From Candidatus Hydrothermarchaeum profundi (GTDB lineage: Archaea; Hydrothermarchaeota; Hydrothermarchaeia; Hydrothermarchaeales; Hydrothermarchaeaceae): a stretch of 64,000 bases of DNA. The stretch lies in NCBI GenBank assembly GCA_002011125.2, contig MTMF02000009.1, forward strand, positions 224,001-288,000. The letters run 5' to 3'. The translations under genes and the position numbers were made by a program. The notes beneath the pieces were generated by a model, which was given only the letters and a program-made list of their open reading frames with translations, was not told where the DNA came from and made no database searches. Positions 1 to 64,000 of this stretch are shown here, in pieces. Each line of letters opens with the position of its first letter. Within the stretch, counting starts at the first letter, position 1.

Positions 1-1
1 C

Positions 2-1759
2 CAAGTTGGGGCAATTCCTTTTCCCCTCTTTCTTCATCTCTCCTATAAACTCTAATGCAGTGCCTATTGGAGTCACCAAGTGCTCTACGGCGATTTCTAA
101 TGCTTGACATAGGTCGTCTATATGTTCCCAAGTTTCATTAAGAAGCTCTGGGGGCATTCCCCTGCGTCGCCCTATTTTAGCTTGTATTCCTAAAAAGTTT
201 GCGAGAGCCATACTTTTTAATCTGAAAATGTATGGGATTTCTAAATACTCTACTCTCGCTTTATTACCGTCCCTTATAACTCTCAAAGGTACTAGAGTTT
301 TATTGTACTCGTCGCTATTTATTAATGCAGAATTAGGATATGCCATCAGGACATCGCTAAAACTAAAAATAGGCAATACAGGATAATTGATAGACCCCTT
401 GATGATATCAGAAACTAATAATAGCTCCTCTGAAACTTCAGATAGCGCATTTTTAGCCTTTGGTCTAGTAGTAATAATAAAAACACCGGGAATTATCCCC
501 TCCCGTAGACACATCGAAATAATCTCTTTAGATTTTTTAATATAGTTCAGCTCGCAGCCATCAGAGGTTTTCTTAAAATATTTAATTTTTGATAGAACAA
601 AACTTTCAACGCCTATCTGCAGTTTCCTGAAGTTTGCTTCCTTAAATTTCTTTAACAATGCATAATCGATGCTTTCCACTCTAACCATGGCGCCAAAAAT
701 AAGTTTATCGCTTAATCCATGCAATCTTATCTTATCCAACAAGTTCTCTACCCATCTTCGATTCTGGACAAAGTGATCATCCTCGAAGGTAATCCTTGTT
801 AAACCATTTTCAGCTGCCTTCTCTATTACATTAAGGACCTTGCCTACAGGATATCTCCTACCGGGTAGATTGCTAACACTGCAGTAAGAGCATTTTCCCC
901 AGTTGCATCCTCTTTGCACATAAAGGCTTAAACCATCCCATTTTCTTTTTTTTATTTCGTCCCATGGGAAATCCAATGGGAGGTCTTCCATCTCACTTCT
1001 TGAAGGATATGTATATAAATTCCGAGAAAATTCTTTATATCCTATTGGAAACTCCTCTTTATTTTCTTCCTCCCACGCTCTCTTGGATTCCTCATAAGCC
1101 TCCTCCGAATCTACTTTCAAAATATGCTTTCCATTCCTTGAATTAACGATTACACCACTAAGAGGAAACGAAATCTCTATGCCTTTAATTTTTCTTTTTA
1201 TATGGATATTTTTAAGACAATCTGCCTGCTTCTCAGTTATAGGACTCTTATACTGCGCAGAGCTTATAAGTTCTATTAACTCTTCGCCTAGAAAATCCAC
1301 GTCTTTTCTAGCAAATTTCAAGCTCTCTTCCAAAGGCACTTTAAGTTCTTCATTTTCCGGGGCTCTTTTTAGATATTCAAGGATAAGGGGAAAAACTAAG
1401 TCTCCTTCCCCTTCTACCACGACATCAATTCCTACCGCATTCGATAAGGGTATGGCATTATCTTCGACGCCATGTCCTCCAACGACAACAACTACTCGGG
1501 GATCAACCTCCTTAACCTTTATTACTGTTATAAGGTTCTCTTTAAGTTCTATAGAGCTTAATATCGAGACAGCAACTACATCGTAGTTTCTACTCGCTAC
1601 CTTTTCTAATAACTCCTCCTTATCTATAGAAAAATCAACCTCATGGCCTACATTTTTCAATAGTTGGACAAACTGCAGGATCGTTGGAGCTTCATCCCGG
1701 TTATACTTACTATAATCGAGATAGAAAGCTATCTTTTTTGGAGAGGTCGTTTTTAGCAT
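2..1759 (-). CDS. B12-binding-domain radical SAM protein (3' end outside the window)
   Basis: Not in the ORF track because it runs off the left edge. Read manually from ATG 1759: MLKTTSPKKIAFYLD...YDVVAVS...VVVVGGHG (B12-binding Rossmann-like region), later VQRGCNWGKCSYCS (radical SAM Cys motif). I did not check every codon of the frame. Confidence 0.8.
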   Translation of the reverse strand, partial: MLKTTSPKKIAFYLDYSKYNRDEAPTILQFVQLLKNVGHEVDFSIDKEELLEKVASRNYDVVAVSILSSIELKENLITVIKVKEVDPRVVVVVGGHGVEDNAIPLSNAVGIDVVVEGEGDLVFPLILEYLKRAPENEELKVPLEESLKFARKDVDFLGEELIELISSAQYKSPITEKQADCLKNIHIKRKIKGIEISFPLSGVIVNSRNGKHILKVDSEEAYEESKRAWEEENKEEFPIGYKEFSRNLYTYPSRSEMEDLPLDFPWDEIKKRKWDGLSLYVQRGCNWGKCSYCSVSNLPGRRYPVGKVLNVIEKAAENGLTRITFEDDHFVQNRRWVENLLDKIRLHGLSDKLIFGAMVRVESIDYALLKKFKEANFRKLQIGVESFVLSKIKYFKKTSDGCELNYIKKSKEIISMCLREGIIPGVFIITTRPKAKNALSEVSEELLLVSDIIKGSINYPVLPIFSFSDVLMAYPNSALINSDEYNKTLVPLRVIRDGNKARVEYLEIPYIFRLKSMALANFLGIQAKIGRRRGMPPELLNETWEHIDDLCQALEIAVEHLVTPIGTALEFIGEMKKEGKRNCPNL

Positions 1760-1817
1760 TTTAACTAGTATCTCACCTACAACTAAAAAACTATTTGTAT
1801 TCATCTAATATTTTTTC

Positions 1818-2432
1818 ATGGACTTTGAAAAACTAAAGGAAGAGGTTGCTAAAAAAATGAATGCGCCTGGCCATGATTTCCTACATGTTGTAAGAGTTTA
1901 TAATCTTGCAAAAAAGATTGGAAGGAATGAGAACTGCGATATGGACATTCTACTAGCTGCTTCTCTACTGCATGACATAGGCAGAGGAGAAGGTGTAGAG
2001 CATTCTAAAAAATCTGTCGAAATCGCTGGAGAGATATTGAGAAAGATCGACTTTCCTGAAGAAAAAATAAGAGACGTACTGTACGCAATTAGCCTGCATA
2101 GATATCGGGATGGGATTACTCCTCATACGCTGGAGGGAAAGATTCTACAAGATGCAGATAGATTGGATGCTATAGGGGCTATTGGGATTATAAGATGTTT
2201 CACTTATGGTGGGGCCCATGGTAGGATGGACTACCATCCAGAGGATCCATTCTTTGAGACGCCTAGGAGACTTGAAGGCGACCGGTATTCGTTAGACCAT
2301 TTCTACGATAAATTATTCAAGCTTAAAAATACTCTACATACAGAAATGGCCCGCAAAATAGCAGAAGGTAGGTATGAGTTTATGCGGGAATTTCTCAGAA
2401 GATTGAAAGACGAGATAGACAGCCAAAGCTAA
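1818..2432 (+). CDS. HD-domain phosphohydrolase
   Basis: HDFLH...LLHDIG...HRY...QDADRLDAIGAIG motifs. Confidence 0.85.
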   Translation: MDFEKLKEEVAKKMNAPGHDFLHVVRVYNLAKKIGRNENCDMDILLAASLLHDIGRGEGVEHSKKSVEIAGEILRKIDFPEEKIRDVLYAISLHRYRDGITPHTLEGKILQDADRLDAIGAIGIIRCFTYGGAHGRMDYHPEDPFFETPRRLEGDRYSLDHFYDKLFKLKNTLHTEMARKIAEGRYEFMREFLRRLKDEIDSQS

Positions 2433-3349
2433 ATTGTACTTCGTTGCCTTATTTGTTTACTAAGTTTTGCTGCCTCACTAAGGATCTCCATTATTTCTTC
2501 ATCAGAAATGCCTCTCCTTATTGGTCCTAAGAGATCGAACACGTATCTATCATCGTCGATCATAAAAAATCTCAATTTGCCATCAGCCGTTATACGTAGC
2601 AGTTTACATCTGAGACCACTGCATTCATCTGGATCTTGGACTGCCTTACAAGTAACGATTTGAGAATTACCTACATGGTATACCATTCTATCATATTTAG
2701 ATCGCCTGACCTCAAGACTGTCAGCTCTTTTTTCTAGATATTTTTCAAGCTCACTTATCGGATAATAGTTGTCTCCATAGAACTCTTTGTTTTCCCTTGT
2801 TTCTATAAGCTCGATGAACTGTATATTGCAACCAACATCATTGGCAAAGACTATAATATCATCGATCTCATCTAAATTCTTTTCTTTCAACACCAAAGTG
2901 TTTATCTCAACGGGTATTCCTATAGATACAGCCTTCTTAATTCCCTCTAATACCTCTTCCAAGGTATCCTGTCCACCTATAGAGGCGTAGACTTCCTTCC
3001 TAAGAGTATCAAGGCTTACATTTATCCTATCCAAATAAATATCAGGATTCTCCTCAAGGAATTTCTTTAAAAAAACACCATTCGTTGTAATTGACAGTAC
3101 CGAGATTTTTTTTAATTCTGAAAGTTTCCTCAATATCTCGGCTATATCCTTTCTTAAGAGAGGCTCTCCCCCTGTGATCTTTATTTTTCTTACGCCAATT
3201 CCAGTAGCTATATTGGCAATCCTTGCAATCTCATCGGGAGTAAACCTCTCACGACTAACCGTCTCCCGGTACCCCTCCTTATGGCAATAAATGCATTTTA
3301 GATTACAATCGGGGGTAACTGATATTCTTAAGCTTCCTATCAAGTTCAT
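2429..3349 (-). CDS. moaA: MoaA-like GTP 3',8-cyclase (atypical C-terminal cluster motif)
   Basis: LRISVTPDCNLKCIYCH, KITGGEPLLRKD, TTNG, INVSLDTL, RITADGKL. Confidence 0.75.
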   Translation of the reverse strand: MNLIGSLRISVTPDCNLKCIYCHKEGYRETVSRERFTPDEIARIANIATGIGVRKIKITGGEPLLRKDIAEILRKLSELKKISVLSITTNGVFLKKFLEENPDIYLDRINVSLDTLRKEVYASIGGQDTLEEVLEGIKKAVSIGIPVEINTLVLKEKNLDEIDDIIVFANDVGCNIQFIELIETRENKEFYGDNYYPISELEKYLEKRADSLEVRRSKYDRMVYHVGNSQIVTCKAVQDPDECSGLRCKLLRITADGKLRFFMIDDDRYVFDLLGPIRRGISDEEIMEILSEAAKLSKQIRQRSTI

Positions 3350-3357
3350 ATCTCGAA

Positions 3358-4452
3358 TTAAAACGTTTTTGGACTGGAAGGGAGATAAGGATAATCCTCC
3401 TTAATCATTTCCTCCTCCCTGACCAGATGGAAATTTTCCTTCAACATATTTTTTTCAGGAACACTCATGCAAAGCTTGGATATGCTACTGTAGTCTAATT
3501 GCTCTGCAGCTTTAATCATCGCTTCAACCTGAGTATAATCGTGCTCAATTATGGTTTTGGTAATCAAACCCAGGCCTCTATAAAAGTCCATGGCTACAAT
3601 TCCCTCTCTGTATTCCCTCTTTATGTCTTCATCGAAATTGTACTTATCTGCAATTTTTGATTTAAGCTCCTCGTTTACCAGGTCATCACAAAAATAGGGG
3701 ACCCACTGTGCCATATGCTTAGTGATATGTTCCCTCTGTAGCTTTAAATACTGAAGGGCCAGTTCTTTGTCTCCCCTCTTCCATGCCTTAAGCTCGTCGT
3801 CACACAGCCTAAACATAAATTCTATCTCGATTTTTATATCGTCAGGAGGATCATTTCCAAATCTCAGGGCAACATTATAAGATGCCATCCTGTAGAGGTC
3901 TTTAACTTCCTGGGTGGAATCCCCCATTGTCTGCTTTTCACTAAGATAAATGCTTTCATAACAGCAAACCCACGGCATTAGTCCATCGTAGAACACCATT
4001 AAATACTCTCCAGAGAGATCATCGGCTAGCTTTTTGACTTTTGCGCCTCTAAACCTCTCAACAAACTTAGAGATGAGATTTAGTCCTTCCTCTACCCGAC
4101 TATCATTATAAATGCTGCATGCATCTCTTATTTTCTCAGAAAAGGTTCCACTCAGTATATCCTTTACAAGCTCTAAAGAGGGATCAGTAAAGCTCCTGAA
4201 TAATTGAAAATATATTTCCCTCCTTTTTTTTAAAAGCTTTACATATTCTTCCGGAGAATTCGGAATTTGTGGAACATGAGAAAAGTTAGGTTCCCTTCCC
4301 CGAATCAAATCATGCCATTCATCTTCATCGCTTACCAACATTGACTTAACCCAAAAAAGATAGCCATGTTTTTTATTCAATTTTTCCCATTTTTTACGCA
4401 GATCTGGATCTAACCAAGCTTTCACTTTTACTGTGCTTCTATCCTTTTTCAT
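3358..4452 (-). CDS. TorD/DmsD-family maturation chaperone with N-terminal extension
   Basis: YESIY...PPDDIKIEIEFM...EHITKHMAQWVPYFC resembles the TorD/DmsD motifs; lies in a molybdoenzyme operon. Confidence 0.7.
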   Translation of the reverse strand: MKKDRSTVKVKAWLDPDLRKKWEKLNKKHGYLFWVKSMLVSDEDEWHDLIRGREPNFSHVPQIPNSPEEYVKLLKKRREIYFQLFRSFTDPSLELVKDILSGTFSEKIRDACSIYNDSRVEEGLNLISKFVERFRGAKVKKLADDLSGEYLMVFYDGLMPWVCCYESIYLSEKQTMGDSTQEVKDLYRMASYNVALRFGNDPPDDIKIEIEFMFRLCDDELKAWKRGDKELALQYLKLQREHITKHMAQWVPYFCDDLVNEELKSKIADKYNFDEDIKREYREGIVAMDFYRGLGLITKTIIEHDYTQVEAMIKAAEQLDYSSISKLCMSVPEKNMLKENFHLVREEEMIKEDYPYLPSSPKTF

Positions 4453-4482
4453 CTCAAATCCTCCAAAAGAAAATCATTATAT

Positions 4483-4629
4483 TTAAAACCGTGGTTTCCG
4501 TGGACCATGAGTCACAGGTTTAACCAATTTGTTAATACTTCTCCTGCCGCACTCAGGGCACCCGTAGGTTTCCCACTCTTCTTTAACAAATCTGGTGCCA
4601 CATCCACTACAACTATACCAGACAGACAC
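4483..4629 (-). CDS. 48-aa zinc-ribbon/rubredoxin-like small protein (FmdB-like)
   Basis: Below the ORF-track cutoff. GTG start behind GGAGGTGAG; MSVWYSCSGCGTRFVKEEWETYGCPECGRRSINKLVKPVTHGPRKPRF contains CxxC...CPxCG. Confidence 0.75.
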   Translation of the reverse strand: MSVWYSCSGCGTRFVKEEWETYGCPECGRRSINKLVKPVTHGPRKPRF

Positions 4630-4635
4630 CCACGC

Positions 4636-5475
4636 TCACCTCCTAACCTTTTTAACCCGGCTTAAGGCAGGCCTCCATCCCTTTTCCAATATAGGCACAG
4701 GGAAATCTTTAGGAATAGCGTAGAACACGTGGCCTATTCTCTCGATAATTCTCACCTTAGCCATCTCGCCAATATAGTTTTTCAAGTCTTCAAAGCGTCC
4801 AAATACCATACAACTCGTAGCACATTTCGTGGAACAAGCCGACCACATGCCATTATATTCAATTCTGGTGATAGGTTTCCTTTCTGCGAGTTTCTTTCCA
4901 GACAGTGGATTACCCTCCTCATCTACCAAGCGTCCTTTTTTGTCCCTTTTTATTCTGCCAATTTCATCATAAACTACGCTGTGAAGTTTGCCACCCCCCT
5001 CCAGAACATACCTGTAAATGTGTTTAATTTCCTCCTCGGTATAAGTCTTAGTGTAATCGACCCTTCTCATGCAAAAATCGCACTTAAAGACCCTCCCATA
5101 TCTACTATCCCATTGCATAGCCCCAAAGGGGCATGCCTGCATACAACGCTTACATCCTATACAAGCAGGGGTATCCACATATACGATCCCATCTTTGGTT
5201 CTTCTCTTAACTGCATTCGTAGGACATGCTTCGAGACAAGGAGCAGGGTCACAGTGATAACAAAGCATTGGAATATAAAGCGTCTTAATCCTACCGTTAG
5301 ATCTCACAGGTCCTACTTGCATCACCCGAATCCATCTTGGTCCCATGGGTATATCATTCTCAAGCTTACAGTGTACCTCGCAACTAAAACAGCCTATGCA
5401 TTTTTTTAAATCAATAAACATTACAATGTCATTTGATGAAAGTTCTTTTTGGGGGGCCTCTGCCATTAATTCCAT
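4636..5475 (-). CDS. DmsB/NrfC-type 4x[4Fe-4S] subunit, copy 2 (large insertion before the last Cys pair)
   Basis: CIGCFSCEVHC, CYHCDPAPCLEACP, CIGCKRCMQACP, CDFC...ACSTKC. Confidence 0.85.
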   Translation of the reverse strand: MELMAEAPQKELSSNDIVMFIDLKKCIGCFSCEVHCKLENDIPMGPRWIRVMQVGPVRSNGRIKTLYIPMLCYHCDPAPCLEACPTNAVKRRTKDGIVYVDTPACIGCKRCMQACPFGAMQWDSRYGRVFKCDFCMRRVDYTKTYTEEEIKHIYRYVLEGGGKLHSVVYDEIGRIKRDKKGRLVDEEGNPLSGKKLAERKPITRIEYNGMWSACSTKCATSCMVFGRFEDLKNYIGEMAKVRIIERIGHVFYAIPKDFPVPILEKGWRPALSRVKKVRR

Positions 5476-5477
5476 TT

Positions 5478-5753
5478 TTATTTCTCCTTTACCTTAGGTT
5501 TCAATTTTTCATATGGAATGATCTCACGTTTTTCCGGATATGCCCATGAAGGGCTGATAAGAGTATTTTCTTCATCTCTTGCAAAGAAAGCACTTCCAAG
5601 TCTCCAAGCATTTTCCTCTCTTATAACCGTAGTTGCATATTTCCATTGTTTTCCCGGCTTCAAAATTATTTTCTGTAATTCCCTCTGTACCATGCCCATT
5701 ACTTCAATTTTAGTACCGGGTATAAACCTAGAGGAAGATTTTTTTCTAGGCAT
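5478..5753 (-). CDS. 91-aa protein homologous to the C-terminal tail of the upstream Fe-S subunit
   Basis: IREENAWRLGSAFFARDEENTLISPSWAYPEKREIIP aligns with FREWTARKLASVFLGGMGNDTLVCPAWAFPEKNFFIP of 5826..6629. Confidence 0.75.
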   Translation of the reverse strand: MPRKKSSSRFIPGTKIEVMGMVQRELQKIILKPGKQWKYATTVIREENAWRLGSAFFARDEENTLISPSWAYPEKREIIPYEKLKPKVKEK

Positions 5754-5774
5754 TTAGACTCACATCAAACTTAA

Positions 5775-5813
5775 AATAAAAAATAAATAGGAAGAAGAGT
5801 TTCTTCCCATTTT
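5775..5813 (-). terminator. Hairpin plus U-rich tract inside the molybdoenzyme cluster
   Basis: Minus strand GGAAGAA-ACTC-TTCTTCC followed by TATTTATTTTTTATTTT, just after the stop at 5826. Confidence 0.45.
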
Positions 5814-5825
5814 CAGTTAAGCAAC

Positions 5826-6629
5826 CTATTTTTTAGCCTCGACCTTAAGCTTCACTGCAGGTGTGATTTTTGTTACCTTCTCAACTAAAGCTCCAGGTTT
5901 CCTCCTTATCCTTGGGATAAAGAAATTCTTCTCAGGAAACGCCCACGCTGGACAAACAAGCGTATCATTTCCCATGCCGCCTAGAAACACTGAGGCCAGC
6001 TTTCTCGCCGTCCATTCCCTAAAGTACGTCATGATATCATCAGGGTTACCAACATAGATACAGTGCGTAGCACATTTCGTAGCGCATGCCGGCTGCAAAC
6101 CACGATCTATTCTGTCTATGCAATAGTCGCATTTTATAACCTTATTAGTCCTGCTATCCCACTGCATAGCCCCAAAGGGGCATGCCTGCATACAACGCTT
6201 ACATCCAATGCATTTCTCACTATCCACGTACACTATACCATCCTTAGCTCTTTTAATAAGAGCTCCAGTAGGGCAGGATTCCACACAAGCTGCATGACCG
6301 CACATGAAGCAATTCATTGGATAATAGATTGTCTTAAGATGTCTTCCTACTCTCTTAGGTCCTATCTGCATTACACGCATCCTTCTAGGACCCATTGGAT
6401 CATCGTGTTCAAGTTTACAGTGCGTTTCACAACTGAAGCACCCTATACATCTCCTTAGATCTACGAAAAATGTTATATGATCCGGGATTATACCCCATCT
6501 ATCCGCAGCTTGCACGTTCCAATAGTTCATCGCCTCCTTTCTCTCATTGGCATACCTGCCATTTTCAGGAGCCAGGTTCAACAGCTTATCTTTCAGTGTT
6601 AGTCTTTCAGACTGATTGCTCATTTTCAT
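5826..6629 (-). CDS. DmsB/NrfC-type 4x[4Fe-4S] subunit, copy 1
   Basis: Four Cys groups (CIGCFSCETHC, CFMCGHAACVESCP, CIGCKRCMQACP, CDYC..ACATKC). Start moved to the ATG behind GAGGAGG. Confidence 0.88.
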   Translation of the reverse strand: MKMSNQSERLTLKDKLLNLAPENGRYANERKEAMNYWNVQAADRWGIIPDHITFFVDLRRCIGCFSCETHCKLEHDDPMGPRRMRVMQIGPKRVGRHLKTIYYPMNCFMCGHAACVESCPTGALIKRAKDGIVYVDSEKCIGCKRCMQACPFGAMQWDSRTNKVIKCDYCIDRIDRGLQPACATKCATHCIYVGNPDDIMTYFREWTARKLASVFLGGMGNDTLVCPAWAFPEKNFFIPRIRRKPGALVEKVTKITPAVKLKVEAKK

Positions 6630-6636
6630 CGCCTCC

Positions 6637-9087
6637 TCACTTCGTCTCCCATTTCTCTCTTGGTACGCCCTTATAATATATCGCGGAGCCCTTCTCTGCA
6701 AACCTCATATAATGTCCTATAGTAACCGTGTCATCCTTGTCAGGGGATATATAATGTTCTGGACCTTTGCCTATGCTTTTCAAGAACTCCTTTACTTTCT
6801 CAACAGCATCATCCGGATCTTGGTCAGGGCGGTAAACTCTCACTAGATTGCATTTGTATTGCACTTGAGTATAAAATGGGTCTTTAATTGTGTCGTCTAT
6901 CAGTTCGTTAACGTTTTGATACGGATAAAACGGCTGATATTTGTCAAATCCCTCAGGCATCCAACAAGATGCCTCATCTACCATCTCATTGACCCATGCA
7001 ACAGCGTATACTTTGCCATGGTCATTTTCAGCGATAACTAAATCACCGTCCTTTATCCCCAGCGTCTTCGCTGTGGAAGTATTGATGTTTATTATCATAT
7101 GAGTCTCTAGTTCTGATGTCCACGGCCACCAATGCCCCATTTCATGGAAGTGGGCGACGAGTCTTCCAGTTGTCAAATTTAGTGGATATCTCTCCCATAC
7201 GTCTGGCCTTGACACTGGGGTGCAGCTCGCTTCAATGTGCATTGGAAGCGGATTGAAGCCAAGTTGCTCTAAAGCCTCTGAGTAAAATTCTACTTTACCT
7301 GTAGGAGTTGGGAATCTTTTATCTGTCCCTGGATAGTTTACTCCCTCCTTATACATTATCCACTGAGCGCCTCTGATAGTGGCTTCTGGATCAGAGTACA
7401 TCATGGCCTCGTCCTTTGTCTCTGCCGGCCACATGACTCCTCCCTTCGGGGACTTCTCAGGATCCATACTATCCATCGTAATACCTGCCACAAAGCTCTC
7501 CTGAGAATGGAACCAGTCCTGACAAACACGCTCGTCTATAATTGTCTGCTCTTTATCCTTCCACCAGCTTTTACCATCTGGTGCATAATAGGCCTCGGCG
7601 AACTCAAATCTCTTAGCTAAGCCAGCCCAAAAATCTATATCGGCTCTGCATTCCCAGTTTCTCGGTATAACTTGGTTATGCCACTGGCAATGCCTATTAT
7701 TTCCATGATGCACCACTCCCTCATGCTCTAAGAAGCTTGTTATCGGGAAAGTGGCATGCATCCAGCTTCCAGTCTCATTTGGTGTGAAGGAGATATGCAC
7801 CCCACAATAAAGGTTTTTCATAAACTCCCTTACCTTATTGTTGTTAGGCCATTGGAGTATGTGATTACCATTCCAAATAAGACCTTTTATTGGATATGGC
7901 TTTCCTGTGTATCCGGGATTAATCATGCATGCCGATGCTGTATCCCCCCATGGTATGATTTTATCAGCCAATATGGGCTCCTTTATCTTTTGGATATACG
8001 GCCCTAAGTCTTTACCAGCACTTAACACTGGTCTACAATTATGTAGCCAGTTCCAGCCCCCTCCTTTTACTCCAACATTACCTGTGATAGCCACTAGGAA
8101 CTGATATCCTCTATTAGCTTGGGCTGCAGGATATTGCTGTGCCGTTCCTAAACAGCCTGTGAAGTGAGTCCTGCGTGGATAGGCGATTTTCTCTGCTGCA
8201 AGCCTAATGTCCTCGGCAGGTACCCATGTGATATTTTCTGCTTTCTCAGGCGTATAACCTTTCACGGACTCGGCGAACTTATCGAAGCCCACCGTCCATC
8301 TATCAATAAAATCGTGATCTATCCCATCTATCTCATGTATTAAAACATTCGCCAAAGTTAAAGTGAGATAAGAGTCCGTTGATGGTCTAATTCTTAACGC
8401 TAGATCCGCTTTTGCCATCGAGGCATTAAACCGTGGGTCAACACAAATGTAAAATGCTCCATTCTTATCTTGCGCCTCAAGATACCATTTTTCTGTAATT
8501 ATCTCCAACGCAGCAGCATTAGACCCTGCCTGAAATATTGTATCACTGTTCATAGCATCTTGACAGGGGTTCATGAGCCTTAGAAACTCTTTAGCTCCAA
8601 AAACATACTGACCAATAGCCCCAGGACTCTCGCAACAAAGGGGGCCCTGACCATATACATTCGGTGTACCGTACATTGCAAGAAACCTTGCTCCTCCTAG
8701 CTTATTTCCATAACTGCTTCTACCTGTTCTATGGCATCCAACAGTGTGTGCTCCCCATTTTTCTCTAATATATTTCAGTCTGTCTGCTACAAAATCCAGC
8801 GCTTCATCCCATGTTGCCCTTTTGAATTTTCCATTTACATTGTCCTCCCTAATCGCAGGATATTTATATCGAAGAGGGTTATAGGCATGCTGTATTTGAG
8901 CAGATCCCTTACAACAAAGTGAACCGTAATTTTGTGGATGTTCTTCATCCCCCCAAATGTCAACTATACGATTATCTTTAATGAAAATTTTCATGCCACA
9001 GCCGCTTTCACACATGTTATCGCAAGTCGTGTAACGGATAGTATCATAGTCTCTTATAGATTCCTGCGCCTGTTTTAAAAAAACCAC
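6637..9087 (-). CDS. Cytoplasmic bis-PGD Mo/W oxidoreductase catalytic subunit (DMSO-reductase family, substrate unknown)
   Basis: N-terminal CDNMCESGC...LCCKG Fe-S motif, ATWDEALD, VDPR, FPTPTGKVEF, LTTGR. No twin-arginine signal. Start moved to GTG 9087 behind GGAGGTGA. Confidence 0.88.
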   Translation of the reverse strand: MVFLKQAQESIRDYDTIRYTTCDNMCESGCGMKIFIKDNRIVDIWGDEEHPQNYGSLCCKGSAQIQHAYNPLRYKYPAIREDNVNGKFKRATWDEALDFVADRLKYIREKWGAHTVGCHRTGRSSYGNKLGGARFLAMYGTPNVYGQGPLCCESPGAIGQYVFGAKEFLRLMNPCQDAMNSDTIFQAGSNAAALEIITEKWYLEAQDKNGAFYICVDPRFNASMAKADLALRIRPSTDSYLTLTLANVLIHEIDGIDHDFIDRWTVGFDKFAESVKGYTPEKAENITWVPAEDIRLAAEKIAYPRRTHFTGCLGTAQQYPAAQANRGYQFLVAITGNVGVKGGGWNWLHNCRPVLSAGKDLGPYIQKIKEPILADKIIPWGDTASACMINPGYTGKPYPIKGLIWNGNHILQWPNNNKVREFMKNLYCGVHISFTPNETGSWMHATFPITSFLEHEGVVHHGNNRHCQWHNQVIPRNWECRADIDFWAGLAKRFEFAEAYYAPDGKSWWKDKEQTIIDERVCQDWFHSQESFVAGITMDSMDPEKSPKGGVMWPAETKDEAMMYSDPEATIRGAQWIMYKEGVNYPGTDKRFPTPTGKVEFYSEALEQLGFNPLPMHIEASCTPVSRPDVWERYPLNLTTGRLVAHFHEMGHWWPWTSELETHMIININTSTAKTLGIKDGDLVIAENDHGKVYAVAWVNEMVDEASCWMPEGFDKYQPFYPYQNVNELIDDTIKDPFYTQVQYKCNLVRVYRPDQDPDDAVEKVKEFLKSIGKGPEHYISPDKDDTVTIGHYMRFAEKGSAIYYKGVPREKWETK

Positions 9088-9266
9088 GTTTTCACCTCCA
9101 AGTAGGTATAGATGCACCAGAACTTACAGTGCGATATAGGAAAGAGTAGAAATAATTGTATAAATAACTTTACTCAAATATGGATTTGCTCACATAAATG
9201 CACAACTGTCGATAGATTATTCGAAAAAATAGATAGAGTATAAGTAAGATTAAAATTAAAAAAGAG

Positions 9267-9887
9267 GTGGGAAGAACATTGCAAATTTCATGCATAATAG
9301 TTGCTGGCGGAAAAAGTAGTAGGATGGGTTACGACAAAAAGTTTATTGAGCTTAATGGGTCTATCTTTCTAGAGTATGCTATTAGGGCAGCCGAGAAGAT
9401 AGCAGATGAGATAATAATTGTGGTAGGTTCTAACACACAAAAAGATGAAACCCGTAGGTTTACTCATCTTAAGATTGCAGTTGATAAAGAGCTTAATAGA
9501 GGCCCAGTAATGGGTATCCTCACAGGACTGGAAAACTGTAGCCACAATTACGCTGCTGTAATGCCGGTAGATACTCCCCTTATCAACCCTGAGATCTATA
9601 AGTACATGATTTCGTTGTCCCATAGCTTTGATGCGGTTATCCCTAAAGATGGTGAACATATAGAACCGATGCATGCGATTTATCATGTAAAAACAATGAC
9701 TACTGCCTGTAAAAAAGCGTTGAAAAAGGGGGAAGAATCTGCCTATTTAACCGTGAAATATCTTAAGAAAGTTATGTTCGTTCCGGTAGAAGAACTAAGA
9801 AAATTTGACGAAAATTTAATGACTTTCCGCAGCGTTAATACACCGGAGGATGTAAAGAAGCTTAAAGAAATGTTAAAAGGACGTTAA
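9267..9887 (+). CDS. mobA: Molybdenum cofactor guanylyltransferase
   Basis: IVAGGKSSRMGYDK, GPVMGI, VDTP, EPMHAIY, VNTPED. Confidence 0.92.
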   Translation: MGRTLQISCIIVAGGKSSRMGYDKKFIELNGSIFLEYAIRAAEKIADEIIIVVGSNTQKDETRRFTHLKIAVDKELNRGPVMGILTGLENCSHNYAAVMPVDTPLINPEIYKYMISLSHSFDAVIPKDGEHIEPMHAIYHVKTMTTACKKALKKGEESAYLTVKYLKKVMFVPVEELRKFDENLMTFRSVNTPEDVKKLKEMLKGR

Positions 9888-9888
9888 A

Positions 9889-11130
9889 ATGGATGTTAGA
9901 ACCAGAGGTTTTTATAGGAGAACTCCTGTAGATGAAGCCCTAAATATCCTGCTCAAAAGAGTTTCCCCTATAGGGCAAGAATTTATCGATATAAGCGTAG
10001 CGGTAGGCAGAGTATTGGGGGAAGACTTAACCGCTAAGGAAGATATACCTCCATTCGATAGAGCTGCAATGGATGGATATGCAGTTAAGGGCGAGAATAC
10101 TTTTGGTGCTTCACAGACGAATCCCATTTATTTTAAGGTAATAGGAGAAGCCAGTATTGGAAAGCTCTCTAAACTAGAAGTTAGAGAATTTGAAGCGGTG
10201 CGGATAATGACGGGCTCTCCTATGCCTAAAGGAGCTAATGCTGTTGTTATGTTCGAGCATACAAACGAGTTAGACGGGGAAATTGAAGTACTAAAGCCAG
10301 TGCCTCCGGGTAAAAATGTATCTCGCAAAGGAGAGGATGTAAAAAAAGGTGGAACTCTACTTAAGAAAGGCAGAGTACTTAAACCTCAAGATGTGGGAAT
10401 GTTAGCTGCTCTAGGGATGAACCAGGTAAAAGTTCAAAAGAAACCGAGCGTATCCATCATATCTAGTGGAGACGAGCTTACTCCGCCTGGGGAGACGCTT
10501 CAAGAGGGAAAGATATACGATATTAACAGTTACTCCCTAGCATCATATGTGAAGAAGTTAGGCGGAATACCATATATTTTCGGAATTGTGAGAGATAAAG
10601 AAAAAGATATCTCTAATGCTATATTGAAGTCACTGCAACACGATATGATTATAATCAGCGGATCTACTTCGGTGGGTAAGAGAGATATAGTGCCAAAAAT
10701 TGTTTCAGAGATGGGTAAGATACTAGTTCACGGTGTAGCTATTCGCCCAGGTGAACCTACAGGGTTTGGTATTATATCGGATAAAATAGTTTTTATGCTC
10801 CCCGGCTATCCCGTCGCAGCTATAGTTGGATTTGAAACATTTGTTAGACCTGCTCTGCAAAAGATGCAAGGAACTGAGCTTAAAAGCCCTTACCCTAAGA
10901 TAAAAGCATATCTAAGCCGGAAGATATCATCAGAACTGGGGAGAAGAGACTTTGCAAGAGTCCGCATATGGAAAGAAGGAGATAAACTTATAGCAGAACC
11001 TGTTAGGACAAAAGGGTCAGGCATAATCTCAAGTTTGGTAAAAGCGGATGGGTTCATTATCGTGCCTGAGAATACAGAAGGATTGGAGAAAGGAACAGAA
11101 ATAGAGGTGAACTTGTTCGATAGGTATTGA
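9889..11130 (+). CDS. moeA: Molybdopterin molybdo/tungstotransferase
   Basis: PPFDRAAMDGYAV, IMTGSPMPKGANAVV, SGDEL, LPGYP. Confidence 0.93.
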   Translation: MDVRTRGFYRRTPVDEALNILLKRVSPIGQEFIDISVAVGRVLGEDLTAKEDIPPFDRAAMDGYAVKGENTFGASQTNPIYFKVIGEASIGKLSKLEVREFEAVRIMTGSPMPKGANAVVMFEHTNELDGEIEVLKPVPPGKNVSRKGEDVKKGGTLLKKGRVLKPQDVGMLAALGMNQVKVQKKPSVSIISSGDELTPPGETLQEGKIYDINSYSLASYVKKLGGIPYIFGIVRDKEKDISNAILKSLQHDMIIISGSTSVGKRDIVPKIVSEMGKILVHGVAIRPGEPTGFGIISDKIVFMLPGYPVAAIVGFETFVRPALQKMQGTELKSPYPKIKAYLSRKISSELGRRDFARVRIWKEGDKLIAEPVRTKGSGIISSLVKADGFIIVPENTEGLEKGTEIEVNLFDRY

Positions 11131-11208
11131 ATTTCTTACCACAATTTTTTCTAAAGTTAAGCGTCGTTAAGTTTTGCGCAAAATATAAAATCAGAAAGGA
11201 GTGTTAAA

Positions 11209-11427
11209 ATGAAAGAACAAGTAGCTGAGGTTATTAGGCGCATAAGGCCAAACTTGCAGGCAGATGGTGGCGACATCGAATTAATAGATGTAAAGGATGG
11301 CGTCGTGAAAGTTAAGCTGACTGGAGCTTGTGGTAGCTGCCCAATGTCTCAGTTGACATTGAAACTGGGAGTAGAGGCAGCTATTAAAGAAAACGTGCCT
11401 GGAGTTGAAAGAGTAGAAACCGTTTAA
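11209..11427 (+). CDS. NifU C-terminal/NfuA-type Fe-S carrier
   Basis: [14 protein letters not shown]...GACGSCPMS. Confidence 0.9.
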
Positions 11428-12707
11428 GTATACTTCTTTAGAGATTTATCCAGAGAGCTTATAGCACATTCAACCTGCTCTTTAGTAATTACAAGGGGAG
11501 GTTGGAATCTGAGAGTGCAGTTGTAGTAGCCTCCTTTACCTATCAAAATTCCGTCTTCCCTCATTTTATTCTTAACCTTATCAGCAAGATCAACTAAAGG
11601 CTTTTTTGTATGTTGCTCCGCTAGCTCAACGCCTATCATCAGCCCTTTACCTCTCACATCACCAACAACAGGATATTTTTCCTTCAGTTCTAGTAGTTCA
11701 TTTTTAAAAAACTCACCGATTTTTTTGGAATTTTCTATTAACCCGTCTTCCTTAAGTGCTTTTATGTTACCGAGAGCAGCAGCGCAAGAAACCGGATTTC
11801 CACCAAATGTCGACAGATGGTCTCCTGACTCAAAGGCATCTGCAATTTCCTCCTTCGCTATAAAGGCGCCTAAGGGTAAACCTCCAGCGATACCTTTTGC
11901 GAGGGGCATTATATCAGGCTTTAGATCCCATATTTCAGATGCAAACATCCTGCCACATCTACCAAAGCCTGTTTGAACTTCATCCACTATAAAAAGAGAA
12001 TCATTCTCTTTGAGAATCTCGTGAATAATCCTAAAGTACTCTCCATCCGGGGGGTGGATTATCCCTCCTTCTCCTAAAACTGGTTCAATAAACATTCCAG
12101 CAACATCTCCGCTTGAAGTTGTGCCGATTATTCTCTCCAAGGACCTAGCACACTCTAGATCGCATTCAGGATATTCTAACCGATATTTACACCTAAAACA
12201 ATAAGGAGCATCGGCATAGGTTACCCCAGTTAAAAAGGGACCCATTTTATTCTTATATTTTTTCTGTCCTGTTAGAGTTAACGCACCAAAGGTCCTCCCA
12301 TGAAAGGAATACGTCAAAGAAATGAACTCCTTTTTCCCAGTATATTTCCTAGCAAGTTTCATTGCTCCTTCAACTGCCTCTGCTCCGCTGTTGGAGAAAA
12401 ATGATTTTTTTAGTCCCTCTGGAGTGATCTCTGCAAGTTTCTCTGCCAGTTCTCCAACAGTCTGCAGGTAATACACATAGGAGCAACAGTGGAGATGTTT
12501 CTCTAGCTGTTTCTTAATTGCCTCAATTACATGAGGATTCCGATGGCCAACATTAATCACGGATAATCCAGAAAAACAGTCAATATAAGTCCTCCCCTCA
12601 GTATCTTTTATAGTAGCCCCTTCGGCAGACTCTACTACAAAGGGATCCATTCCCTTAGATATAGGCATTATAAACTCTTCATACTGCTTTATGGTCTCCA
12701 TATCCAT
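11424..12707 (-). CDS. Class-III PLP-dependent (omega-amine) aminotransferase
   Basis: [42 protein letters not shown]. Start trimmed from the ORF track. Confidence 0.9.
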
Positions 12708-12712
12708 CACCC

Positions 12713-13117
12713 TTAAGAAGTCTGTAATATAAGCGCGCCAGGATAACACCAAGATACACACTTAGGCTCTCCATTACAGACATCACATTTCATTGCCTTG
12801 TTAGCATCTTCATCCATATATATACCATTAAAGGGACATGCTGTAACACATGCGCGGCATCCAGTACACTTCTCTACATCTAACAGGGTTCTTCCTGTTT
12901 CTTCGTCTTTATAGAGAGCATCATATTTACATGCTATAATGCATGGAGGATTCTTGCACTGCCTACAGACTGCTGGAACACTTTCTGCATATTTGCTATC
13001 AACATTCACCTTAATCAATGCTTTTTCTGGCCAAAAAACTTCTCTCTTCTCCATCGAACAAGCAAGTTGACACAGCTTACAGCCAGTACACTTCTCTTTT
13101 ATGATTTTAACAAACAT
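12713..13117 (-). CDS. 4Fe-4S ferredoxin-like AOR partner subunit
   Basis: CTGCKLCQLAC, CRQCKNPPC, CTGCRACVTACP, CDVC; directly follows the AOR gene. Confidence 0.88.
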   Translation of the reverse strand: MFVKIIKEKCTGCKLCQLACSMEKREVFWPEKALIKVNVDSKYAESVPAVCRQCKNPPCIIACKYDALYKDEETGRTLLDVEKCTGCRACVTACPFNGIYMDEDANKAMKCDVCNGEPKCVSWCYPGALILQTS

Positions 13118-13119
13118 CC

Positions 13120-15039
13120 TCAAAGTCGCTCCACCTCCTCGGCGAGGTCTTCCATACCTAGCTCTATGAGCTTTTCTTTTTTCGGTATTCCATTTTCATC
13201 CCACTGCCTGAGTTCGTAATATTCCTCCAGCATCTTCTTGAAGTCCTTATACTTTATTTGAACTCCTTTAGTAGGTCCATCCTGAATCGGCTCATTGAAG
13301 ATCCGCCATGGAAGGGCTTCGTCATCTTTTCTCCTTAGTCCCTCACGAACATTGAATAATCGAGTCATGTTTATTATTCTCTCGCTTGTCCTCTCAAGCT
13401 CTCTCCTATCTCTAATATCGTCCCAACCTGTAGCTCTTGCTACTAAATCAGCAATCGGATCAGAAATTGGAGGTAACGCAAAATCACACATTATAGAAGA
13501 AAACTTTAGACCATAATGATGCTGTTGCCTATAAACGATGTATGCCTTACCCTCAGGATTCCATCTTTCAGTCTCAATTGGAATATTCTTCTCACCTTTT
13601 TCTGGGTCAGCATCCAACCAAAATGTACCCCATACTTCCACCCCTATAGGCCATGATCTGAGGTGGCATCCCCCCCTATCGGCTGTTGCATAGGCCAAAG
13701 GCATACTTATAGCAGCCCTAGGTTCATATGCTGGGAGCTCTAGTCCTTTCACTTGCATGGCAAATCTTTCAGAGCCTTTTCCAATCTTCTCAGACGCTCG
13801 TTTTACCCCCTCTGCCAACAGATCTCCTATACCTTCCCTTCTAGCAATCTTATTTACCATTGTGATCATTGCCTCTGAGTCCCCCCATCTCAACTCCACT
13901 CCGTCAAGGTCCTCCTTCGAAAGTATTCCTTTTTCGTAACACTCCATAGCCCAAGCTAATGTATTCCCAGTTGAAATTACGTCCATTCCCATCCTATCGC
14001 ACAGGAGATTTAACGCAACTACTGCCGGTAAGTCTGAAAGATTGCAGTTTGATCCTAACAATGCTAGGGTCTCATACTCCGGGCCTTCGACCATTGAGCC
14101 AGCATACGGGCCTTCCTCTACCTTGAGAAAATTGCTACACGCCATTGGACATTGAATGCAAGCCCTATTTCTGACTCTAAGTTTTTTAACAGCCTCTGGC
14201 CCCAGTTTCTCACCCATCTCTTTAAAAAATCCTGACTGGAAATTTTTGGTTGGAAGTGCCCCCACCTCATTCGTCCAACCAGATAACTCCGGAGTTCCTG
14301 CCTGATCTTTCCAGCTTATAGCAAAAAGTGAGTCTGGTTGCTCTATTAGATGCCGAGTTGTAGTCTCTTTTGCTGCTTCAACAAATCCTTCAGGATCTGC
14401 AACTTCAACCCTGCCTGTTCCCTTTACCGCTACTGCTTTTAAATTCTTTGAGCCAAAAACAGCTCCAGCTCCACCACGGCCGTGCTGCCGATAATACTCA
14501 TGATTAACCAGGGCATATCTGACAAGGTTTTCACCAGCTGGACCTATAGTTAGAACTGAGATATCTTTCCCGTATTTCTCCTTTAAGGCATCCTCTGTTT
14601 CGTGAGTATCTTTCCCCCATAAAGACTCTGCGTCTTCTATTTTTACTTTTTCATCTTTTATCCAAACATAACTGGGGTTCTCCGCTTTTCCTTCAACTAT
14701 TAACGCATCATATCCTGCGTATTTGAGTTCTGCTCCAAAATATCCTCCAGCAAAACTATCCAAGAAAATACCGGTAAGAGGAGACTTAGTTACTAGCGCA
14801 TACTTACCGCATGCTGGTGCAATTGTTCCTGTGAGAGGCCCGGTTACTATTATAGCTTTATTTTCCGGTGAAAGAGGATCGGTCCCTTTAGGTATCTCAT
14901 GGTAAAGCATTCTAGCGCCAAGCCCCATCCCTCCCACGTATTTACGTGCCCATTCAAGGTTTAAGGGTTCATCTACAGCTTCTTTGGTAGTCAAGTTTAC
15001 CCTTAATACCTTGCCCTTATATCCTCTAACAGATGTCAT
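13120..15039 (-). CDS. aor: Tungsten-containing aldehyde:ferredoxin oxidoreductase family protein
   Basis: KSPLTG, GRGGAGAVFGSKNLKAV, CIQCPMAC, EYET, DRGGCH. Start at ATG 15039. Confidence 0.92.
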   Translation of the reverse strand: MTSVRGYKGKVLRVNLTTKEAVDEPLNLEWARKYVGGMGLGARMLYHEIPKGTDPLSPENKAIIVTGPLTGTIAPACGKYALVTKSPLTGIFLDSFAGGYFGAELKYAGYDALIVEGKAENPSYVWIKDEKVKIEDAESLWGKDTHETEDALKEKYGKDISVLTIGPAGENLVRYALVNHEYYRQHGRGGAGAVFGSKNLKAVAVKGTGRVEVADPEGFVEAAKETTTRHLIEQPDSLFAISWKDQAGTPELSGWTNEVGALPTKNFQSGFFKEMGEKLGPEAVKKLRVRNRACIQCPMACSNFLKVEEGPYAGSMVEGPEYETLALLGSNCNLSDLPAVVALNLLCDRMGMDVISTGNTLAWAMECYEKGILSKEDLDGVELRWGDSEAMITMVNKIARREGIGDLLAEGVKRASEKIGKGSERFAMQVKGLELPAYEPRAAISMPLAYATADRGGCHLRSWPIGVEVWGTFWLDADPEKGEKNIPIETERWNPEGKAYIVYRQQHHYGLKFSSIMCDFALPPISDPIADLVARATGWDDIRDRRELERTSERIINMTRLFNVREGLRRKDDEALPWRIFNEPIQDGPTKGVQIKYKDFKKMLEEYYELRQWDENGIPKKEKLIELGMEDLAEEVERL

Positions 15040-15069
15040 GATATAGTTTTTAACTAAAACCAAATATTA

Positions 15070-15708
15070 TTATTTCGGTAATACCTTTTTCGCTACAGCC
15101 ACAGCACTTTTAGAGTCTTCTCCATACCCGTCCGCTCCTATTTCCTCTGCATAGTCTTCTGTTATAGGAGCACCTCCTATTAGTACCTTAAACTCAGATC
15201 TAATCCCTTTATCCCTTAGGATTTCTATGAAATCCTTCATAGCGCCCATAGTCGTAGTCATCATCGCACTTAAACCAATTCCCTGAGCACTTTCTTTAAT
15301 AGCAGTTTCAATTATTTTCTCCAGAGGAACGTCGGCTCCTAGATCGATTATTTCGTAGCCGTTTACCTTTAGCATTATGGTGACTATGTTTTTACCTATG
15401 TCATGAATATCTCCTTCAACAGTCGCCATCACGATTTTAGGGCCTTTGCCATCTTTCTTTGAACTTAGTATATGAGGTTCAAGCACTTCTACAGCGGAAG
15501 TCATCGCATCGGCAGACATCAATACATGAGGCAAAAATATCTTACCCTTTTCAAATAACTCACCAACGACTCTCATCCCTGCCCCATATCCTTTTTCTAT
15601 AGCGTCTATTGGGTTTACTCCCTTTTCTAGCGACAATTTGGCTAACTCAACTGCCTTATCTACATCTCTCTCTATGATAGCCTCTTTCATTGACTCAAAT
15701 ATCTCCAT
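15070..15708 (-). CDS. mtbC: Methyltransferase cognate corrinoid protein (MtbC/MtmC-like)
   Basis: GDIHDIGKNIV B12-binding motif, SAMMTTT, IGGAP, helical cap domain. Confidence 0.88.
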   Translation of the reverse strand: MEIFESMKEAIIERDVDKAVELAKLSLEKGVNPIDAIEKGYGAGMRVVGELFEKGKIFLPHVLMSADAMTSAVEVLEPHILSSKKDGKGPKIVMATVEGDIHDIGKNIVTIMLKVNGYEIIDLGADVPLEKIIETAIKESAQGIGLSAMMTTTMGAMKDFIEILRDKGIRSEFKVLIGGAPITEDYAEEIGADGYGEDSKSAVAVAKKVLPK

Positions 15709-15777
15709 AGCGAGGGTATTTTTTACAAAGTTTGATTTATATGTTTCTGCCTATAATAATTGAAAAAGGGTGGTTAA

Positions 15778-17166
15778 ATGGAGTATAGAACGAGAAGTGG
15801 AAATGGGAAGATCATCAGCATGAAAAAAAGAGAAATAGTACGAGAAATAGAGGACGGAATAAACGATGCAACTGAACGCGCTGATATCGAGCCCCTGTCA
15901 GATTCTGAAGTTGAACATCTATTAGATATCCTACTCCAGAAAGACAAAGTAATAACCGTTAAAGCCGGAGACGAAGTCATTCTCACAAGAGATGGAGGGA
16001 CATTGAAGTATACCGGCTGCACCCGATATAGCGGCGTCCCATTATCAAGAGAACAGGCAGTGTGGGTTGGAGAGAGGATTCTCAGTCTTGATACTATGGA
16101 ATTGGGGCATATAGATTATAGTATCAAACCGGTTAAACCTATTGCTCATGATGAATCGAGTGTCCTCGAGAATATTTTGCTAAGCTCCATTATTCCTATC
16201 TTCTATGGAGCCATGCCAAACCTAGGGCTTTACTTCACTTCGCAAGGAGGGCAGTTTCCAGATTACTCAGCCTTAATGAACAAAGGAAAATTCAAAGAAT
16301 CTCAAGAAGCACTTTATGAAGCAGCCCAGAAGTTAATAGAGGATATAAAGTATGTTTCTAAAGTATTCTCTAAATCAGGAACTGATGGAATAAATCTAGA
16401 TACCGCAGCTGCTGCTGGCGACGCTGAATTTTTTGCTACGTTAAATGCAGTAGAGTTCATTAGCAGAGAAATTAAGATACCAGTACAAATTGGAATGGCA
16501 TCGGAACAAGTACTAGGTCTCCACTGCGAGCTAAAATACAAGGGGGAACTATTGGCAGGGGCATATCCACATATACAAGGAAAGCTAGCTGAAAGAGCTG
16601 GAGCCACTATATTTGGGCCTGCAATAAATACTAAGGTCTCTAAGTCTTTTCCATGGAACCTTGCTAGAGCGCTTACCTTCGTGAAGAGATGCATAAAGGA
16701 CTTAAAGATACCCATCCATGTTAACATGGGGATGGGAGTAGGAGGGATTCCTATGAGTGACGTGGCTCCAATGGACTCGGTTTCTCGGGGGGCTAAGGCT
16801 ATGATAGAGATAGCTAGAGTTGACGGCATATAGCTAGGAGCAGGAGATGTTGGAGGAGTAGACATGACTTATAGGGTATGCTCTGGCATGGGGGGAATAA
16901 GAACTTCTGGAGACCTAGTTGCTCGAGTGCAGCTGAGTAAAAAAGTGAAACTAAAAAAAGCTAAGGAATATGTAGCAAAAAAACTGGGTGTCGCCGTTGA
17001 AGTCTTATCTGACGAGTTCGGTATGAAAAAAATTAGAGAGGAATTAGATATCGGTTCTCCATTGGCTACCACATATAAATCGAAGGGTATAATCGCCAAG
17101 AAAAATATCGCAGAGATACTCGATCTGCCTATACCCTCTGTAGAAAGATCCTTTATTTCTTCATAA
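15778..17166 (+). CDS. mtbB: Dimethylamine:corrinoid methyltransferase-like protein, pyrrolysine read-through at TAG 16831-16833 (462 aa)
   Basis: ORFs 15778..16833 and 16864..17166 are in frame across one TAG: ...NMGMGVGGIPM...ARVDGI-[TAG]-LGAGD...SGMGGIRTSGDLVAR, matching the MtbB DGI(O)xGxGD Pyl site. Confidence 0.88.
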
Positions 17167-17179
17167 AAATAAGTAAAAA

Positions 17180-18913
17180 ATGAAAGCTGAAACACATTTA
17201 GATGTAATGCTTAATAACTTGGGCGATGGCTCGCTAGAAGAACGCTTTATCAGGGCTAAGAAGACTTTCTTATTAGAAAAACTTGGCAATCTGCAAGAGG
17301 AGCTTGAGAGAAAGGGAGTGGCACAGGACCTGAGATTTTTGATAATGATGCTCTACATATTTGACTTTATAGAAAGAGAAGTCGGAGTGAAATACGCAGC
17401 CGAAATTTTAGACTCTCTCAAGCATAGTGACTGGCCATTTGAATATTTTAAACCCCTATTGCGAAAGGATAATCTCGGAAAAAAAATCGAGGTAGGAGTC
17501 GACCTTAACTATAGGAAGCTAGATCCCACTACCAAAGAAAAAACCGTTGAACTCGTCCATAAATTATGGAGAGACCTACGTCTCTCTGGAAACTTCTCAG
17601 AGGATATCAGTAGAATTATAGAGGATAAAAAAAAGAAATACCGGGCACTATCCTCAGAAATAGAAAAACTGCGGCGTGAGATAGTTACATATTTGACAAG
17701 TGTTAACGCCAAAAAAACAGAGATTAAACTCTTTAATATTGGCATCGTTCCCACCGAACTATGCCCAAATAGCTGTAGATTTTGTCTCGCAGCATGGAAG
17801 ACCAGAACAAGCGAAAGGATCTCAAGACTCTTAAGTGATGAAGATTTTAAACAACTTGCTGACCAGATAATAGACTACGCAAATGAGAAGAAAGTGGTCA
17901 TAACCATTACTGGAGGCGAGCCTCTTCTTGAATTGGATAGAGTCCTCTATATTATAAGCAAAGCGGATACCAGGGTCGACCTCTCCACCAGTGGTTTTTG
18001 GGGCGGTGACAAGGAAGAGGCAACAATGATACTCTCAAAGATCGAAAGGGCTATAAAAAATAATAGAAATACCGACTTTAGATTCTACCTCCAGATAAGC
18101 CTAGATTACTTCCACCAAGAGGTGCGGCTGGAAAATGGAGAACTACGCGAAAATATCCCTCTCTCTAATATCATCAATATAATAGAACTCTGCCAAACAA
18201 AATTCACAGATATACGGATATGCCCTATCACTAAATACACTATCTATGAAGACCCATTAGCGTACCTAATTAAGGAGCTTAAAAGTAGAGGATGGAAAGT
18301 AGAACTCTATGAGAAAAAATATGACCTCCGCTTCCAAGTGCCTGTAATCGTAGACGATAAGTTAGTTAGAAAACCCGCATTGCTGATGGCGAAGCTCAGA
18401 GTTGGCAAAGGAAAGCCTCTTCTCATATCCTACTCGGCTGTTGAGAGAATAGGAAAAGCTGAAGCCTTAGAAAAGTTTGAGTACCCAACATTTGAAAGTG
18501 ACGCAGAAAAATTTTTAGAAGGTGAAGCCAGCGGGAAATTTCCAATAACGGGTATTGAAGTCAGCGATGATGGCAATGTATACCCTGGAGCCCATTCTTT
18601 ATACTCTTGGTCGCTTGGTAACCTTTTGGAAACCGATTTAAAAAACATACTTGAGATAGCAGAGCACGACCCCCTAATTATATACCTTCAAAGCAATCCG
18701 AGAAGAATAGTTGAATTCGCTCTAGAATATGACCCTAAAATTGTAGACAAAGCTAAATCCTCATCTTCTCCTATGGCAGCAGTATTTAAAATCCTTGAAA
18801 CACCCGAAGCTAGACTTAGCATTACAAGAATGATTATTGAAAAAGATCAAGAGTATGGTAGAAAAATTAAAAAAGAGATTAAAAATATGAAAACAAAAAC
18901 TTCCTTTAATTAA
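17180..18913 (+). CDS. Uncharacterised radical SAM protein with long N-terminal helical extension
   Basis: TELCPNSCRFC, ITGGEP, QISLD; SPASM-like tail DGNVYPG...LGNL without cysteines. Confidence 0.8.
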   Translation: MKAETHLDVMLNNLGDGSLEERFIRAKKTFLLEKLGNLQEELERKGVAQDLRFLIMMLYIFDFIEREVGVKYAAEILDSLKHSDWPFEYFKPLLRKDNLGKKIEVGVDLNYRKLDPTTKEKTVELVHKLWRDLRLSGNFSEDISRIIEDKKKKYRALSSEIEKLRREIVTYLTSVNAKKTEIKLFNIGIVPTELCPNSCRFCLAAWKTRTSERISRLLSDEDFKQLADQIIDYANEKKVVITITGGEPLLELDRVLYIISKADTRVDLSTSGFWGGDKEEATMILSKIERAIKNNRNTDFRFYLQISLDYFHQEVRLENGELRENIPLSNIINIIELCQTKFTDIRICPITKYTIYEDPLAYLIKELKSRGWKVELYEKKYDLRFQVPVIVDDKLVRKPALLMAKLRVGKGKPLLISYSAVERIGKAEALEKFEYPTFESDAEKFLEGEASGKFPITGIEVSDDGNVYPGAHSLYSWSLGNLLETDLKNILEIAEHDPLIIYLQSNPRRIVEFALEYDPKIVDKAKSSSSPMAAVFKILETPEARLSITRMIIEKDQEYGRKIKKEIKNMKTKTSFN

Positions 18914-19097
18914 TTTAATACCTTGTAATGGTTTATGCTCTACTCATTGGTTGACTTTTATAATTCCAGTCACACCTATCAAGATAAGTATACCTGAGTA
19001 TGGGACTTCCAAGAGTATTCGTCTAACCGATATAACAGCAACATTATACAGTAAGATAGTAAACCTATAAAAGCAACTCTTGTCTAAGAAATCTATT

Positions 19098-19736
19098 ATG
19101 ATTGACCTGAATTTCCTGTTATACTCCTTTATAGCATTATTCATTATAGTAGATCCCATAGCAAACGTTCCAATATTCATGGGCATCCTCTCAGACTTCA
19201 ATAGGGAAACTCGCCGGGAAATTGTTAAAAAGTCGGTTATTATTGCAACGATAACTCTTGTGATCTTTACCATATCAGGAGAGTTTGTATTCCGTTATCT
19301 GCATATTGAAATATACTCTTTCAGAATAGCCGGTGGATTTCTATTATTTATAATTGCAATTGAAATGCTCTTTGGAAAGCGGACAGGTACTGTGAGTAGT
19401 ACAGAAGAAGAAGAGGAAGCAAGGGTTAAAGAAGACGTAGCAATAACTCCCTTAGCAGTTCCTTTACTCTCAGGACCTGGTGCTATTACTACAAGTATCG
19501 TACTATTTAACTCAGCTCAAGGAATTAGTGAACGTTTCATTGTCTTATTTGATATTGGAGCTGTATTCTTTATCTCCTATTTTATTCTATCTAGATCTGA
19601 GAAGGTTTTCGATGCTTTAGGTTACACGGGAACTAGAGTGATAGTGAGGATTATGGGTCTTCTACTAGCGTCCATAGCAATTCAGTTCATTATCACAGGG
19701 ATAAAGGAAGCATTCTTAGGAATAGGCCACGTATAG
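19098..19736 (+). CDS. MarC-family membrane protein
   Basis: IVDPIANVPIF, SFRIAGG, TPLAVPLLSGPGAI, RIMGLLL. Confidence 0.9.
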   Translation: MIDLNFLLYSFIALFIIVDPIANVPIFMGILSDFNRETRREIVKKSVIIATITLVIFTISGEFVFRYLHIEIYSFRIAGGFLLFIIAIEMLFGKRTGTVSSTEEEEEARVKEDVAITPLAVPLLSGPGAITTSIVLFNSAQGISERFIVLFDIGAVFFISYFILSRSEKVFDALGYTGTRVIVRIMGLLLASIAIQFIITGIKEAFLGIGHV

Positions 19737-19799
19737 AAGCTACTAGCCCGGGTCAACTATTACCGATAACGTTTTATTGAAGGCTTAAAAACTAGTTCT

Positions 19800-21779
19800 A
19801 TGGAACAAAAAGAGTTCCACGAAGTAGTATCAATAAACGAAGCTAAGCGTCTACTTTACTCTAACTATACGCCTACTCCGACATTTGAGGAAGTAGATCT
19901 GGGGGAGGCTCTTGGCAGAGTTTTATTTGAAACTGTAGTTGCCCCGATAGATGTTCCGCCTTTCGACCGGGCGGCGATGGATGGATACGCAGTAAGAGCT
20001 AAGGATACATTTTATGCGGATGAAGAAAACCCTGCCGAACTGCGAATTCTCGGCTACATTCAAGCTGGTGATAGCCCAAAAGTAGTGGTGGAAGAAAACA
20101 CGTGTGTAGGTATAGCGACCGGCGCCCCCATGCCGAAGGGAGCTAATGCGGTTGTTATGGTAGAGTACACTGATAGAGAAAAAGATATTGTAAAAGTTTA
20201 TCGCCCAGTCGCACCTGGAGAAAATATAATGTCAGCTGGGTCTGATATAATGCGAGGTGAAACTGTTCTAAGAAGGGATACGGTATTATCTCCAAGGGAA
20301 ACTGGAGTGCTCGCAGCATTAGGGTTAAAGAAAATTAAAGTTTATAGAAGACCGCAGGTCGGGGTACTATCTACCGGGAATGAAATAGTGGAGCCCGGCT
20401 CTAAGCTGGAGTATGGAAAAATCTATGATGTAAACTCCCGGGCAATAATTGATGCTGTAATTGAAAATGGAGGGGACGCAAAATTTTTCGGCATAGTTAG
20501 GGACGACCCTGCGCTATTACGCAGAAAATTAAAAGAAATGTTGGAATGCGACATAATAATTACGTCTGGAGGAACCTCTGCGGGAGTAGGAGATTTGTTA
20601 TATAAAGTAATTGATGACTTAGGATCACCGGGTATTATTGCTCATGGGATCGCCGTTAAACCGGGAAAACCTACGATTATAGGAGTTCTAAATAATAAAC
20701 CTCTCTTTGGTCTTCCAGGATATCCAACATCCGCTATGGTGATTTTCGATGTATTCGTTGCTCCTTTGATAAGGAGATTGGCGGGTTTGGTTGAGAGGGA
20801 AAGAAAAAAAATAGAAGCAAAGACTGCTATGCGCCTATTCTCGGCTAAAGGAAGATATGAATACATGCTTGTAAACTTGGTCAAAAGTTCTGCAGGGGAA
20901 TATAGCGCTTATCCTATATTGACTGGATCAGGTGCTATAACAACCTTGGCGGAGGCTGATGGTTACCTTGAAGTTCCAGAAAATACTGAGATAATCCCGG
21001 AAGACAGCTTGGTTAAGGTCTCCCTTCTTAGCGATATAATAAAACCTGCGGATCTAACTATAATTGGGAGCCATTGCATAGGAGTAGACCTCATACTAAA
21101 CCTTTTAAATAAGAAGACTCAAATTCAAGCAAAGGTTATTAATGTGGGCTCTTCTGGCGGATTAGCTGCAGTAAAGCGGGGTGAATCAGATATATCGGGA
21201 AGCCATCTTATAGACGAGAAAACTGGTGAGTATAACATTCCGTTTTTAAAGAAATTTGGCATAGAGAGTACAGCTTATGTTGTTAGAGGCTACGATAGAG
21301 AACAAGGTTTCGTTATTACAAAAGGGAATCCCAAGAAAATTACTGGAATTGAGGATCTCGCTCGGGATGATATTTTCTTTATAAATAGAAACCCTGGTTC
21401 AGGCACTAGAGTGTTGTTGGATATGGAATTGAAAAAATTTGCTTCTGAGAAAGGATTAGAGTTCAATGCCCTTATTAAGAAAATAAGAGGATATGAGATA
21501 GAAGCTAAGTCTCACAGTGCAGTAGCCGCTGCAGTAGCGTACGGCAAGGCTGATGTAGGATTAGCAATAAAAACAGTGGCAGAACAATACGGCCTAGACT
21601 TCTTACCGCTAAGAGAGGAAAAATATGACTTTGTTATACCTAAAGCTAAGATTAATAAGGTATCTGTGCAAAAGTTTATTGAAATTCTAAATTCTGATGA
21701 ATTTAAAGATGTGCTTAGGAGAATCCCTGGCTTGAAACCTAATAATAAAACAGGAATGATTATACATGAACCCCAATGA
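19800..21779 (+). CDS. moeA: MoeA fused to a periplasmic-binding-protein-like domain (archaeal long MoeA)
   Basis: MoeA motifs followed by GSHC...GSSGGL...NRNPGSGTR...E.YDF. Confidence 0.9.
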   Translation: MEQKEFHEVVSINEAKRLLYSNYTPTPTFEEVDLGEALGRVLFETVVAPIDVPPFDRAAMDGYAVRAKDTFYADEENPAELRILGYIQAGDSPKVVVEENTCVGIATGAPMPKGANAVVMVEYTDREKDIVKVYRPVAPGENIMSAGSDIMRGETVLRRDTVLSPRETGVLAALGLKKIKVYRRPQVGVLSTGNEIVEPGSKLEYGKIYDVNSRAIIDAVIENGGDAKFFGIVRDDPALLRRKLKEMLECDIIITSGGTSAGVGDLLYKVIDDLGSPGIIAHGIAVKPGKPTIIGVLNNKPLFGLPGYPTSAMVIFDVFVAPLIRRLAGLVERERKKIEAKTAMRLFSAKGRYEYMLVNLVKSSAGEYSAYPILTGSGAITTLAEADGYLEVPENTEIIPEDSLVKVSLLSDIIKPADLTIIGSHCIGVDLILNLLNKKTQIQAKVINVGSSGGLAAVKRGESDISGSHLIDEKTGEYNIPFLKKFGIESTAYVVRGYDREQGFVITKGNPKKITGIEDLARDDIFFINRNPGSGTRVLLDMELKKFASEKGLEFNALIKKIRGYEIEAKSHSAVAAAVAYGKADVGLAIKTVAEQYGLDFLPLREEKYDFVIPKAKINKVSVQKFIEILNSDEFKDVLRRIPGLKPNNKTGMIIHEPQ

Positions 21780-22779
21780 GCCTCCAGAACAGTTATGGGA
21801 GATGATTAGCGAAATAAATAACGATTTTAAATCTGACATGAGTTACATCGAGGAAGAACTTACTTGCTGTATCCTAAATTCATATCCAAGTGTTCTATAT
21901 AACGCGTCTAAGCATTTAATAGTGACTGGCGGTAAGAGGATTCGGCCAGCTCTAACCACACTTTCTTATCGAGCGGTGGCTATGGAGGGGAATGTAGGAT
22001 ATATTGCTCCACTCGCCATCGCATTAGAGCTAATTCACACAGCTACTATTATACACGATGATATTATTGATAAGAGTTCAATGCGTAGAGGCGTGCCAAC
22101 TGTAAACGAAAAATGGGGAAATGAAACAGCACTTTTAGCCGGCGACCTTATCTTCTCGAAGGCTTTTGGACTTGTTGGAAAATACGAGAAAAAAGAAATT
22201 ATAGACATAATATCCAACGCATGTATAAGATTAGCAGAGGGGGAGATGCTAGAGACAGAGCATACCGGTAATATGAATATGACAGAGGAAGTCTACTTGG
22301 AGGTTATCGAAAGAAAAACGGCGGCCTTATTTGAAGCTTGCACAAAATGCGCTGCAATACTAGGTGATGGAACACCTGAAGAAATAGATGCCCTCTCAAG
22401 ATTTGGGTATTTGAGCGGTATCGGTTTCCAAATGACCGATGATATATTGGATATCGTATCGGGAGAGACTATTTTAGGGAAGCCTATAGGTGCTGATGTA
22501 ACTCAAGGCAGACCCACTTTCGTGATATTACATGCTTTAAAGGTCGCCGGAGAGGAAGAAAAAGAAATTTTAAAAGATGTTATTACAGGTAAAAAACTCT
22601 CAAAAGATGAAGTAAAAACAGCTTTACAGATCATAAATGAAAATTCGATAGAATACGCTAAAAAGAGAGCAAAGTCAATAATAGAAAAAGCTAAAAAAGA
22701 GTTAAGAGTGCTTAAAGATTCTAGTGCTAAAAAATCCCTAGAAATAATTGCTGACTATGCCATAAGCCGGAGCTTTTGA
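21766..22779 (+). CDS. trans-Polyprenyl diphosphate synthase
   Basis: GGKRIRP, HDDIID..RRG, KTA, FQMTDDILD. Confidence 0.9.
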   Translation: MNPNEPPEQLWEMISEINNDFKSDMSYIEEELTCCILNSYPSVLYNASKHLIVTGGKRIRPALTTLSYRAVAMEGNVGYIAPLAIALELIHTATIIHDDIIDKSSMRRGVPTVNEKWGNETALLAGDLIFSKAFGLVGKYEKKEIIDIISNACIRLAEGEMLETEHTGNMNMTEEVYLEVIERKTAALFEACTKCAAILGDGTPEEIDALSRFGYLSGIGFQMTDDILDIVSGETILGKPIGADVTQGRPTFVILHALKVAGEEEKEILKDVITGKKLSKDEVKTALQIINENSIEYAKKRAKSIIEKAKKELRVLKDSSAKKSLEIIADYAISRSF

Positions 22780-25034
22780 GTTGCGATGGCTGCCTGTCCT
22801 AGTGAAATCCCGCCATCACCACATGGAACTTCCTCATGTATATAAAAATATAACCCGCTTTCTTCAACCTTCTTTTTTATATACCTCACAATGGCTTCAT
22901 TATAGGAAACCCCACCAGAAATCCCTACCGATTGAATCTTCTCTTTTTTGGCGGTTCTTAAAGCCATATCAACCAGGCCATATGCAATTGCTCTCTGTGC
23001 TGACGCAGCAACATCTTTTAATGAGTATTCTTCTTTAAGACACAAAAGTGAGTCTATAACCGCTGTTGTATCAAAGATATACTTTCCGTCTTGCAATGTA
23101 ATTCTTACAGGTATTTCAAGGTTATCACTACCACCGTATGCTAAGGACTCAAGCTTCATAGCAGGCTCTCCCTCGTATGTTCTTTCATAACATACCCCTA
23201 GCAAAGTAGAAATTGCGTCCAGCACTCTACCAGCACTAGTAGTTAAAGGCGTGTTAAACCTTTTCTCGATTTGTTTTAGAACTAGGTCCACTTCGTCTCT
23301 ACTTCTAAAACCCTTAGCAACATTCTTTAGTAAAATCTCCTTAAGTTCATCAGGAGGATATTTATTATAAAGTATTCCTGCTACCATTCTAGCAGGAAAT
23401 CTAGTAGCTAAGTCTCCTCCTGGCATTATCTGTGGTAAAAGATGCCCTGTTCTCTTAAACCCTTCTGGATCCACAAGCAATATTTCCCCACCCCATACTG
23501 TCCCATCAACTCCAAATCCAGCTCCATCTACTGCTATCCCCACCATTCTATCTATACCTTTCTCAGCCATCAAAGACGCTATATGAGCGTGATGATGTTG
23601 GCATTCCACCACTACTGCGTCGAATCTTTCAGCTATCTCTCTGCCTAGCCTAGAGGTGTTAAAACTGGGATGCATATCCACCGCTACTGCATCGATTTCC
23701 TCAATTTTTACAAGTTTAAGGAGGTTATACACCGCACTTTCTAGGTATTCCAGCGTATTCGGCTTAGTTGTATTTCCTATATACTGAGTAAGGAAACACC
23801 TATCATTTTTCAAAATACATGCGACAACGTCAAGTTCAGGACCTAAAGCTATAACATTCGCTCCCCCCTGAGATATTCTTATATGCCTTGGAACAAATCC
23901 CCTAGACCTTCTTAAAAAAATAGGCCTCCCACATATTAGTTTTATAACAGAGTCATCGCATCTATTCTGAATTCTTCTATCATGTATTAGCGAATAATCA
24001 GCTTCTAAGGATAAGACCTCCTCGTCCTTTATCGCCATCGGTTCCCCGGGCAAGTTAGCAGATGTCATTAAAAAAGCAGGCTCATTAGAGTAATAGAACA
24101 AAAGATAATGGATACCCGAGTAAGGTAGCATGACACCGATATTATGCAATCCGGGAGAGATATAATTAGACACAGTGCCCTTCTTGCGCAGTAGAAGTAT
24201 TGGCCTCTGATATGAACTTAAAAGCTCCTCTTCTTTTTTATTAAGATATGCTATACTCTTTACAGCGGAAATATTTCTAGCCATCACTGCGAAAGGCTTT
24301 TCTTTTCTACCCAATATCTCCCTAATTCTCAAAATAGGTTCATCATCAGTTATCTTAGCTGCTAGATGTGTTCCCCCAACGCCTTTTATCGCTAGGATTC
24401 TGCCTTCATCAAGGATTTTACCTGACTTTCGAATGGCATTATCAGAAACTGCGATTTTTCTCTTTTTCTCATATAGAGCATATTTAGGACCGCATTGAGG
24501 GCAGCATATCGGTTCAGCACGAAACCTCCTGTCAGTAGGTTCTAAGTACTCCTCCTTGCACTTAGAGCACATAACGAATTCTCTCATAGTGGTCTTCTCT
24601 CGATCATAAGGAAGGCCTTCAATTATTGTAAATCTAGGACCACAATCAGTACAAACGGTGAAGGGATATAAGTATCTTCTATTTTTTTCTTCAAAGATTT
24701 CCATAACACATTTATCACAGACACATACATCAGGAGGAATATCAGACCCGCCTTCGCCCTTTCCCTCGCTACTAAGGATGTAAAAATCATCAAACTTTTT
24801 ATCTTCCGAGTATTTAGCATTAATAGAGAAGATCTCGGCTAAAGGCGGATGCTCGTTTTTTATTATCTTAATTAAACCATCCATCTCCTTTCTTTCACCA
24901 TCTACTAAAATCTCAACACTATTACCTACATTTCTTACAAAACCTCTTAGGTTCTTTTCTTTAGCTATCCTATAAACAAAGGGGCGGAACCCTACCCCCT
25001 GTACTACTCCCTTTACGATAATCCGGTAGGCCAT
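22755..25034 (-). CDS. hypF: Hydrogenase maturation carbamoyltransferase
   Basis: GVVQGVGFRPF, two zinc fingers, QHHHAH, DGGISLGQA. Confidence 0.96.
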   Translation of the reverse strand: MAYRIIVKGVVQGVGFRPFVYRIAKEKNLRGFVRNVGNSVEILVDGERKEMDGLIKIIKNEHPPLAEIFSINAKYSEDKKFDDFYILSSEGKGEGGSDIPPDVCVCDKCVMEIFEEKNRRYLYPFTVCTDCGPRFTIIEGLPYDREKTTMREFVMCSKCKEEYLEPTDRRFRAEPICCPQCGPKYALYEKKRKIAVSDNAIRKSGKILDEGRILAIKGVGGTHLAAKITDDEPILRIREILGRKEKPFAVMARNISAVKSIAYLNKKEEELLSSYQRPILLLRKKGTVSNYISPGLHNIGVMLPYSGIHYLLFYYSNEPAFLMTSANLPGEPMAIKDEEVLSLEADYSLIHDRRIQNRCDDSVIKLICGRPIFLRRSRGFVPRHIRISQGGANVIALGPELDVVACILKNDRCFLTQYIGNTTKPNTLEYLESAVYNLLKLVKIEEIDAVAVDMHPSFNTSRLGREIAERFDAVVVECQHHHAHIASLMAEKGIDRMVGIAVDGAGFGVDGTVWGGEILLVDPEGFKRTGHLLPQIMPGGDLATRFPARMVAGILYNKYPPDELKEILLKNVAKGFRSRDEVDLVLKQIEKRFNTPLTTSAGRVLDAISTLLGVCYERTYEGEPAMKLESLAYGGSDNLEIPVRITLQDGKYIFDTTAVIDSLLCLKEEYSLKDVAASAQRAIAYGLVDMALRTAKKEKIQSVGISGGVSYNEAIVRYIKKKVEESGLYFYIHEEVPCGDGGISLGQAAIATQKLRLMA

Positions 25035-25149
25035 TATTATTAGATTAGGAAGGGAGTATATGAAATTTTAGAACGAATTATCAATAGTAGATATATTCCA
25101 ATAAACACGTCTCCGAAAAGATTAAAAGATAAAAATTCAACTCAAAAGC

Positions 25150-26157
25150 ATGAAGATAACTATTAACCACGGTGCGGGAGGGGAACTAATGGACCAACTC
25201 ATAACTCGCAGCATCTTATCCCTAATCACTAAAAAAAGTATAGGTGAAGTAGGCCTTGAAGACCTTGATGATGGAGCATCTATTTCTCTTGGTGAGAAAG
25301 AACTAGTACTTACCACAGATGCCCATACAGTAAAGCCTATATTTTTCCCTGGAGGTGATATAGGGAGGTTATCTATATGCGGAACCGTCAACGACCTATC
25401 AGTTATGGGCGCTAAGCCTATAGCTATAGCCTGTGCGCTTATTATAGAGGAGGGGTTCTCCCTAGAGAAGCTAGAGAAAATAATTAGATCCATGGATAAA
25501 GCCGCTAGAGAAAGTGGAGTTTCCATAATAACAGGGGACACTAAAGTTATGGAGAGAGGATCTATAGATGAAATCGTAATTACAACTACAGGTGTTGGAA
25601 TTGCAAATAAACTCATACGAGACACGGGACTTAAGGTTGGAGATAAAATAATACTCACTGGTACAATAGGAGACCATGGCATATCCTTGATGTCATTCCG
25701 AGAAGGGTTTGGGTTTGAAACTTCTTTAAAGTCAGATATTGCTCCCCTGTGGAGCATGATAGAAAAAGCTCTAAAAGTTGGGGGAGTAACGGCCATGAAG
25801 GATCCTACGAGAGGAGGTTTATCAGCGGCCTTGAATTCTTGGGCTAGAAAGAACTCTGTGGGACTAATGATACATGAGCAGGAAATCCCTCTCAAAAAAG
25901 AAGTTGTAGCAGCCTCGGAGATGTTAGGAATAGATCCTTTTTCTGTGGCAAATGAAGGTAAGGCAATTATTGCTGTAGATCCATCCAAAGCTGAGGAAGT
26001 TCTTCATGTATTGAGATCAGATAAATTAGGAAAAGACGCACAGATAATTGGCGAGGTAATATCCAAGCATAAAGGTAGAGTAATACTAGAAACTGTAGTG
26101 GGCGGAAAAAGGATACTAGAACCTCCGATAGGTGACCCAGTACCTAGAGTCTGCTAA
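25150..26157 (+). CDS. hypE: Hydrogenase maturation protein
   Basis: HGAGG, GTVNDL, DPTRGG, C-terminal PRVC. Confidence 0.96.
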   Translation: MKITINHGAGGELMDQLITRSILSLITKKSIGEVGLEDLDDGASISLGEKELVLTTDAHTVKPIFFPGGDIGRLSICGTVNDLSVMGAKPIAIACALIIEEGFSLEKLEKIIRSMDKAARESGVSIITGDTKVMERGSIDEIVITTTGVGIANKLIRDTGLKVGDKIILTGTIGDHGISLMSFREGFGFETSLKSDIAPLWSMIEKALKVGGVTAMKDPTRGGLSAALNSWARKNSVGLMIHEQEIPLKKEVVAASEMLGIDPFSVANEGKAIIAVDPSKAEEVLHVLRSDKLGKDAQIIGEVISKHKGRVILETVVGGKRILEPPIGDPVPRVC

Positions 26158-26165
26158 ATATTTTC

Positions 26166-27164
26166 TTAAATATCTACAGACATGTTTAAAGATATCTCAG
26201 CGATGTCGCTACAGTAGCTGAGAATTCTTCCTAGACTGTCTATTATGGATTTTCTATGAATCATAGAAGAAGGATTAGTTTTGATTTGAACCAACTTATT
26301 TGATAGCTTACCATGATTTGCTCTTGCTTTTTTCAGACTGAGAAATACATCTTCTGCCGAAGATTTTTCTCTATTGAAGATAGATAAAGACGAAGAATCA
26401 TAAATTACTGCTACTTCTCTAGCTAACTCTACAAAATCCTCTATGTCAGGGTTCTCCTCTACTTCAACGAGTGAGACATAGCTCTTAGCTATATTTTCTA
26501 TGTGATCCGCAATCCTCTCTAAACTTTTGACCATTATTCTATATCCAAGACTATCCCTTTGATTACCTATTGAGAGTTTCTCCGCAACTTGAGGATACTG
26601 GACAGCACTTTTCAACTGTCTAACAACTAAAAAATAAAGCCTATCAACTTCTTTCTCACGAGCTATGATATCTCTAGCAAGCTCGGGATCTCCTGTTTCC
26701 ATAACCTTTATTATATCATTAAGCATGGACTTATTTATAAGATGAATTCTTTCTAACACTTTTAGAGTTGGCATCCTCTTATCATCAAGCAATATCTCCA
26801 TAGTAATCGAGTTACCAAGGTCTTCAACTATCTCAACTCCAACCAAGTAGTCCAAGACTTTCCTAGCGCTCTGTTTAAATCTCCCAGGATCTTTGTCTAG
26901 CTTTATCTTGAGAGTATCGCACCCAATTAGATAATATGCGATTATAAGTCTTTCAAATGCTTCTCTTGAGGGCAACTGAGAAGTTTTTATTTCTACTATA
27001 TTCTCTCCCCGCTCATGAACACTCGATTCAATAAGTAAGGACCCGGATTGTTGTGTTATAACAAGAGAATCCCCCGCCTTTATATTGTTTTTTTCTACCC
27101 ATTTTTTTGGTAAGGATATAACGTAGGTCGAACCTCCCGTTTTATATACCTTCCTTACTTCCAT
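26166..27164 (-). CDS. Phosphate uptake regulator (AbrB-like N-terminus plus PhoU repeats)
   Basis: RKVYKTGGSTYVISLPKKW, EVDRLYF, ERIADH; divergent from the pst operon. Confidence 0.88.
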   Translation of the reverse strand: MEVRKVYKTGGSTYVISLPKKWVEKNNIKAGDSLVITQQSGSLLIESSVHERGENIVEIKTSQLPSREAFERLIIAYYLIGCDTLKIKLDKDPGRFKQSARKVLDYLVGVEIVEDLGNSITMEILLDDKRMPTLKVLERIHLINKSMLNDIIKVMETGDPELARDIIAREKEVDRLYFLVVRQLKSAVQYPQVAEKLSIGNQRDSLGYRIMVKSLERIADHIENIAKSYVSLVEVEENPDIEDFVELAREVAVIYDSSSLSIFNREKSSAEDVFLSLKKARANHGKLSNKLVQIKTNPSSMIHRKSIIDSLGRILSYCSDIAEISLNMSVDI

Positions 27165-27166
27165 TT

Positions 27167-27232
27167 TTCTATATCTCCATATTCTATATAGTTTCTATAT
27201 AGTCTATATATTATTTGGAAAAAGTATATAAA
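27167..27232. promoter_or_regulatory. Tandem TCTATAT(AG) repeats plus BRE/TATA for the pst operon
   Basis: Four to five imperfect TCTATAT units at 27167-27210, then GGAAAAAG-TATATAAA at 27217-27232, about 26 nt before ATG 27258. Confidence 0.6.
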
Positions 27233-27257
27233 TATTATTATAGAATTTATCCAATTG

Positions 27258-27422
27258 ATGAGAAGAAGAAAAAATTTGATATGCGATAAATGTGGAAACC
27301 CCATAGAAGGAGTGGTGGTAGTAGTGGATTTCAGATGCTATCATCCCGATTGCACAGACAAACGGCCTTCTAGGGGAAGGGCCGTAGAGTCCTTTAAAAT
27401 TATAAGGAGGATAAAAGCATGA
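27258..27422 (+). CDS. 54-aa CxxC..HxxC zinc-finger microprotein
   Basis: MRRRKNLICDKCGNPIEGVVVVVDFRCYHPDCTDKRPSRGRAVESFKIIRRIKA; its TGA overlaps the pstS ATG (ATGA). Confidence 0.7.
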   Translation: MRRRKNLICDKCGNPIEGVVVVVDFRCYHPDCTDKRPSRGRAVESFKIIRRIKA

Positions 27423-28360
27423 AAAAACTCAGCCTATTTATTTTATTTTTGGCATTTTTTTTAGCCGGATGCTTGGGAGGAACAACAAATCAAGAAGGAA
27501 CTCTTTCAGGCACTGTTAAAATAGCTGGTAGTAGCACCGTTTATCCTATTTCGGTTGCTATAGCAGAAGAGTTTAACAAGAAATATCCAGAAGTCGTGAT
27601 ACCAGTCCAGTCCACAGGCACTGGCGGAGGATTTAAAAACTTCTTCATTCCTGGAAAAACGGATATTAACGGTGCAAGCCGCCCGATAAAAGAAAGCGAA
27701 ATAGAGGCTGCTAAGAAAAATGGAATAGAGCCGATTGAATTTCAGGTCGCCATTGATGCTATAACTGTGGTTGTAAATCCCGCTGCTGATTGGGTAGAGA
27801 GTATGAGTCCAGAGGAACTTAGGAAAATATGGAGACCCGATAATCCCGCAAAGAAATGGAGTGATATTAACCCAGAATGGCCTGATGAACTTATTGAGCT
27901 ATATGGGCCAACAAGTGCTTCCGGTACTTTCGATTATTTTACCGAGGTAATTATGGGGGAAAGCGGGGTATCAAGGAGTGATTATCAAGGCACTGAGCAA
28001 GATAATACTATAGTACAGGCAGTATCCCGGTCTAAATATGCACTAGGGTATTTCGGGTTAGCCTTCTACCTTCAGAACAAAGATAGATTAAAAGCTTTGA
28101 AGATTTATAATGGAGAAAGATACGTCGAGCCTAGCATAGAAACTGCGAGATCTGGGGAATATCGTCCACTTTCACGTCCATTATTCATATATGTTAACAA
28201 AAACTCTCTTAAACGGCCTGAAGTCCGGGAATTTGTAAGGTTTTATCTCGAGAGAACTAGTACTGAACTGATAACTCAAGTAGGGTATGTACCGGTGCCA
28301 GAGGAAATTAGAGAAGAAAATCTAGCTAAATTGGAACGTATATTAAGCGAACTACAGTAA
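27419..28360 (+). CDS. pstS: Phosphate ABC transporter binding lipoprotein
   Basis: Lipobox LAGC, GSSTVYP, STGTGGG, SGTFDYF. Confidence 0.93.
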   Translation: MKKLSLFILFLAFFLAGCLGGTTNQEGTLSGTVKIAGSSTVYPISVAIAEEFNKKYPEVVIPVQSTGTGGGFKNFFIPGKTDINGASRPIKESEIEAAKKNGIEPIEFQVAIDAITVVVNPAADWVESMSPEELRKIWRPDNPAKKWSDINPEWPDELIELYGPTSASGTFDYFTEVIMGESGVSRSDYQGTEQDNTIVQAVSRSKYALGYFGLAFYLQNKDRLKALKIYNGERYVEPSIETARSGEYRPLSRPLFIYVNKNSLKRPEVREFVRFYLERTSTELITQVGYVPVPEEIREENLAKLERILSELQ

Positions 28361-28434
28361 ATGACAGAGATTGAAATATCGTCGGTATACCAAAAAACAT
28401 CGGATTTATATAGGAAGATATTTGATAAGATAAT

Positions 28435-29373
28435 ATGGTGGTGGAACCATCGAAGTTGACTTCCCTCACCGGTAAAAGTAGAAGCCTATCAGAAAGAGTA
28501 ATCAAATGGTTTTTCTTTTCATGTGCTCTCCTTTCAGTTATAACTACTATCGGCATAGTGTTTGTACTTATCGTGGATGCTGCAGAGTTCTTCAGCAAAG
28601 TATCCATAATCGAGTTTTTCACTAGCACACGATGGAGCCCAACTATAAAACCCGCAGAATATGGGGTGCTTCCGCTTATCAGCGGCACGCTACTGGTGAC
28701 TTTTTGGTCCGCCGTAATTGCGCTGCCTTTAGGTGTGGCGTCTGCCATATATCTTAGCGAATATGCCTCAGAAAGAGTTAGAGCTATAGTTAAACCTGCT
28801 CTTGAAATATTAGCCGGCATACCCACGGTGGTCTATGGTTACTTTGCCCTAGTATACATCACCCCTCTTTTAAGCAAAATATTTCCTAGCATTAGCGCCT
28901 TTAATGCCTTGAGTGCCTCAATTGTTATAGGAATAATGATATTACCTATGGTTTCAAGCATGAGTGAAGACGCTATGAGAGCCGTTCCAAATACGCTGAG
29001 AGAAGCGGGATATGGTCTTGGGGCTACAAAATTTCATGTCTCTACAACAATAGTTTTCCCCGCAGCACTATCAGGAATAATGGCATCTTTTATACTTGCC
29101 ATATCTCGGGCTATAGGTGAAACCATGGCAGTAACTATTGCCGCAGGAAAATACGCTCGAGTAGTAAATCCATTCAACGTTGGAGATGCATTACTCAAAC
29201 CCATCGAAACAATGACTGCTGCTATGGTAGAAATTGGAATGAGTGACGTTACAGGAGATTCTGTAGCTTACAAAAGCTTGTTCGCAGTCGGCTTGACCCT
29301 CTTTGTAATGACTTTCTTGATGAACGTTCTAAGTCAATATATCAAATCTAAGTACCGAGAGGTATATCAATGA
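28435..29373 (+). CDS. pstC: Phosphate ABC permease
   Basis: [18 protein letters not shown]. Confidence 0.93.
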
Positions 29374-30239
29374 GTAGGGTGGTAGTAGGCGGTATAAGAG
29401 ACTGGAAAGATTTTGGTTTTCTATTTTTATGTATCGGTGCAACATGGGTCGGGATACTTTCTCTCGCAGCGTTATTGGTATATGTTTTCTGGGACGCGAT
29501 TGGATGGATTGACTGGCAGTTTATAACTAGCCCACCTTCAAGGTTCGCTGAAGAAGCAGGCTTATATCCTTCTCTTGTGGGGTCTATATTCGTAATAACT
29601 CTTGTTGGAATTCTTTCTTTACCGTTGGGTGTAGGGGCTGCCATCTATTTGCAGGAATATTCTACGAGTTCATTTCTCACCAAACTAATAGAAACAAATA
29701 TATCAAATCTCGCTGGAGTACCCTCTATTGTTTATGGACTTTTAGGCTTAGGTATCTTTGTCTCTACCTTAGGATTGCCTCATGGGACAGTGATTGTAGG
29801 TGCATTTACTTTAACCCTACTAATCCTCCCGATAGTGATAGTCTCTTCCCAAGAAGCTATAAAGGCTGTACCAGATACTCTTAGACATGCCGCCTATGGA
29901 ATTGGCGCTACACGGTGGCAAACGATTAGAAGCGTTGTGCTACCTCAGGCCATCCCGGGGATCATGACTGGAACTATTTTGGCTCTTGCTAGAGCCATGG
30001 GGGAAACGGCCCCCCTAATAATGATTGGAGCTGCAACATCAATATTTACCTCCCCTCGTGGGATATTTAGCCCCTTTAGTGCTATGCCTCTCCAGATATT
30101 TGCATGGTCTGATCTCCCTCAGCGAGAGTTCCAGCATGGTGTTACTCCGGCTGCAATAGTGGTGCTTCTAATTATTTTGCTCTCTATGAATGCTGTTGCT
30201 ATATTCATACGGCATAAATATCAGAAGCGGAGAAGATGA
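29370..30239 (+). CDS. pstA: Phosphate ABC permease
   Basis: [22 protein letters not shown]. Confidence 0.93.
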
Positions 30240-31054
30240 AATTCAAAATGAAGTTACCAAGTAAAATAGAGCAGGAAATCATTGACAGTAGCACAAAATC
30301 TTCCACTGTACTAGAATGTAGAAATTTAAGTGTATTTTATGGTGATAAGCCCGCAATCAAAAATGTTAACATGAAGATTTTCAGGAACAAAGTCACTGCG
30401 ATTATAGGGCCAAGTGGATGCGGCAAATCTACTATTCTCAGATGTTTTAATAGAATGAACGATCTCATCAAAGGAGCTAAAGTTGAAGGAGAGGTATTAT
30501 TTGATGGGAAAAATATTTACAGTCAAGATATAGACCCAGTAGAGCTACGAAGAAGAATTGGTATGGTCTTCCAAGTGCCTAATCCATTTCCTAAAACGAT
30601 ATTTGACAACGTAGCATATGGCCCAAGAATCCATGGTGAAAAAAATAAAGAAAAGCTTAGAAGAATTGTCGAAGACAGCCTTAGAAAAGCTGCTTTATGG
30701 GATGAAGTAAAAGATCGTTTGAATACTAACGCCCTAGACCTTTCTGGGGGCCAGCAACAGAGACTCTGCATTGCCAGAGCCTTAGCGGTCCAGCCAGAGG
30801 TGATTCTTATGGACGAACCAGCATCCGCGCTGGACCCTATTGCAACTGCTAAAATCGAGGAGCTTATATTAAATCTAAAAAAAGAATATACTGTAGTAAT
30901 CGTTACTCACAACATGCAACAAGCTGCCAGAGTAGGCGACTATACAGCGTTCTTTCTGATGGGAGAGTTAATAGAATATGACGTAACTTCGAAGATATTC
31001 GAAAAACCCTCTGACAAACGCACAGAAGACTACATAACGGGGAGGTTTGGATAA
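30236..31054 (+). CDS. pstB: Phosphate ABC ATPase
   Basis: [28 protein letters not shown]. Confidence 0.95.
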
Positions 31055-31767
31055 TGTTAATAGTGCATATGTCAGACTTACATTTCGGTCCAAAATTCAA
31101 TTCTACTGCGTTTGAACAAGCGGTAGATGAAATAAACTCTCTTGATCCAGACATGATAGTCATAACTGGTGACCTCTCTAATGAAGGATTGCTCCCAGAA
31201 TTTGAAATGGCTAAAGAAAAGCTTAGTGCCTTAGAATGTAAAAATATGATTATTTGTAGCGGTAATCATGATTACAGGAACACAGGATACTTACTTTTGA
31301 ATAAATTTTTCCCGCTCAGGCAAACATATGAAATAGGAGGAGTATCGATAATAGTACTGAAAACTGCGAGACCTGATAAGGATGAAGGAGAGGTCGGGTT
31401 TAGGCAGACCCAATGGATGCTCAAACAGATAAAAAAAGATAAACTTACTATTATCGCAATGCATCACCACCTAGTTCCGGTACCTGATACAGGACTAGAA
31501 AGACATACCGTTATAGACGCAGGCGACGTGCTTAAAGCTTTAAGAAAAGCTGAAATTTCTGCAGTCCTCTGCGGACATAAACACAGACCCTGGAAATGGG
31601 ATTTTGAAAACTTTTCAATAATCCATGCAGGTAGCTTAAGCGATTTTAAACTTAGAGGTTTCTTCCATAACTCTTACAATATAATTGAAATACAAGATAA
31701 CGAAATTGACGCAAAAGTAAAAATTATAGGTGGAAAGGATTTAAGCTTCGAGGAGCTGAGGAATTGA
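31054..31767 (+). CDS. Calcineurin-like metallophosphoesterase
   Basis: SDLH, TGD, GNHD, HH, GHKH. Confidence 0.9.
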   Translation: MLIVHMSDLHFGPKFNSTAFEQAVDEINSLDPDMIVITGDLSNEGLLPEFEMAKEKLSALECKNMIICSGNHDYRNTGYLLLNKFFPLRQTYEIGGVSIIVLKTARPDKDEGEVGFRQTQWMLKQIKKDKLTIIAMHHHLVPVPDTGLERHTVIDAGDVLKALRKAEISAVLCGHKHRPWKWDFENFSIIHAGSLSDFKLRGFFHNSYNIIEIQDNEIDAKVKIIGGKDLSFEELRN

Positions 31768-32156
31768 AGGTTCTCTTTGTGTGTATAGGCAACTCGGCAA
31801 GAAGTCAAATAGCAAAAGCTTTCTTTAACTTCTTTACAAAGAGCGAGATGGCTGATAGTGCTGGCACAGAGCCGGCTCAAAAGGTGAGTAAAAAAGCTGT
31901 AAAAGTAATGCAGGAAATTGGAATAGATATAAGTAAAGAAAAGCCTAAACCGCTAACACGAGAGATGGTATCTCGAGCTGTGAGGATTATAACTATGGGA
32001 TGTCTATCACAGGATTCCTGCCCAGCATTCCTTTACTCTTCAGAAAAAATAGATAATTGGGAGCTGCCAGATCCAAAGGGTAAGGATATAGACGAATTTC
32101 GAAGATTGCGTGATGAAATTAGCTACAGAGTTATAGAATTGATCAAGGAGGTCTAA
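31764..32156 (+). CDS. arsC: Arsenate reductase / LMW-PTP family protein
   Basis: VCIGNSARSQ, SAGT, TMGC....CP, W..PDP. Confidence 0.85.
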   Translation: MKVLFVCIGNSARSQIAKAFFNFFTKSEMADSAGTEPAQKVSKKAVKVMQEIGIDISKEKPKPLTREMVSRAVRIITMGCLSQDSCPAFLYSSEKIDNWELPDPKGKDIDEFRRLRDEISYRVIELIKEV

Positions 32157-32159
32157 AAT

Positions 32160-32813
32160 TTGGTTAGGACACCCTTAGAAAAAGGCATGGACAAAATTGA
32201 GAGAGAAATATTGGAGATCGCGGAGATCGCAAAAAAAGCGGTTCTTTTGAGCGTAGAGTCTCTAAAAGAGCGTAATATTGAAAAGGCAAAAGAGGTTGCA
32301 GATCTTGAAGAGAAAAGTGATATTTTAAATCTTGATATAGACAATGACTGCCTGAAACTACTCGCACTTCAACAGCCAGTAGCGAAAGATCTGAGATTCG
32401 TGCACACAATGTTGAAAATAAGCGATAATTTTGAGCGTATTGCTGATCTTGCTCTTAAAATAGCCGAGATAACTCCAAAATACGAGAAAAAGCCTCTTCT
32501 TAAGCCATTAATAGATATACCCCGTATGGCTGAAACTATATCACAAATGATAGATACCGATATTACTGCAATTAAAACTAAAGTGCCCCCAGATACCGAT
32601 AAGCTGATTAGTGAGGATGATTTCCTTGACGATCTTTATAGTCAGATATATAATGAATTGTTATCCTTCATGCTACGAGATCCTCGCAATATTGACGATG
32701 CTACTGACCTTATATTTGTGGCAAGATATTTAGAGCGGATAGGAGACATCGCCGCTAAAACAGGCGCGAGGATCTATTATATGATAACTGGAGAACGGGT
32801 CTGGGTCAAATAA
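32160..32813 (+). CDS. phoU: Phosphate signalling protein
   Basis: QQPVAKDLR, ERIAD, ERIGD. Confidence 0.93.
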   Translation: MVRTPLEKGMDKIEREILEIAEIAKKAVLLSVESLKERNIEKAKEVADLEEKSDILNLDIDNDCLKLLALQQPVAKDLRFVHTMLKISDNFERIADLALKIAEITPKYEKKPLLKPLIDIPRMAETISQMIDTDITAIKTKVPPDTDKLISEDDFLDDLYSQIYNELLSFMLRDPRNIDDATDLIFVARYLERIGDIAAKTGARIYYMITGERVWVK

Positions 32814-32814
32814 G

Positions 32815-33576
32815 CTATTTACCTAGTAATATTCTTCTTGGATGAGTATAAATATTCATCCTTCTACCACGTACAAACCCCACTAGAGTAAGGTCTGCTT
32901 TCTCTGCGCATTCAATACCTGATAATATAGGAGCAGTCCTACTACATACTATAGGAATATTGACTCTTGCCATCTTGATCACCATATCTCCTGGAAGTCT
33001 TCCAGAGCATAGAGCATAAGATTGCGAAAAGTCTACCCCTTTCAAAGCACCCATACCAATAATCTTATCGATAGCTATATGCCTGCTTATATCTTCCACT
33101 ATCAAAAAATCATTACCATTAATAAGAGCCGCTGCATGCAGTGCTCCTGTGATCCTCCAGTTTTTTGCCCTCCTTTGTAGCTCTTTCATGCTATTAATTA
33201 TCTCGCTAAATCCAACACTATAATCAGAAGAGACTTTGATGTCCTCAACTTCAACCCTCACTCTCCACCCGCTAATACAATCCGTAGAGAGATATTGTTC
33301 ATAAGATTTTTCGAATTCTTTTTTAGCTTCTACATAAGCGCAATTTTGCTCGATTCTCACATCTTTAATATCATTTATACCCCTAACTAGACCTTCACCT
33401 ATAAGATAACCAATCGCAAACTCCTTTTCAAACCCTGGAGAAAGCTTCGCCGTAGCAACAGGGATATCATTTACAAGTATCCTTAGCTCCCTCTCTTCCG
33501 CCACATATTCTTCGATTTTTTCACCATTTCTAAATGCAATTATTTTACGAATCATTTTTAAAACTCGCAAATTCAC
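32815..33576 (-). CDS. fdhD: Formate dehydrogenase sulfurtransferase
   Basis: TGALHAA, EDISRHIAIDK, SGR, LVGFVR. Confidence 0.88.
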   Translation of the reverse strand: MNLRVLKMIRKIIAFRNGEKIEEYVAEERELRILVNDIPVATAKLSPGFEKEFAIGYLIGEGLVRGINDIKDVRIEQNCAYVEAKKEFEKSYEQYLSTDCISGWRVRVEVEDIKVSSDYSVGFSEIINSMKELQRRAKNWRITGALHAAALINGNDFLIVEDISRHIAIDKIIGMGALKGVDFSQSYALCSGRLPGDMVIKMARVNIPIVCSRTAPILSGIECAEKADLTLVGFVRGRRMNIYTHPRRILLGK

Positions 33577-33581
33577 TTTAA

Positions 33582-33950
33582 TTAATCTTCAATTTCAACT
33601 CGTATCTTTTTCAACTTTAATTCTTTACCTTCCAATATTTCAACTAATCCTTCACCACACTTAGGGCAAGTAACTTGTATCGCGTGAGGTTCATTATTAA
33701 TTTCTCCTCTTCCAGTATAACCGCAGTTAATACATCTTATTCGGCCTCGTATTATACTTACCTTCAATGCTACATTGCCCATGATAGTATCTTTTGCGAC
33801 AATTTCAAAAGCATCTTTTAACTCTTTTTCCGAGACATAGTAGAATTCTCCTAGCTCGACTTCTAATTCTTTAACCTCTTTTACTCTATGCCCTTCTAGC
33901 GACTTTTTTACATTTTCAATTATATTTAGTGCTAGTCCAATCCCGTGCAA
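33582..33950 (-). CDS. hypA: Hydrogenase nickel chaperone
   Basis: TTG start gives MHGIG...; CINC and CPKC zinc site; lies after hypD. Confidence 0.85.
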   Translation of the reverse strand: MHGIGLALNIIENVKKSLEGHRVKEVKELEVELGEFYYVSEKELKDAFEIVAKDTIMGNVALKVSIIRGRIRCINCGYTGRGEINNEPHAIQVTCPKCGEGLVEILEGKELKLKKIRVEIED

Positions 33951-33954
33951 GAGA

Positions 33955-35022
33955 TTAGCCCCCATATCGATAAGCTATATAACAGGTGCCTTCGATAGAT
34001 ACCATGCAGGGCCCTCTAGGTCTACTTGGGGTACAAGCTTTTCCAAAGAGCTTGCAATCTTTTGGATAAAGCCTCCCTATGATTACCAAGTGACAACTGC
34101 ATTGAGGGTCTAGGTCCATTATATCCCCAATCTCAATCTCGTATTTTTCTCTAGCATCATACCTACGGAAATTTTCATTCAATTCCAGTGCAGAGAAGGG
34201 TATTCTCCCAATACCCCTCCACTCACCGCTAACAACTCTATATACTTTATCAAGGAGCGCCCTCGCCTTAGGGTTCCCTTCTTTCCTAACACTGCGGGAA
34301 TAAACATTATCCACTCTATAGTCCTTTTCACGGATTTGCTTAAGCAACATAACAATACCCATTAGTACATCAATAGGCTCAAATCCCGCTATAACAGTAG
34401 GCATCTGATAAGCCCTTGGAAGAATCTCATAAGGCTCTGTACCTATAATGGTAGAGACATGCCCGGGGGCTATGAATCCATCAAGTCTATGCTCTCCAAC
34501 ACCAACCATAAGCTCCATGGCTGGCGGAATAAGCCTATGTGATACTAATAGACTAAAATTTTCCGGCGGGTTAGATACAACCGTAGCTGCTGTAGTAGGT
34601 GAAGTAGTTTCAAAGCCCGTTGCAAAGAAGACTATATCTTTCGAAGGATTTTCAGCTGCCATCCTTAATGCATCTATAGGACCATAAACTACCCTGACCT
34701 CTGCACCTTTAGCCTTAGCCTCAGCCAAAGATGAGTTGCCACCAGGTACTCTAATAACATCGCCAAAAGAGCATACCACCACGCCCTGCTCAGCTAAATA
34801 AATCGCCTCCTCTATATCCCTAGCCGGTGTAATGCATACCGGGCATCCAGGGCCTGCTATCACTTCTATATTTTCGGGCAATAGTGAACGAAGCCCATAC
34901 CTAGTTATCGTATACTCATGGGTACCACACACATGACAAAATTTAAACTTGTCTTTTCCTGCAAGTGCTTTTATTTTTTCAACTGCTTTGCTCACAAGCT
35001 TAGGGTCTCTTAAATCTTCCAT
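33955..35022 (-). CDS. hypD: Hydrogenase maturation protein
   Basis: VCGTH, GPGCPVC, GFETT, PGHVS, GPCMVS.EG.C. Confidence 0.96.
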   Translation of the reverse strand: MEDLRDPKLVSKAVEKIKALAGKDKFKFCHVCGTHEYTITRYGLRSLLPENIEVIAGPGCPVCITPARDIEEAIYLAEQGVVVCSFGDVIRVPGGNSSLAEAKAKGAEVRVVYGPIDALRMAAENPSKDIVFFATGFETTSPTTAATVVSNPPENFSLLVSHRLIPPAMELMVGVGEHRLDGFIAPGHVSTIIGTEPYEILPRAYQMPTVIAGFEPIDVLMGIVMLLKQIREKDYRVDNVYSRSVRKEGNPKARALLDKVYRVVSGEWRGIGRIPFSALELNENFRRYDAREKYEIEIGDIMDLDPQCSCHLVIIGRLYPKDCKLFGKACTPSRPRGPCMVSIEGTCYIAYRYGG

Positions 35023-35243
35023 TCTTCATCTCCACCCAAGAGCATCTTCCATATTCTAAGAGACTCCTTAGCCTCTTCCACGCTCAACTTCTGTATCGCA
35101 AAACCCACATGTACCAGCACGAAATCTCCTACCTTAACATCTTCTAATAGACTAATATCCACCTTTCTTCTTACTCCTCCATAATCAACAAGAGCTTCAT
35201 GGCCTTTTATCTCAACGATTTCCCCAGGTACCGCCAAGCACAT
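35010..35243 (-). CDS. hypC: Hydrogenase maturation chaperone
   Basis: MCLAVP...VLVHVGFA. Confidence 0.96.
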   Translation of the reverse strand: MCLAVPGEIVEIKGHEALVDYGGVRRKVDISLLEDVKVGDFVLVHVGFAIQKLSVEEAKESLRIWKMLLGGDEEWKI

Positions 35244-35450
35244 TTTTAATCCTCAATTGGTTTTACAAATCTTTACCTTTAATATTTTGGGGGACTTCCA
35301 CCAAAGCCCATGATAAAATAAAGTTCGACTTATCTTGCCATCCAGGCTTTTATTATTAATGCCGTCGAATTAATCGCTTAAAAATTAAAGCGAAAATTAT
35401 ATATTTTCAAAAAAAATAATAGTAGAGGGAAGTAAAGAGGAGGTGATATT

Positions 35451-36482
35451 ATTTCTGAGCTGACAAGAAGAAATTTTCTTAAACTATTAGGAACTTTAGG
35501 TGCTGCTACATTTGTTCAAACTTACAGGAACGAACTTATCGATGTATTTGCTGAAGCTGCAGATAAAGGAGTAAAACTGGTATGGATCCAAGGCCAAGGA
35601 GATACAGCGTGTTCTATATCCCTGTTGCAAGGCGTACATCCAGACTTATATGATGCGGTACAAATACTAAACGTGATCCCTGCCTTCCATAACACAATAA
35701 TGCCGCCCTTTGGAGAAGAGGCGATGGAAATACTCGGATCAGTTGTCCCCGACATACTCGTGTTAGAAGGAGCGATTCCAAGCGACTCCATGAAAGGGGC
35801 ATGTATTATAGGCGAGCGAGATGGAAAACCGGTATATTTAAACGACGAACTACGTAGGCTCTCCGACCTTAATCCTAATGCAGCCCATGTTGCAGTAGGG
35901 TCATGCGCTACTCACGGAGGTATTCCTGGGGCACGAGGCAACCCAACTGGAGCTATGGGACTCAAAGATTTATTAAAGGATAGAACTATTGTGAATCTAC
36001 CTGGATGCCCTCCACAAGGCGAACATATTTTACTAACTGCCGCAGCTGTAATCCTTGGACTGCCATTAAAATTGGATTCCCAAGGTAGGCCTCTTGCATT
36101 TTATGGAAGTTTACTTCATGACGAATGCCCAAGGAGAGGTTATTATGACAGCGGCAAGTTTGCGAAAAACTTTAGCGACCCTGAATGCCTTTATAAGCTG
36201 GGGTGTAGGGGTCCTGTAACTTTCGCTGACTGTGCTACTAGGAAATGGAACGGTGGCGTAAACTTCTGTATGCAAGCTGGAGCACCCTGTATAGGATGCT
36301 TTGATCTGAGATTCCCAGATGTCATGAGTCCATTTTATGTAAGCCAGGACACCTTAGAGCTTGATGCAACCAAGAAATTCTTCGACGTATTAATTGCGGG
36401 CACTATGGCTACTGCCGCAGGATATGTCGCGCTTGACGCCTTGGGCAGAAGAAAGAAGAAAGATGAGGAGGAGGAAAAGTGA
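35451..36482 (+). CDS. Tat-exported group 1 [NiFe]-hydrogenase small subunit (probable ATT start)
   Basis: The frame is open 58 codons upstream of the tracked ORF and gives (M)SELTRRNFLK (Tat motif) and WIQGQGDTACS. Also GSCA, PGCPP, HDECPR, CLYKLGC, PCIGC and a C-terminal TM helix. Confidence 0.9.
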   Translation: MSELTRRNFLKLLGTLGAATFVQTYRNELIDVFAEAADKGVKLVWIQGQGDTACSISLLQGVHPDLYDAVQILNVIPAFHNTIMPPFGEEAMEILGSVVPDILVLEGAIPSDSMKGACIIGERDGKPVYLNDELRRLSDLNPNAAHVAVGSCATHGGIPGARGNPTGAMGLKDLLKDRTIVNLPGCPPQGEHILLTAAAVILGLPLKLDSQGRPLAFYGSLLHDECPRRGYYDSGKFAKNFSDPECLYKLGCRGPVTFADCATRKWNGGVNFCMQAGAPCIGCFDLRFPDVMSPFYVSQDTLELDATKKFFDVLIAGTMATAAGYVALDALGRRKKKDEEEEK

Positions 36483-37132
36483 GAGAATATAAAAGGTTCA
36501 CAGGTAACCAAAGGTGGCAACATATTATCCTCCTCACAACATTTACTCTCCTTGTAATCACAGGTCTCCCAATGAAATATAGATGGGAGTGGGGGCAGGC
36601 CATATTAAAATCAGTAGGATACGTGACTATAAAGTCCATCCATAAATGGGCGGCAATCGGTATGACTTCCGTAGGGGTCTACCATGTTATATGGTATGTC
36701 TTTATTGATAGAGGAAAGAAAAAGATTATTCCTACTACAAAAGATATAACTGATTTCGGGAGATTCATAAAATTCAAATTAGGAATCTCAGAAGAATATC
36801 CTAAATTCGATAGATTTAACTTTGTTCAAAAGTTTGACTACTGGGGCGCCTTTTGGGGAATGGCTATCATGATCATCACTGGCATTGTAATGTGGAAACC
36901 CGATTTGTTCCCCTTCCTTTCCATTACTGTGAGAGAAAGTCTTAGAATCGCACACAGCGAAGAAGCCGTGTTAGCGGCAGTCTTTGTCTTCACTATACAT
37001 ATATATACATCCCACTTAAGGAGAGAAGTGTTTCCATTTGACAAAGTATTTTTGACCGGCAAACTACCCGAGGAGAGAATGAAGGAGGAACATCCTCTGG
37101 AATATGAGGAGTTGACGAAAAAGGAGGTGTAA
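36479..37132 (+). CDS. Hydrogenase cytochrome b membrane subunit
   Basis: Four TM helices with His ligands (QH, IH, AH, IH), RFNFVQK. Confidence 0.85.
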   Translation: MREYKRFTGNQRWQHIILLTTFTLLVITGLPMKYRWEWGQAILKSVGYVTIKSIHKWAAIGMTSVGVYHVIWYVFIDRGKKKIIPTTKDITDFGRFIKFKLGISEEYPKFDRFNFVQKFDYWGAFWGMAIMIITGIVMWKPDLFPFLSITVRESLRIAHSEEAVLAAVFVFTIHIYTSHLRREVFPFDKVFLTGKLPEERMKEEHPLEYEELTKKEV

Positions 37133-37135
37133 CCA

Positions 37136-38638
37136 TTGGTTGAAATCGTAATAGATCCTGTTAATAGAATAGAAGGCCATCTTGGCGTAACTGTGAATAT
37201 AGAAAACAACCAAGTCACAGATGCAAAAACTCACGCCAATATGTTCAGAGGGTTCGAACTAATTGTTAGAGGCAGAGACCCGAGAGATGCTCCTGTATTA
37301 TTACAGAGGATATGCGGTGTTTGCCACACTGAGCATAGAATATGCAGCTTGAGAGCGATTGAGAACGCTGCAGGTGTAACGGTGCCAGATGGTGCCAGAA
37401 AAATAAGAAACATTATAGAAGTAGTAACCACTTTGTATTCCCATGCTATCTGGTTCTATGCTCTCGCTGGACCTGACTTCAGTAAATCCTTTGCTGGTAC
37501 AAATCTAGAGAGAATAAACTTCCTAACAGGGGCGGGTTATAAAGAAGCCGTAAGGATGCAGAGGACTCTTCACGAAGTTCTAGCGATTTTTGGCGCTAAA
37601 GTTCCCCACCATATGACCACGGTGCCCGGAGGAGTTACAGTTAAGCCTTCTGCTGACAATATAGGACGGGCCCTTACTAGACTAGTTGAAGTTTCAAATT
37701 GGATAGGAGCTACCGAGAACGTGCCTGCTGTGATTGACAATGTAGTTGACGGAAAATTCGATCCATCTCTTGGAAGCGCCTTGCATGATATAGTGGGTAT
37801 GGTATTAGTAGCAAAAGAGATAGGAGCAGACAAATGGGGCCAGGGTCCGAATAAATTCATATCCTATGGTGTATATGATATGGCAGACGGTTCCTCCTTC
37901 GAGCCAGCAGGATTCTTTGATGGAAAGAAGGCCCATCCTTTAGACGAAAAGAAGATAACAGAAGACGTTAAACATTCCTGGTATACTGACGATAGCGGGG
38001 GAATGTATGTAGGAGATGCGCCGCCTCTAAAACCTGCTTTAGATAAGAGTGGCGCCTATTCCTGGGCAAAATCCCCAAGATATGAAGGCCATGCTGCAGA
38101 GGCAGGTCCTCTTGCGAGGATGGTAATGATGAATGAGATTAAAGGTTCTGCGTTAGGGGATCCTTTTGATCTCAGGAAGAAGCTCGCAGGAGGCGCAACT
38201 GTCGCTAATACTCTTGCGAGGATAATTGCTAGAGCTCAAGAAACCCTAATCTTGCGTGACGCTTTAGTAGAATGGATGGGTGAGCTGGTTCCTGGTGAAA
38301 AGGTCTCAGTACCATATAAAGTACCGGATAACGCCTTCGGCGTAGGACTATGGGAAGCTCCTAGAGGAGCACTCGGACATTGGGTTAGCATAAAAGATGG
38401 TAAAATAGACAGATACCAAGTTATTACCCCTACTGCTTGGAATGTTAGCCCCAGAGACGACAAGGGTCAGATGGGGCCTATTGAGCAAGCTTTAATAGGG
38501 GTACCTGAAACTGATTTTAAGAAGCCTTTAAATGTTGTAAGAACGATCCGATCATTCGATCCCTGCTTGGCATGCACTGTTCACGTGGCAACGCCTAGTG
38601 GCAAAAGATATCAGTTAGAGGTTGGTCCAGTGCGCTAA
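37136..38638 (+). CDS. Group 1 [NiFe]-hydrogenase large subunit
   Basis: DPVNRIEGH, RGFE, RICGVC (L1), SFDPCLACTVH (L2) with a cleavable tail. Confidence 0.95.
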   Translation: MVEIVIDPVNRIEGHLGVTVNIENNQVTDAKTHANMFRGFELIVRGRDPRDAPVLLQRICGVCHTEHRICSLRAIENAAGVTVPDGARKIRNIIEVVTTLYSHAIWFYALAGPDFSKSFAGTNLERINFLTGAGYKEAVRMQRTLHEVLAIFGAKVPHHMTTVPGGVTVKPSADNIGRALTRLVEVSNWIGATENVPAVIDNVVDGKFDPSLGSALHDIVGMVLVAKEIGADKWGQGPNKFISYGVYDMADGSSFEPAGFFDGKKAHPLDEKKITEDVKHSWYTDDSGGMYVGDAPPLKPALDKSGAYSWAKSPRYEGHAAEAGPLARMVMMNEIKGSALGDPFDLRKKLAGGATVANTLARIIARAQETLILRDALVEWMGELVPGEKVSVPYKVPDNAFGVGLWEAPRGALGHWVSIKDGKIDRYQVITPTAWNVSPRDDKGQMGPIEQALIGVPETDFKKPLNVVRTIRSFDPCLACTVHVATPSGKRYQLEVGPVR

Positions 38639-38686
38639 CCTCATGTTTTCTTCTTTTTTTAGAAAATATTAAGTCTACATGGTAAT

Positions 38687-39139
38687 ATGAGAATTGCTAT
38701 AATAGGTGTTGGGAATCTTCTGATGAAAGATGACGGCATTGGAATTCATATTGTGAAGGACCTAGAAAAAATGGATCTACCGCCGAATGTAGAGGTCTAT
38801 GACGCGGATACAAATGCTTTCGCAGTATTGGAGTTTATGAATGGAAAAGATAAAGCAGTGATTATCGATGCATATATGGGTGATGGAGAACCGGGCAGTC
38901 TCTACAAGCTTTCATTTAATCCAAGATGTGAAGAGCCTCCAGAAAACTTCAATCTCAGCCTCCATGACTTTACATTTGCAGATGCCATTAGAAGTGGAGA
39001 AGGCATATATGAACTTCCTAGAGAAATAATAATAATAGGTGTCGAGCCTAAAGAAATAAATCTAGGATTAGAGCTATCTCACGAACTTGAGAGAATTAAA
39101 TCCAAAGTCATAGAAGAAGTTATGAGAGAGCTAGAATAA
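38687..39139 (+). CDS. Hydrogenase maturation protease
   Basis: GVGNLLMKDDGIG, IIDA, SLHD. Confidence 0.93.
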   Translation: MRIAIIGVGNLLMKDDGIGIHIVKDLEKMDLPPNVEVYDADTNAFAVLEFMNGKDKAVIIDAYMGDGEPGSLYKLSFNPRCEEPPENFNLSLHDFTFADAIRSGEGIYELPREIIIIGVEPKEINLGLELSHELERIKSKVIEEVMRELE

Positions 39140-39346
39140 CTTTGAAGCTTTGACTACTTACTTTATTATTTAAGGTATTTTTTAGATTTTTTGTGATCTA
39201 GGGATATATGAATCCCTTACAAATAAAAACTACCAAAGTCGTTTCCTAGATTCTAAAAATGGTTGTGCAGAGTAGGACACAACTTAACAAATTATAAATA
39301 ACATAGCTTACTAATTTATTTTACCAAAAATGGAGGAGGTAGAGTA

Positions 39347-42109
39347 ATGAAAATAACTAGGAGGGGCTTTCTTAAAGCTTCTGCAGTAGTAGGGGCTGCA
39401 GCTGCTTTAGGAGGCTATTCCACTTCTAAAAAATACTTCCCAAATGAATTATTTGCGCCAGTAGAAGCTTCACCGGCAAAGGAAGTAAAAAAAGTTAAGA
39501 CCATTTGCTCCTTCTGCGCTATGGGTTGTGGCTATATAGGCGTTGTAGAAGACGGGGTTTTCACTAAGATGGAACCGTGGACTGATAACCCAATAAATGA
39601 GGGAAGGATGTGTTGCAAAGGCGCTTCTCTTCCTAGCGTTACAAATTCGCCTCGAAGACTTAGATATCCTATGGAAAAGTCAGGCGGAAAATGGAAACGC
39701 ATTTCATGGGAAGAAGCCCTGGATAAAGTCGCAGAGAAAATGAAATACCATAGAGAGACACATGGCCCAGATTCTCTCTTCTTCTGTGGATTGGTCCATG
39801 GGTCAAATGAAGAAGCCTATATGTTTAGGAAATTCGCAATGCTTTTCGGTACAAATAACATCGACCATCAGGCGAGAATCTGCCATTCTACAACTGTCGC
39901 AGGCTTACTAAACACCTTTGGGCACGGTGCCATGACTAACACTACGATAATGATGAGGCATGCGAAATGCCACTTCTTTATGGGCTCTAATGCTGCTGAA
40001 GCACATCCGGTCTTTATGAAAAATGTTTTTAATGCAAGAGATGAAAACGGGGCTAAAATAATTGTAGCAGACCCGAGATTTACAAGGACGGCTGCCTTTG
40101 CTGACCTATATCTGCGTTTTAGACCGGGATCTGATATTGCACTAGTCAATGGACTAATTAGAGAGATTATAAAGAATAACTGGGTAGACTGGGATTATGT
40201 AAATAATAGAACATATGGCTTTGAATATGTCGAAAAAGCCGTAGAACCCTATACCCCAGAGGTAGTTGAAGATATTACTTGGGTACCTGCAGAAGACTTA
40301 AAAAAAGCAGCCAGAATGCTCGCTGAAAATAGACCTAGTAATGTTATCTGGTCCATGGGTGCTACGCAACACAGCGTAGGAACCCAAATCATTAGATCCT
40401 TTGCTATTTTAAATTGTATCCTAGGTAATCAGGGACAGTGGGGCGGAGGCTGCGTGCCAATAAGGGGTCACGACAATGTTCAAGGAGTAACGGATATGTG
40501 TGTGCTATCCCATTTCTTACCAGGGTACTATAGTGTAAAGAGCCAGGGATCATGGGATTACTATGCAAAGGTTTTCAGCGAATCCCCATATACCTCAGGT
40601 AAGATAACTCCCGCAGAACTGAAGGCAAGATTTGGAGGAAAATTCACTGACGCGGCAGGAAAAGAAAAAGATCTGCAACTCCTGCCAGGATTTACTGTAT
40701 CAAATTGGTACAATGGAGTATTATTACCGCCTATTGAGGGAATAGACCAACCGACAAACATACATATGGCAATATTCTGGGGCGAAGCAATAAGCTCTAT
40801 AACGGAGATGAAAAAAGAGAAGGAAGCATTAGAGAAACTTGATATGCTTGTTATTATAGACCCATTCCCAACCGCAGCAGCAGCTCTTCCTGAGAGAGAT
40901 GATGGTATCATATTACTGCCAGCTTCAACTAGACAAGAAGGCTCTGGCAGCGTTACTGATACAGGTAGAGGATGGTTCTGGAGAGATCAAGTTATCTCTC
41001 CTATGTTTGACAGCAAACCTGATATGTGGATACTACAAGAACTAGCTAAGAGACTTGGATTTGGAGACCACTTCGATTACAAGAGTATAGAGGATGTGAC
41101 TAGAGAGATCAATATGGCTTGTAGGCCTATAGGACTGCAGGGTCAAACCCCAGAAAGATTAAAGAGGCAGAAAGAATATGCTCACCTTTTTTCACCTAAG
41201 ACTGGTAGAGCAACGGGAGGACCTGTCGATGGAGAATGGTGGGGACTACCATGGCCGTGTTGGACTGATACCCATCCAGGAACTCCAGTACTCTATAGTG
41301 ATCTATTGCCAGTTAACGAGGGCGGCCATGACGTAAGAGCTAAATGGAAGTATCCCTCAGATGAGCCTAACGCTGGCGATCCTATAGTTCGTGGAGACAC
41401 GCCTCCCTATGGATCAGCAGTTCCTCAATATGCGGGCTATGCTACCGACCTTACCGGCGAAGTAGTTAAAAAAGCACTAGCTGACGGTAATCCCCCAACA
41501 GGCAGAGGTAGGGCTAGGCTTAGGATCGCTGGTTGGGCGGACGAAGTCCCAGTACATAGGGAACCTATAGAAAGCCCACGACCAGATCTTGTAGAGAAAT
41601 ACCCAACATACCCTGATCAGCCTTTCCAGTATAGAATTACCAATGCGGAATTTGCTACAGAACAACAGCGCGCAATAGCTGAAAAACGCTATGAGAAGTA
41701 TCCAATCGTCTTAACTAGCGGTCGTCAAGTAGAGCATCACGGCGGAGGTGCACAGACTAGGAGTTCCTATATCTTAGCAGAACTTATGCCAGAGTTATAT
41801 GTAGAGATAAATCCAAAGCTCGCTGCATCGAAAGGTATAAACAATGGTGATATGGTATGGGTAGAATCTGCGAGGGGCAGGATAAAAGTTAGAGCCAAGA
41901 TAACAGAGAGGGTAAATGAAAAAACGGCATTCGTTCCTTTCCATTGGAACGGTATCTTTGAGGGAGAAGACTATAGCGATAGGTGGCCTGAAGGAACTAA
42001 GGAACTAGTTCAAGGGGACTCCGTTAATATAATCACTTCCCCGGGTGTAGATCAGATCACTCAGATGCAGGAGACTAAAGTAGCCTTGTGCAATATTTAT
42101 AAGGCGTGA
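39347..42109 (+). CDS. fdhA: Tat-exported formate dehydrogenase alpha subunit (Cys-type)
   Basis: TRRGFLK signal, CSFCAMGC..C, DHQARICHS active site, RGHDNVQG. Confidence 0.9.
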   Translation: MKITRRGFLKASAVVGAAAALGGYSTSKKYFPNELFAPVEASPAKEVKKVKTICSFCAMGCGYIGVVEDGVFTKMEPWTDNPINEGRMCCKGASLPSVTNSPRRLRYPMEKSGGKWKRISWEEALDKVAEKMKYHRETHGPDSLFFCGLVHGSNEEAYMFRKFAMLFGTNNIDHQARICHSTTVAGLLNTFGHGAMTNTTIMMRHAKCHFFMGSNAAEAHPVFMKNVFNARDENGAKIIVADPRFTRTAAFADLYLRFRPGSDIALVNGLIREIIKNNWVDWDYVNNRTYGFEYVEKAVEPYTPEVVEDITWVPAEDLKKAARMLAENRPSNVIWSMGATQHSVGTQIIRSFAILNCILGNQGQWGGGCVPIRGHDNVQGVTDMCVLSHFLPGYYSVKSQGSWDYYAKVFSESPYTSGKITPAELKARFGGKFTDAAGKEKDLQLLPGFTVSNWYNGVLLPPIEGIDQPTNIHMAIFWGEAISSITEMKKEKEALEKLDMLVIIDPFPTAAAALPERDDGIILLPASTRQEGSGSVTDTGRGWFWRDQVISPMFDSKPDMWILQELAKRLGFGDHFDYKSIEDVTREINMACRPIGLQGQTPERLKRQKEYAHLFSPKTGRATGGPVDGEWWGLPWPCWTDTHPGTPVLYSDLLPVNEGGHDVRAKWKYPSDEPNAGDPIVRGDTPPYGSAVPQYAGYATDLTGEVVKKALADGNPPTGRGRARLRIAGWADEVPVHREPIESPRPDLVEKYPTYPDQPFQYRITNAEFATEQQRAIAEKRYEKYPIVLTSGRQVEHHGGGAQTRSSYILAELMPELYVEINPKLAASKGINNGDMVWVESARGRIKVRAKITERVNEKTAFVPFHWNGIFEGEDYSDRWPEGTKELVQGDSVNIITSPGVDQITQMQETKVALCNIYKA

Positions 42110-42123
42110 GGGAGGTGTGAAGG

Positions 42124-42666
42124 ATGGTTAATTTAAAATTTCTTCTGGATCACACAAGATGCATAAGATGTAAAGGATGCGAAGCGGCTTGCAAGACACA
42201 GAATGACGTGCCTGTGGGGATACGTAGAATAAGAGTCGTAGCTGTTAATGAAGGGAAACCTGGAGAAAAGAACGTCCCCCTGCCATGTTTACACTGTGAT
42301 GATGCCCCTTGCATAAAAGTTTGCCCAACAAGAACTCTCTATAAAAGGGAGGACGGCGCTGTACTTCACGATAAGGATAAATGCATTGGCTGTGGATACT
42401 GCCTAATGGCTTGTCCCTTTGGGGCCCCGCAATTTCCTGGCAGCGGCCCCTTCGGTTCTAGAGGCAAGATGGACAAGTGTTCCTTCTGCGTACAGCCTTT
42501 CATACAGAAAGAAAATGGTCAGAAGATTTTTAGAGAGCCTATCGCAAGATGCGCTGTCTTTTGCGCAACCGGGGCTTTGGATGCGGGAGACGCAACTGAG
42601 ATATCAGCCAAATTTAGGGAGAGAGTTGCAGCAAAGATTCAGCCTCTCACCGGTACTTTAGTATAA
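42124..42666 (+). CDS. fdhB: Formate dehydrogenase Fe-S beta subunit
   Basis: CIRCKGCEAAC, CLHCDDAPC, CIGCGYCLMACPFGAPQF, KMDKCSFC. Confidence 0.9.
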   Translation: MVNLKFLLDHTRCIRCKGCEAACKTQNDVPVGIRRIRVVAVNEGKPGEKNVPLPCLHCDDAPCIKVCPTRTLYKREDGAVLHDKDKCIGCGYCLMACPFGAPQFPGSGPFGSRGKMDKCSFCVQPFIQKENGQKIFREPIARCAVFCATGALDAGDATEISAKFRERVAAKIQPLTGTLV

Positions 42667-42695
42667 ATAGGGGAGGCCACATCCCCCCTATTTAT
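42663..42695. repeat. Intercistronic 11-bp inverted repeat
   Basis: ATAAATAGGGG (42663-73) / CCCCTATTTAT (42685-95). Confidence 0.7.
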
Positions 42696-42698
42696 CAG

Positions 42699-43625
42699 GT
42701 GATATCTATGGTGATGTTATACGAACTCTGGCCCTGGGAAGTTCCTGAATATGCTCCATGGAGTTGGATAATAGCATTCTACCTCTTTCTTGGCGGAGTA
42801 GGAGCTGGTGCTTTAGTTACAGCATCGTTAGCCGATCTAATTGGTAGAGGTAAATATCGCGATATCTCTAAATCCGGAGTATTGATAAGTCCAATAGTAC
42901 TAATTATTGGTTCCATACTCCTTCTTTTTGATCTTGGAGATCCTCTCCGAGGGATTCAAATCCCAAGAGCTTTTGTTAACACGGGGTCTTGGTTAGCTAT
43001 CGGCGCATGGCTGTTGATGATTACTATAATTTTAGGCTTTACATACGCTTATACTTTGTTTAGAGATAAAAGTAGGGGACTCCGCGTCTTTCTCGCAATA
43101 ATTGGCATTTTATTAGGTATCGCGGTTGGAACTTATACCGGGTTGCTTCTTCGAGTACTTCAATTTATTCCTCTTTGGCATTCTGACTTTCTCCCACTTT
43201 TATTCGTCCTATCCGCCCTATCTACAGGTCTAGCTGCGACTTTATTCTTCCCTCTGTTGACCAAACTAACTGAGGAAAAAATGAAAACGGTTCACAGACT
43301 GAGTATAGTCGACGATGCTATAGTTGCCTTTGAAATACTAGTGCTAGCTATATTCATCGATAGTGTTAGTAAGACTAATGCCTTCGGTATGGAGTCTGTT
43401 GCCGCGATAACGACGGGGGTTTATTCTCTACTGTTTTGGGTTGGTGTAATAGGCATAGGCCTCGTGGCTCCGCTTTTCCTTTCCACTATGTCACTGACTG
43501 TAGTGAAGCATTCTAGAACACTACCAATTATAGAATTTACCTGCGTTTTGATTGGGGGACTACTACTGCGATTAATAATAATATACGCAGCCATTAAACA
43601 ACCAATTTTCTTTCCAGTAATTTGA
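42699..43625 (+). CDS. NrfD/PsrC-family membrane anchor
   Basis: W.W.IAFYLFLGG, DLG.P.R, SWLAIG, YTG.LL, SALSTG, GGLLLR. Confidence 0.9.
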   Translation: MISMVMLYELWPWEVPEYAPWSWIIAFYLFLGGVGAGALVTASLADLIGRGKYRDISKSGVLISPIVLIIGSILLLFDLGDPLRGIQIPRAFVNTGSWLAIGAWLLMITIILGFTYAYTLFRDKSRGLRVFLAIIGILLGIAVGTYTGLLLRVLQFIPLWHSDFLPLLFVLSALSTGLAATLFFPLLTKLTEEKMKTVHRLSIVDDAIVAFEILVLAIFIDSVSKTNAFGMESVAAITTGVYSLLFWVGVIGIGLVAPLFLSTMSLTVVKHSRTLPIIEFTCVLIGGLLLRLIIIYAAIKQPIFFPVI

Positions 43626-43646
43626 AGATCAAACTCGGCCTGGGTA

Positions 43647-45650
43647 TTGCAAATGAAATTAGGCGTATTCCTCTGTTCCTGTGGTAAAACATCGAATGTA
43701 AAACTAAATGCATTGAAAAAAATAAGAGGAGCGGATGTAGTAGAAGCCCATGAACTACTCTGCCAAGAAGATGGCTTATCTTACATTGCCGACGATGTTA
43801 GGAGAAAAAACCTAGACACTATTTTAGTGGGTTGCACAGAAAAGGAGGAGATATTTGAAGCTTTAGCGGAAAAGCTTGCGGTAGATTTGGTAACCTTGAA
43901 CCTATGTGCGCTTTGCGGTTGGGTTCATAACAGGCAAGAGGCTACCGAAAAAGCAAAGATACTTGTCGGGTGCGGAATAAAAAAGCTTGAAGAAACTCCA
44001 ACTCCTACTACTATAAAAGTAAATGTCAATAAAAGCGTCCTAGTAGCCGGAAGTATGGGTGCGCTTAGGAAAATTGCAGTGGAACTTACCAAATTAGCAG
44101 ATGTAACATACGTACCAGACACGCTAGGTAAAGTCATAAATGTGAAAGGACGTCTCGGGGATTTTGAGGTAGAAATTGAAGCAAATCCTATAGACTGGCA
44201 GAAATGCGTCTTCTGCGGTAAATGCTTGCTTAATTGTCCGGAAAACGCCATTAGTTTTGACAAGTTTTTCTACATAAATGAAAAGTGCACCAAATGCGGA
44301 AAATGTATAAAAATTTGTCCTGCTGGAGCAATAGACTTTCAAGCGTCTAATAAAATACTGAATTTCGCTCAGGTAATCCTAGACTCAGAAGAATTTCCAA
44401 AAAGGTTAGGGATACATGTAATCAGGCATGAAGATGAAGCATTGACAACTTTCTCAGAGGTTGTAGCCCGGATAGGCGGAATAACCAAGGCTAAATTTAT
44501 CGATGTAGATCTAAATAATTGTGCAGCCGGAAAATCTGGCATTATTGGTTGTAGAATATGTGAGTCTTCATGTCCTTATAACGCAATATTAAGGCAAGAT
44601 GATAGAGTAGTGTTTGATGACATCTCGTGTACAGGATGTGGCTTATGTACGTCTTTATGTCCCATCACTCTGCCGCAACTTAAAGAATATCCCAGCAAAC
44701 TCATTTACTCGCAACTAGAAACTCTCCTTGAGGCGAAAGTGAAAAAGAAGATCGTGATGTTCACATGTGAATGCGGTATGGAGATATTATCCAAAACAGG
44801 TGCAGAGAGATTAGAATATCCTCCCGTACTGCCATTATTCGTACCTTGTCTTTCCATGGTATCTGAAACTTACATTCTTAGAGCCCTTGAGCTTAATGCA
44901 GATGGAGTACTGCTTATGAGAGGGAAATGTATTCATGGCATTAAGAATGTCCCTGGGTCCAAGTTTGCTAGAATATTCCAACATGCCTTTGAGCTTGAGG
45001 ACCGAGTTATGATTATAGAAGCAACTAATCCGCAAGATTTCACTCAGATGGTTAGAGAGTTCTATGAAAAATTGACCCCCTCTAAGCAGTTTAAAATGCT
45101 TTCAACTGTAGTGGGTAATAAGAGAGCGGATTTAGTACGGATTACTAAGAGTTTTTTGCAAAATACTGGAATAAAGCCGTCACCACTCCAGATTCTGGAT
45201 TTCCCTTTCGCTGATATATTAATAGATAAGGAAAAATGTACTCTGTGCTCTACCTGTATGAATATGTGCCCCACAGAGGCCATAAAGAGGGAGGACGCTG
45301 GTAAAATAGTGTTTTCATATTCATATTGCATAGCCTGTGGGCTTTGCTGTGAAGCTTGCCCTGAGAAAGCTATAACTATGGCAAAGATTCTTGATTTACC
45401 GAGATTAGCTAATAATGAGAGAAAAGTGTTGGTAGAATCTGAGCTTTTAAAATGCAAAAATTGTGGAAAGCCTTTTACCACAGTTAGCTCTTTCGAAAAG
45501 GCTTTTAGCATATTAAAGGACTCTGGAAGTGCTGGTGAATTCGATCTTGAAAGTCAGAGAGAGCTGATGCTTTTATGCGAAAATTGTAGACCCCTTTTCG
45601 CATTAGATATTTATCAGAGGAAAGCTTATGGGGATAAGGGAAGTTCTTGA
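43647..45650 (+). CDS. Polyferredoxin with HdrA-like N-terminus and MvhD-like domain
   Basis: GVFLCSCG...CGWVH...ATEKA; several CxxCxxCxxxCP motifs; FTC...VPC...ADGVL. Confidence 0.75.
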   Translation: MQMKLGVFLCSCGKTSNVKLNALKKIRGADVVEAHELLCQEDGLSYIADDVRRKNLDTILVGCTEKEEIFEALAEKLAVDLVTLNLCALCGWVHNRQEATEKAKILVGCGIKKLEETPTPTTIKVNVNKSVLVAGSMGALRKIAVELTKLADVTYVPDTLGKVINVKGRLGDFEVEIEANPIDWQKCVFCGKCLLNCPENAISFDKFFYINEKCTKCGKCIKICPAGAIDFQASNKILNFAQVILDSEEFPKRLGIHVIRHEDEALTTFSEVVARIGGITKAKFIDVDLNNCAAGKSGIIGCRICESSCPYNAILRQDDRVVFDDISCTGCGLCTSLCPITLPQLKEYPSKLIYSQLETLLEAKVKKKIVMFTCECGMEILSKTGAERLEYPPVLPLFVPCLSMVSETYILRALELNADGVLLMRGKCIHGIKNVPGSKFARIFQHAFELEDRVMIIEATNPQDFTQMVREFYEKLTPSKQFKMLSTVVGNKRADLVRITKSFLQNTGIKPSPLQILDFPFADILIDKEKCTLCSTCMNMCPTEAIKREDAGKIVFSYSYCIACGLCCEACPEKAITMAKILDLPRLANNERKVLVESELLKCKNCGKPFTTVSSFEKAFSILKDSGSAGEFDLESQRELMLLCENCRPLFALDIYQRKAYGDKGSS

Positions 45651-46281
45651 AACCCGCGCGCATCTTTACTCGTTTTTATCCAGAGTATTCTTGGAAGAAC
45701 CTCCAAGGGAGATGATTAAAGATATAGTCAGTGGTAACTTTCCAATTCCCTATTCACTAGGCTCCCTAAACGAAGAGCTAGAAAAGGGTATTAAAATGCT
45801 GGGAGACTTCATAGAAAACGCTGAAAAAAATGAGGATGCTCTTCTCGACCAGCTCACTTGTGAGTATACAGATCTTTTCATCGGTCCTAGCAGGGATATC
45901 ATATTACCTTATGAATCTGGGTATACTAAAATGGCGGAAAAAACAATTCCTGATGTAAAGAAGATGTATAAAAAAGCTGGAATTATGAAGTCAAATGAAG
46001 TTCACGAGCGAGAGGATCATATTGCGCTTGAGCTAGAGTATATGAGTTACCTTTGCTGGAAGGAGTTAGAAGCTTTAGATAAAGGAGATACTGCCCTAGA
46101 GTTGCTTGAAATACAAAAAGACTTCATGGAGAAACATTTAACTAATTGGACTCCAAATTTTTGCAACGATATTCTTAAAAGCAAAAAAGCAATTTTTTAT
46201 AAAAGTATAGCATTGATCACCAAAGGATTCTTAGATTTTGATAAAAATCTTATCGAAGAATTAAAGGGTTATATGGATTAA
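45628..46281 (+). CDS. TorD/DmsD-family chaperone
   Basis: YTDLFIGP, PYES, EREDHIALELEYM, HLTNW. Confidence 0.9.
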   Translation: MGIREVLETRAHLYSFLSRVFLEEPPREMIKDIVSGNFPIPYSLGSLNEELEKGIKMLGDFIENAEKNEDALLDQLTCEYTDLFIGPSRDIILPYESGYTKMAEKTIPDVKKMYKKAGIMKSNEVHEREDHIALELEYMSYLCWKELEALDKGDTALELLEIQKDFMEKHLTNWTPNFCNDILKSKKAIFYKSIALITKGFLDFDKNLIEELKGYMD

Positions 46282-46427
46282 TTTACGAATCTCCATTTCC
46301 CTTGTCGGAGGGCCTGCTGAATATCTTTAACCATATCCATATTTAAGTTATATTTCTTTAACAAGGGCGCTTGGTTCTTCTCTATAAGTATGTTTATTAG
46401 TTCGCTAAGTTTAATTCTAATTTTCAT
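46278..46427 (-). CDS. 49-aa hypothetical protein
   Basis: ATG 46427 preceded by AGGTGA; fills the gap between the chaperone and tatC; no recognisable motif. Confidence 0.4.
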   Translation of the reverse strand: MKIRIKLSELINILIEKNQAPLLKKYNLNMDMVKDIQQALRQGKWRFVN

Positions 46428-46542
46428 TAAGATCACCTTTCTAGTTAGCTTTTCATTTTTGGCTAACGATTTAAAAATTTTATAAAAAATTGTATACTCA
46501 TTTAACGAGAACATTTAAAAATATCTGATATTAAAGAACATC

Positions 46543-47256
46543 ATGGACTCGAGTGACTTAAGACATGAGATACTACAAGAACTCAAGAGTAAATTTGGAA
46601 AGATAATACTAGTATTAATCCTTGGTGTTATTATTGGATGGTACCTGGCTTTTATAACTATTGTAAAAATTAAAGCCAAACTATTGCCCAAGGGAGTTGA
46701 GATCATTGCTCTTACGCCTCTCGAATTTGTGATCGTCCAGTTGAAGCTCTCATTAATCTTTGCTATAGTGATCCTAATCCCCGTTATAGTTTTTATAGCT
46801 ACGAGAAGAGTGAGATTACGAATAAAGAAGAGAACGATGTTCACGTGGGGGATGCTGTTGCTCCTTTTTTTTGTAGGAGGAATCCTCTTCGCATACAATA
46901 TTTTATTGCCTTTCGTAATAAGGATCTTAACCTCAACTGTTGTAGAAACAGGGATAGAGCCTTTATACTCCCTCAGTGGTTTCATGTTCTTCTCAATATC
47001 TATGATGCTTATATTGGGTCTAGTATTTGAATTTCCTGTAATAACAGCATGGTTAAGCAGGACAGGAATAATCTCCTCGCAGATCCTTACAGAAAGAAGA
47101 AAATATGCATACGTGGGGATTTTTGTTGTTGCTGCGGTTATTACTCCAGATCCATCCCCCGTAAGCCAAATGCTGGTGGCCCTACCATTTCTCTTTTTCT
47201 ACGAGGTCAGCGTTATAACAGCTAAAATTTTTGGTAGACGTCAGAAAAGTACTTAA
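46543..47256 (+). CDS. tatC: Tat translocase subunit TatC (copy 1)
   Basis: GLVFEFP, RRKYA, ITPDP..SQ, FYE. Confidence 0.88.
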   Translation: MDSSDLRHEILQELKSKFGKIILVLILGVIIGWYLAFITIVKIKAKLLPKGVEIIALTPLEFVIVQLKLSLIFAIVILIPVIVFIATRRVRLRIKKRTMFTWGMLLLLFFVGGILFAYNILLPFVIRILTSTVVETGIEPLYSLSGFMFFSISMMLILGLVFEFPVITAWLSRTGIISSQILTERRKYAYVGIFVVAAVITPDPSPVSQMLVALPFLFFYEVSVITAKIFGRRQKST

Positions 47257-47314
47257 GTTAAAAGTAGAAGAAAATATATTAAGCCCTTCAGACTCTAATA
47301 GGAGGTAAAACTAA

Positions 47315-47512
47315 ATGGTTGGTTTTGTTGGTCCACAAGAACTGGTTATTATTCTTGCTATCGTCGTTCTTCTCTTCGGCGCTAAAAAGCTTCCTGAGTT
47401 AGCCAGGTCTGTTGGAAAAGCTAAAGGTGAATTTCATAAAGGTCTAGAGGAGAGCACTGAAAAGAAAGAAAAAAAGGAAAAAAAAGAAGAACCCAAAGAA
47501 ACTGAAAAATAG
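47315..47512 (+). CDS. tatA: Tat translocase TatA
   Basis: GPQEL...LLFGAKKLPELARSVGKA..EF. Confidence 0.93.
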   Translation: MVGFVGPQELVIILAIVVLLFGAKKLPELARSVGKAKGEFHKGLEESTEKKEKKEKKEEPKETEK

Positions 47513-47522
47513 GTGAAGGATT

Positions 47523-47849
47523 ATGGTCTTCGGGGTAGGGCCCAATGAGCTGATGGTTATTCTTATCGTGGCTCTCATACTTTTTGGGCCAAAAAAACTC
47601 CCAGAATTAGCTCGGTCTCTAGGTAAGGCTGTAGCGGAGTTCAATAAAGCTAAGGATGAATTCTCTAAGGAGAGTATGAAAAAGATCATTGAGAACGAGA
47701 TAGAACCAAAGAAAGCATCTTATAGCGAGGTCGTGAAAATCGCAGAAAATTTAGGAATTGATGTCGAAGGAAAAAGTGAGCAAGAACTCCTTAAGGAGAT
47801 AACTCGTAAGACTAGTGAAAAAGCTGTTGCCCAAAAAGATCATGAGTGA
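47523..47849 (+). CDS. tatA: Tat translocase TatA/B, second copy
   Basis: LFGPKKLPELARSLGKA..EF plus a C-terminal extension. Confidence 0.88.
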   Translation: MVFGVGPNELMVILIVALILFGPKKLPELARSLGKAVAEFNKAKDEFSKESMKKIIENEIEPKKASYSEVVKIAENLGIDVEGKSEQELLKEITRKTSEKAVAQKDHE

Positions 47850-48567
47850 CGCCTACCTGCCTAGGGATAAGGAACTACCTATCGAAGAGCATCTTATAGA
47901 ACTTCGAAAGAGGCTTCTGGTAATAGTTTTCGCCTTGGGAATAATCACAATAATAGCCTATCCATTTACTGACGAGATAATTTTCGGACTTAGGGATTCT
48001 CTCGTACCTGAAGGAATAAAGATTATAATTCTTAATCCAATAGAATATTTTCTCGCAAGGGCAAAACTTGCTGCCATGATAGCTCTTATCATAGGTATTC
48101 CGCTAGTACTCTACGAGATCTTTAAATTTATGAGGCCGGGATTATTCCCCAGCGAAGAGCGGTTTTTTCTCACGGTTATACCCTCCTCTATTGTATTGTT
48201 CTCTATTGGAGCCACCATATCATATTTCACTTTCACTCCCTTATCCCTGAGGTATTTGATTACTACAACAGAAAGCGTGGCAATTCCAACATTAGTGCTA
48301 GGCAGATTCATTTCTTTCATAACTTTCATGCTTTTGGCTTTTGGATTGATTTTCCAACTTCCTCTAGTGATATGGTTGCTATTGAAGGCCGAACTTATAA
48401 CAGTGCAAGAATTAAAAGAAAAGAGAAAGCTTATTTATATAGGACTTGGGGTAGGAGGGATAATTGTCGCTCCGGATCCTACGCCAATTACTCCATTATT
48501 AGTTGCTATTTCCTTAATTGTAGTTTTTGAAGTCAGCTTATTCTTGGCTGATAAATTAAAAGGTTAA
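47842..48567 (+). CDS. tatC: Tat translocase subunit TatC (copy 2)
   Basis: EHLIELRKRL, F..PGL...E, FQLP, APDP. Confidence 0.9.
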   Translation: MSDAYLPRDKELPIEEHLIELRKRLLVIVFALGIITIIAYPFTDEIIFGLRDSLVPEGIKIIILNPIEYFLARAKLAAMIALIIGIPLVLYEIFKFMRPGLFPSEERFFLTVIPSSIVLFSIGATISYFTFTPLSLRYLITTTESVAIPTLVLGRFISFITFMLLAFGLIFQLPLVIWLLLKAELITVQELKEKRKLIYIGLGVGGIIVAPDPTPITPLLVAISLIVVFEVSLFLADKLKG

Positions 48568-48595
48568 TATATGAGAAAATGATATTGTGTAAAAG

Positions 48596-48835
48596 ATGCT
48601 TAAATGCCCAATATGTAAAAAGGAAACTAGGTTAAAGAGAGTTATAGGTGAAGGAGGAGAGATATTAAAAGACTACATATGTGAAAATTGTTATATAGGA
48701 TGGTATATCCCTGAATCAGGCGGTGCTCCAAAAATAAGAGTATCTACCACTCATTCTATAGCTCAGAAACTCTCTGATGAAGAGTTCAAAAAGCTTTTAG
48801 AAAGAATTAGGAAATATGAAGAATCTCAGAAATGA
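48596..48835 (+). CDS. Small zinc-ribbon protein
   Basis: CPIC...CENC. Confidence 0.6.
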   Translation: MLKCPICKKETRLKRVIGEGGEILKDYICENCYIGWYIPESGGAPKIRVSTTHSIAQKLSDEEFKKLLERIRKYEESQK

Positions 48836-49218
48836 GGCCTTAGTTTTTCCAAAAGTTGTGGCTTTGGAAGAGCTCCAACGATCTTCTCCACTACCTGGCC
48901 ATTCTTGAATAGGAGGAGGGTGGGTATGCTCATTATGTTAAACAGAGTAGCGGTCTTCTTATTTTCATCCACATTGAGCTTAGCGCAGACAAGCTTGCCT
49001 CTATATTCATTAGCAAGGTCTTCTATAACTGGCGCTACTATTTTACAGGGGTGACACCAGTCGGCCCAGAAGTCTACAAGGACCAACGGATATTTTTTGA
49101 TTACTTCACCAAAATCAGAGTCGGTTACCTTTATAACCCCTTGAGGAAAATCCTGTCCCCTGGCTTTTTTAAGCATCTCCTCCATTTTCTTTTTCTTTAT
49201 CCTTTCCACTTCATCCAT
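48826..49218 (-). CDS. trxA: Thioredoxin
   Basis: DFWADWCHPC, SIPT. Confidence 0.93.
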   Translation of the reverse strand: MDEVERIKKKKMEEMLKKARGQDFPQGVIKVTDSDFGEVIKKYPLVLVDFWADWCHPCKIVAPVIEDLANEYRGKLVCAKLNVDENKKTATLFNIMSIPTLLLFKNGQVVEKIVGALPKPQLLEKLRPHF

Positions 49219-49265
49219 GTCTTTTATAAACCCTTAGAGGTCTACATATATAATTTGCGGTAACT

Positions 49266-49991
49266 ATGATGATACTTCACTTTAAAGAGGTAGATTCTAC
49301 AAACGAGGTGGCTAAGAAGTTAGCAGCAATAGGTGCGCCTGAGTGGACTATAGTATCCTCGGACTCACAGACAGAAGGAAAAGGACGCCTAGGCAGAAGA
49401 TGGATTTCACCCCAGGGAGGCCTGTGGATATCCATAGTCCTTAGACCAGATATAGAAGAGTCTAGACTGCCGATAATCCCTATGGTAAGTGGTATATCGG
49501 TTGCAAAAGTATTATGTGATATGTATGGATTACCAGCTAAGTTAAAGTGGCCGAATGATGTGCTCCTAAAAGAGAGAAAAGTATGCGGAATCCTAGCTGA
49601 AGCAGGTGAAAATGTTGAATATGTGGTTGTCGGTATTGGAATAAACGCCAATATAGATATGAACAAATTTCCTGCTCAACTTCGCAACAGTACAACTACT
49701 ATCAGCACAGAACTAAAAAGAGAAGTTGACTTGAATGCATTAAAGATAGGGCTATTAGATCAGTTTAAAGAGGATTATAATAATCTCATAAGACAAGATT
49801 TCTCTATTTTAAAGGAAGAGTGGAGACACCTCTCCTCAACTCTCGGACAGAAGGTTAAAGTGATAACTCCAAAAGAGATCATAGAAGGAAATGCAATCGA
49901 CATTGACGGCGAAGGAGCGCTGCTCATAGAAGTAAGTGGCCGTATCAAAAGGATTTTTTCTGGAGATTGCATTCACTTAAGTAACTTTTAA
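49266..49991 (+). CDS. birA: Biotin-protein ligase (no HTH)
   Basis: DSTN, QTEGKGRLGRRW, KWPND, KVCGIL. Confidence 0.94.
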   Translation: MMILHFKEVDSTNEVAKKLAAIGAPEWTIVSSDSQTEGKGRLGRRWISPQGGLWISIVLRPDIEESRLPIIPMVSGISVAKVLCDMYGLPAKLKWPNDVLLKERKVCGILAEAGENVEYVVVGIGINANIDMNKFPAQLRNSTTTISTELKREVDLNALKIGLLDQFKEDYNNLIRQDFSILKEEWRHLSSTLGQKVKVITPKEIIEGNAIDIDGEGALLIEVSGRIKRIFSGDCIHLSNF

Positions 49992-50018
49992 ATAGAAAAA
50001 CTTAGATTTTGACCTTCC

Positions 50019-50837
50019 ATGGAGATCATAACTTCGTATAGACAAGCTCGTTACAATTTCTATAGATGGAGATACGAATCAGGATTTGTGTATAAATTGG
50101 CATTAGCTTTTATGTTTGCCGGATTGACAGGTATTGGAGCTCAGATAAGGATACCCCTCCCTTTTACCCCAGTGCCAATAACTGGCCAAGTCTTTTTTGT
50201 CCTACTTAGCGGCGTAGTACTTGGAAAATATGGCGGACTAAGTCAAGGAATTTACGCTGGGTTAGGGGGCGCTGGTATACCTTGGTTTAATGGTATGAAG
50301 GGAGGCTGGGGTGTTCTCACAGGCGTTACTGGCGGGTATATTCTAGGATTTATCCTTGCAGCAAGTCTCATAGGATGGTTTGTAGATAACTATACTAGGT
50401 CAAGGACTTTTTCTTTCCAATTATCCCTCATGTTCTTAGGAGTAGCAGTTATATATGGACTGGGATCCTTACAATTCTCGCTTGTGTTAGGTACTGGTTT
50501 CAATGAAACTCTTACAAAAGCTGTTTTACCATTTATTCCTGGAGATATTGCTAAAGCCGTGGGGGTAGTGCTTCTAGCAACTGCTATTCTTCCTAAAGAA
50601 AGCTACAACGGAGAAGTGGATTTTGAGTCTACTTCCCATGATAGGCGCCGCCTCTATATGGCCGGGTTTGTTTTTAGTGGATTACTGACATGTTTCTTTT
50701 TACTTTTGTTCTGGGCTAAAATTGTGAGTTTAGGTCAAGCAAATAATTTAATAGTTTTAAAAAACAGCGCTTGGTTTTCTTTATCAGCATTAATAACAGG
50801 GCTTCTCTCTCTTCATTTTTTAAAACTCCTCAGGTAG
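50019..50837 (+). CDS. bioY: Biotin transporter BioY with C-terminal extension
   Basis: PVPITGQ, TGGYILGF, PFIPGD; adjacent to birA. Confidence 0.9.
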   Translation: MEIITSYRQARYNFYRWRYESGFVYKLALAFMFAGLTGIGAQIRIPLPFTPVPITGQVFFVLLSGVVLGKYGGLSQGIYAGLGGAGIPWFNGMKGGWGVLTGVTGGYILGFILAASLIGWFVDNYTRSRTFSFQLSLMFLGVAVIYGLGSLQFSLVLGTGFNETLTKAVLPFIPGDIAKAVGVVLLATAILPKESYNGEVDFESTSHDRRRLYMAGFVFSGLLTCFFLLLFWAKIVSLGQANNLIVLKNSAWFSLSALITGLLSLHFLKLLR

Positions 50838-50888
50838 ACGCTTAAATAAGAAATATCGCTTGATAAAAAACACTTAAGTAAAATTAGT

Positions 50889-51045
50889 GCGGATTCGGAC
50901 GCAGCCGAAAGGTTTGGCACCGTTTGGTCCGAAGACCTTGGGTGCTTTGCCTTTCAGACAGGTGATACCTCCGGAGAGGCATTCCTGTCGCTCGTAGCGG
51001 TTTATCCGAAGACGAACCGCTGCGAATCACTACACCCGAATCCGC
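50889..51045 (-). ncRNA. Unidentified four-way-junction structured RNA (~157 nt)
   Basis: About 57% GC (90/157) in AT-rich flanks; 16-bp closing helix plus three hairpins, each capped by C(UNCG)G on the minus strand; TATA box 23 nt upstream. Confidence 0.8.
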
Positions 51046-51068
51046 AAATAGTTGTTGAATTTTATTAG

Positions 51069-51078
51069 TATATATTTA
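51069..51078 (-). promoter_or_regulatory. TATA box for the ncRNA
   Basis: Minus strand TAAATATATA ending 23 nt before the first G (51045) of the closing helix. Confidence 0.6.
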
Positions 51079-51135
51079 TTGTTATTTGTAAACCTTTACT
51101 TCCTCTGAAGCATGTGGAAAAAATGGTAAGAGATT

Positions 51136-52218
51136 TTATATCCAGTCCTTAGATTCTAATTTCTGAGGCAAATACACATCTGTCATAAACGTTATTCCAT
51201 GCTTGGCTAGTGCCTGGAGTTCCGCCTTTTCTCCTCTGCTTATCATGAGCTGAAGCTCTTTTCTCCATTTCTTGTTATTTTTTATCCAAGGATACTCCAG
51301 CATTTTCTGGGCTTTTTTCAAATCCCATTCAGTCATCTTCAGACGGGCTGCCTTAGGAACATTAAATTTGTCTAGGTCACTTGGGAGTAGACCCAAAAGC
51401 TTTGCACTAGGTACGGCGAGATATGCGCTTTCAAAACTTAGTGAGATGCTTCCTCTCTTATAACTTGAACATATTTGCATGCCATAGCTATCGCTGTCTG
51501 TTAGAACATAAACGGGGAGCTTTTCCTCTTTATTTAATCTCCTTATAAGCCTCCTAGTAGCAATGTCAGGCTGTCCTTTTCCGGTGATTAAGAGACATTT
51601 ATTTTTTTTATGGAAATCTTCTTCTATTAATCGTATTAGTGCGGCATCTTTTTCCACTACTAAAATGTAATCCGCTCCGCAGTCTATGATTTCTACTTCA
51701 TCTATAAATGGGCTTATTGACCAGCCGCCTCTACCAAGACTGTTACAGTTGAATGTATCGTTTCCTTCTCTTAAGGTGAGATCCCCTATGCATACGCCCT
51801 TAGCCGAGGCAACTACTCTTAGGCAGGGACGGGTGACTCCGAGCGTCACTGCGATATCTTCTATTATATTGTCACTAGTTTTTTGGTCCTTATTGAAGAG
51901 CTCTGGATCTTGGTAATAAATCTCGCGTTTAGTCAGATGTTTTTCTCTTTCAGCGCTTTCATAAAGTATGCTCATTACATAAAGCATTTGAGTAAATGCT
52001 GTCACTGTTCCGGTATTATGGAAGCTCCTCTGAGACATGCTTTCTCCAATATAAATCAAATCCTTTTTTTCATCGTAAATAAAATTGTCCGCCCCTCGGG
52101 TGGGAACATTAAAAGCCGGGTTTTTTCTGCTTCTTATGTCTCTTGCTATTCCTTTTGCTACTCGCTTTAGCTCCCTTACAAGCTCGCGTGCATCCATTTT
52201 TTCTTTTATTTTTTTCAT
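51136..52218 (-). CDS. top6A: DNA topoisomerase VI subunit A
   Basis: REIYY catalytic Tyr, VVEKDA, TGKGQPD, DSDSYG toprim motif, KAELQA. Confidence 0.9.
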   Translation of the reverse strand: MKKIKEKMDARELVRELKRVAKGIARDIRSRKNPAFNVPTRGADNFIYDEKKDLIYIGESMSQRSFHNTGTVTAFTQMLYVMSILYESAEREKHLTKREIYYQDPELFNKDQKTSDNIIEDIAVTLGVTRPCLRVVASAKGVCIGDLTLREGNDTFNCNSLGRGGWSISPFIDEVEIIDCGADYILVVEKDAALIRLIEEDFHKKNKCLLITGKGQPDIATRRLIRRLNKEEKLPVYVLTDSDSYGMQICSSYKRGSISLSFESAYLAVPSAKLLGLLPSDLDKFNVPKAARLKMTEWDLKKAQKMLEYPWIKNNKKWRKELQLMISRGEKAELQALAKHGITFMTDVYLPQKLESKDWI

Positions 52219-52219
52219 T

Positions 52220-54109
52220 TTAACCCCCCGTTAAAGTCGCTTGCACAGCTATTGGCCTTCTCCTGCGGATTTCTTGAACCAGTGGCTTATAGATTCTCTC
52301 TTTCTTCTCACCGGTCATTTTAGATATCGATTCCGATACTATCTCAGCATGCTTTTCTAGGAATTCCCTCGCTTTCCCTGAAAGTCTGTGTTTCTCCATC
52401 ATGCTAACATGTTTCCTAAGCTTTCTACTAGCCGCCTGTAATGCCCTTTTTATTTCCTCAGCTATAACATCATCCGCCCCAATCGCCTGTTTAGCTACTC
52501 CTAGATACTTGAGCTGTGGTGATGTAACATGAACTACGAAGATAACAGGAGCGCTTGGAAGTGATCCTTTTTTTCCTAGCTTATAGAGAGACCAGTCAAT
52601 TTCTCTCGCTGTTTGAGTGATGATATCGCTTCCAAACTCATATATAAGGGGAGTGCAATTAGCAATTCTTATTAATTTATCTTGGTCTCTAAGATCCGGA
52701 GAAATCTCCCCCCCATACATACCGAGAACCTGAACCTGAACTGGTCTTCCACTAGTGCTGGTCGGCTTCCTTTCCACATAAACATGTTTCTCCGGGTTAT
52801 AAATCGAGACAAAGCCTCTTATTAAGGTTTTTTTAGGTATGGGCATAAGAGAATCCATTGGTGGCGAAGGAAAAGACATTGACCTCAGAGTTTCAGCGAC
52901 TAGCCTAACTTTTTTTTCATCGTTTAATATCATGTTTACAGTAGTTTTTTCTGTAAAAATCTGCTTCGGTAAAGGTTGACCATCAAGCTTGAATAACTTC
53001 TTCAGTTCATTATTGTCGAGAGACCTAATGTTATTGCTAAGTTTACCGCTTATGTAGAGTTTCGCTGCATAATCGCGATCAATATCTACGTCCCTAACCA
53101 GAGTTTTTAGATAAGCACTAATCTTTTCAGGACTCTTTTTAAGTTCTTTAACCTTCTCACTTTGAGCTATTCTCTTGACAATGTCTCCTGCAAAGAAATT
53201 CTGTTGATCAAAATATTGAAGTATCGTAGCTCTCTCTATAAGCTCTTTTATTTTCTTATCGCCGATCCGGCAAAAGTTCTTTTTAAGAAATCCTGCTAAA
53301 GAAATACTTCTTATCCTAGACTGATATGCTAGCAGATCCTTTAATTGACCTATGTCTACCGAGTTAGGATGTGGAGGAACGGGAGCAGGTATCGGTATTC
53401 CCTCGCTTGTTCTTTTTTCATATTTAGTTATGTTTCCATTTTCTTTTAAGATAAAAGTTATATAAGGATGGATTGCCGCCATTCTCCTAATAAACTCTAT
53501 AATATTACCCCGAGCTCGGGAGTAATCCCCTAAGAGAGTTAGAGAGACTCTAGTTCCATGCTCTGGAAATTCGCCTTCATAGGGCTCTTCAACTACCTTG
53601 GTTACTTTGCCCTTACCATAGTCGTAAACATGGCGATGGGCTATTTTTTCTGTAAAAGTTTTACTTATAATTTCCATAGGCTTACCGGTGCTTTGGCTTG
53701 CATATATAGCGGCAGCTTTCCATCCTATACCCTGCTGAGACCTACTAGCTTTATATTCGATTGTACCTGTGCCACCTGCTCGAACAATGATTTGAACCTT
53801 ATTTTTCGGTATTCCTATTCCATTGTCCTGAATACTGATTTGCAGTTCTCCCCGAGATTTATCAACTACTGAAACGCTTACCATAATTTCAGCATTATAA
53901 TCGTCATTCCCAGTTGACCTCAATAATACCTCTCTAGCCTTATCAATAGCGTCTGCTGCATTTTGAACCCCCTCAACGACTGTTTGAAACGGTGCCCTAG
54001 CCTTTTGCCCGAAACCTGTATCAACTCTTTTTAAAAGTTCTTCAGCGGATTGAAGCCGGATATGGTTATGGATCTGCTCTTCTGCTTTTTTCCTTGAAAT
54101 TTTTTTCAT
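52220..54109 (-). CDS. top6B: DNA topoisomerase VI subunit B, divergent
   Basis: GHKL motifs EGVQNAADA, DNGIG, SRSQQGIG, HGT; PHP; R.AN.TPL; WSLY; switch Lys in GVAKQAI. Confidence 0.85.
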   Translation of the reverse strand: MKKISRKKAEEQIHNHIRLQSAEELLKRVDTGFGQKARAPFQTVVEGVQNAADAIDKAREVLLRSTGNDDYNAEIMVSVSVVDKSRGELQISIQDNGIGIPKNKVQIIVRAGGTGTIEYKASRSQQGIGWKAAAIYASQSTGKPMEIISKTFTEKIAHRHVYDYGKGKVTKVVEEPYEGEFPEHGTRVSLTLLGDYSRARGNIIEFIRRMAAIHPYITFILKENGNITKYEKRTSEGIPIPAPVPPHPNSVDIGQLKDLLAYQSRIRSISLAGFLKKNFCRIGDKKIKELIERATILQYFDQQNFFAGDIVKRIAQSEKVKELKKSPEKISAYLKTLVRDVDIDRDYAAKLYISGKLSNNIRSLDNNELKKLFKLDGQPLPKQIFTEKTTVNMILNDEKKVRLVAETLRSMSFPSPPMDSLMPIPKKTLIRGFVSIYNPEKHVYVERKPTSTSGRPVQVQVLGMYGGEISPDLRDQDKLIRIANCTPLIYEFGSDIITQTAREIDWSLYKLGKKGSLPSAPVIFVVHVTSPQLKYLGVAKQAIGADDVIAEEIKRALQAASRKLRKHVSMMEKHRLSGKAREFLEKHAEIVSESISKMTGEKKERIYKPLVQEIRRRRPIAVQATLTGG

Positions 54110-54246
54110 TTTTCCTTCCCCTTATATGAGAGATAAAAGTCGATTAAACGATTTACTAGATCGTCGTAGGTTTCTTTTTTCATCCCTATTTCTAGTAACC
54201 TATTTCTGGTTTCCTTGCGCAGTTGTATAGTGGTTATATCTTTCAT
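54106..54246 (-). CDS. 46-aa ribbon-helix-helix (antitoxin-like) DNA-binding protein
   Basis: MKDITTIQLRKETRNRLLEIGMKKETYDDLVNRLIDFYLSYKGKEK; stop overlaps the top6B start (ATGA); TATA 25 nt upstream (leaderless). Confidence 0.8.
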   Translation of the reverse strand: MKDITTIQLRKETRNRLLEIGMKKETYDDLVNRLIDFYLSYKGKEK

Positions 54247-54284
54247 ATAGTTACTATAGATACTCATAGATATATATAGCTTTA
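54247..54284 (-). promoter_or_regulatory. TATA box overlapped by four CTAT repeats at ~10-bp period
   Basis: Plus-strand ATAG at 54247, 54256, 54266 and 54276; TATATATA at 54271-54278. Confidence 0.55.
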
Positions 54285-54322
54285 TATTAGAAGAAATAGT
54301 TTTTCCAAGAGCATGGGAAAAA

Positions 54323-54940
54323 TTATAAGATTCTCTCGTATTTTTCTACCTTTCTAAGAAGCTCGTCTCGCTCTTTTTCAATTCCTTGAATCCGCTCCCT
54401 CAATACGCCTAATTCGACTTCATATTTCGTAAGCTTCTTATTTTTCTCCTCCAGCTCCTCTTTCTTATCCTCAGCATATCTCCTAGTAGTACTAGATTCA
54501 ACTTCAAGCTCTCTCACTCTATCTTTAAGCCTATTAATCTCAGTTTCATATTGCGATAATTTATCTTTCTTCTCCTTTAGCTCCATCACTAATGCTTCAT
54601 TTTTGGCTTTTAGCCCAGCGTTCTCATTAGCCAACTCTGAGAACTTTTCTGTCTTACTCTCTAGTTCTGCCTTCAATTTCTCGATAGTTGCTTTAAGCTC
54701 GCTTATTAGCTGATTCTTTTCCTCTACCAAGGCTTCTTTTTCACTTAATTTAGTCTCGGCTCTAATCATGGCTTCTTGGATTGATGCAATTTCCTTTCTA
54801 AGAGACTCAAGCTCCCTATCTTTCTCTCTTATCTCAGATTCTAGCTTTTCCTTACCTGCCAACTCTATTCTAAGTTTTTCTTCTGATTCTTTAAGTTGGC
54901 GTATCTGGGCCTCAAAAAACTCTTTTTCTTTCGTATGCAT
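54323..54940 (-). CDS. Coiled-coil protein of unknown function
   Basis: Continuous E/K-rich heptad pattern over about 200 aa. Confidence 0.75.
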   Translation of the reverse strand: MHTKEKEFFEAQIRQLKESEEKLRIELAGKEKLESEIREKDRELESLRKEIASIQEAMIRAETKLSEKEALVEEKNQLISELKATIEKLKAELESKTEKFSELANENAGLKAKNEALVMELKEKKDKLSQYETEINRLKDRVRELEVESSTTRRYAEDKKEELEEKNKKLTKYEVELGVLRERIQGIEKERDELLRKVEKYERIL

Positions 54941-55099
54941 TAGAGAAAAAAATTTTAATTACTAATATTTAAATTCATCCTTGGTTCCGGAAAGGGCTGC
55001 CAAGCTTCCTAATTGTTTCATGGTCTTGGTATATCATAATTATAGACATTTTTCCCAAACATGAAAATCTTTTATATTAAAATCACTAAATATCAAGCA

Positions 55100-55426
55100 A
55101 TGGTGCGTTCTCTTACAAATGTTGAAGCGATAATTGTATCCAAAGTAACAAGCATAGGAATGACATCGGAAGAAGATGATACTCAATGGGAAGAAATTGA
55201 GATAACTGTACAGTATCGCAAGGATGGCAAGACTATTAGTGTAGAAAGTCTTTCCTTTCTCGGATTTAAGCAGTTGATAATGGAAGCTGATAGAAAAGAG
55301 ATAGCGGTTAAGTATTTGGAAAAGAGTGAAGAACCGGAAAAAGAGGATCTTAATCTGGATGTAATATCAATGGCAAGGGAACTTATAAAGGTGGAAAGAA
55401 GGCAGATAGACCCTGCTTTTGTATGA
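55100..55426 (+). CDS. Hypothetical protein
   Basis: Acidic, protein-like composition; TTTTATAT box about 25 nt upstream of ATG 55100. Confidence 0.6.
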   Translation: MVRSLTNVEAIIVSKVTSIGMTSEEDDTQWEEIEITVQYRKDGKTISVESLSFLGFKQLIMEADRKEIAVKYLEKSEEPEKEDLNLDVISMARELIKVERRQIDPAFV

Positions 55427-55586
55427 GTTCTATCCTTTTTTAACACTTGGAAACTGAGCATTAAATAAAAAGCTACTTAATATTTTTTAACTAAGCTCCA
55501 AAAGATGAGGGGAAGTTAGTATTGACAGGGAATCATTTATTAAGCACAATACTTACACCTTCCCCTAGATAAGTGGAGGATATAAA

Positions 55587-56705
55587 ATGAGGATAGCGCA
55601 TATCTCAGATCTTCATTTTGGATTTGAATTTCTAAAAAATAAGTTTGAAAACGCAATTAAGCAGATAAACAAGCTTGAACCGGATATTACTGTTATCACA
55701 GGAGATATCGGTTTATGGGGAATCCACCACGAGATTAGAAAGGCATATGAGGCACTTTCAGACTTAGAATCCGATCTATTAATTATCCCCGGTAATCATG
55801 ATGCAAGAAATGATGGAATTAAATATTTCAATCTATATTTTGGAAAGACTAAAAGAACCGTAAAAATAGATGACATTGTTTTAATAGGAGTTGACAGCAC
55901 ATTACCTGATTCCGATGATGGCTATATTGGCCCAGAACAGAGGCAGTGGATTGCGAAAAGTGTCAGGCAAAACTGTATTAATATTATTGCAATGCACCAT
56001 CATGTCGTTCCAGTTCCTCATACCGGTAGAAATATGAACGTTTTAATAGATGCTGCCGAGACCGTTGAAAGCCTTACTCTGCATTGCTATGGAGGAATCG
56101 TTCTCGCTGGACACCGGCATGTACCCTACTCAACAAAGCTTTTGAGGACACATATAATTCATGCAGGTTCACTTAGCTCCTATAAAGTACTCATGCCTGA
56201 TAACAATTATAATATCATTGAGATCTCAGAGGACGGAATATCCTTAAAGCTTAGATTCATAGACATCGGAGAAGTTGAAATAGGCAGATTTAAGCTAAAA
56301 CCCGAGACTCCAGAGTCTCTTCGAAAATATCACAAGCTCACGTCAGTGAAAAAGATTCTCTTTATTTCTAAGAGAAATGCCTGCCGAACAAAGATCGCCG
56401 AGGCTTTATTTAACAAGATTTCTCCAGATAATATGTACGCAATAAGTGCTGGAACTGAACCCGCAAAGGATGTCGATCCCATCGTCTCTAAAGTCTTAAT
56501 AGAAATGGGTTTTTCTGTAAGTACACCAAGAAAACTTAGAAGGGGTATGGAGGAAGTAGACTATGTAATCTCTTTTGATGAGGATGTTGATGCTGATGAA
56601 CTCTGGGACATCAAGGTTCCAGTGGATAAAGAGGATTGTAAGAGAGTCGTGAAGAAAATCGAGAAAATGATTAATGAATTAGTAAGAAAAATTATCCTCT
56701 ACTGA
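55587..56705 (+). CDS. Metallophosphoesterase fused to a degenerate ArsC/LMW-PTP domain
   Basis: SDLH/TGD/GNHD/GHRH, then ILFISKRNACRTKIAE...SAGTEP. Confidence 0.85.
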   Translation: MRIAHISDLHFGFEFLKNKFENAIKQINKLEPDITVITGDIGLWGIHHEIRKAYEALSDLESDLLIIPGNHDARNDGIKYFNLYFGKTKRTVKIDDIVLIGVDSTLPDSDDGYIGPEQRQWIAKSVRQNCINIIAMHHHVVPVPHTGRNMNVLIDAAETVESLTLHCYGGIVLAGHRHVPYSTKLLRTHIIHAGSLSSYKVLMPDNNYNIIEISEDGISLKLRFIDIGEVEIGRFKLKPETPESLRKYHKLTSVKKILFISKRNACRTKIAEALFNKISPDNMYAISAGTEPAKDVDPIVSKVLIEMGFSVSTPRKLRRGMEEVDYVISFDEDVDADELWDIKVPVDKEDCKRVVKKIEKMINELVRKIILY

Positions 56706-56831
56706 ATATATGCCTGCTTGAGTACGAGAGCTACCATTTAGAAAATATTAAAGCTTAAACTAAGACTATTTTTAAAATTAAAGTATATGTGCAGCAGACT
56801 AGGTATACACTCAAGTCTAAACTAGAAACTA

Positions 56832-57239
56832 TTAACTTTCTGCCCTAGCTATCTCTTCTTCCAAATCCTCAAGAGTGAAGGGCTTTACTGGTATTAAAGG
56901 GAGGATTAGAAGATCCTTCTTAACCTTAGGCGTTACCGTCCTACCTATCTTCTCCAACTCAACTATTCTAAGCTTCTCTAAGATCTTAAGGTCTCTCTCT
57001 ACGGCTGTCAGATCCCTTTTTACCATCTCGGCAAGAGAACTAATAGAAGCCGGTCTCTTCTCTTTGATAGTTCTTATAATCTCCAGTCTTTTCTTAGTGA
57101 ATATCTTAGTAACCTCATCCTCTGAAAGGGAGAGAAGAAGAGATTTCTCCGGCAACTCCTTAAGTCTCCTAGGGTCAGCCCAAAGGCGCTCGAAATACCG
57201 CATTATCCCTTCCCATCTTTCATCCGTCATCTTATACAT
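56832..57239 (-). CDS. HTH antitoxin-like DNA-binding protein (HVO_A0114-like)
   Basis: FTKKRLEII...P.SISSLAEMVKRDLTAVERDLKIL. Confidence 0.7.
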   Translation of the reverse strand: MYKMTDERWEGIMRYFERLWADPRRLKELPEKSLLLSLSEDEVTKIFTKKRLEIIRTIKEKRPASISSLAEMVKRDLTAVERDLKILEKLRIVELEKIGRTVTPKVKKDLLILPLIPVKPFTLEDLEEEIARAES

Positions 57240-57243
57240 GCGC

Positions 57244-57594
57244 TCACCTCAAACTCATTCTTTCCTCGTAATATTTCCTATATCTCTCATAATTTTCTTT
57301 CACGGCATTCATGAAGAACTCAAAGGTATGCTGTAAAGAATATCCTTCAAAGGTTGGTAATGATATAGGTTCTGGGCTAATCCAAAACCTCTGCTCATGT
57401 AAGTATTCGTGGCAGGTGTCTATTCTATACACCTGATACCAAACATTGCCAAACTTGCACCTTAAATTTATCACAAATCCGGTGATTTTTCCTTTTTCTG
57501 TAACGATTCTAACATCGATGACATCTTTATCTGTCAATGGAACCTCGAAGTCATGGATAGTCCCCATCAATATATACCTTACATTTTTTGTCAA
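57244..57594 (-). CDS. Putative toxin partner (R.D..H motif, TumE/DUF6516-like)
   Basis: VYRIDTCHEYLH motif; bicistronic with the HTH gene. Confidence 0.55.
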   Translation of the reverse strand: MTKNVRYILMGTIHDFEVPLTDKDVIDVRIVTEKGKITGFVINLRCKFGNVWYQVYRIDTCHEYLHEQRFWISPEPISLPTFEGYSLQHTFEFFMNAVKENYERYRKYYEERMSLR

Positions 57595-57853
57595 CTATTT
57601 CTAAATTAAAAATATTTAAACCTTGCTCATTGTTATGCCCACCAAAGAAACCAGGAAATTTTCTAGTTTAGATCAACAATTTAAATGATGACAAAAATTT
57701 TATTAAATTATAGCTAAACCAGGTTATTTTTAAAAATTTAACATGTAAAGTGGAGTATGGTAAATATCTGCGAAAGTCTGAACTTGAGTGCCAAACTGCA
57801 TGGTTTTTTTAGAGATTAGAGATTGCTTAAATATCATGCCCCTTCTAGTGGTT

Positions 57854-58486
57854 TTATTCTTCAGTCCAATACTCTACCCATCTTTTATAAGGATTATAAT
57901 CCACCTCTCTCCGTTGCCAATTTATTTCAATAACTTTAGTTTCTCCATTTCTAACCAAGCGTGATAATGCATTACTCGAAATTTCTACACCTCTAGGGTT
58001 TGTACCTGGTTTAGGAAGTTTAATATATTCCTCTCTCCCCATTTCCTCAAAGAGTTCTTCTTGAATTCTTAAAGGTATGTAATAAAAACCTCCCGTTGCA
58101 TTCCAGATGATTTGTACAAACAAAATATCACATCGAGGATAATAATTCTCACGAAATTGCCGTGCCATCTCAGCATCCACCGTCCATATGAGTTTCACTC
58201 CACTAAATGAAGTCCCTGTTTTTGTTTTAATGGAAATAGGCTGCCCATATAACATCACATCAATCTCTGGTTCAGTAATAGGCACTTCGGTCTCTACATT
58301 TTTTATACCGAATTTATGAATAAGCAAGGCAACTATTATCTTTTCCCGAAAAGAACCTACCTCCATCCCAATTTTCCCGGCACGGGAACTTTCTAACTCT
58401 GCAAGCTGGAACAAATAAGGTAATCGCCTTCTAATTTTATCTACGAGTCTTTCATCTTGAAATATCTCTACTAAGTGACTAGACAT
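57854..58486 (-). CDS. Type II restriction endonuclease, ThaI-family-like
   Basis: LPYLFQLAELESSRAGKIGMEVG..RE, EPEIDV...ISIK (PD-(D/E)xK-like), GTNPRG; divergent from a DNA methyltransferase. Confidence 0.75.
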   Translation of the reverse strand: MSSHLVEIFQDERLVDKIRRRLPYLFQLAELESSRAGKIGMEVGSFREKIIVALLIHKFGIKNVETEVPITEPEIDVMLYGQPISIKTKTGTSFSGVKLIWTVDAEMARQFRENYYPRCDILFVQIIWNATGGFYYIPLRIQEELFEEMGREEYIKLPKPGTNPRGVEISSNALSRLVRNGETKVIEINWQRREVDYNPYKRWVEYWTEE

Positions 58487-58559
58487 TAAGTGATTGCTTT
58501 CTATGGAGAATTTAAAAAATTACGTAACATTTATATGACTATTAATTAACATTTAACTG

Positions 58560-58814
58560 ATGGATTATAATTTGCTGGGTTTCATTAAGGCCAGTAAGCA
58601 TAGGGAGGATATCGTAAAAATTCTAGAGGAGGAGATACTTACTCCAACAGAAATATCAAATAGACTTAACCTGCATACTTCTCAGGTTAGTAGATATCTT
58701 TCAGAATTAGTTGGGAAGGGGGTAGTCCAAGTATTAACGCCTAATTTAAGAAAGGGAAAAGTATATTCTCTTACCGAAGAAGGTAAAAAATGTCTAAATA
58801 GTCTCAAAAGGTGA
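58560..58814 (+). CDS. Winged-HTH regulator
   Basis: TPTEIS...SQVSRYLSEL...YSLTEEG. Confidence 0.85.
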   Translation: MDYNLLGFIKASKHREDIVKILEEEILTPTEISNRLNLHTSQVSRYLSELVGKGVVQVLTPNLRKGKVYSLTEEGKKCLNSLKR

Positions 58815-59719
58815 CTTTGATGAAAAGAAAGGGCACAAAAACCAGTAGATTCGGCGTGTCTAAAAGAGAGAGCCATGACTCGGCCTTATTCTATAGTAGC
58901 AGATTATATGAAGATTTCAAAATAGATGAGAAAAAACCTGAAGTCGAGAACCCGATAAGCGAGGATGTACTGGACAAGGTTTTGTGTCAGGATAGCCGAG
59001 ACATGAGCAATATCCCGGATTCAAGTGTGCATCTGATGGTTACCTCTCCTCCTTACAATGTTTCTAAGGAGTATGATAGGGATTTAACCATGGAGGAGTA
59101 CGCCGAATTATTAAGGGATGTTTTCACTGAAACATATAGGGTATTAGTTAGTGGGGGCAGGGTTTGTGTAAATATCGCCAATGTTGGTAGGCGGCCCTAT
59201 ATTCCTTATCATAGCTTTATCATCAACATAATGCTGGACATCGGGTTTCTAATGAGAGGAGAGATTATCTGGAATAAAAACGCTAGCGCCGGGACTTCTA
59301 CCGCATGGGGTAGTTGGAAATCGGCGTCTAATCCTACCCTAAGAGATATTCATGAGTATATCTTGGTTTTCTCGAAGGATAAGTTCACGAGAAAAAAAGG
59401 GAAAAAAGAGAGCACGATAACACGGGAAGAGTTCCTTGAGTTTACTAAAAGTATCTGGGAATTCCCTGCGGAGTCAGCAAAAAAAGTAGGGCATCCTGCC
59501 CCATTCCCTGTGGAATTACCCTACCGGTGCATACAGCTCTATACCTTTAAAGATGAAGTGGTCTTAGACCCCTTCTGCGGCGTGGGGACTACATGTGTTG
59601 CTGCAGTAAAAGCTAATAGGCACTTCATAGGACTAGATAACAACCCGGAATATGTAAAAAAGGCAAATAAGAGAATAAAGAAATATTTAGCCCAGACCTC
59701 CTTACCAGCATTTCAATAA
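58811..59719 (+). CDS. Beta-class N4-C/N6-A DNA methyltransferase
   Basis: VTSPPY precedes HPAPFP...VLDPFCGVGTT. Confidence 0.92.
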   Translation: MTLMKRKGTKTSRFGVSKRESHDSALFYSSRLYEDFKIDEKKPEVENPISEDVLDKVLCQDSRDMSNIPDSSVHLMVTSPPYNVSKEYDRDLTMEEYAELLRDVFTETYRVLVSGGRVCVNIANVGRRPYIPYHSFIINIMLDIGFLMRGEIIWNKNASAGTSTAWGSWKSASNPTLRDIHEYILVFSKDKFTRKKGKKESTITREEFLEFTKSIWEFPAESAKKVGHPAPFPVELPYRCIQLYTFKDEVVLDPFCGVGTTCVAAVKANRHFIGLDNNPEYVKKANKRIKKYLAQTSLPAFQ

Positions 59720-60265
59720 CGTCACCATAACTTAAGAAGGAAGGGGATGCATGTTAGAAAGCCAACTATTGGCAGCCTTTTTTCGAGGCATTGCTCGTTA
59801 TAGTATTAGGTGAGTTAGTAAAGGGATAAGAAGACCAAAGTTGGAAATAGACTTTCAAGAAGTTGATGGTTTTTAAAGCCCTACATTCATGAATTTGATG
59901 CAGACTAAAAAGCTTCAATTCTTACAGAGGAAGATGTTTGTTATCCCAAGTTAAGAGGAATACACCCAGGGGTTAAAAAATGAAGGAAAAACTCCTGCTA
60001 GGAATTGCGCCGCAAAATTAAGAATATGGCGAGGTGAAAGGCTAGAGCCTATAATAGTAATTCTAGGGTAGTTATTTACACATGATATATTACTTCAGGC
60101 TTTATCTTATACTAAAAAGAGGAGGAAAAGGATTAAACCAATCACGATTTATCCCGGAGACGGAGAATTTCTAGATTTTTTAATTTTAGACTACGATGAA
60201 CTTCAGGACCCTAATACCTTCAAAAAATAGGTAAGAATCATGCTCAAATTGAAAGATTTTAATAG

Positions 60266-60339
60266 TGCGGTGGGCGAGATTTGAACTCGCGACCATTAGA
60301 TCTTCAGTCTAACGCTCTCCCAGGCTGAGCTACCACCGC
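60266..60339 (-). tRNA. tRNA-Phe(GAA), no intron, CCA not encoded
   Basis: GCGGTGG TAGCTCAGCCTGGGAGAGC G TTAGA CT-GAA-GA TCTAA TGGTC GCGAG TTCAAAT CTCGC CCACCGC A. Confidence 0.97.
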
Positions 60340-60407
60340 ATATATCGTTTTTTCATCGGAAAAGTTTAAATAATTTTCGAGTGGTCTAGGAAAAAATCTC
60401 TTCTACT

Positions 60408-60866
60408 TCAGATATATCTTACCATTCTTATCCATATCCCCCATTTCTCTAACTCTTTGAATCCTAACTCCTTGTAAAACTTTTTGGCCTCCTCATTTTT
60501 TTCCCCTACCCAGAGTTCACAGATCTTTCTTCCTTTTTTTCGAGAATATTCTATACATTTCTCAATTAGTTCCCGGCCAACACCTGACCGCCTATACCTA
60601 GGTAAGACTATCACTTCATGTATCTCGCCTACTTCCACTTCTTCGAAAGGACTCTTCCAATTTGTATCGCATGCTATAAACCCTATTGGCTCGCCCTTTA
60701 TAACTGCCTTATAAAAACCGTCCCTATCCCTCTTTAACAGCCAGCGGAAATAGCTTTTGATGCTCTTAGTCGTCGTGTAGGCATATTCTTCTAGTCCCTT
60801 GTAAGCTTTACGATATACTTCGATGAACTCTTTGACATCTGACTCGCTAACATTTTGGATTTCCAC
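60408..60866 (-). CDS. GNAT acetyltransferase
   Basis: V.PRYRRSGVG, N..A.KFY..LGF. Confidence 0.9.
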   Translation of the reverse strand: MEIQNVSESDVKEFIEVYRKAYKGLEEYAYTTTKSIKSYFRWLLKRDRDGFYKAVIKGEPIGFIACDTNWKSPFEEVEVGEIHEVIVLPRYRRSGVGRELIEKCIEYSRKKGRKICELWVGEKNEEAKKFYKELGFKELEKWGIWIRMVRYI

Positions 60867-60896
60867 AGGAGTAATTTTATATCCATATTCTTTTAA

Positions 60897-61880
60897 GTGT
60901 ATCCTATGGATTCTCTGGAGTTACTTCAAAAGCTAGTGGATATACCCTCACCTTCAGGACAAGAGGATGAACTTCTACACTTCATTTCACGCTATCTAGA
61001 AGAGAAAAATATGGACTACAAAATAGAGGGTAAAAACCTAGTAATCGACGCCCAGAGAGACATGTGGATTGTTACTCATCTAGACACCGTTCCAAAGAAG
61101 ATGGATTTCTATTTTGACGGAGTATATGCCTATGGTACTGGTGTTTGCGATGCAAAATCTTCGGTTGCTGCTATCCTAATCGCTTTAAGCGAGATAAACT
61201 CTTTAAACTTTGGAATAGCTCTGCTGTGCGATGAAGAGGAGGGAGGAAAAGGGAGTCTAGAGTTTGCTAAGCGCTATAGGGGTAAAGCCATCGTTATGGA
61301 GCCTACTGACTTTAGGATTGCTGTCGACCATTATGGGGGTATAGATGTTTCTGTCAATATTAAAGGAAAAGCTTCTCACGGTTCTTATCCTGAGTATGGG
61401 ATTAACGCGATAGATAAAGCTATAGAAATGACTAAGAAATTAAATGAGTTAAAGCTTCCGGGTAAGATGAGCTTTATTGAGATTAGAGGGGGAGACGGCC
61501 AGCATGTAATACCGGAAGAATGTTTCCTTAGAATAGACTTTGCATTACCTCCTAAAATTAAGGCTGAAGAGTTTTTTACGCTGGTAGAAGGAACATTGAA
61601 GGAATACGGAGACTTTAAGATAGAAGAGTTCTACGATGGGTATGAGGAGGACTCCTTTGATTTATTTGAGGAAGCTTTAAAGCGCAGTGACGTTAGTGCA
61701 GACTACGTTGAGATGCATTCTTGGACGGATGCTATAAATCTGAAGAATGCTGGATGGAATGCTATTGTGTGGGGTCCTGGAGAGCTTTACCGCTGCCATA
61801 CACCATTAGAACGAGTTAAACTCCAAGAGATAGAGAAGGCGTCTAGAGTTTTAGTCAATTTCAATGAGATCTTAAAATAG
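60897..61880 (+). CDS. M20-family metallopeptidase/deacetylase (ArgE/LysK-like)
   Basis: HLDTV, DAK, DEE.GG, G..SHG, WGPG...H...E. Confidence 0.88.
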   Translation: MYPMDSLELLQKLVDIPSPSGQEDELLHFISRYLEEKNMDYKIEGKNLVIDAQRDMWIVTHLDTVPKKMDFYFDGVYAYGTGVCDAKSSVAAILIALSEINSLNFGIALLCDEEEGGKGSLEFAKRYRGKAIVMEPTDFRIAVDHYGGIDVSVNIKGKASHGSYPEYGINAIDKAIEMTKKLNELKLPGKMSFIEIRGGDGQHVIPEECFLRIDFALPPKIKAEEFFTLVEGTLKEYGDFKIEEFYDGYEEDSFDLFEEALKRSDVSADYVEMHSWTDAINLKNAGWNAIVWGPGELYRCHTPLERVKLQEIEKASRVLVNFNEILK

Positions 61881-61885
61881 TTGTT

Positions 61886-62980
61886 TTATTCAAAGACTAG
61901 TATCGACGCTGACAAATTTCCGTAGAGTATATTAAATTTCTTCTTTGGTTCAACGTCAAATAATTCAGGCCGTGCTGTGAGGACTACTGCGCGCTTCCAG
62001 AGTTTATCTCTAAAAAGATTCTGCTCGAATTTATTATATAGTCTGATTATTTTACGCTTGCTTCCAATCCGAAGCCCGAATGGAGGATTTGTTATAATAT
62101 TATCATAGCTGAGCTTTACTTTAGTAGCATCACAGGTGAAAAAGTCTAAATCCACTCCTATACGCTCAGCATTCTTCTTTGCTCCTTCAATATGCTTAGG
62201 TGAAATATCACAGCCAGAGATAGAGAGTTCCTGTTTTCTTATCTCCTCCTCAACTTTTGATGCGATATGTTTGTAATCTTCGTGCGGAAGAAACCTAAGA
62301 CCCCAAAACAAAAAAGTATTCTTGCGAAAAAGGTTAGGTATTTTACATGCATATCGAGCTGCCTCAATACATATTGTTCCAGAACCGCAGAAAGGGTCGA
62401 ATAGACTTTCCTTAGTGTCCCATTCCGCTATTCTAACGAGGGAGTAAGCTATCGTTGATTTTAAAGAGGCGGGATGCTGATATACTCGGTACCCTCTCCT
62501 ATGGAGACTTTCTCCGGTGGTATCTATACCCACTAGTAATTCATTTCCTCGGGCCTCGACGATGATTACAACATCTGGAGAGTCTAAATCTACTTTAAGA
62601 CGTCTGCCTTTTTCCTCTTTATATGCATCAATTACCGCCTGACCAGCGACTCTTGCAAGATCAACTGAAGTGAAACTGTGTTTTCCTGTTCTACTGGCTC
62701 TAACTGCAAACTTCTGATCATCTGCGATATATTCCGAGAAACTAATGCTTTTGATAGAAATATATATTTCCTTTAAATCCTCAAATATCGTCTTTAATAG
62801 GAGGATTATTACTCTGTGGAGAGAATTTGAACAGTAATTTAGAGTAAGTATGTCCTCGGGTCTTCCGTGCATCTCGAGCCGTCCCTCACCCTTAACCTTT
62901 GCGTTTGCTCCAGTAAGCTCTCTAATCTCTTTACTTGCGATATATTCTATACCTCTCTCTGTTGTGAGGAGAAAATCCAT
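61886..62980 (-). CDS. trm14: THUMP-domain tRNA m2G6 methyltransferase
   Basis: THUMP region, SLHRRGYR, DPFCGSGT, TNPPFG. Confidence 0.85.
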   Translation of the reverse strand: MDFLLTTERGIEYIASKEIRELTGANAKVKGEGRLEMHGRPEDILTLNYCSNSLHRVIILLLKTIFEDLKEIYISIKSISFSEYIADDQKFAVRASRTGKHSFTSVDLARVAGQAVIDAYKEEKGRRLKVDLDSPDVVIIVEARGNELLVGIDTTGESLHRRGYRVYQHPASLKSTIAYSLVRIAEWDTKESLFDPFCGSGTICIEAARYACKIPNLFRKNTFLFWGLRFLPHEDYKHIASKVEEEIRKQELSISGCDISPKHIEGAKKNAERIGVDLDFFTCDATKVKLSYDNIITNPPFGLRIGSKRKIIRLYNKFEQNLFRDKLWKRAVVLTARPELFDVEPKKKFNILYGNLSASILVFE

Positions 62981-63043
62981 TTAGCTCTACCTTAAAAAAT
63001 AATTTTAGTTGAGGGTATAGATAAATAGCATAAATGTTTTTTA

Positions 63044-63065
63044 CGGGCCCGACGGATTGAATACC
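63044..63065 (-). other. Possible degenerate tRNA 3'-end fragment (att-like)
   Basis: Minus strand GGTATTCAATCCGTCGGGCCCG resembles a T-arm plus the acceptor 3' strand of archaeal tRNA-Arg. Confidence 0.35.
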
Positions 63066-63217
63066 AGATGGGCAGAGGTCTGATGGATTAACTCTTCAAA
63101 CAACGTGATTTAATGTTATTTTACCACTCTAGCACCTTAAGTTCCCTCATAGATCCTGTGAACCTTATTTTAATTCTTCTTCGGGAGTTGAGACTTTGAT
63201 GTGAGCAGGTATTCTTT

Positions 63218-63601
63218 TCATTTCCTTTCTCTCACAGGTTGTCTCAATATTGTTTTCAGCCCAACAATTTCAGAGGTTATAAAGTTCGGCTGGCGAATAA
63301 GAAGTTTCCATCTCCATTCTTCAGGAGACACTTCTGTGTATGGTTTATTAGAATTAACCCACCAGAGACCTTCAAGTTTCGCAACAATAAAATCCTTTCC
63401 TTCCTTTTTCATTATCATTTTGAGACCATAAGCGAGAGAATATAGCGCACTAACTTTGGCTTGAAATTCATCACCACCGGGAGCACCTTTTCCTTCTATT
63501 GCCAGGAATCTTCCTTCCTCAATCTCAACAATTTCAGGTGCGGTTTTTGCTGTATAGTATGGTTTATATTCTTTTGTTAGATCAAGTTTTATTTTTGGCA
63601 T
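63218..63601 (-). pseudogene. GyrI-like small-molecule-binding protein with apparent internal in-frame deletion
   Basis: ALYSLAY..K, LEGLWW and WKLLIRQP are joined almost directly to the family-typical C-terminus LKTILRQPV. Confidence 0.6.
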
Positions 63602-63624
63602 AATTTCAACTCGTATTTATGAGA

Positions 63625-63936
63625 TCAGATCCATGTTCTCCAATCTACTTTTCGACTCGGATTTCCTTTCATTCTGTTGAGGTTTTTAATGCAGTCTTTA
63701 TGGTCAATCCATGTCCTCCATTTCGTGAAATTCTCAATTTTACTGCACGGAAAATCCTTACACTCAAAACACCATTTTAATCCTTTTCCAGAAACACAAC
63801 ATTTGTAAATTCTACATCCTTTGTGGTTGCTGAAATGCTTGCCTGAATGACAGCCTCCACAGCTTCCATTCTTAAATTTAACACAACCTCCGCAATACAA
63901 ACCGCAAGGTGCGGCTAAAGTTATATTTATTTTCAC
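63625..63936 (-). CDS. Cys-rich DUF3795-like protein
   Basis: APCGLYCGGC...CGGC...CRIYKCC...CFECKDFPC. Confidence 0.75.
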   Translation of the reverse strand: MKINITLAAPCGLYCGGCVKFKNGSCGGCHSGKHFSNHKGCRIYKCCVSGKGLKWCFECKDFPCSKIENFTKWRTWIDHKDCIKNLNRMKGNPSRKVDWRTWI

Positions 63937-64000
63937 TTTTAATCATATAGTTAGAGAGTCTTTAAAATTTTTTCTAAAGGCAGGGTTCGAAATTTCACTT

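Follow-up and report, generated by a model that had tools for sequence, protein, structure and literature searches.

The closest described counterparts of the locus analyzed here are the MtbB/MtbC pair of Methanosarcina (TIGR02368/PF09505 and TIGR02370) and the operons for the pyrrolysine (Pyl) proteins MttB and MtbB of marine Deltaproteobacteria, which are non-methanogens whose methyl groups are thought, according to the main text of Kivenson et al. 2021 (PMC8318568), to enter the Wood-Ljungdahl pathway. That main text makes no mention of transaminase, aldehyde, GABA or mtbB, and the supplementary gene tables of the same paper may list an aminotransferase (AT). A further point of comparison is MtyB of Eubacterium limosum, a non-Pyl quaternary-amine methyltransferase of the MttB superfamily acting on γ-butyrobetaine, for which the part of PMC8604678 that bears on it describes weak activity on 4-methylaminobutyrate. 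In the same account, demethylation by E. limosum ends with 4-dimethylaminobutyrate, further-demethylated products do not support its growth, and no enzyme finishing the demethylation to GABA is known in that context. MtyB resembles the pathway proposed below in combining corrinoid-dependent demethylation with an N-methylated ω-amino acid skeleton, but it belongs to another protein family (MttB fold without Pyl) than the methyltransferase described here. Our literature search returned no report tying a GabT-like AT or an aldehyde:ferredoxin oxidoreductase (AOR) to a Pyl methyltransferase.

Gene order of the block and its insertion

The window, a 64,000-nucleotide stretch of Candidatus Hydrothermarchaeum profundi DNA, holds the following features, as determined from open reading frame calls together with Pfam and NCBIfam profile matches:

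11209-11427, + strand: NifU-like Fe-S carrier ORF, 72 aa (PF01106 NifU, 101.5 bits), within the inserted block
11424-12761, - strand: class-III (GABA-AT-like) AT (Aminotran_3, 398 bits)
12713-13123, - strand: poly-[4Fe-4S] electron-transfer subunit (FeS), 136 aa, four Cys clusters (Fer4_11, 63 bits)
13120-15063, - strand: AOR-family protein (AFOR_N, 278 bits; AFOR_C, 450 bits)
15070-15708, - strand: methyltransferase-type corrinoid protein, 'MtbC2' (TIGR02370, 234.7 bits, cut-off 215.3; DIHDIG motif)
15709-15777, no strand: divergent intergenic region, 69 bp, A/T-rich with TATA-like stretches
15778-17166, + strand: MtbB homologue, 'MtbB2', 462 aa (PF09505, 569 bits; TIGR02368, 463.9, cut-off 369.1)
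16831-16833, + strand: Pyl codon of MtbB2, the sole in-frame TAG, at the conserved position of the family
17180-18913, + strand: radical SAM (rSAM) protein, 577 aa, part of an older MobA-MoeA-rSAM-MoeA_PBP neighbourhood
19080-19736, + strand: MarC-family membrane protein (PF01914, 204 bits)

The layout that the initial annotation described for 11424-18913 is real: the genes for the corrinoid protein, AOR, poly-4Fe-4S subunit and class-III AT form one tight leftward operon, and the Pyl MtbB homologue with its in-frame TAG runs rightward from the same 69-bp gap, which presumably serves as a promoter region common to both directions. Within the operon, which begins with the corrinoid gene (the cognate of MtbB), no intergenic gap exceeds 6 nt: the corrinoid and AOR genes are spaced by 6 nt, the AOR and FeS genes overlap by 4 nt, and 5 nt separate the FeS stop (12713-12715) from the likely AT start, ATG 12707, which gives 427 aa. 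The upstream GTG 12761 is probably too distant as a start, since AT homologues have about 425-430 aa.

The genes for the NifU-like protein, AT, FeS subunit, AOR, corrinoid protein and MtbB2 lie as an insert within a MobA-MoeA-rSAM-MoeA-PBP cluster. In one relative (locus L197, on the same contig as L214) the cluster MobA-MoeA-rSAM-MoeA_PBP is intact, with 13 nt between the MoeA and rSAM genes and without the NifU-like ORF between them. Judged against this one relative with preserved flanking gene order, the block is a lineage-specific insert; no MtbB was found in any of 37 relatives that share the family, order or class of the host. Chimeric assembly is ruled out, as contigs from an independent run (X2) span both block ends (9545-11561 and 16750-19432) with zero differences. 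Judging from the different nearest relatives of its parts, the block is a mosaic, for which en-bloc transfer is unproven. A level GC content of about 40% also counts against an acquired module.

The rSAM gene begins 13 nt after MtbB2 and had initially been counted as a member of the unit, a placement which we do not retain. It is present in 15/40 relatives, none of those 15 having MtbB, and sits between MoeA genes in L197/L214, L195/L212 and L201/L218. Since it belongs to a cluster that a relative retains without the insert, it is a bystander.

The encoded proteins and the remainder of the methylamine gene set

Similar to its Methanosarcina counterpart, MtbB2 is a full-length family match with a single TAG at the conserved position and an adjoining cognate corrinoid protein carrying the DxHxxG motif, in a genome with pylTSBCD. 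In contrast to the Methanosarcina system, the host is an archaeon that is not a methanogen, no McrA being found in its genome (97.65% complete), and MtbB2 is a second copy, 52% identical to the canonical MtbB1 of the same genome. It is only 46-49% identical to methanogen MtbBs and departs at 37/166 of the columns that are at least 95% conserved among 85 canonical MtbBs, entire conserved motifs being replaced, including the residues immediately following Pyl. Moreover, the operon of its corrinoid gene contains AOR, FeS and AT genes in place of mtbA/ramA-type genes. In the MtbB tree, it falls, as the initial annotation had anticipated for an enzyme with a new substrate, into a clade apart from methanogen MtbB (clade W; 100% support, long stem), in which its nearest relatives are labelled Bathyarchaeia; the closest among the 238 and 330 relatives found are just 56-58% identical.

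MtbB1 (766 bits) belongs to a canonical methylamine island elsewhere in the genome, which also comprises Pyl-MtmB (767 bits, accompanied by MtmC), Pyl-MttB, RamA, Amt and CbiMQ. The genome encodes in addition about nine URO-D-type methyltransferases. MtbC2 is closest to the MtbC1 of its own genome (51% identical) and scores 213.6 bits against the MtbC equivalog, under the cut-off of 350. Because the corrinoid partner of a divergent second MtbB is co-transcribed with AOR and a GABA-type transaminase, the arrangement suggests that the Pyl enzyme demethylates a substrate larger than dimethylamine.

The AT belongs to the same family as the GabT/GABA-AT-like class-III enzymes but scores below all NCBIfam equivalog cut-offs (GabT, 351 versus 506.65). 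Its homologues of about 425-430 aa, 52-56% identical, are auto-named GabT/5-aminovalerate AT, and R156, E231, K289 and R418 align with R141, E211, K268 and R398 of E. coli GabT. The AT thus retains the arginine that in GabT holds the carboxylate of the substrate, and its conservation would favour an N-methyl ω-amino acid over the plain alkylamines or diamines also considered at the outset. The block AT is distinct from the ArgD/LysJ-type gene of this lineage, which is a separate housekeeping copy (C9:1434337-1435494) that groups with the genes of relatives. The 37 relatives mentioned above have no orthologue of the block AT either, the best match (49% identity) falling in the housekeeping paralogue clade.

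The best solved relative of the AOR is that of Pyrococcus furiosus (1aor, 485 bits), with which it shares family, fold and a 4Fe-4S partner; it remains below the NCBIfam AOR equivalog cut-off (267 versus 868). The label 'tungsten' given to it initially has been dropped, as the metal is not readable from sequence. The poly-4Fe-4S subunit shares 43% identity with its counterpart ahead of AOR in the Desulfosarcina locus L041. The AOR sits amid molybdopterin-cofactor genes, which alone possibly explains its placement. A further AT-peptidase-AOR run in the same genome, whose AT is of class I/II, indicates that AT and AOR can adjoin for ordinary amino-acid fermentation.

Recurrence at other MtbB loci

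The combination of MtbB with AT and AOR is not unique to this genome. Besides the window, 3/33 clade-W loci hold both AT and AOR (L104, L105 and L108, near-identical metagenome contigs of one lineage); in L108, AOR-AT lies beside pylS-pylD-pylC, corrinoid-MtbB and pylB. In a Desulfobacterales MtbB clade (clade D), AT is present in 16/33 loci and AOR in 8/33, with either or both in 19/33, compared to 1/81 (AT) and 0/81 (AOR) canonical MtbB loci. The AT subfamily of the block is widespread, and among its 80 nearest loci AOR occurs in 3, a corrinoid gene in 1 and MtbB in 0.

L059 has corrinoid-AT-MtbB on a single strand inside an MttB/URO-D/pyl gene run, and in L041 the order is FeS-AOR-MttB-MtbB, where stop and start codons overlap. 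These two loci and L073 derive from organisms of the type described in the main text of PMC8318568 (marine Deltaproteobacteria); compared to those operons, MtbB2 is archaeal and from another MtbB clade, and the block AT is of another subfamily. Against solved GabTs, the clade-D AT reaches 398-400 bits. The MtbB-linked ATs comprise at least two non-orthologous class-III subfamilies, so the pairing must have formed repeatedly, and they point to a substrate bearing a carboxylate. The grouping of clades W and D was not rejected (AU test, p = 0.48), so the MtbB tree itself cannot show an independent origin of the associations.

Proposed pathway and alternative readings

The sequence-level checks of synteny, MtbB phylogeny and AT identity did not contradict the initial interpretation, which is supported in part. 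We consider it an even call (probability roughly 0.5) that the block (11.1-17.2 kb) serves one pathway in which a secondary N-methylamine is demethylated and transaminated, and the resulting aldehyde oxidized; the amine would probably be an N-methyl ω-amino acid. The secondary amine would be bound on the pyrrolysine of MtbB2 and its methyl group transferred to the Co(I) corrinoid protein encoded alongside, to be passed onward by one of the URO-D-type methyltransferases, with RamA from the canonical island keeping the corrinoid active. The GABA-AT-like enzyme would then turn the primary amine into an aldehyde, e.g. succinate semialdehyde, which AOR and its poly-ferredoxin subunit would oxidize to the acid, giving low-potential electrons. 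The block would be an acquired catabolic module whose substrate exceeds dimethylamine in size; N-methyl ω-amino acids are the likeliest candidates, 4-(methylamino)butyrate being one example.

Unlikely, yet carrying real weight, is the view that no common pathway exists: MtbB2 and its corrinoid protein would form a redundant or condition-specific dimethylamine system, and AOR-FeS-AT would serve ordinary amino-acid or aldehyde fermentation, incidentally co-transcribed with the corrinoid gene beside molybdopterin-cofactor genes. MtbB2 does score above the curated cut-off of the dimethylamine methyltransferase equivalog and may thus use plain dimethylamine, the AOR resembles the broad-specificity P. 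furiosus type, the block lies amid MobA, MoeA and MoeA-PBP genes, another AT-peptidase-AOR run exists in the genome, and AT and AOR are absent from most clade-W loci. However, incidental co-transcription fits poorly with the tight spacing (6 nt or less) from the corrinoid gene through AOR, FeS and AT, with the joint insertion of the genes of the block, as judged from the one relative keeping the flanking order, and with the recurrence of the same family trio at non-canonical MtbBs versus 1/81 canonical loci, given an AT subfamily otherwise rarely beside AOR (3/80) or a corrinoid gene (1/80).

A shared pathway of other chemistry is distinctly improbable; here the substrate would be a tertiary or cyclic N-methylamine (dimethylglycine, N-methylproline), or the class-III enzyme a racemase/epimerase or lyase. 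Among the solved proteins closest to the AT are PLP racemases/epimerases (isoleucine 2-epimerase and an amino-acid racemase of broad specificity), non-Pyl MttB of the quaternary-amine type is frequent at clade-W loci (in the peat subclade and in L008/L009, it and transporters take the place of AT/AOR), and some clade-D loci carry, between two MtbB genes, a DAO-GCV_T fusion resembling dimethylglycine/sarcosine dehydrogenases. Yet no single variant has specific support, and an AOR beside an AT most simply indicates an aldehyde product, i.e. terminal-amine transamination.

Very improbable is a shared pathway on plain dimethylamine, in which MtbB2 would yield monomethylamine, the AT formaldehyde and the AOR formate as a Pyl-sparing bypass of MtmB: the four clade-D Desulfobacterales genomes examined do have Pyl-MttB and Pyl-MtbB operons including AT without Pyl-MtmB (only stop-free MtmB homologues, 271-385 bits) and formaldehyde oxidoreductases (FOR) belong to the AOR family (1b25), but the present genome has canonical Pyl-MtmB, MtmC and RamA, its AOR matches AOR proper better than FOR (485 versus 394 bits), the ATs are GabT-like with the putative carboxylate-binding arginine retained, to our knowledge no methylamine transaminase is known, and the remodelling of MtbB2 would be left unexplained.

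With regard to substrate uptake in the N-methyl ω-amino acid pathway, no transporter of known amine specificity was found near the block. The MarC gene is missing from the rSAM-MoeA_PBP junction of L197, L212, L214 and L218. By this comparison, its presence at that junction in the window marks another lineage-specific insert, and its product might, speculatively, be a transporter.

Layout, assembly and genomic setting of the block

The module under study comprises a leftward run of four genes and a rightward gene for a pyrrolysine (Pyl) MtbB homologue, hereafter MtbB2, and is listed here together with a NifU-like reading frame, added to the original layout, and the adjoining radical SAM gene.

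11209-11427, plus strand: NifU-like ORF, 72 aa, within the inserted block
11424-12761, minus strand: class-III aminotransferase (AT); Aminotran_3, 398 bits
12713-13123, minus strand: poly-4Fe-4S subunit (FeS), 136 aa, four Cys clusters; Fer4_11
13120-15063, minus strand: aldehyde oxidoreductase (AOR); AFOR_N and AFOR_C
15070-15708, minus strand: corrinoid protein; TIGR02370, 234.7 bits against a cut-off of 215.3; DIHDIG motif
15778-17166, plus strand: MtbB2; PF09505, 569 bits; TIGR02368 (MtbB), 463.9 bits against a cut-off of 369.1; single TAG at 16831-16833
17180-18913, plus strand: radical SAM gene, 577 aa; Radical_SAM, 41 bits

Coordinates and Pfam/NCBIfam matches agree with the reading frames claimed in the initial annotation, and the tight leftward run that it described, from the corrinoid protein through AOR and FeS to AT, was likewise borne out. 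An ATG at 12707, 5 nt past the FeS stop codon (12713-12715), yields an AT of 427 aa matching its homologues of 425-430 aa, so that the leftward genes are spaced by at most 6 nt. The NifU-like ORF is convergent with the AT gene, the stop codons of both overlapping, and the divergent corrinoid and MtbB2 genes are separated by 69 bp.

An assembly chimera was ruled out by contigs from a sequencing run of another study (X2), which bridge both block ends without differences, their cover being missing in places (e.g. about 11562-11867 and 16036-16749). A run labelled as a hydrothermal-vent metagenome (X3) contains a ~95%-alike strain, represented by pieces of the AOR gene, the corrinoid-MtbB2 junction and the radical SAM gene; a further run (X1) may be the source of the window and was not counted as independent. 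A foreign base composition of the block was not seen, GC being ~40% throughout.

No MtbB was found in any of 37 relatives sharing the family, order or class of the host. The radical SAM family, which is small and archaeal (about 40 homologues), is present in 15 of 40 relatives, and one related family has three genomes in which its gene lies directly before a MoeA-PBP fusion gene, one of them showing the order MobA-MoeA-rSAM-MoeA_PBP at locus L197 (same contig as L214), with 13 nt from MoeA to the radical SAM gene. As L195/L212 and L201/L218 each denote a single contig under two handles, these are three genomes, not six; no MoeA was found within the 1.5-kb flanks of the radical SAM gene in the other 12 relatives bearing it. 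The window order is MobA-MoeA-[NifU, AT, FeS, AOR, corrinoid, MtbB2]-rSAM-[MarC]-MoeA_PBP, which is most simply explained by an insertion of the block in the window lineage, a deletion in the related family being the alternative. The suggestion that MtbB2 and the radical SAM gene run rightward together from the 69-bp gap is correct for the layout; the radical SAM gene was nevertheless rejected as a pathway member, since its family occurs in 15/40 relatives without MtbB and stands between MoeA genes in the three related genomes.

The position of this gene between MoeA and MoeA-PBP, behind MobA, is common to the window (9267-11130, 17180-18913 and 19800-21779) and the three related genomes (5187-10661 in L197), and the unannotated 577-aa family may represent an unrecognised step of Mo/W-cofactor maturation. 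A MarC-family membrane protein is encoded between the radical SAM and MoeA-PBP genes of the window (19080-19736), where the three related genomes have no gene; a Thermococcus member of this family is reportedly a small neutral amino acid transporter, and the window protein could be a candidate for uptake. Left of the block (5826-9117 and 2429-4452) are genes for a DMSO-reductase-family molybdopterin oxidoreductase (826 aa), a DmsB-like FeS subunit, a NarJ-like chaperone domain protein and MoaA, and Mo/W-cofactor genes are abundant across the whole region around the block.

MtbB2 within its host genome and the MtbB tree

The host genome (2.19 Mb, 97.65% complete, with an archaeal SSU rRNA) encodes pylT-pylS-pylB-pylC-pylD in this order (contig C9:1317284-1321652), and McrA was not found in it at this completeness. 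TAG terminates 283 of its 1502 long stop-to-stop frames and hence remains in wide use as a stop. PylRS is noted in Hydrothermarchaeota in a passage of PMC9630628, and a preprint (10.1101/2024.09.30.615893) describes Pyl as confined to one family within this phylum. A canonical methylamine island, some 1.64 Mb away from the window, encodes MtbC1-MtbB1 (MtbB1: PF09505, 766 bits, single TAG), Pyl-MtmB (767 bits) with its own corrinoid protein, a Pyl-containing MttB, RamA, an Amt-family transporter and CbiM/CbiQ; MtbB2 is therefore a second MtbB copy, with 52% identity to MtbB1. The genome also has about nine URO-D-type methyltransferase genes.

MtbB2 matches PF09505 over its full length (568.7 bits, profile positions 2-459 of 463). 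Its TAG corresponds to residue 352 and is followed by 110 further open codons in frame, and one in-frame stop is found at the aligned Pyl site in 92 of 92 homologues compared. The closest relatives have 56% identity among genomes (one per species; best 80 of 238) and 58% among JGI metagenomes (best 80 of 330). The phylogeny, named as a check in the initial annotation, places MtbB2 in a separate clade: in a quick maximum-likelihood tree it groups with two Bathyarchaeia-labelled MAGs and one Nitrospiraceae-labelled contig on a long stem (100% SH-aLRT), while MtbB1 is placed with a Hadarchaeota-labelled gene. With metagenome loci included, this clade (clade W) has 34 rows, namely the window on a lone long tip and two subclades, one with 11 rows and a peat one with 22. 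A second clade (clade D, 41 rows, 100% support) is separate and consists nearly entirely of Desulfobacterales-type sequences; an AU test did not reject a grouping of W with D (p = 0.48), so the MtbB tree gives no proof of their independent origins.

Of 166 columns that are at least 95% conserved among 85 canonical MtbB sequences, namely those outside both clades, MtbB2 differs at 37; the majority states of the rest of clade W and of clade D differ at 40 and 15 of these columns, respectively. Across the whole of clade W, the canonical G-D-Q-G-N-S-G-V-G is replaced by G-C-(T/S)-R-Y-(A/S)-G and the post-Pyl stretch G-D-P-x-G-M-P-I-x-H by G-D-(A/V)-G-G-x-D-(L/M)-(P/T)-Y, whereas clade D has a shortened loop with an invariant Arg in the former region. 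One Gly position is changed to Arg in clade D and to Tyr in clade W. No solved MtbB structure was found in the PDB. Because MtbB homologues split into canonical and non-canonical clades, annotations of 'dimethylamine use' are not to be trusted at face value.

The aminotransferase, the AOR and their recurrence with MtbB

The corrinoid protein has B12-binding_2 and B12-binding domains with a DxHxxG-type motif; it passes the TIGR02370 cut-off and misses that of the MtbC equivalog NF041607 (213.6 vs 350). It is 51% identical to MtbC1 of its own genome and 40-44% identical to clade-W corrinoid proteins. The AOR (AFOR_N, 278 bits; AFOR_C, 450 bits) belongs to the tungsto/molybdopterin family, with W or Mo as candidate metal, and among solved relatives is closest to AOR proper (1aor, 485 bits; FOR, 394 bits), missing the NCBIfam equivalog PRK09849 (267 vs 868).

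The AT, one of three class-III aminotransferases in the genome, reaches no NCBIfam equivalog cut-off: its top subfamily is PRK08117 (440.7 vs 574), and GabT (TIGR00700, 351 bits vs 506.65) is likewise missed. The initial annotation had named a plain ArgD/LysJ biosynthetic enzyme as one case that would overturn its proposal. This candidate was rejected, as the AT falls short of the corresponding cut-offs (TIGR00707, 367 vs 410; LysJ, 282 vs 700) and a separate, vertically inherited housekeeping copy (C9:1434337-1435494) clusters with the single AT of 11 relatives (98% support). The window AT belongs to a different, widespread subfamily (52-56% identity, top match 63%), with members in Planctomycetota, Acidobacteriota, Bathyarchaeia, haloarchaea and others, auto-named GabT/5-aminovalerate aminotransferase. 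In 33 of 40 relatives the window AT has a match, at no more than 49% identity, and in the tree these matches join the housekeeping copy in its 98%-supported clade.

Among solved structures, the window AT is closest to an archaeal 'GABA-AT' (7vno), PLP racemases/epimerases and GabTs. By a two-step mapping (the AT of clade-D locus L073 aligned to 1sf2, then the window AT to the L073 AT), R156, E231, K289 and R418 align with R141, E211, K268 and R398 of E. coli GabT, of which we take K268 to be the PLP lysine and the others the Arg/Glu/Arg switch for the substrate carboxylate. These residues point to an amine donor carrying a carboxylate; as the same arginines occur in ArgD-type enzymes, they indicate this substrate class and not GABA itself.

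The initial annotation had asked whether MtbB synteny with AT and AOR extends beyond this genome. It does, in clade D and at three clade-W loci.

Loci with AT and AOR near MtbB. Any tblastn match to the window AT or AOR with E <= 1e-10 and at least 120 aa was counted; loci were ranked by likeness to MtbB2, taking the best 80 of 238 from genomes and the best 80 of 330 from metagenomes, and related loci are not independent of one another.
Canonical MtbB: 81 loci; AT 1; AOR 0; both 0
Clade D: 33 loci; AT 16; AOR 8; both 5
Clade W without the window: 33 loci; AT 3; AOR 3; both 3 (L104, L105 and L108; near-identical, one lineage)

Thirteen duplicate or short loci stand outside tree and counts, two of which (L164 and L167) also have an AT. 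By Pfam, L108 carries AOR-AT, then pylS-pylD-pylC on the opposite strand, then corrinoid-MtbB and pylB. L041 combines FeS (43% identical to the window FeS), AOR, a non-Pyl MttB and Pyl-MtbB with overlapping stop and start codons, and L059, from a clade-D genome, carries on one strand a non-Pyl MttB, Pyl-MttB, corrinoid protein, AT, Pyl-MtbB, corrinoid protein, URO-D (called by its clustering with an L036 gene), non-Pyl MttB, pylS, pylB, pylC and pylD. The clade-D AT strongly matches solved GabTs including that of E. coli (398-400 bits), and the tree derives MtbB-linked ATs from at least two subfamilies. Among the 80 loci nearest to the window AT, gathered with an alignment query, AOR was present in 3, a corrinoid gene in 1 and MtbB in 0. 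The tight operon, the insertion as a block and the recurrence with non-orthologous ATs make a functional link between MtbB2/corrinoid protein and AOR/FeS/AT quite probable.

That the two halves share no pathway is rather unlikely, yet several observations limit the linked reading: the parts of the block differ in their nearest relatives, neither AT nor AOR is encoded near MtbB at most clade-W loci, the AOR lies among cofactor genes, and the genome has another run, of a class-I/II aminotransferase, a peptidase and an AOR.

A stop-free MtmB homologue (355 bits) in the neighbourhood of a second AOR (C9:1055-1061 kb) was rejected as a further methyltransferase-AOR case because the genes are convergent and this non-Pyl homologue belongs to a run with genes for a TiaS-like protein, a 321-aa radical SAM protein and DUF7714 (C9:1056904-1061047; L192, 8904-13047). 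According to a 2026 paper (PMC13044021), methanogenesis from tetramethylammonium and choline needs a non-Pyl MtmB homologue.

Candidate pathway and substrates

Pyl serves three known enzymes acting on mono-, di- and trimethylamine. Given a link, the simplest scheme for the module, that of the initial annotation, to which we assign a probability of about 0.5 overall, would be the conversion of a secondary N-methylamine to a primary amine by MtbB2 and the corrinoid protein, of the primary amine to an aldehyde by AT, and of the aldehyde to an acid by AOR-FeS. Features of the AT speak for an N-methyl ω-amino acid as the putative substrate. Judged from sequence, the interpretation of the initial annotation is sharpened and partly supported. 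A Pyl methyltransferase clade tied to a GABA-type transaminase and AOR would extend Pyl chemistry to larger N-methylamines, and would offer a testable route by which subsurface, vent and marine-sediment communities could use betaine-derived amines anaerobically and in full. Our literature search (main texts) retrieved no MtbB homologue with a substrate other than dimethylamine and none tied to AT or AOR.

Other chemistry for the MtbB2-AT-AOR module appears improbable. Least probable is a route from dimethylamine via methylamine and formaldehyde to formate. MtbB2 passes the curated dimethylamine methyltransferase cut-off, a limit on the larger-amine reading.

Extending the N-methylamine scheme to both clades is tentative and unlikely: W and D would be Pyl enzymes for secondary N-methyl ω-amino acids (e.g. 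4-(methylamino)butyrate) which, alongside MttB homologues of both the Pyl and the non-Pyl kind, a transaminase of the GabT type and AOR, would complete anaerobic betaine breakdown, for example from γ-butyrobetaine via GABA and succinate semialdehyde to succinate. According to PMC8604678, MtyB removes a single methyl group from γ-butyrobetaine and acts weakly on 4-methylaminobutyrate, neither 4-dimethylaminobutyrate nor 4-methylaminobutyrate supports growth of E. limosum, and known quaternary-amine methyltransferases halt after one demethylation, a gap that a Pyl methyltransferase clade tied to a GABA-type transaminase and AOR would close. If true, the extended scheme would provide the first new substrate of a Pyl enzyme since the three methylamine methyltransferases, and would allow sediment and subsurface microbes to harvest all methyl groups of osmolyte-derived amines, along with low-potential electrons.

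Pyl-MtmB was not found in the four clade-D Desulfobacterales genomes checked (G061-G064, with loci L059, L073, L076 and L085), which have Pyl-MttB and Pyl-MtbB operons and MtmB homologues that are all stop-free (271-385 bits). Pyl-MttB and Pyl-MtbB are described in marine Deltaproteobacteria in PMC8318568, the main text of which does not mention transaminase, aldehyde, GABA or mtbB.

Among other neighbours of MtbB, clade-W locus L128 has a non-Pyl MttB and pyl genes. L008 and L009, from the Bathyarchaeia-labelled MAGs holding the closest genome-derived relatives of MtbB2 (best 80 of 238), have a non-Pyl MttB, RamA and ABC transporters. Genes for a γ-glutamyltranspeptidase, an S58 (DmpA-type) peptidase, an amidohydrolase and amino-acid/peptide-type ABC transporters are located there (L008, 11704-13350; L009, 11742-12713 and 18642-20264), and the amine substrate may be freed from an amide or γ-glutamyl conjugate. 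In five Desulfobacterales loci (L035, L038, L047, L057 and L064), a DAO-FAO_M-GCV_T fusion of 814-842 aa, of the dimethylglycine/sarcosine dehydrogenase type, is encoded directly behind Pyl-MtbB and, in all of these except L057, is followed by a second MtbB copy, an arrangement suggestive of anaerobic metabolism of N-methyl amino acids.

Follow-up and report, generated by a model that had tools for sequence, protein, structure and literature searches.

To our knowledge, few families of structured non-coding RNA are known in Archaea beyond the universal RNAs and the guide RNAs. HgcC, HgcE-G and SscA are GC-rich orphan non-coding RNAs of AT-rich thermophilic archaea. Perfect four-helix junctions, for their part, are found in RNAs as disparate as U1 snRNA, the hairpin ribozyme and twister-sister, and several ribozymes and riboswitch aptamers are likewise four-way junctions. 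On the side of gene expression, an upstream element coupled to a TATA box is the promoter arrangement of the eukaryotic Pol III type-3 genes, whose products include the Y, vault, 7SK and U6 RNAs.

The RNA described here lies in the window, by which we mean the whole stretch of 64,000 nucleotides of Candidatus Hydrothermarchaeum profundi DNA that was analysed. It recalls the orphan RNAs in its composition, the perfect-junction RNAs in its geometry and the Pol III type-3 genes in its promoter, and it belongs to none of the catalogued RNA families. Its host is a member of the Hydrothermarchaeota, a phylum of uncultured archaea of the deep subsurface and hydrothermal vents. In the portions of the literature covered by our search, nothing was found on non-coding RNAs of this phylum, and no structured non-coding RNA family had been described in it before; the passages covered of one preprint (10.64898/2026.10.21.760802) mention neither the phylum nor a four-way junction. 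The RNA is the type of a new family, the newness being claimed for the family and not for a biological role.

Structure and conservation of the RNA

The minimum free energy (MFE) fold of minus-strand positions 51046..50888 is a four-way junction, in which an 18-bp closing helix is followed by three tetraloop-capped arms, with at most one unpaired nucleotide between any two helices (Table 1). The folding energy of the slightly longer segment 51050..50885 (-) is -87.0 kcal/mol, as compared to -49.7 +/- 3.9 in 200 shuffles (z = -9.46), none of which equalled it. The plus strand of the locus has a weaker fold, at -81.8 kcal/mol, with P1 down to 11 bp. All four helices of the original prediction are recovered on the minus strand, both in the sequence and in the MFE fold, and its 16-bp P1 with three G-U/U-G pairs proves to lie within the 18-bp helix; its estimate of about 57% GC in AT-rich flanks likewise agrees with the values of 0.57 for the RNA and 0.30-0.31 for the 150-nt flanking windows, the genome as a whole standing at 0.391. 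The likely start of the transcript is near G51045/U51046 and its end at A50888, followed by a short U tail. Of the 5 sequencing runs returned for this sequence, none is listed as an RNA run.

Table 1. Coordinates of the RNA gene, its parts, its flanking signals and the co-directional genes upstream of it (positions in the window)
Feature	Position	Strand	Remarks
RNA gene, covariance-model span	50887..51047	-	161 nt; full-length R1/R2/R3 matches, G000:C9:274887-275047 (-)
P1 5' strand	51029..51046	-	18 bp with 50888-50905, three G-U pairs; MFE fold
P1 3' strand	50888..50905	-	partner of 51029-51046; MFE fold, covariation
P2 arm	50990..51028	-	hairpin, C(UUCG)G cap at 51010-51007; MFE fold
P3 arm	50957..50989	-	internal loop (A / CA), C(UCCG)G cap at 50975-50972; MFE fold
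P4 arm	50906..50956	-	basal helix GAAAG/CUUUC, two internal loops, C(UUCG)G cap at 50933-50930
TATA box AAATATATA	51069..51077	-	centred ~28 nt upstream of G51045; A-rich BRE-like stretch just upstream
T-runs, likely oligo-T terminator	50865..50883	-	TTTT 50883-50880, TTTTTT 50870-50865
Conserved upstream element	51087..51125	-	22 loci aligned, 3 of them poorly
top6A	51136-52218	-	upstream of RNA, co-directional
top6B	52220-54109	-	upstream of RNA, co-directional

The homologues that we assembled with covariance models (see below) allow this fold to be examined column by column. In the alignment of 25 sequences, 56 of the 62 pairs have changed on both sides, against 24-28 when the partners are slid, these pair counts being made on model-fitted alignments, a fitting that favours structure. 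Of the 1487 pairing cells, 89.9% can pair, against 33-43% with the 3' partners slid by 1-3 columns, and none of 500 shuffles reached any of five covariation measures. The same picture emerges from the alignment of 21 sequences, which leaves out the duplicates L017, L020 and L022 and the damaged copy L042. Because the alignments had been fitted to the model, two RNAalifold controls were run. A free prediction on alignment A5 returned the same four-way junction, with compensation in 47 of 53 pairs, and on a structure-blind MAFFT alignment (24 sequences, 54% mean identity) RNAalifold found 21 pairs, 17 of them compensated, lying in the outer P1, P3 and the tip of P4. Double changes affect 14 of the 15 pairs of P2 (helices 3 and 4), 11 of the 13 of P3 (helices 5 and 6) and every one of the 16 of P4 (helices 7-9). 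Covariation is strong in all four helices by the pair counts and RNAalifold, and the MAFFT alignment recovers part of the fold.

The strand, too, can be told from the alignment: 90.8% of the cells pair when read as the minus strand, as against 77.1% on the complement, and there are 205 G-U cells for 33 A-C cells. It is this large excess of G-U over A-C that fixes the strand, and it bears out the earlier contention that the G-U pairs act on this strand only. Selection thus acts on the fold of the RNA, as read from the minus strand.

Conservation of sequence, in distinction from that of pairing, is concentrated in a few foci, namely the terminal pairs of P1, the GAAAG/CUUUC base of P4, the pairs flanking the junction and those that close the caps. 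In P1, the G-C and C-G pairs at the terminus (columns 3/188 and 4/187) are invariant across all 25 copies, and the A-U pairs in the conserved basal helix of P4 are kept in 17-20 of the 25. The caps are UUCG or UCCG in 9 of 21 copies for P2, 17 of 21 for P3 and 15 of 21 for P4. The internal loops of P3 and P4 remain purine-rich throughout, while their sequence and size vary from copy to copy. This variation lends no support to the proposal that the symmetric CAAA/CAAA loop, one of the two purine/A-rich internal loops of P4, is a guide or binding pocket. The alignment contains no conserved unpaired stretch suited to antisense pairing and no loop core of the ribozyme or aptamer type. The traits by which the family can be recognised, all present here, are the four covarying helices, the ends UGCG...CGCA, the GAAAG/CUUUC base of P4, and a TATA box and T-run of its own.

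Comparison with catalogued RNAs

A scan of the whole window with the 4227 families of Rfam 15 at gathering thresholds produced no match to the RNA, its only hits being a tRNA at 60266-60339 and PYLIS_2 at 16831-16930. When the threshold was relaxed to E <= 10 over 50600-51400, two weak snoRNA-like matches appeared, both outside the RNA. The description of the RNA as unrecognised thus holds at either threshold. The more specific statement that it is not 5S, SRP, RNase P, tRNA, C/D or H/ACA RNA is upheld by Rfam together with ARAGORN, and the universal RNAs are located elsewhere in the genome: RNase P RNA at C9:1404584 (241.9 bits), SRP RNA at C9:1184100 (244.9 bits) and 5S rRNA at C9:503101 (96.9 bits), each above its cut-off. 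ARAGORN lists 45 tRNAs in the genome, none of them at this locus, and the Rfam tRNA model matches the window only at the site given above. As for a C/D-box or H/ACA guide, no snoRNA-type model overlaps 50887-51047 and no conserved GA/AG K-turn is visible by eye.

Two of the weaker signals in the window deserve mention in their own right. The PYLIS_2 match (the mtbB pyrrolysine insertion element, plus strand) scores 36.1 against a gathering score of 36, and ARAGORN places a tRNA-Pyl (CUA) at G000:C9:1321583; on these two observations, the archaeon probably decodes pyrrolysine. A match to snoU2-30 at 50725-50792 (-), antisense to the 3' coding end of BioY, scores 26 bits (E 0.013) where the gathering threshold is 60, and is probably due to chance.

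Distribution and copy number

A BLAST search with 166 nt of the locus found no relatives in the family (0 of 3 genomes) or the order (0 of 34), and covariance models were needed for this reason. Plain sequence patterns did little better: in trials, those specific enough for use caught no more than 7 of the 25 known copies. A model of the single sequence and its fold (R1) picked up 8 further genomes of the order with full-length matches (E values from 1e-10 to 1e-17). A second model (R2), built from the resulting 10 sequences, extended the family to 18 of the 35 genomes of the order, the same 18 being the tally for the phylum, which is represented by 38 species genomes in the collection searched. 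A third (R3), built from 21 distinct sequences, was positive in 21 of these 38 and in none of 113 other archaeal genomes sampled, this search being one in which only 19 candidates per genome were scored, under strict filters. In total, the collection of homologues from related genomes, called for by the original prediction, has provided 25 full-length copies, 144-166 nt in length and with a GC content of 0.46-0.67, in 21 of the 38 genomes. They are spread over 13 of the 21 genera of the phylum, with none in its 3 genomes outside the order; among the genomes searched, the family is found only in Hydrothermarchaeales. From these counts of genomes and genera, the family is widespread but patchy within the order.

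The patchiness was followed up in five RNA-negative genomes of 96-99% completeness, which yielded no true copy when searched again with up to 150 candidates each. One R3 match, in G009 (16.9 bits), was set aside as a false positive, lying as it does inside the reading frame of an ABC ATPase and folding no better than its shuffles (z = -1.2). The lack of a copy in 17 of the 38 genomes therefore means either that the RNA is dispensable there or that it has diverged beyond the reach of the model.

The 2.19 Mb genome of the window holds one full-length copy, and other genomes have one or two. A single copy argues that the locus is no MITE, and the many dispersed copies by which such a repeat would have betrayed itself are not seen. 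Four genomes have two copies each: G024 (L014/L015), G027 (L034/L044), G031 (L035/L043) and G032 (L038/L045). The second copy has clearly diverged in three of the four, where it is also richer in AT (GC 0.46-0.48); the two of G024 are nearly alike and could reflect a mixture of strains in the bin. In the copy of G030 (L042:1501-1650, -), which has the lowest score at 50 bits, some 16 nt are missing from the 3' side of P4, and this copy is either decaying or the product of an assembly error. In the genus g5, the basal part of P2 is absent from all five copies (L039, L040, L041, L046, L048; GC 0.62-0.67), from which it follows that the base of P2 is dispensable.

Promoter, terminator and genomic setting

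A TATA-like box is present at about -28 in all 25 copies, in keeping with the promoter of its own that had been ascribed to the RNA. It is strict in 17 of them, in the sense of an all-A/T 8-mer starting between -36 and -24, and in the other 8 a TTATA-like core is recognised by eye. At the opposite end, 23 of the 25 have a run of at least four Ts no more than 15 nt from the 3' terminus. Farther upstream, at about -100 to -35, most copies share an element of roughly 35-65 bp with the consensus ttcca-N8-..TcCA...Gaa.CA..gGAAg..aAgGt.g, whatever the adjoining genes. This element has no consensus RNA fold on either strand in the alignment of its 22 loci from which the poorly aligned L038, L043 and L044 had been dropped, and it was not found before the 45 tRNA genes of the genome. 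A pattern that fits 19 of the 22 element copies has three matches in the own genome, one at this locus and two inside coding sequence, and scans of the genome with a PWM and with the pattern gave chance matches in coding sequence plus one weaker intergenic look-alike. We infer that the element acts at the DNA level as a control element specific to the RNA gene. A TATA promoter, a T-run terminator and the conserved upstream element accompany the gene at its varied sites. The flanks on the two sides pair no better than shuffled flanks in 23 loci (z -2.2 to +1.9), which disposes of a processing stem formed by them.

Two observations on the upstream element concern other transcripts. The element opens with the T-run TTTTTTCC (window 51122-51128, -), about 8 nt past the stop codon of top6A, and TTTTTTCC could double as the terminator of that gene. 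Outside the window, at L051:673-810 (G000:C9:392372-392510), lies the best intergenic non-self match of the PWM, scoring 20.7 as against 33.3 for the element itself and having GGAAATAAAGGTT-N4-GATAGAAAA in common with the promoters of the RNA genes. About 26-30 nt past the motif, a hairpin (MFE -24.5, z -6.1) encloses a C/U-rich loop of 30 nt, and neither an Rfam match nor a BLAST homologue in the order was found for it. This candidate, at L051:746-808, may be a further small RNA under a promoter of the same type.

In the window, the RNA starts 89 nt past top6A, and on its other side 50 nt separate it from the end of BioY, which is convergent. The original prediction had top6BA divergent from the RNA and asked whether the two stay linked. 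The genes are not divergent, since both lie on the same minus strand as the RNA, and the linkage is not supported: among 18 top6A loci taken from named genome records, with flanks of differing length, only 3 have the RNA in their flanks. These 18 relatives are 72-88% identical to the Top6A of the window. The neighbours vary across the copies, taking in top6A, BioY/BirA, MscS, an ArgZ-like protein, a JAB protease, a HEAT-repeat protein, RACo and an OB-fold protein, and synteny around the copies points to no gene as a constant neighbour or partner. Most copies are followed by a gene that is either convergent or unrelated, and the T-run comes directly after P1. With no recurring class of downstream gene and termination right after P1, a riboswitch or other cis-regulatory leader was rejected.

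A proposed scaffold role and its alternatives

On the evidence of the sequences, the locus very probably is a real, expressed gene for a structured RNA. For the explanation as a whole, in which a free-standing gene specifies a stable structured non-coding RNA of a new family that works as a ribonucleoprotein (RNP) scaffold, we see an even chance. The protein-scaffold mechanism in itself, that is, a small RNP RNA under dedicated transcriptional control, is derived wholly from the pattern of conservation, and we hold it as a tentative proposal whose probability falls a little below one half. That pattern is one of conservation in the junction-adjacent helices and at the end of P1, not in single strands. 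A perfect junction, inert caps and conservation confined to the junction and the terminal helix together point to a shape-specific partner.

By this proposal, transcription would begin at about G51045, and the primary transcript would need no 5' processing and would end in a short U tail. From the position of the TATA box and of the T-run after P1, we infer that this transcript is already the closed four-arm body. The inert UNCG caps and the long closing helix would make that body rigid and nuclease-resistant, and it would serve as the scaffold of a small ribonucleoprotein, being recognised by its shape and by a few helical sequences. Its partners may read its conserved sequences, among them the basal GAAAG/CUUUC helix of P4, the invariant GC/GC terminus of P1 and the pairs next to the junction, together with the purine-rich internal loops, and a dedicated DNA-binding factor at the upstream element would control its synthesis.

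The conservation pattern also bears on the other roles that such an RNA might have. A trans-acting regulatory sRNA that pairs with mRNAs through a loop or an opening helix would well account for a free-standing gene with its own, apparently regulated, promoter, and four genomes have two diverged copies, as is often the case in sRNA families. However, about 124 of the 161 positions are paired, no single strand is conserved, most of the hairpin loops are UUCG or UCCG and the internal ones are variable in sequence, and we regard this role as decidedly unlikely. Were the junction core instead the active site of a new ribozyme or the pocket of a trans-acting ligand sensor, the strong conservation of the junction-proximal nucleotides would be expected, as would the four-way architecture that several such RNAs share. 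Against this, the conserved positions are Watson-Crick paired rather than loop nucleotides, the internal loops are unconserved, no ribozyme or riboswitch model of Rfam matches and no conserved gene lies downstream to be regulated; the idea is quite improbable. Improbable, too, is a tRNA-like mimic acting as decoy or substrate for RNase P, tRNase Z, CCA-adding or modification enzymes. In its favour are the closing of the four-way junction by the two ends of the RNA and termini of the form GCGG...CCGC followed by A in 18 of the 25 copies, which resemble those of the genome's tRNA-Phe. This resemblance was part of the original prediction, and it stands in so far as GCGG...CCGCAC matches GCGGTGGT...CACCGCAC, but only 4 bp are alike. 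Moreover, neither ARAGORN nor the tRNA model of Rfam calls the RNA, P1 has 18 bp and not 7, and D-, T- and anticodon-type loops and junction linkers are all wanting. The tRNA-like end processing once suggested for it is also at odds with a predicted start at the foot of P1, which would leave RNase P no leader to remove.

That there is no RNA gene at all is hardly credible, whether the signal be put down to a cis element of the neighbouring genes, such as a terminator or 3' UTR, to a palindrome in the DNA, to a repeat or to a small ORF. The location between top6A and the convergent end of BioY would suit the first of these, and a 48-aa ORF does overlap the locus. Yet the neighbours differ among the 25 copies, the genome has a single one, the G-U pairs are asymmetric between the strands and the flanks pair no better than shuffled ones. 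The small ORF was rejected in its own right, since every reading frame is interrupted in at least one copy and, in L045, all six contain stops. The remaining probability falls to an explanation not yet thought of.

A bolder version of the scaffold proposal would see in the RNA the archaeal equivalent of the small RNAs that eukaryotes transcribe from Pol III type-3 genes. It would then be a lineage-specific RNP RNA whose 35-65-bp element is read by a specialised transcription factor and whose four-helix junction is the platform for a protein machine or for a new catalytic activity. We consider this unlikely; if true, it would add to what is known of Archaea both an RNP and a mode of gene-specific promoter recognition that are new. 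Independently of function, the family is well defined by its 25 copies and compensated pairs, which makes it fit for an Rfam entry, and its members are short enough for structural work. The conserved upstream DNA element provides a handle on gene-specific transcription control in Archaea, and the RNA would improve genome annotation at a locus that is otherwise an empty intergenic gap.

Relationship to known RNA systems

Each of the RNAs that come closest to this family has features in common with it. Like tRNA (RF00005), it is a four-way junction whose 5' and 3' ends pair to close it, with G-C-rich terminal pairs followed by an unpaired A, and it is encoded by a free-standing gene that has a promoter to itself. 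In contrast to tRNA, a cloverleaf of 70-95 nt, it is twice as long, its closing helix has 18 bp where that of tRNA has 7, its junction is without linkers and its arms end in three UNCG-type caps where tRNA has its D, anticodon and T loops. Like it, U1 snRNA, the hairpin ribozyme and twister-sister have at most one unpaired nucleotide between their four helices. U1 snRNA is also of similar overall size, whereas the archaeal RNA has neither a 5' single strand nor an Sm site. The two ribozymes, for their part, have active sites formed by conserved internal-loop nucleotides, which the archaeal RNA does not have; its P3 and P4 internal loops vary, no Rfam model matches it and, on its sequence, it would not be a ribozyme of the hairpin or twister-sister type.

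HgcC, HgcE-G and SscA, with which it was compared by the Rfam scan, resemble it as GC-rich structured islands in AT-rich genomes, with free-standing genes and orphan functions; they differ from it in fold, it matches no family in that scan even at E <= 10, and among the genomes searched it is found only in Hydrothermarchaeales. The Y RNAs and the bacterial YrlA, which are bound by Ro60, were rejected as an identity for it, since there is no Rfam match and no TROVE/Ro protein (PF05731) in any of the 38 genomes of the phylum, a search in which the controls, Deinococcus and Bacteroides, were detected. In general design, like a Y RNA, it is a small stable RNA with a long terminal stem formed by its paired ends, and its gene, too, is headed by an upstream promoter element and a TATA box and closed by a T-run.
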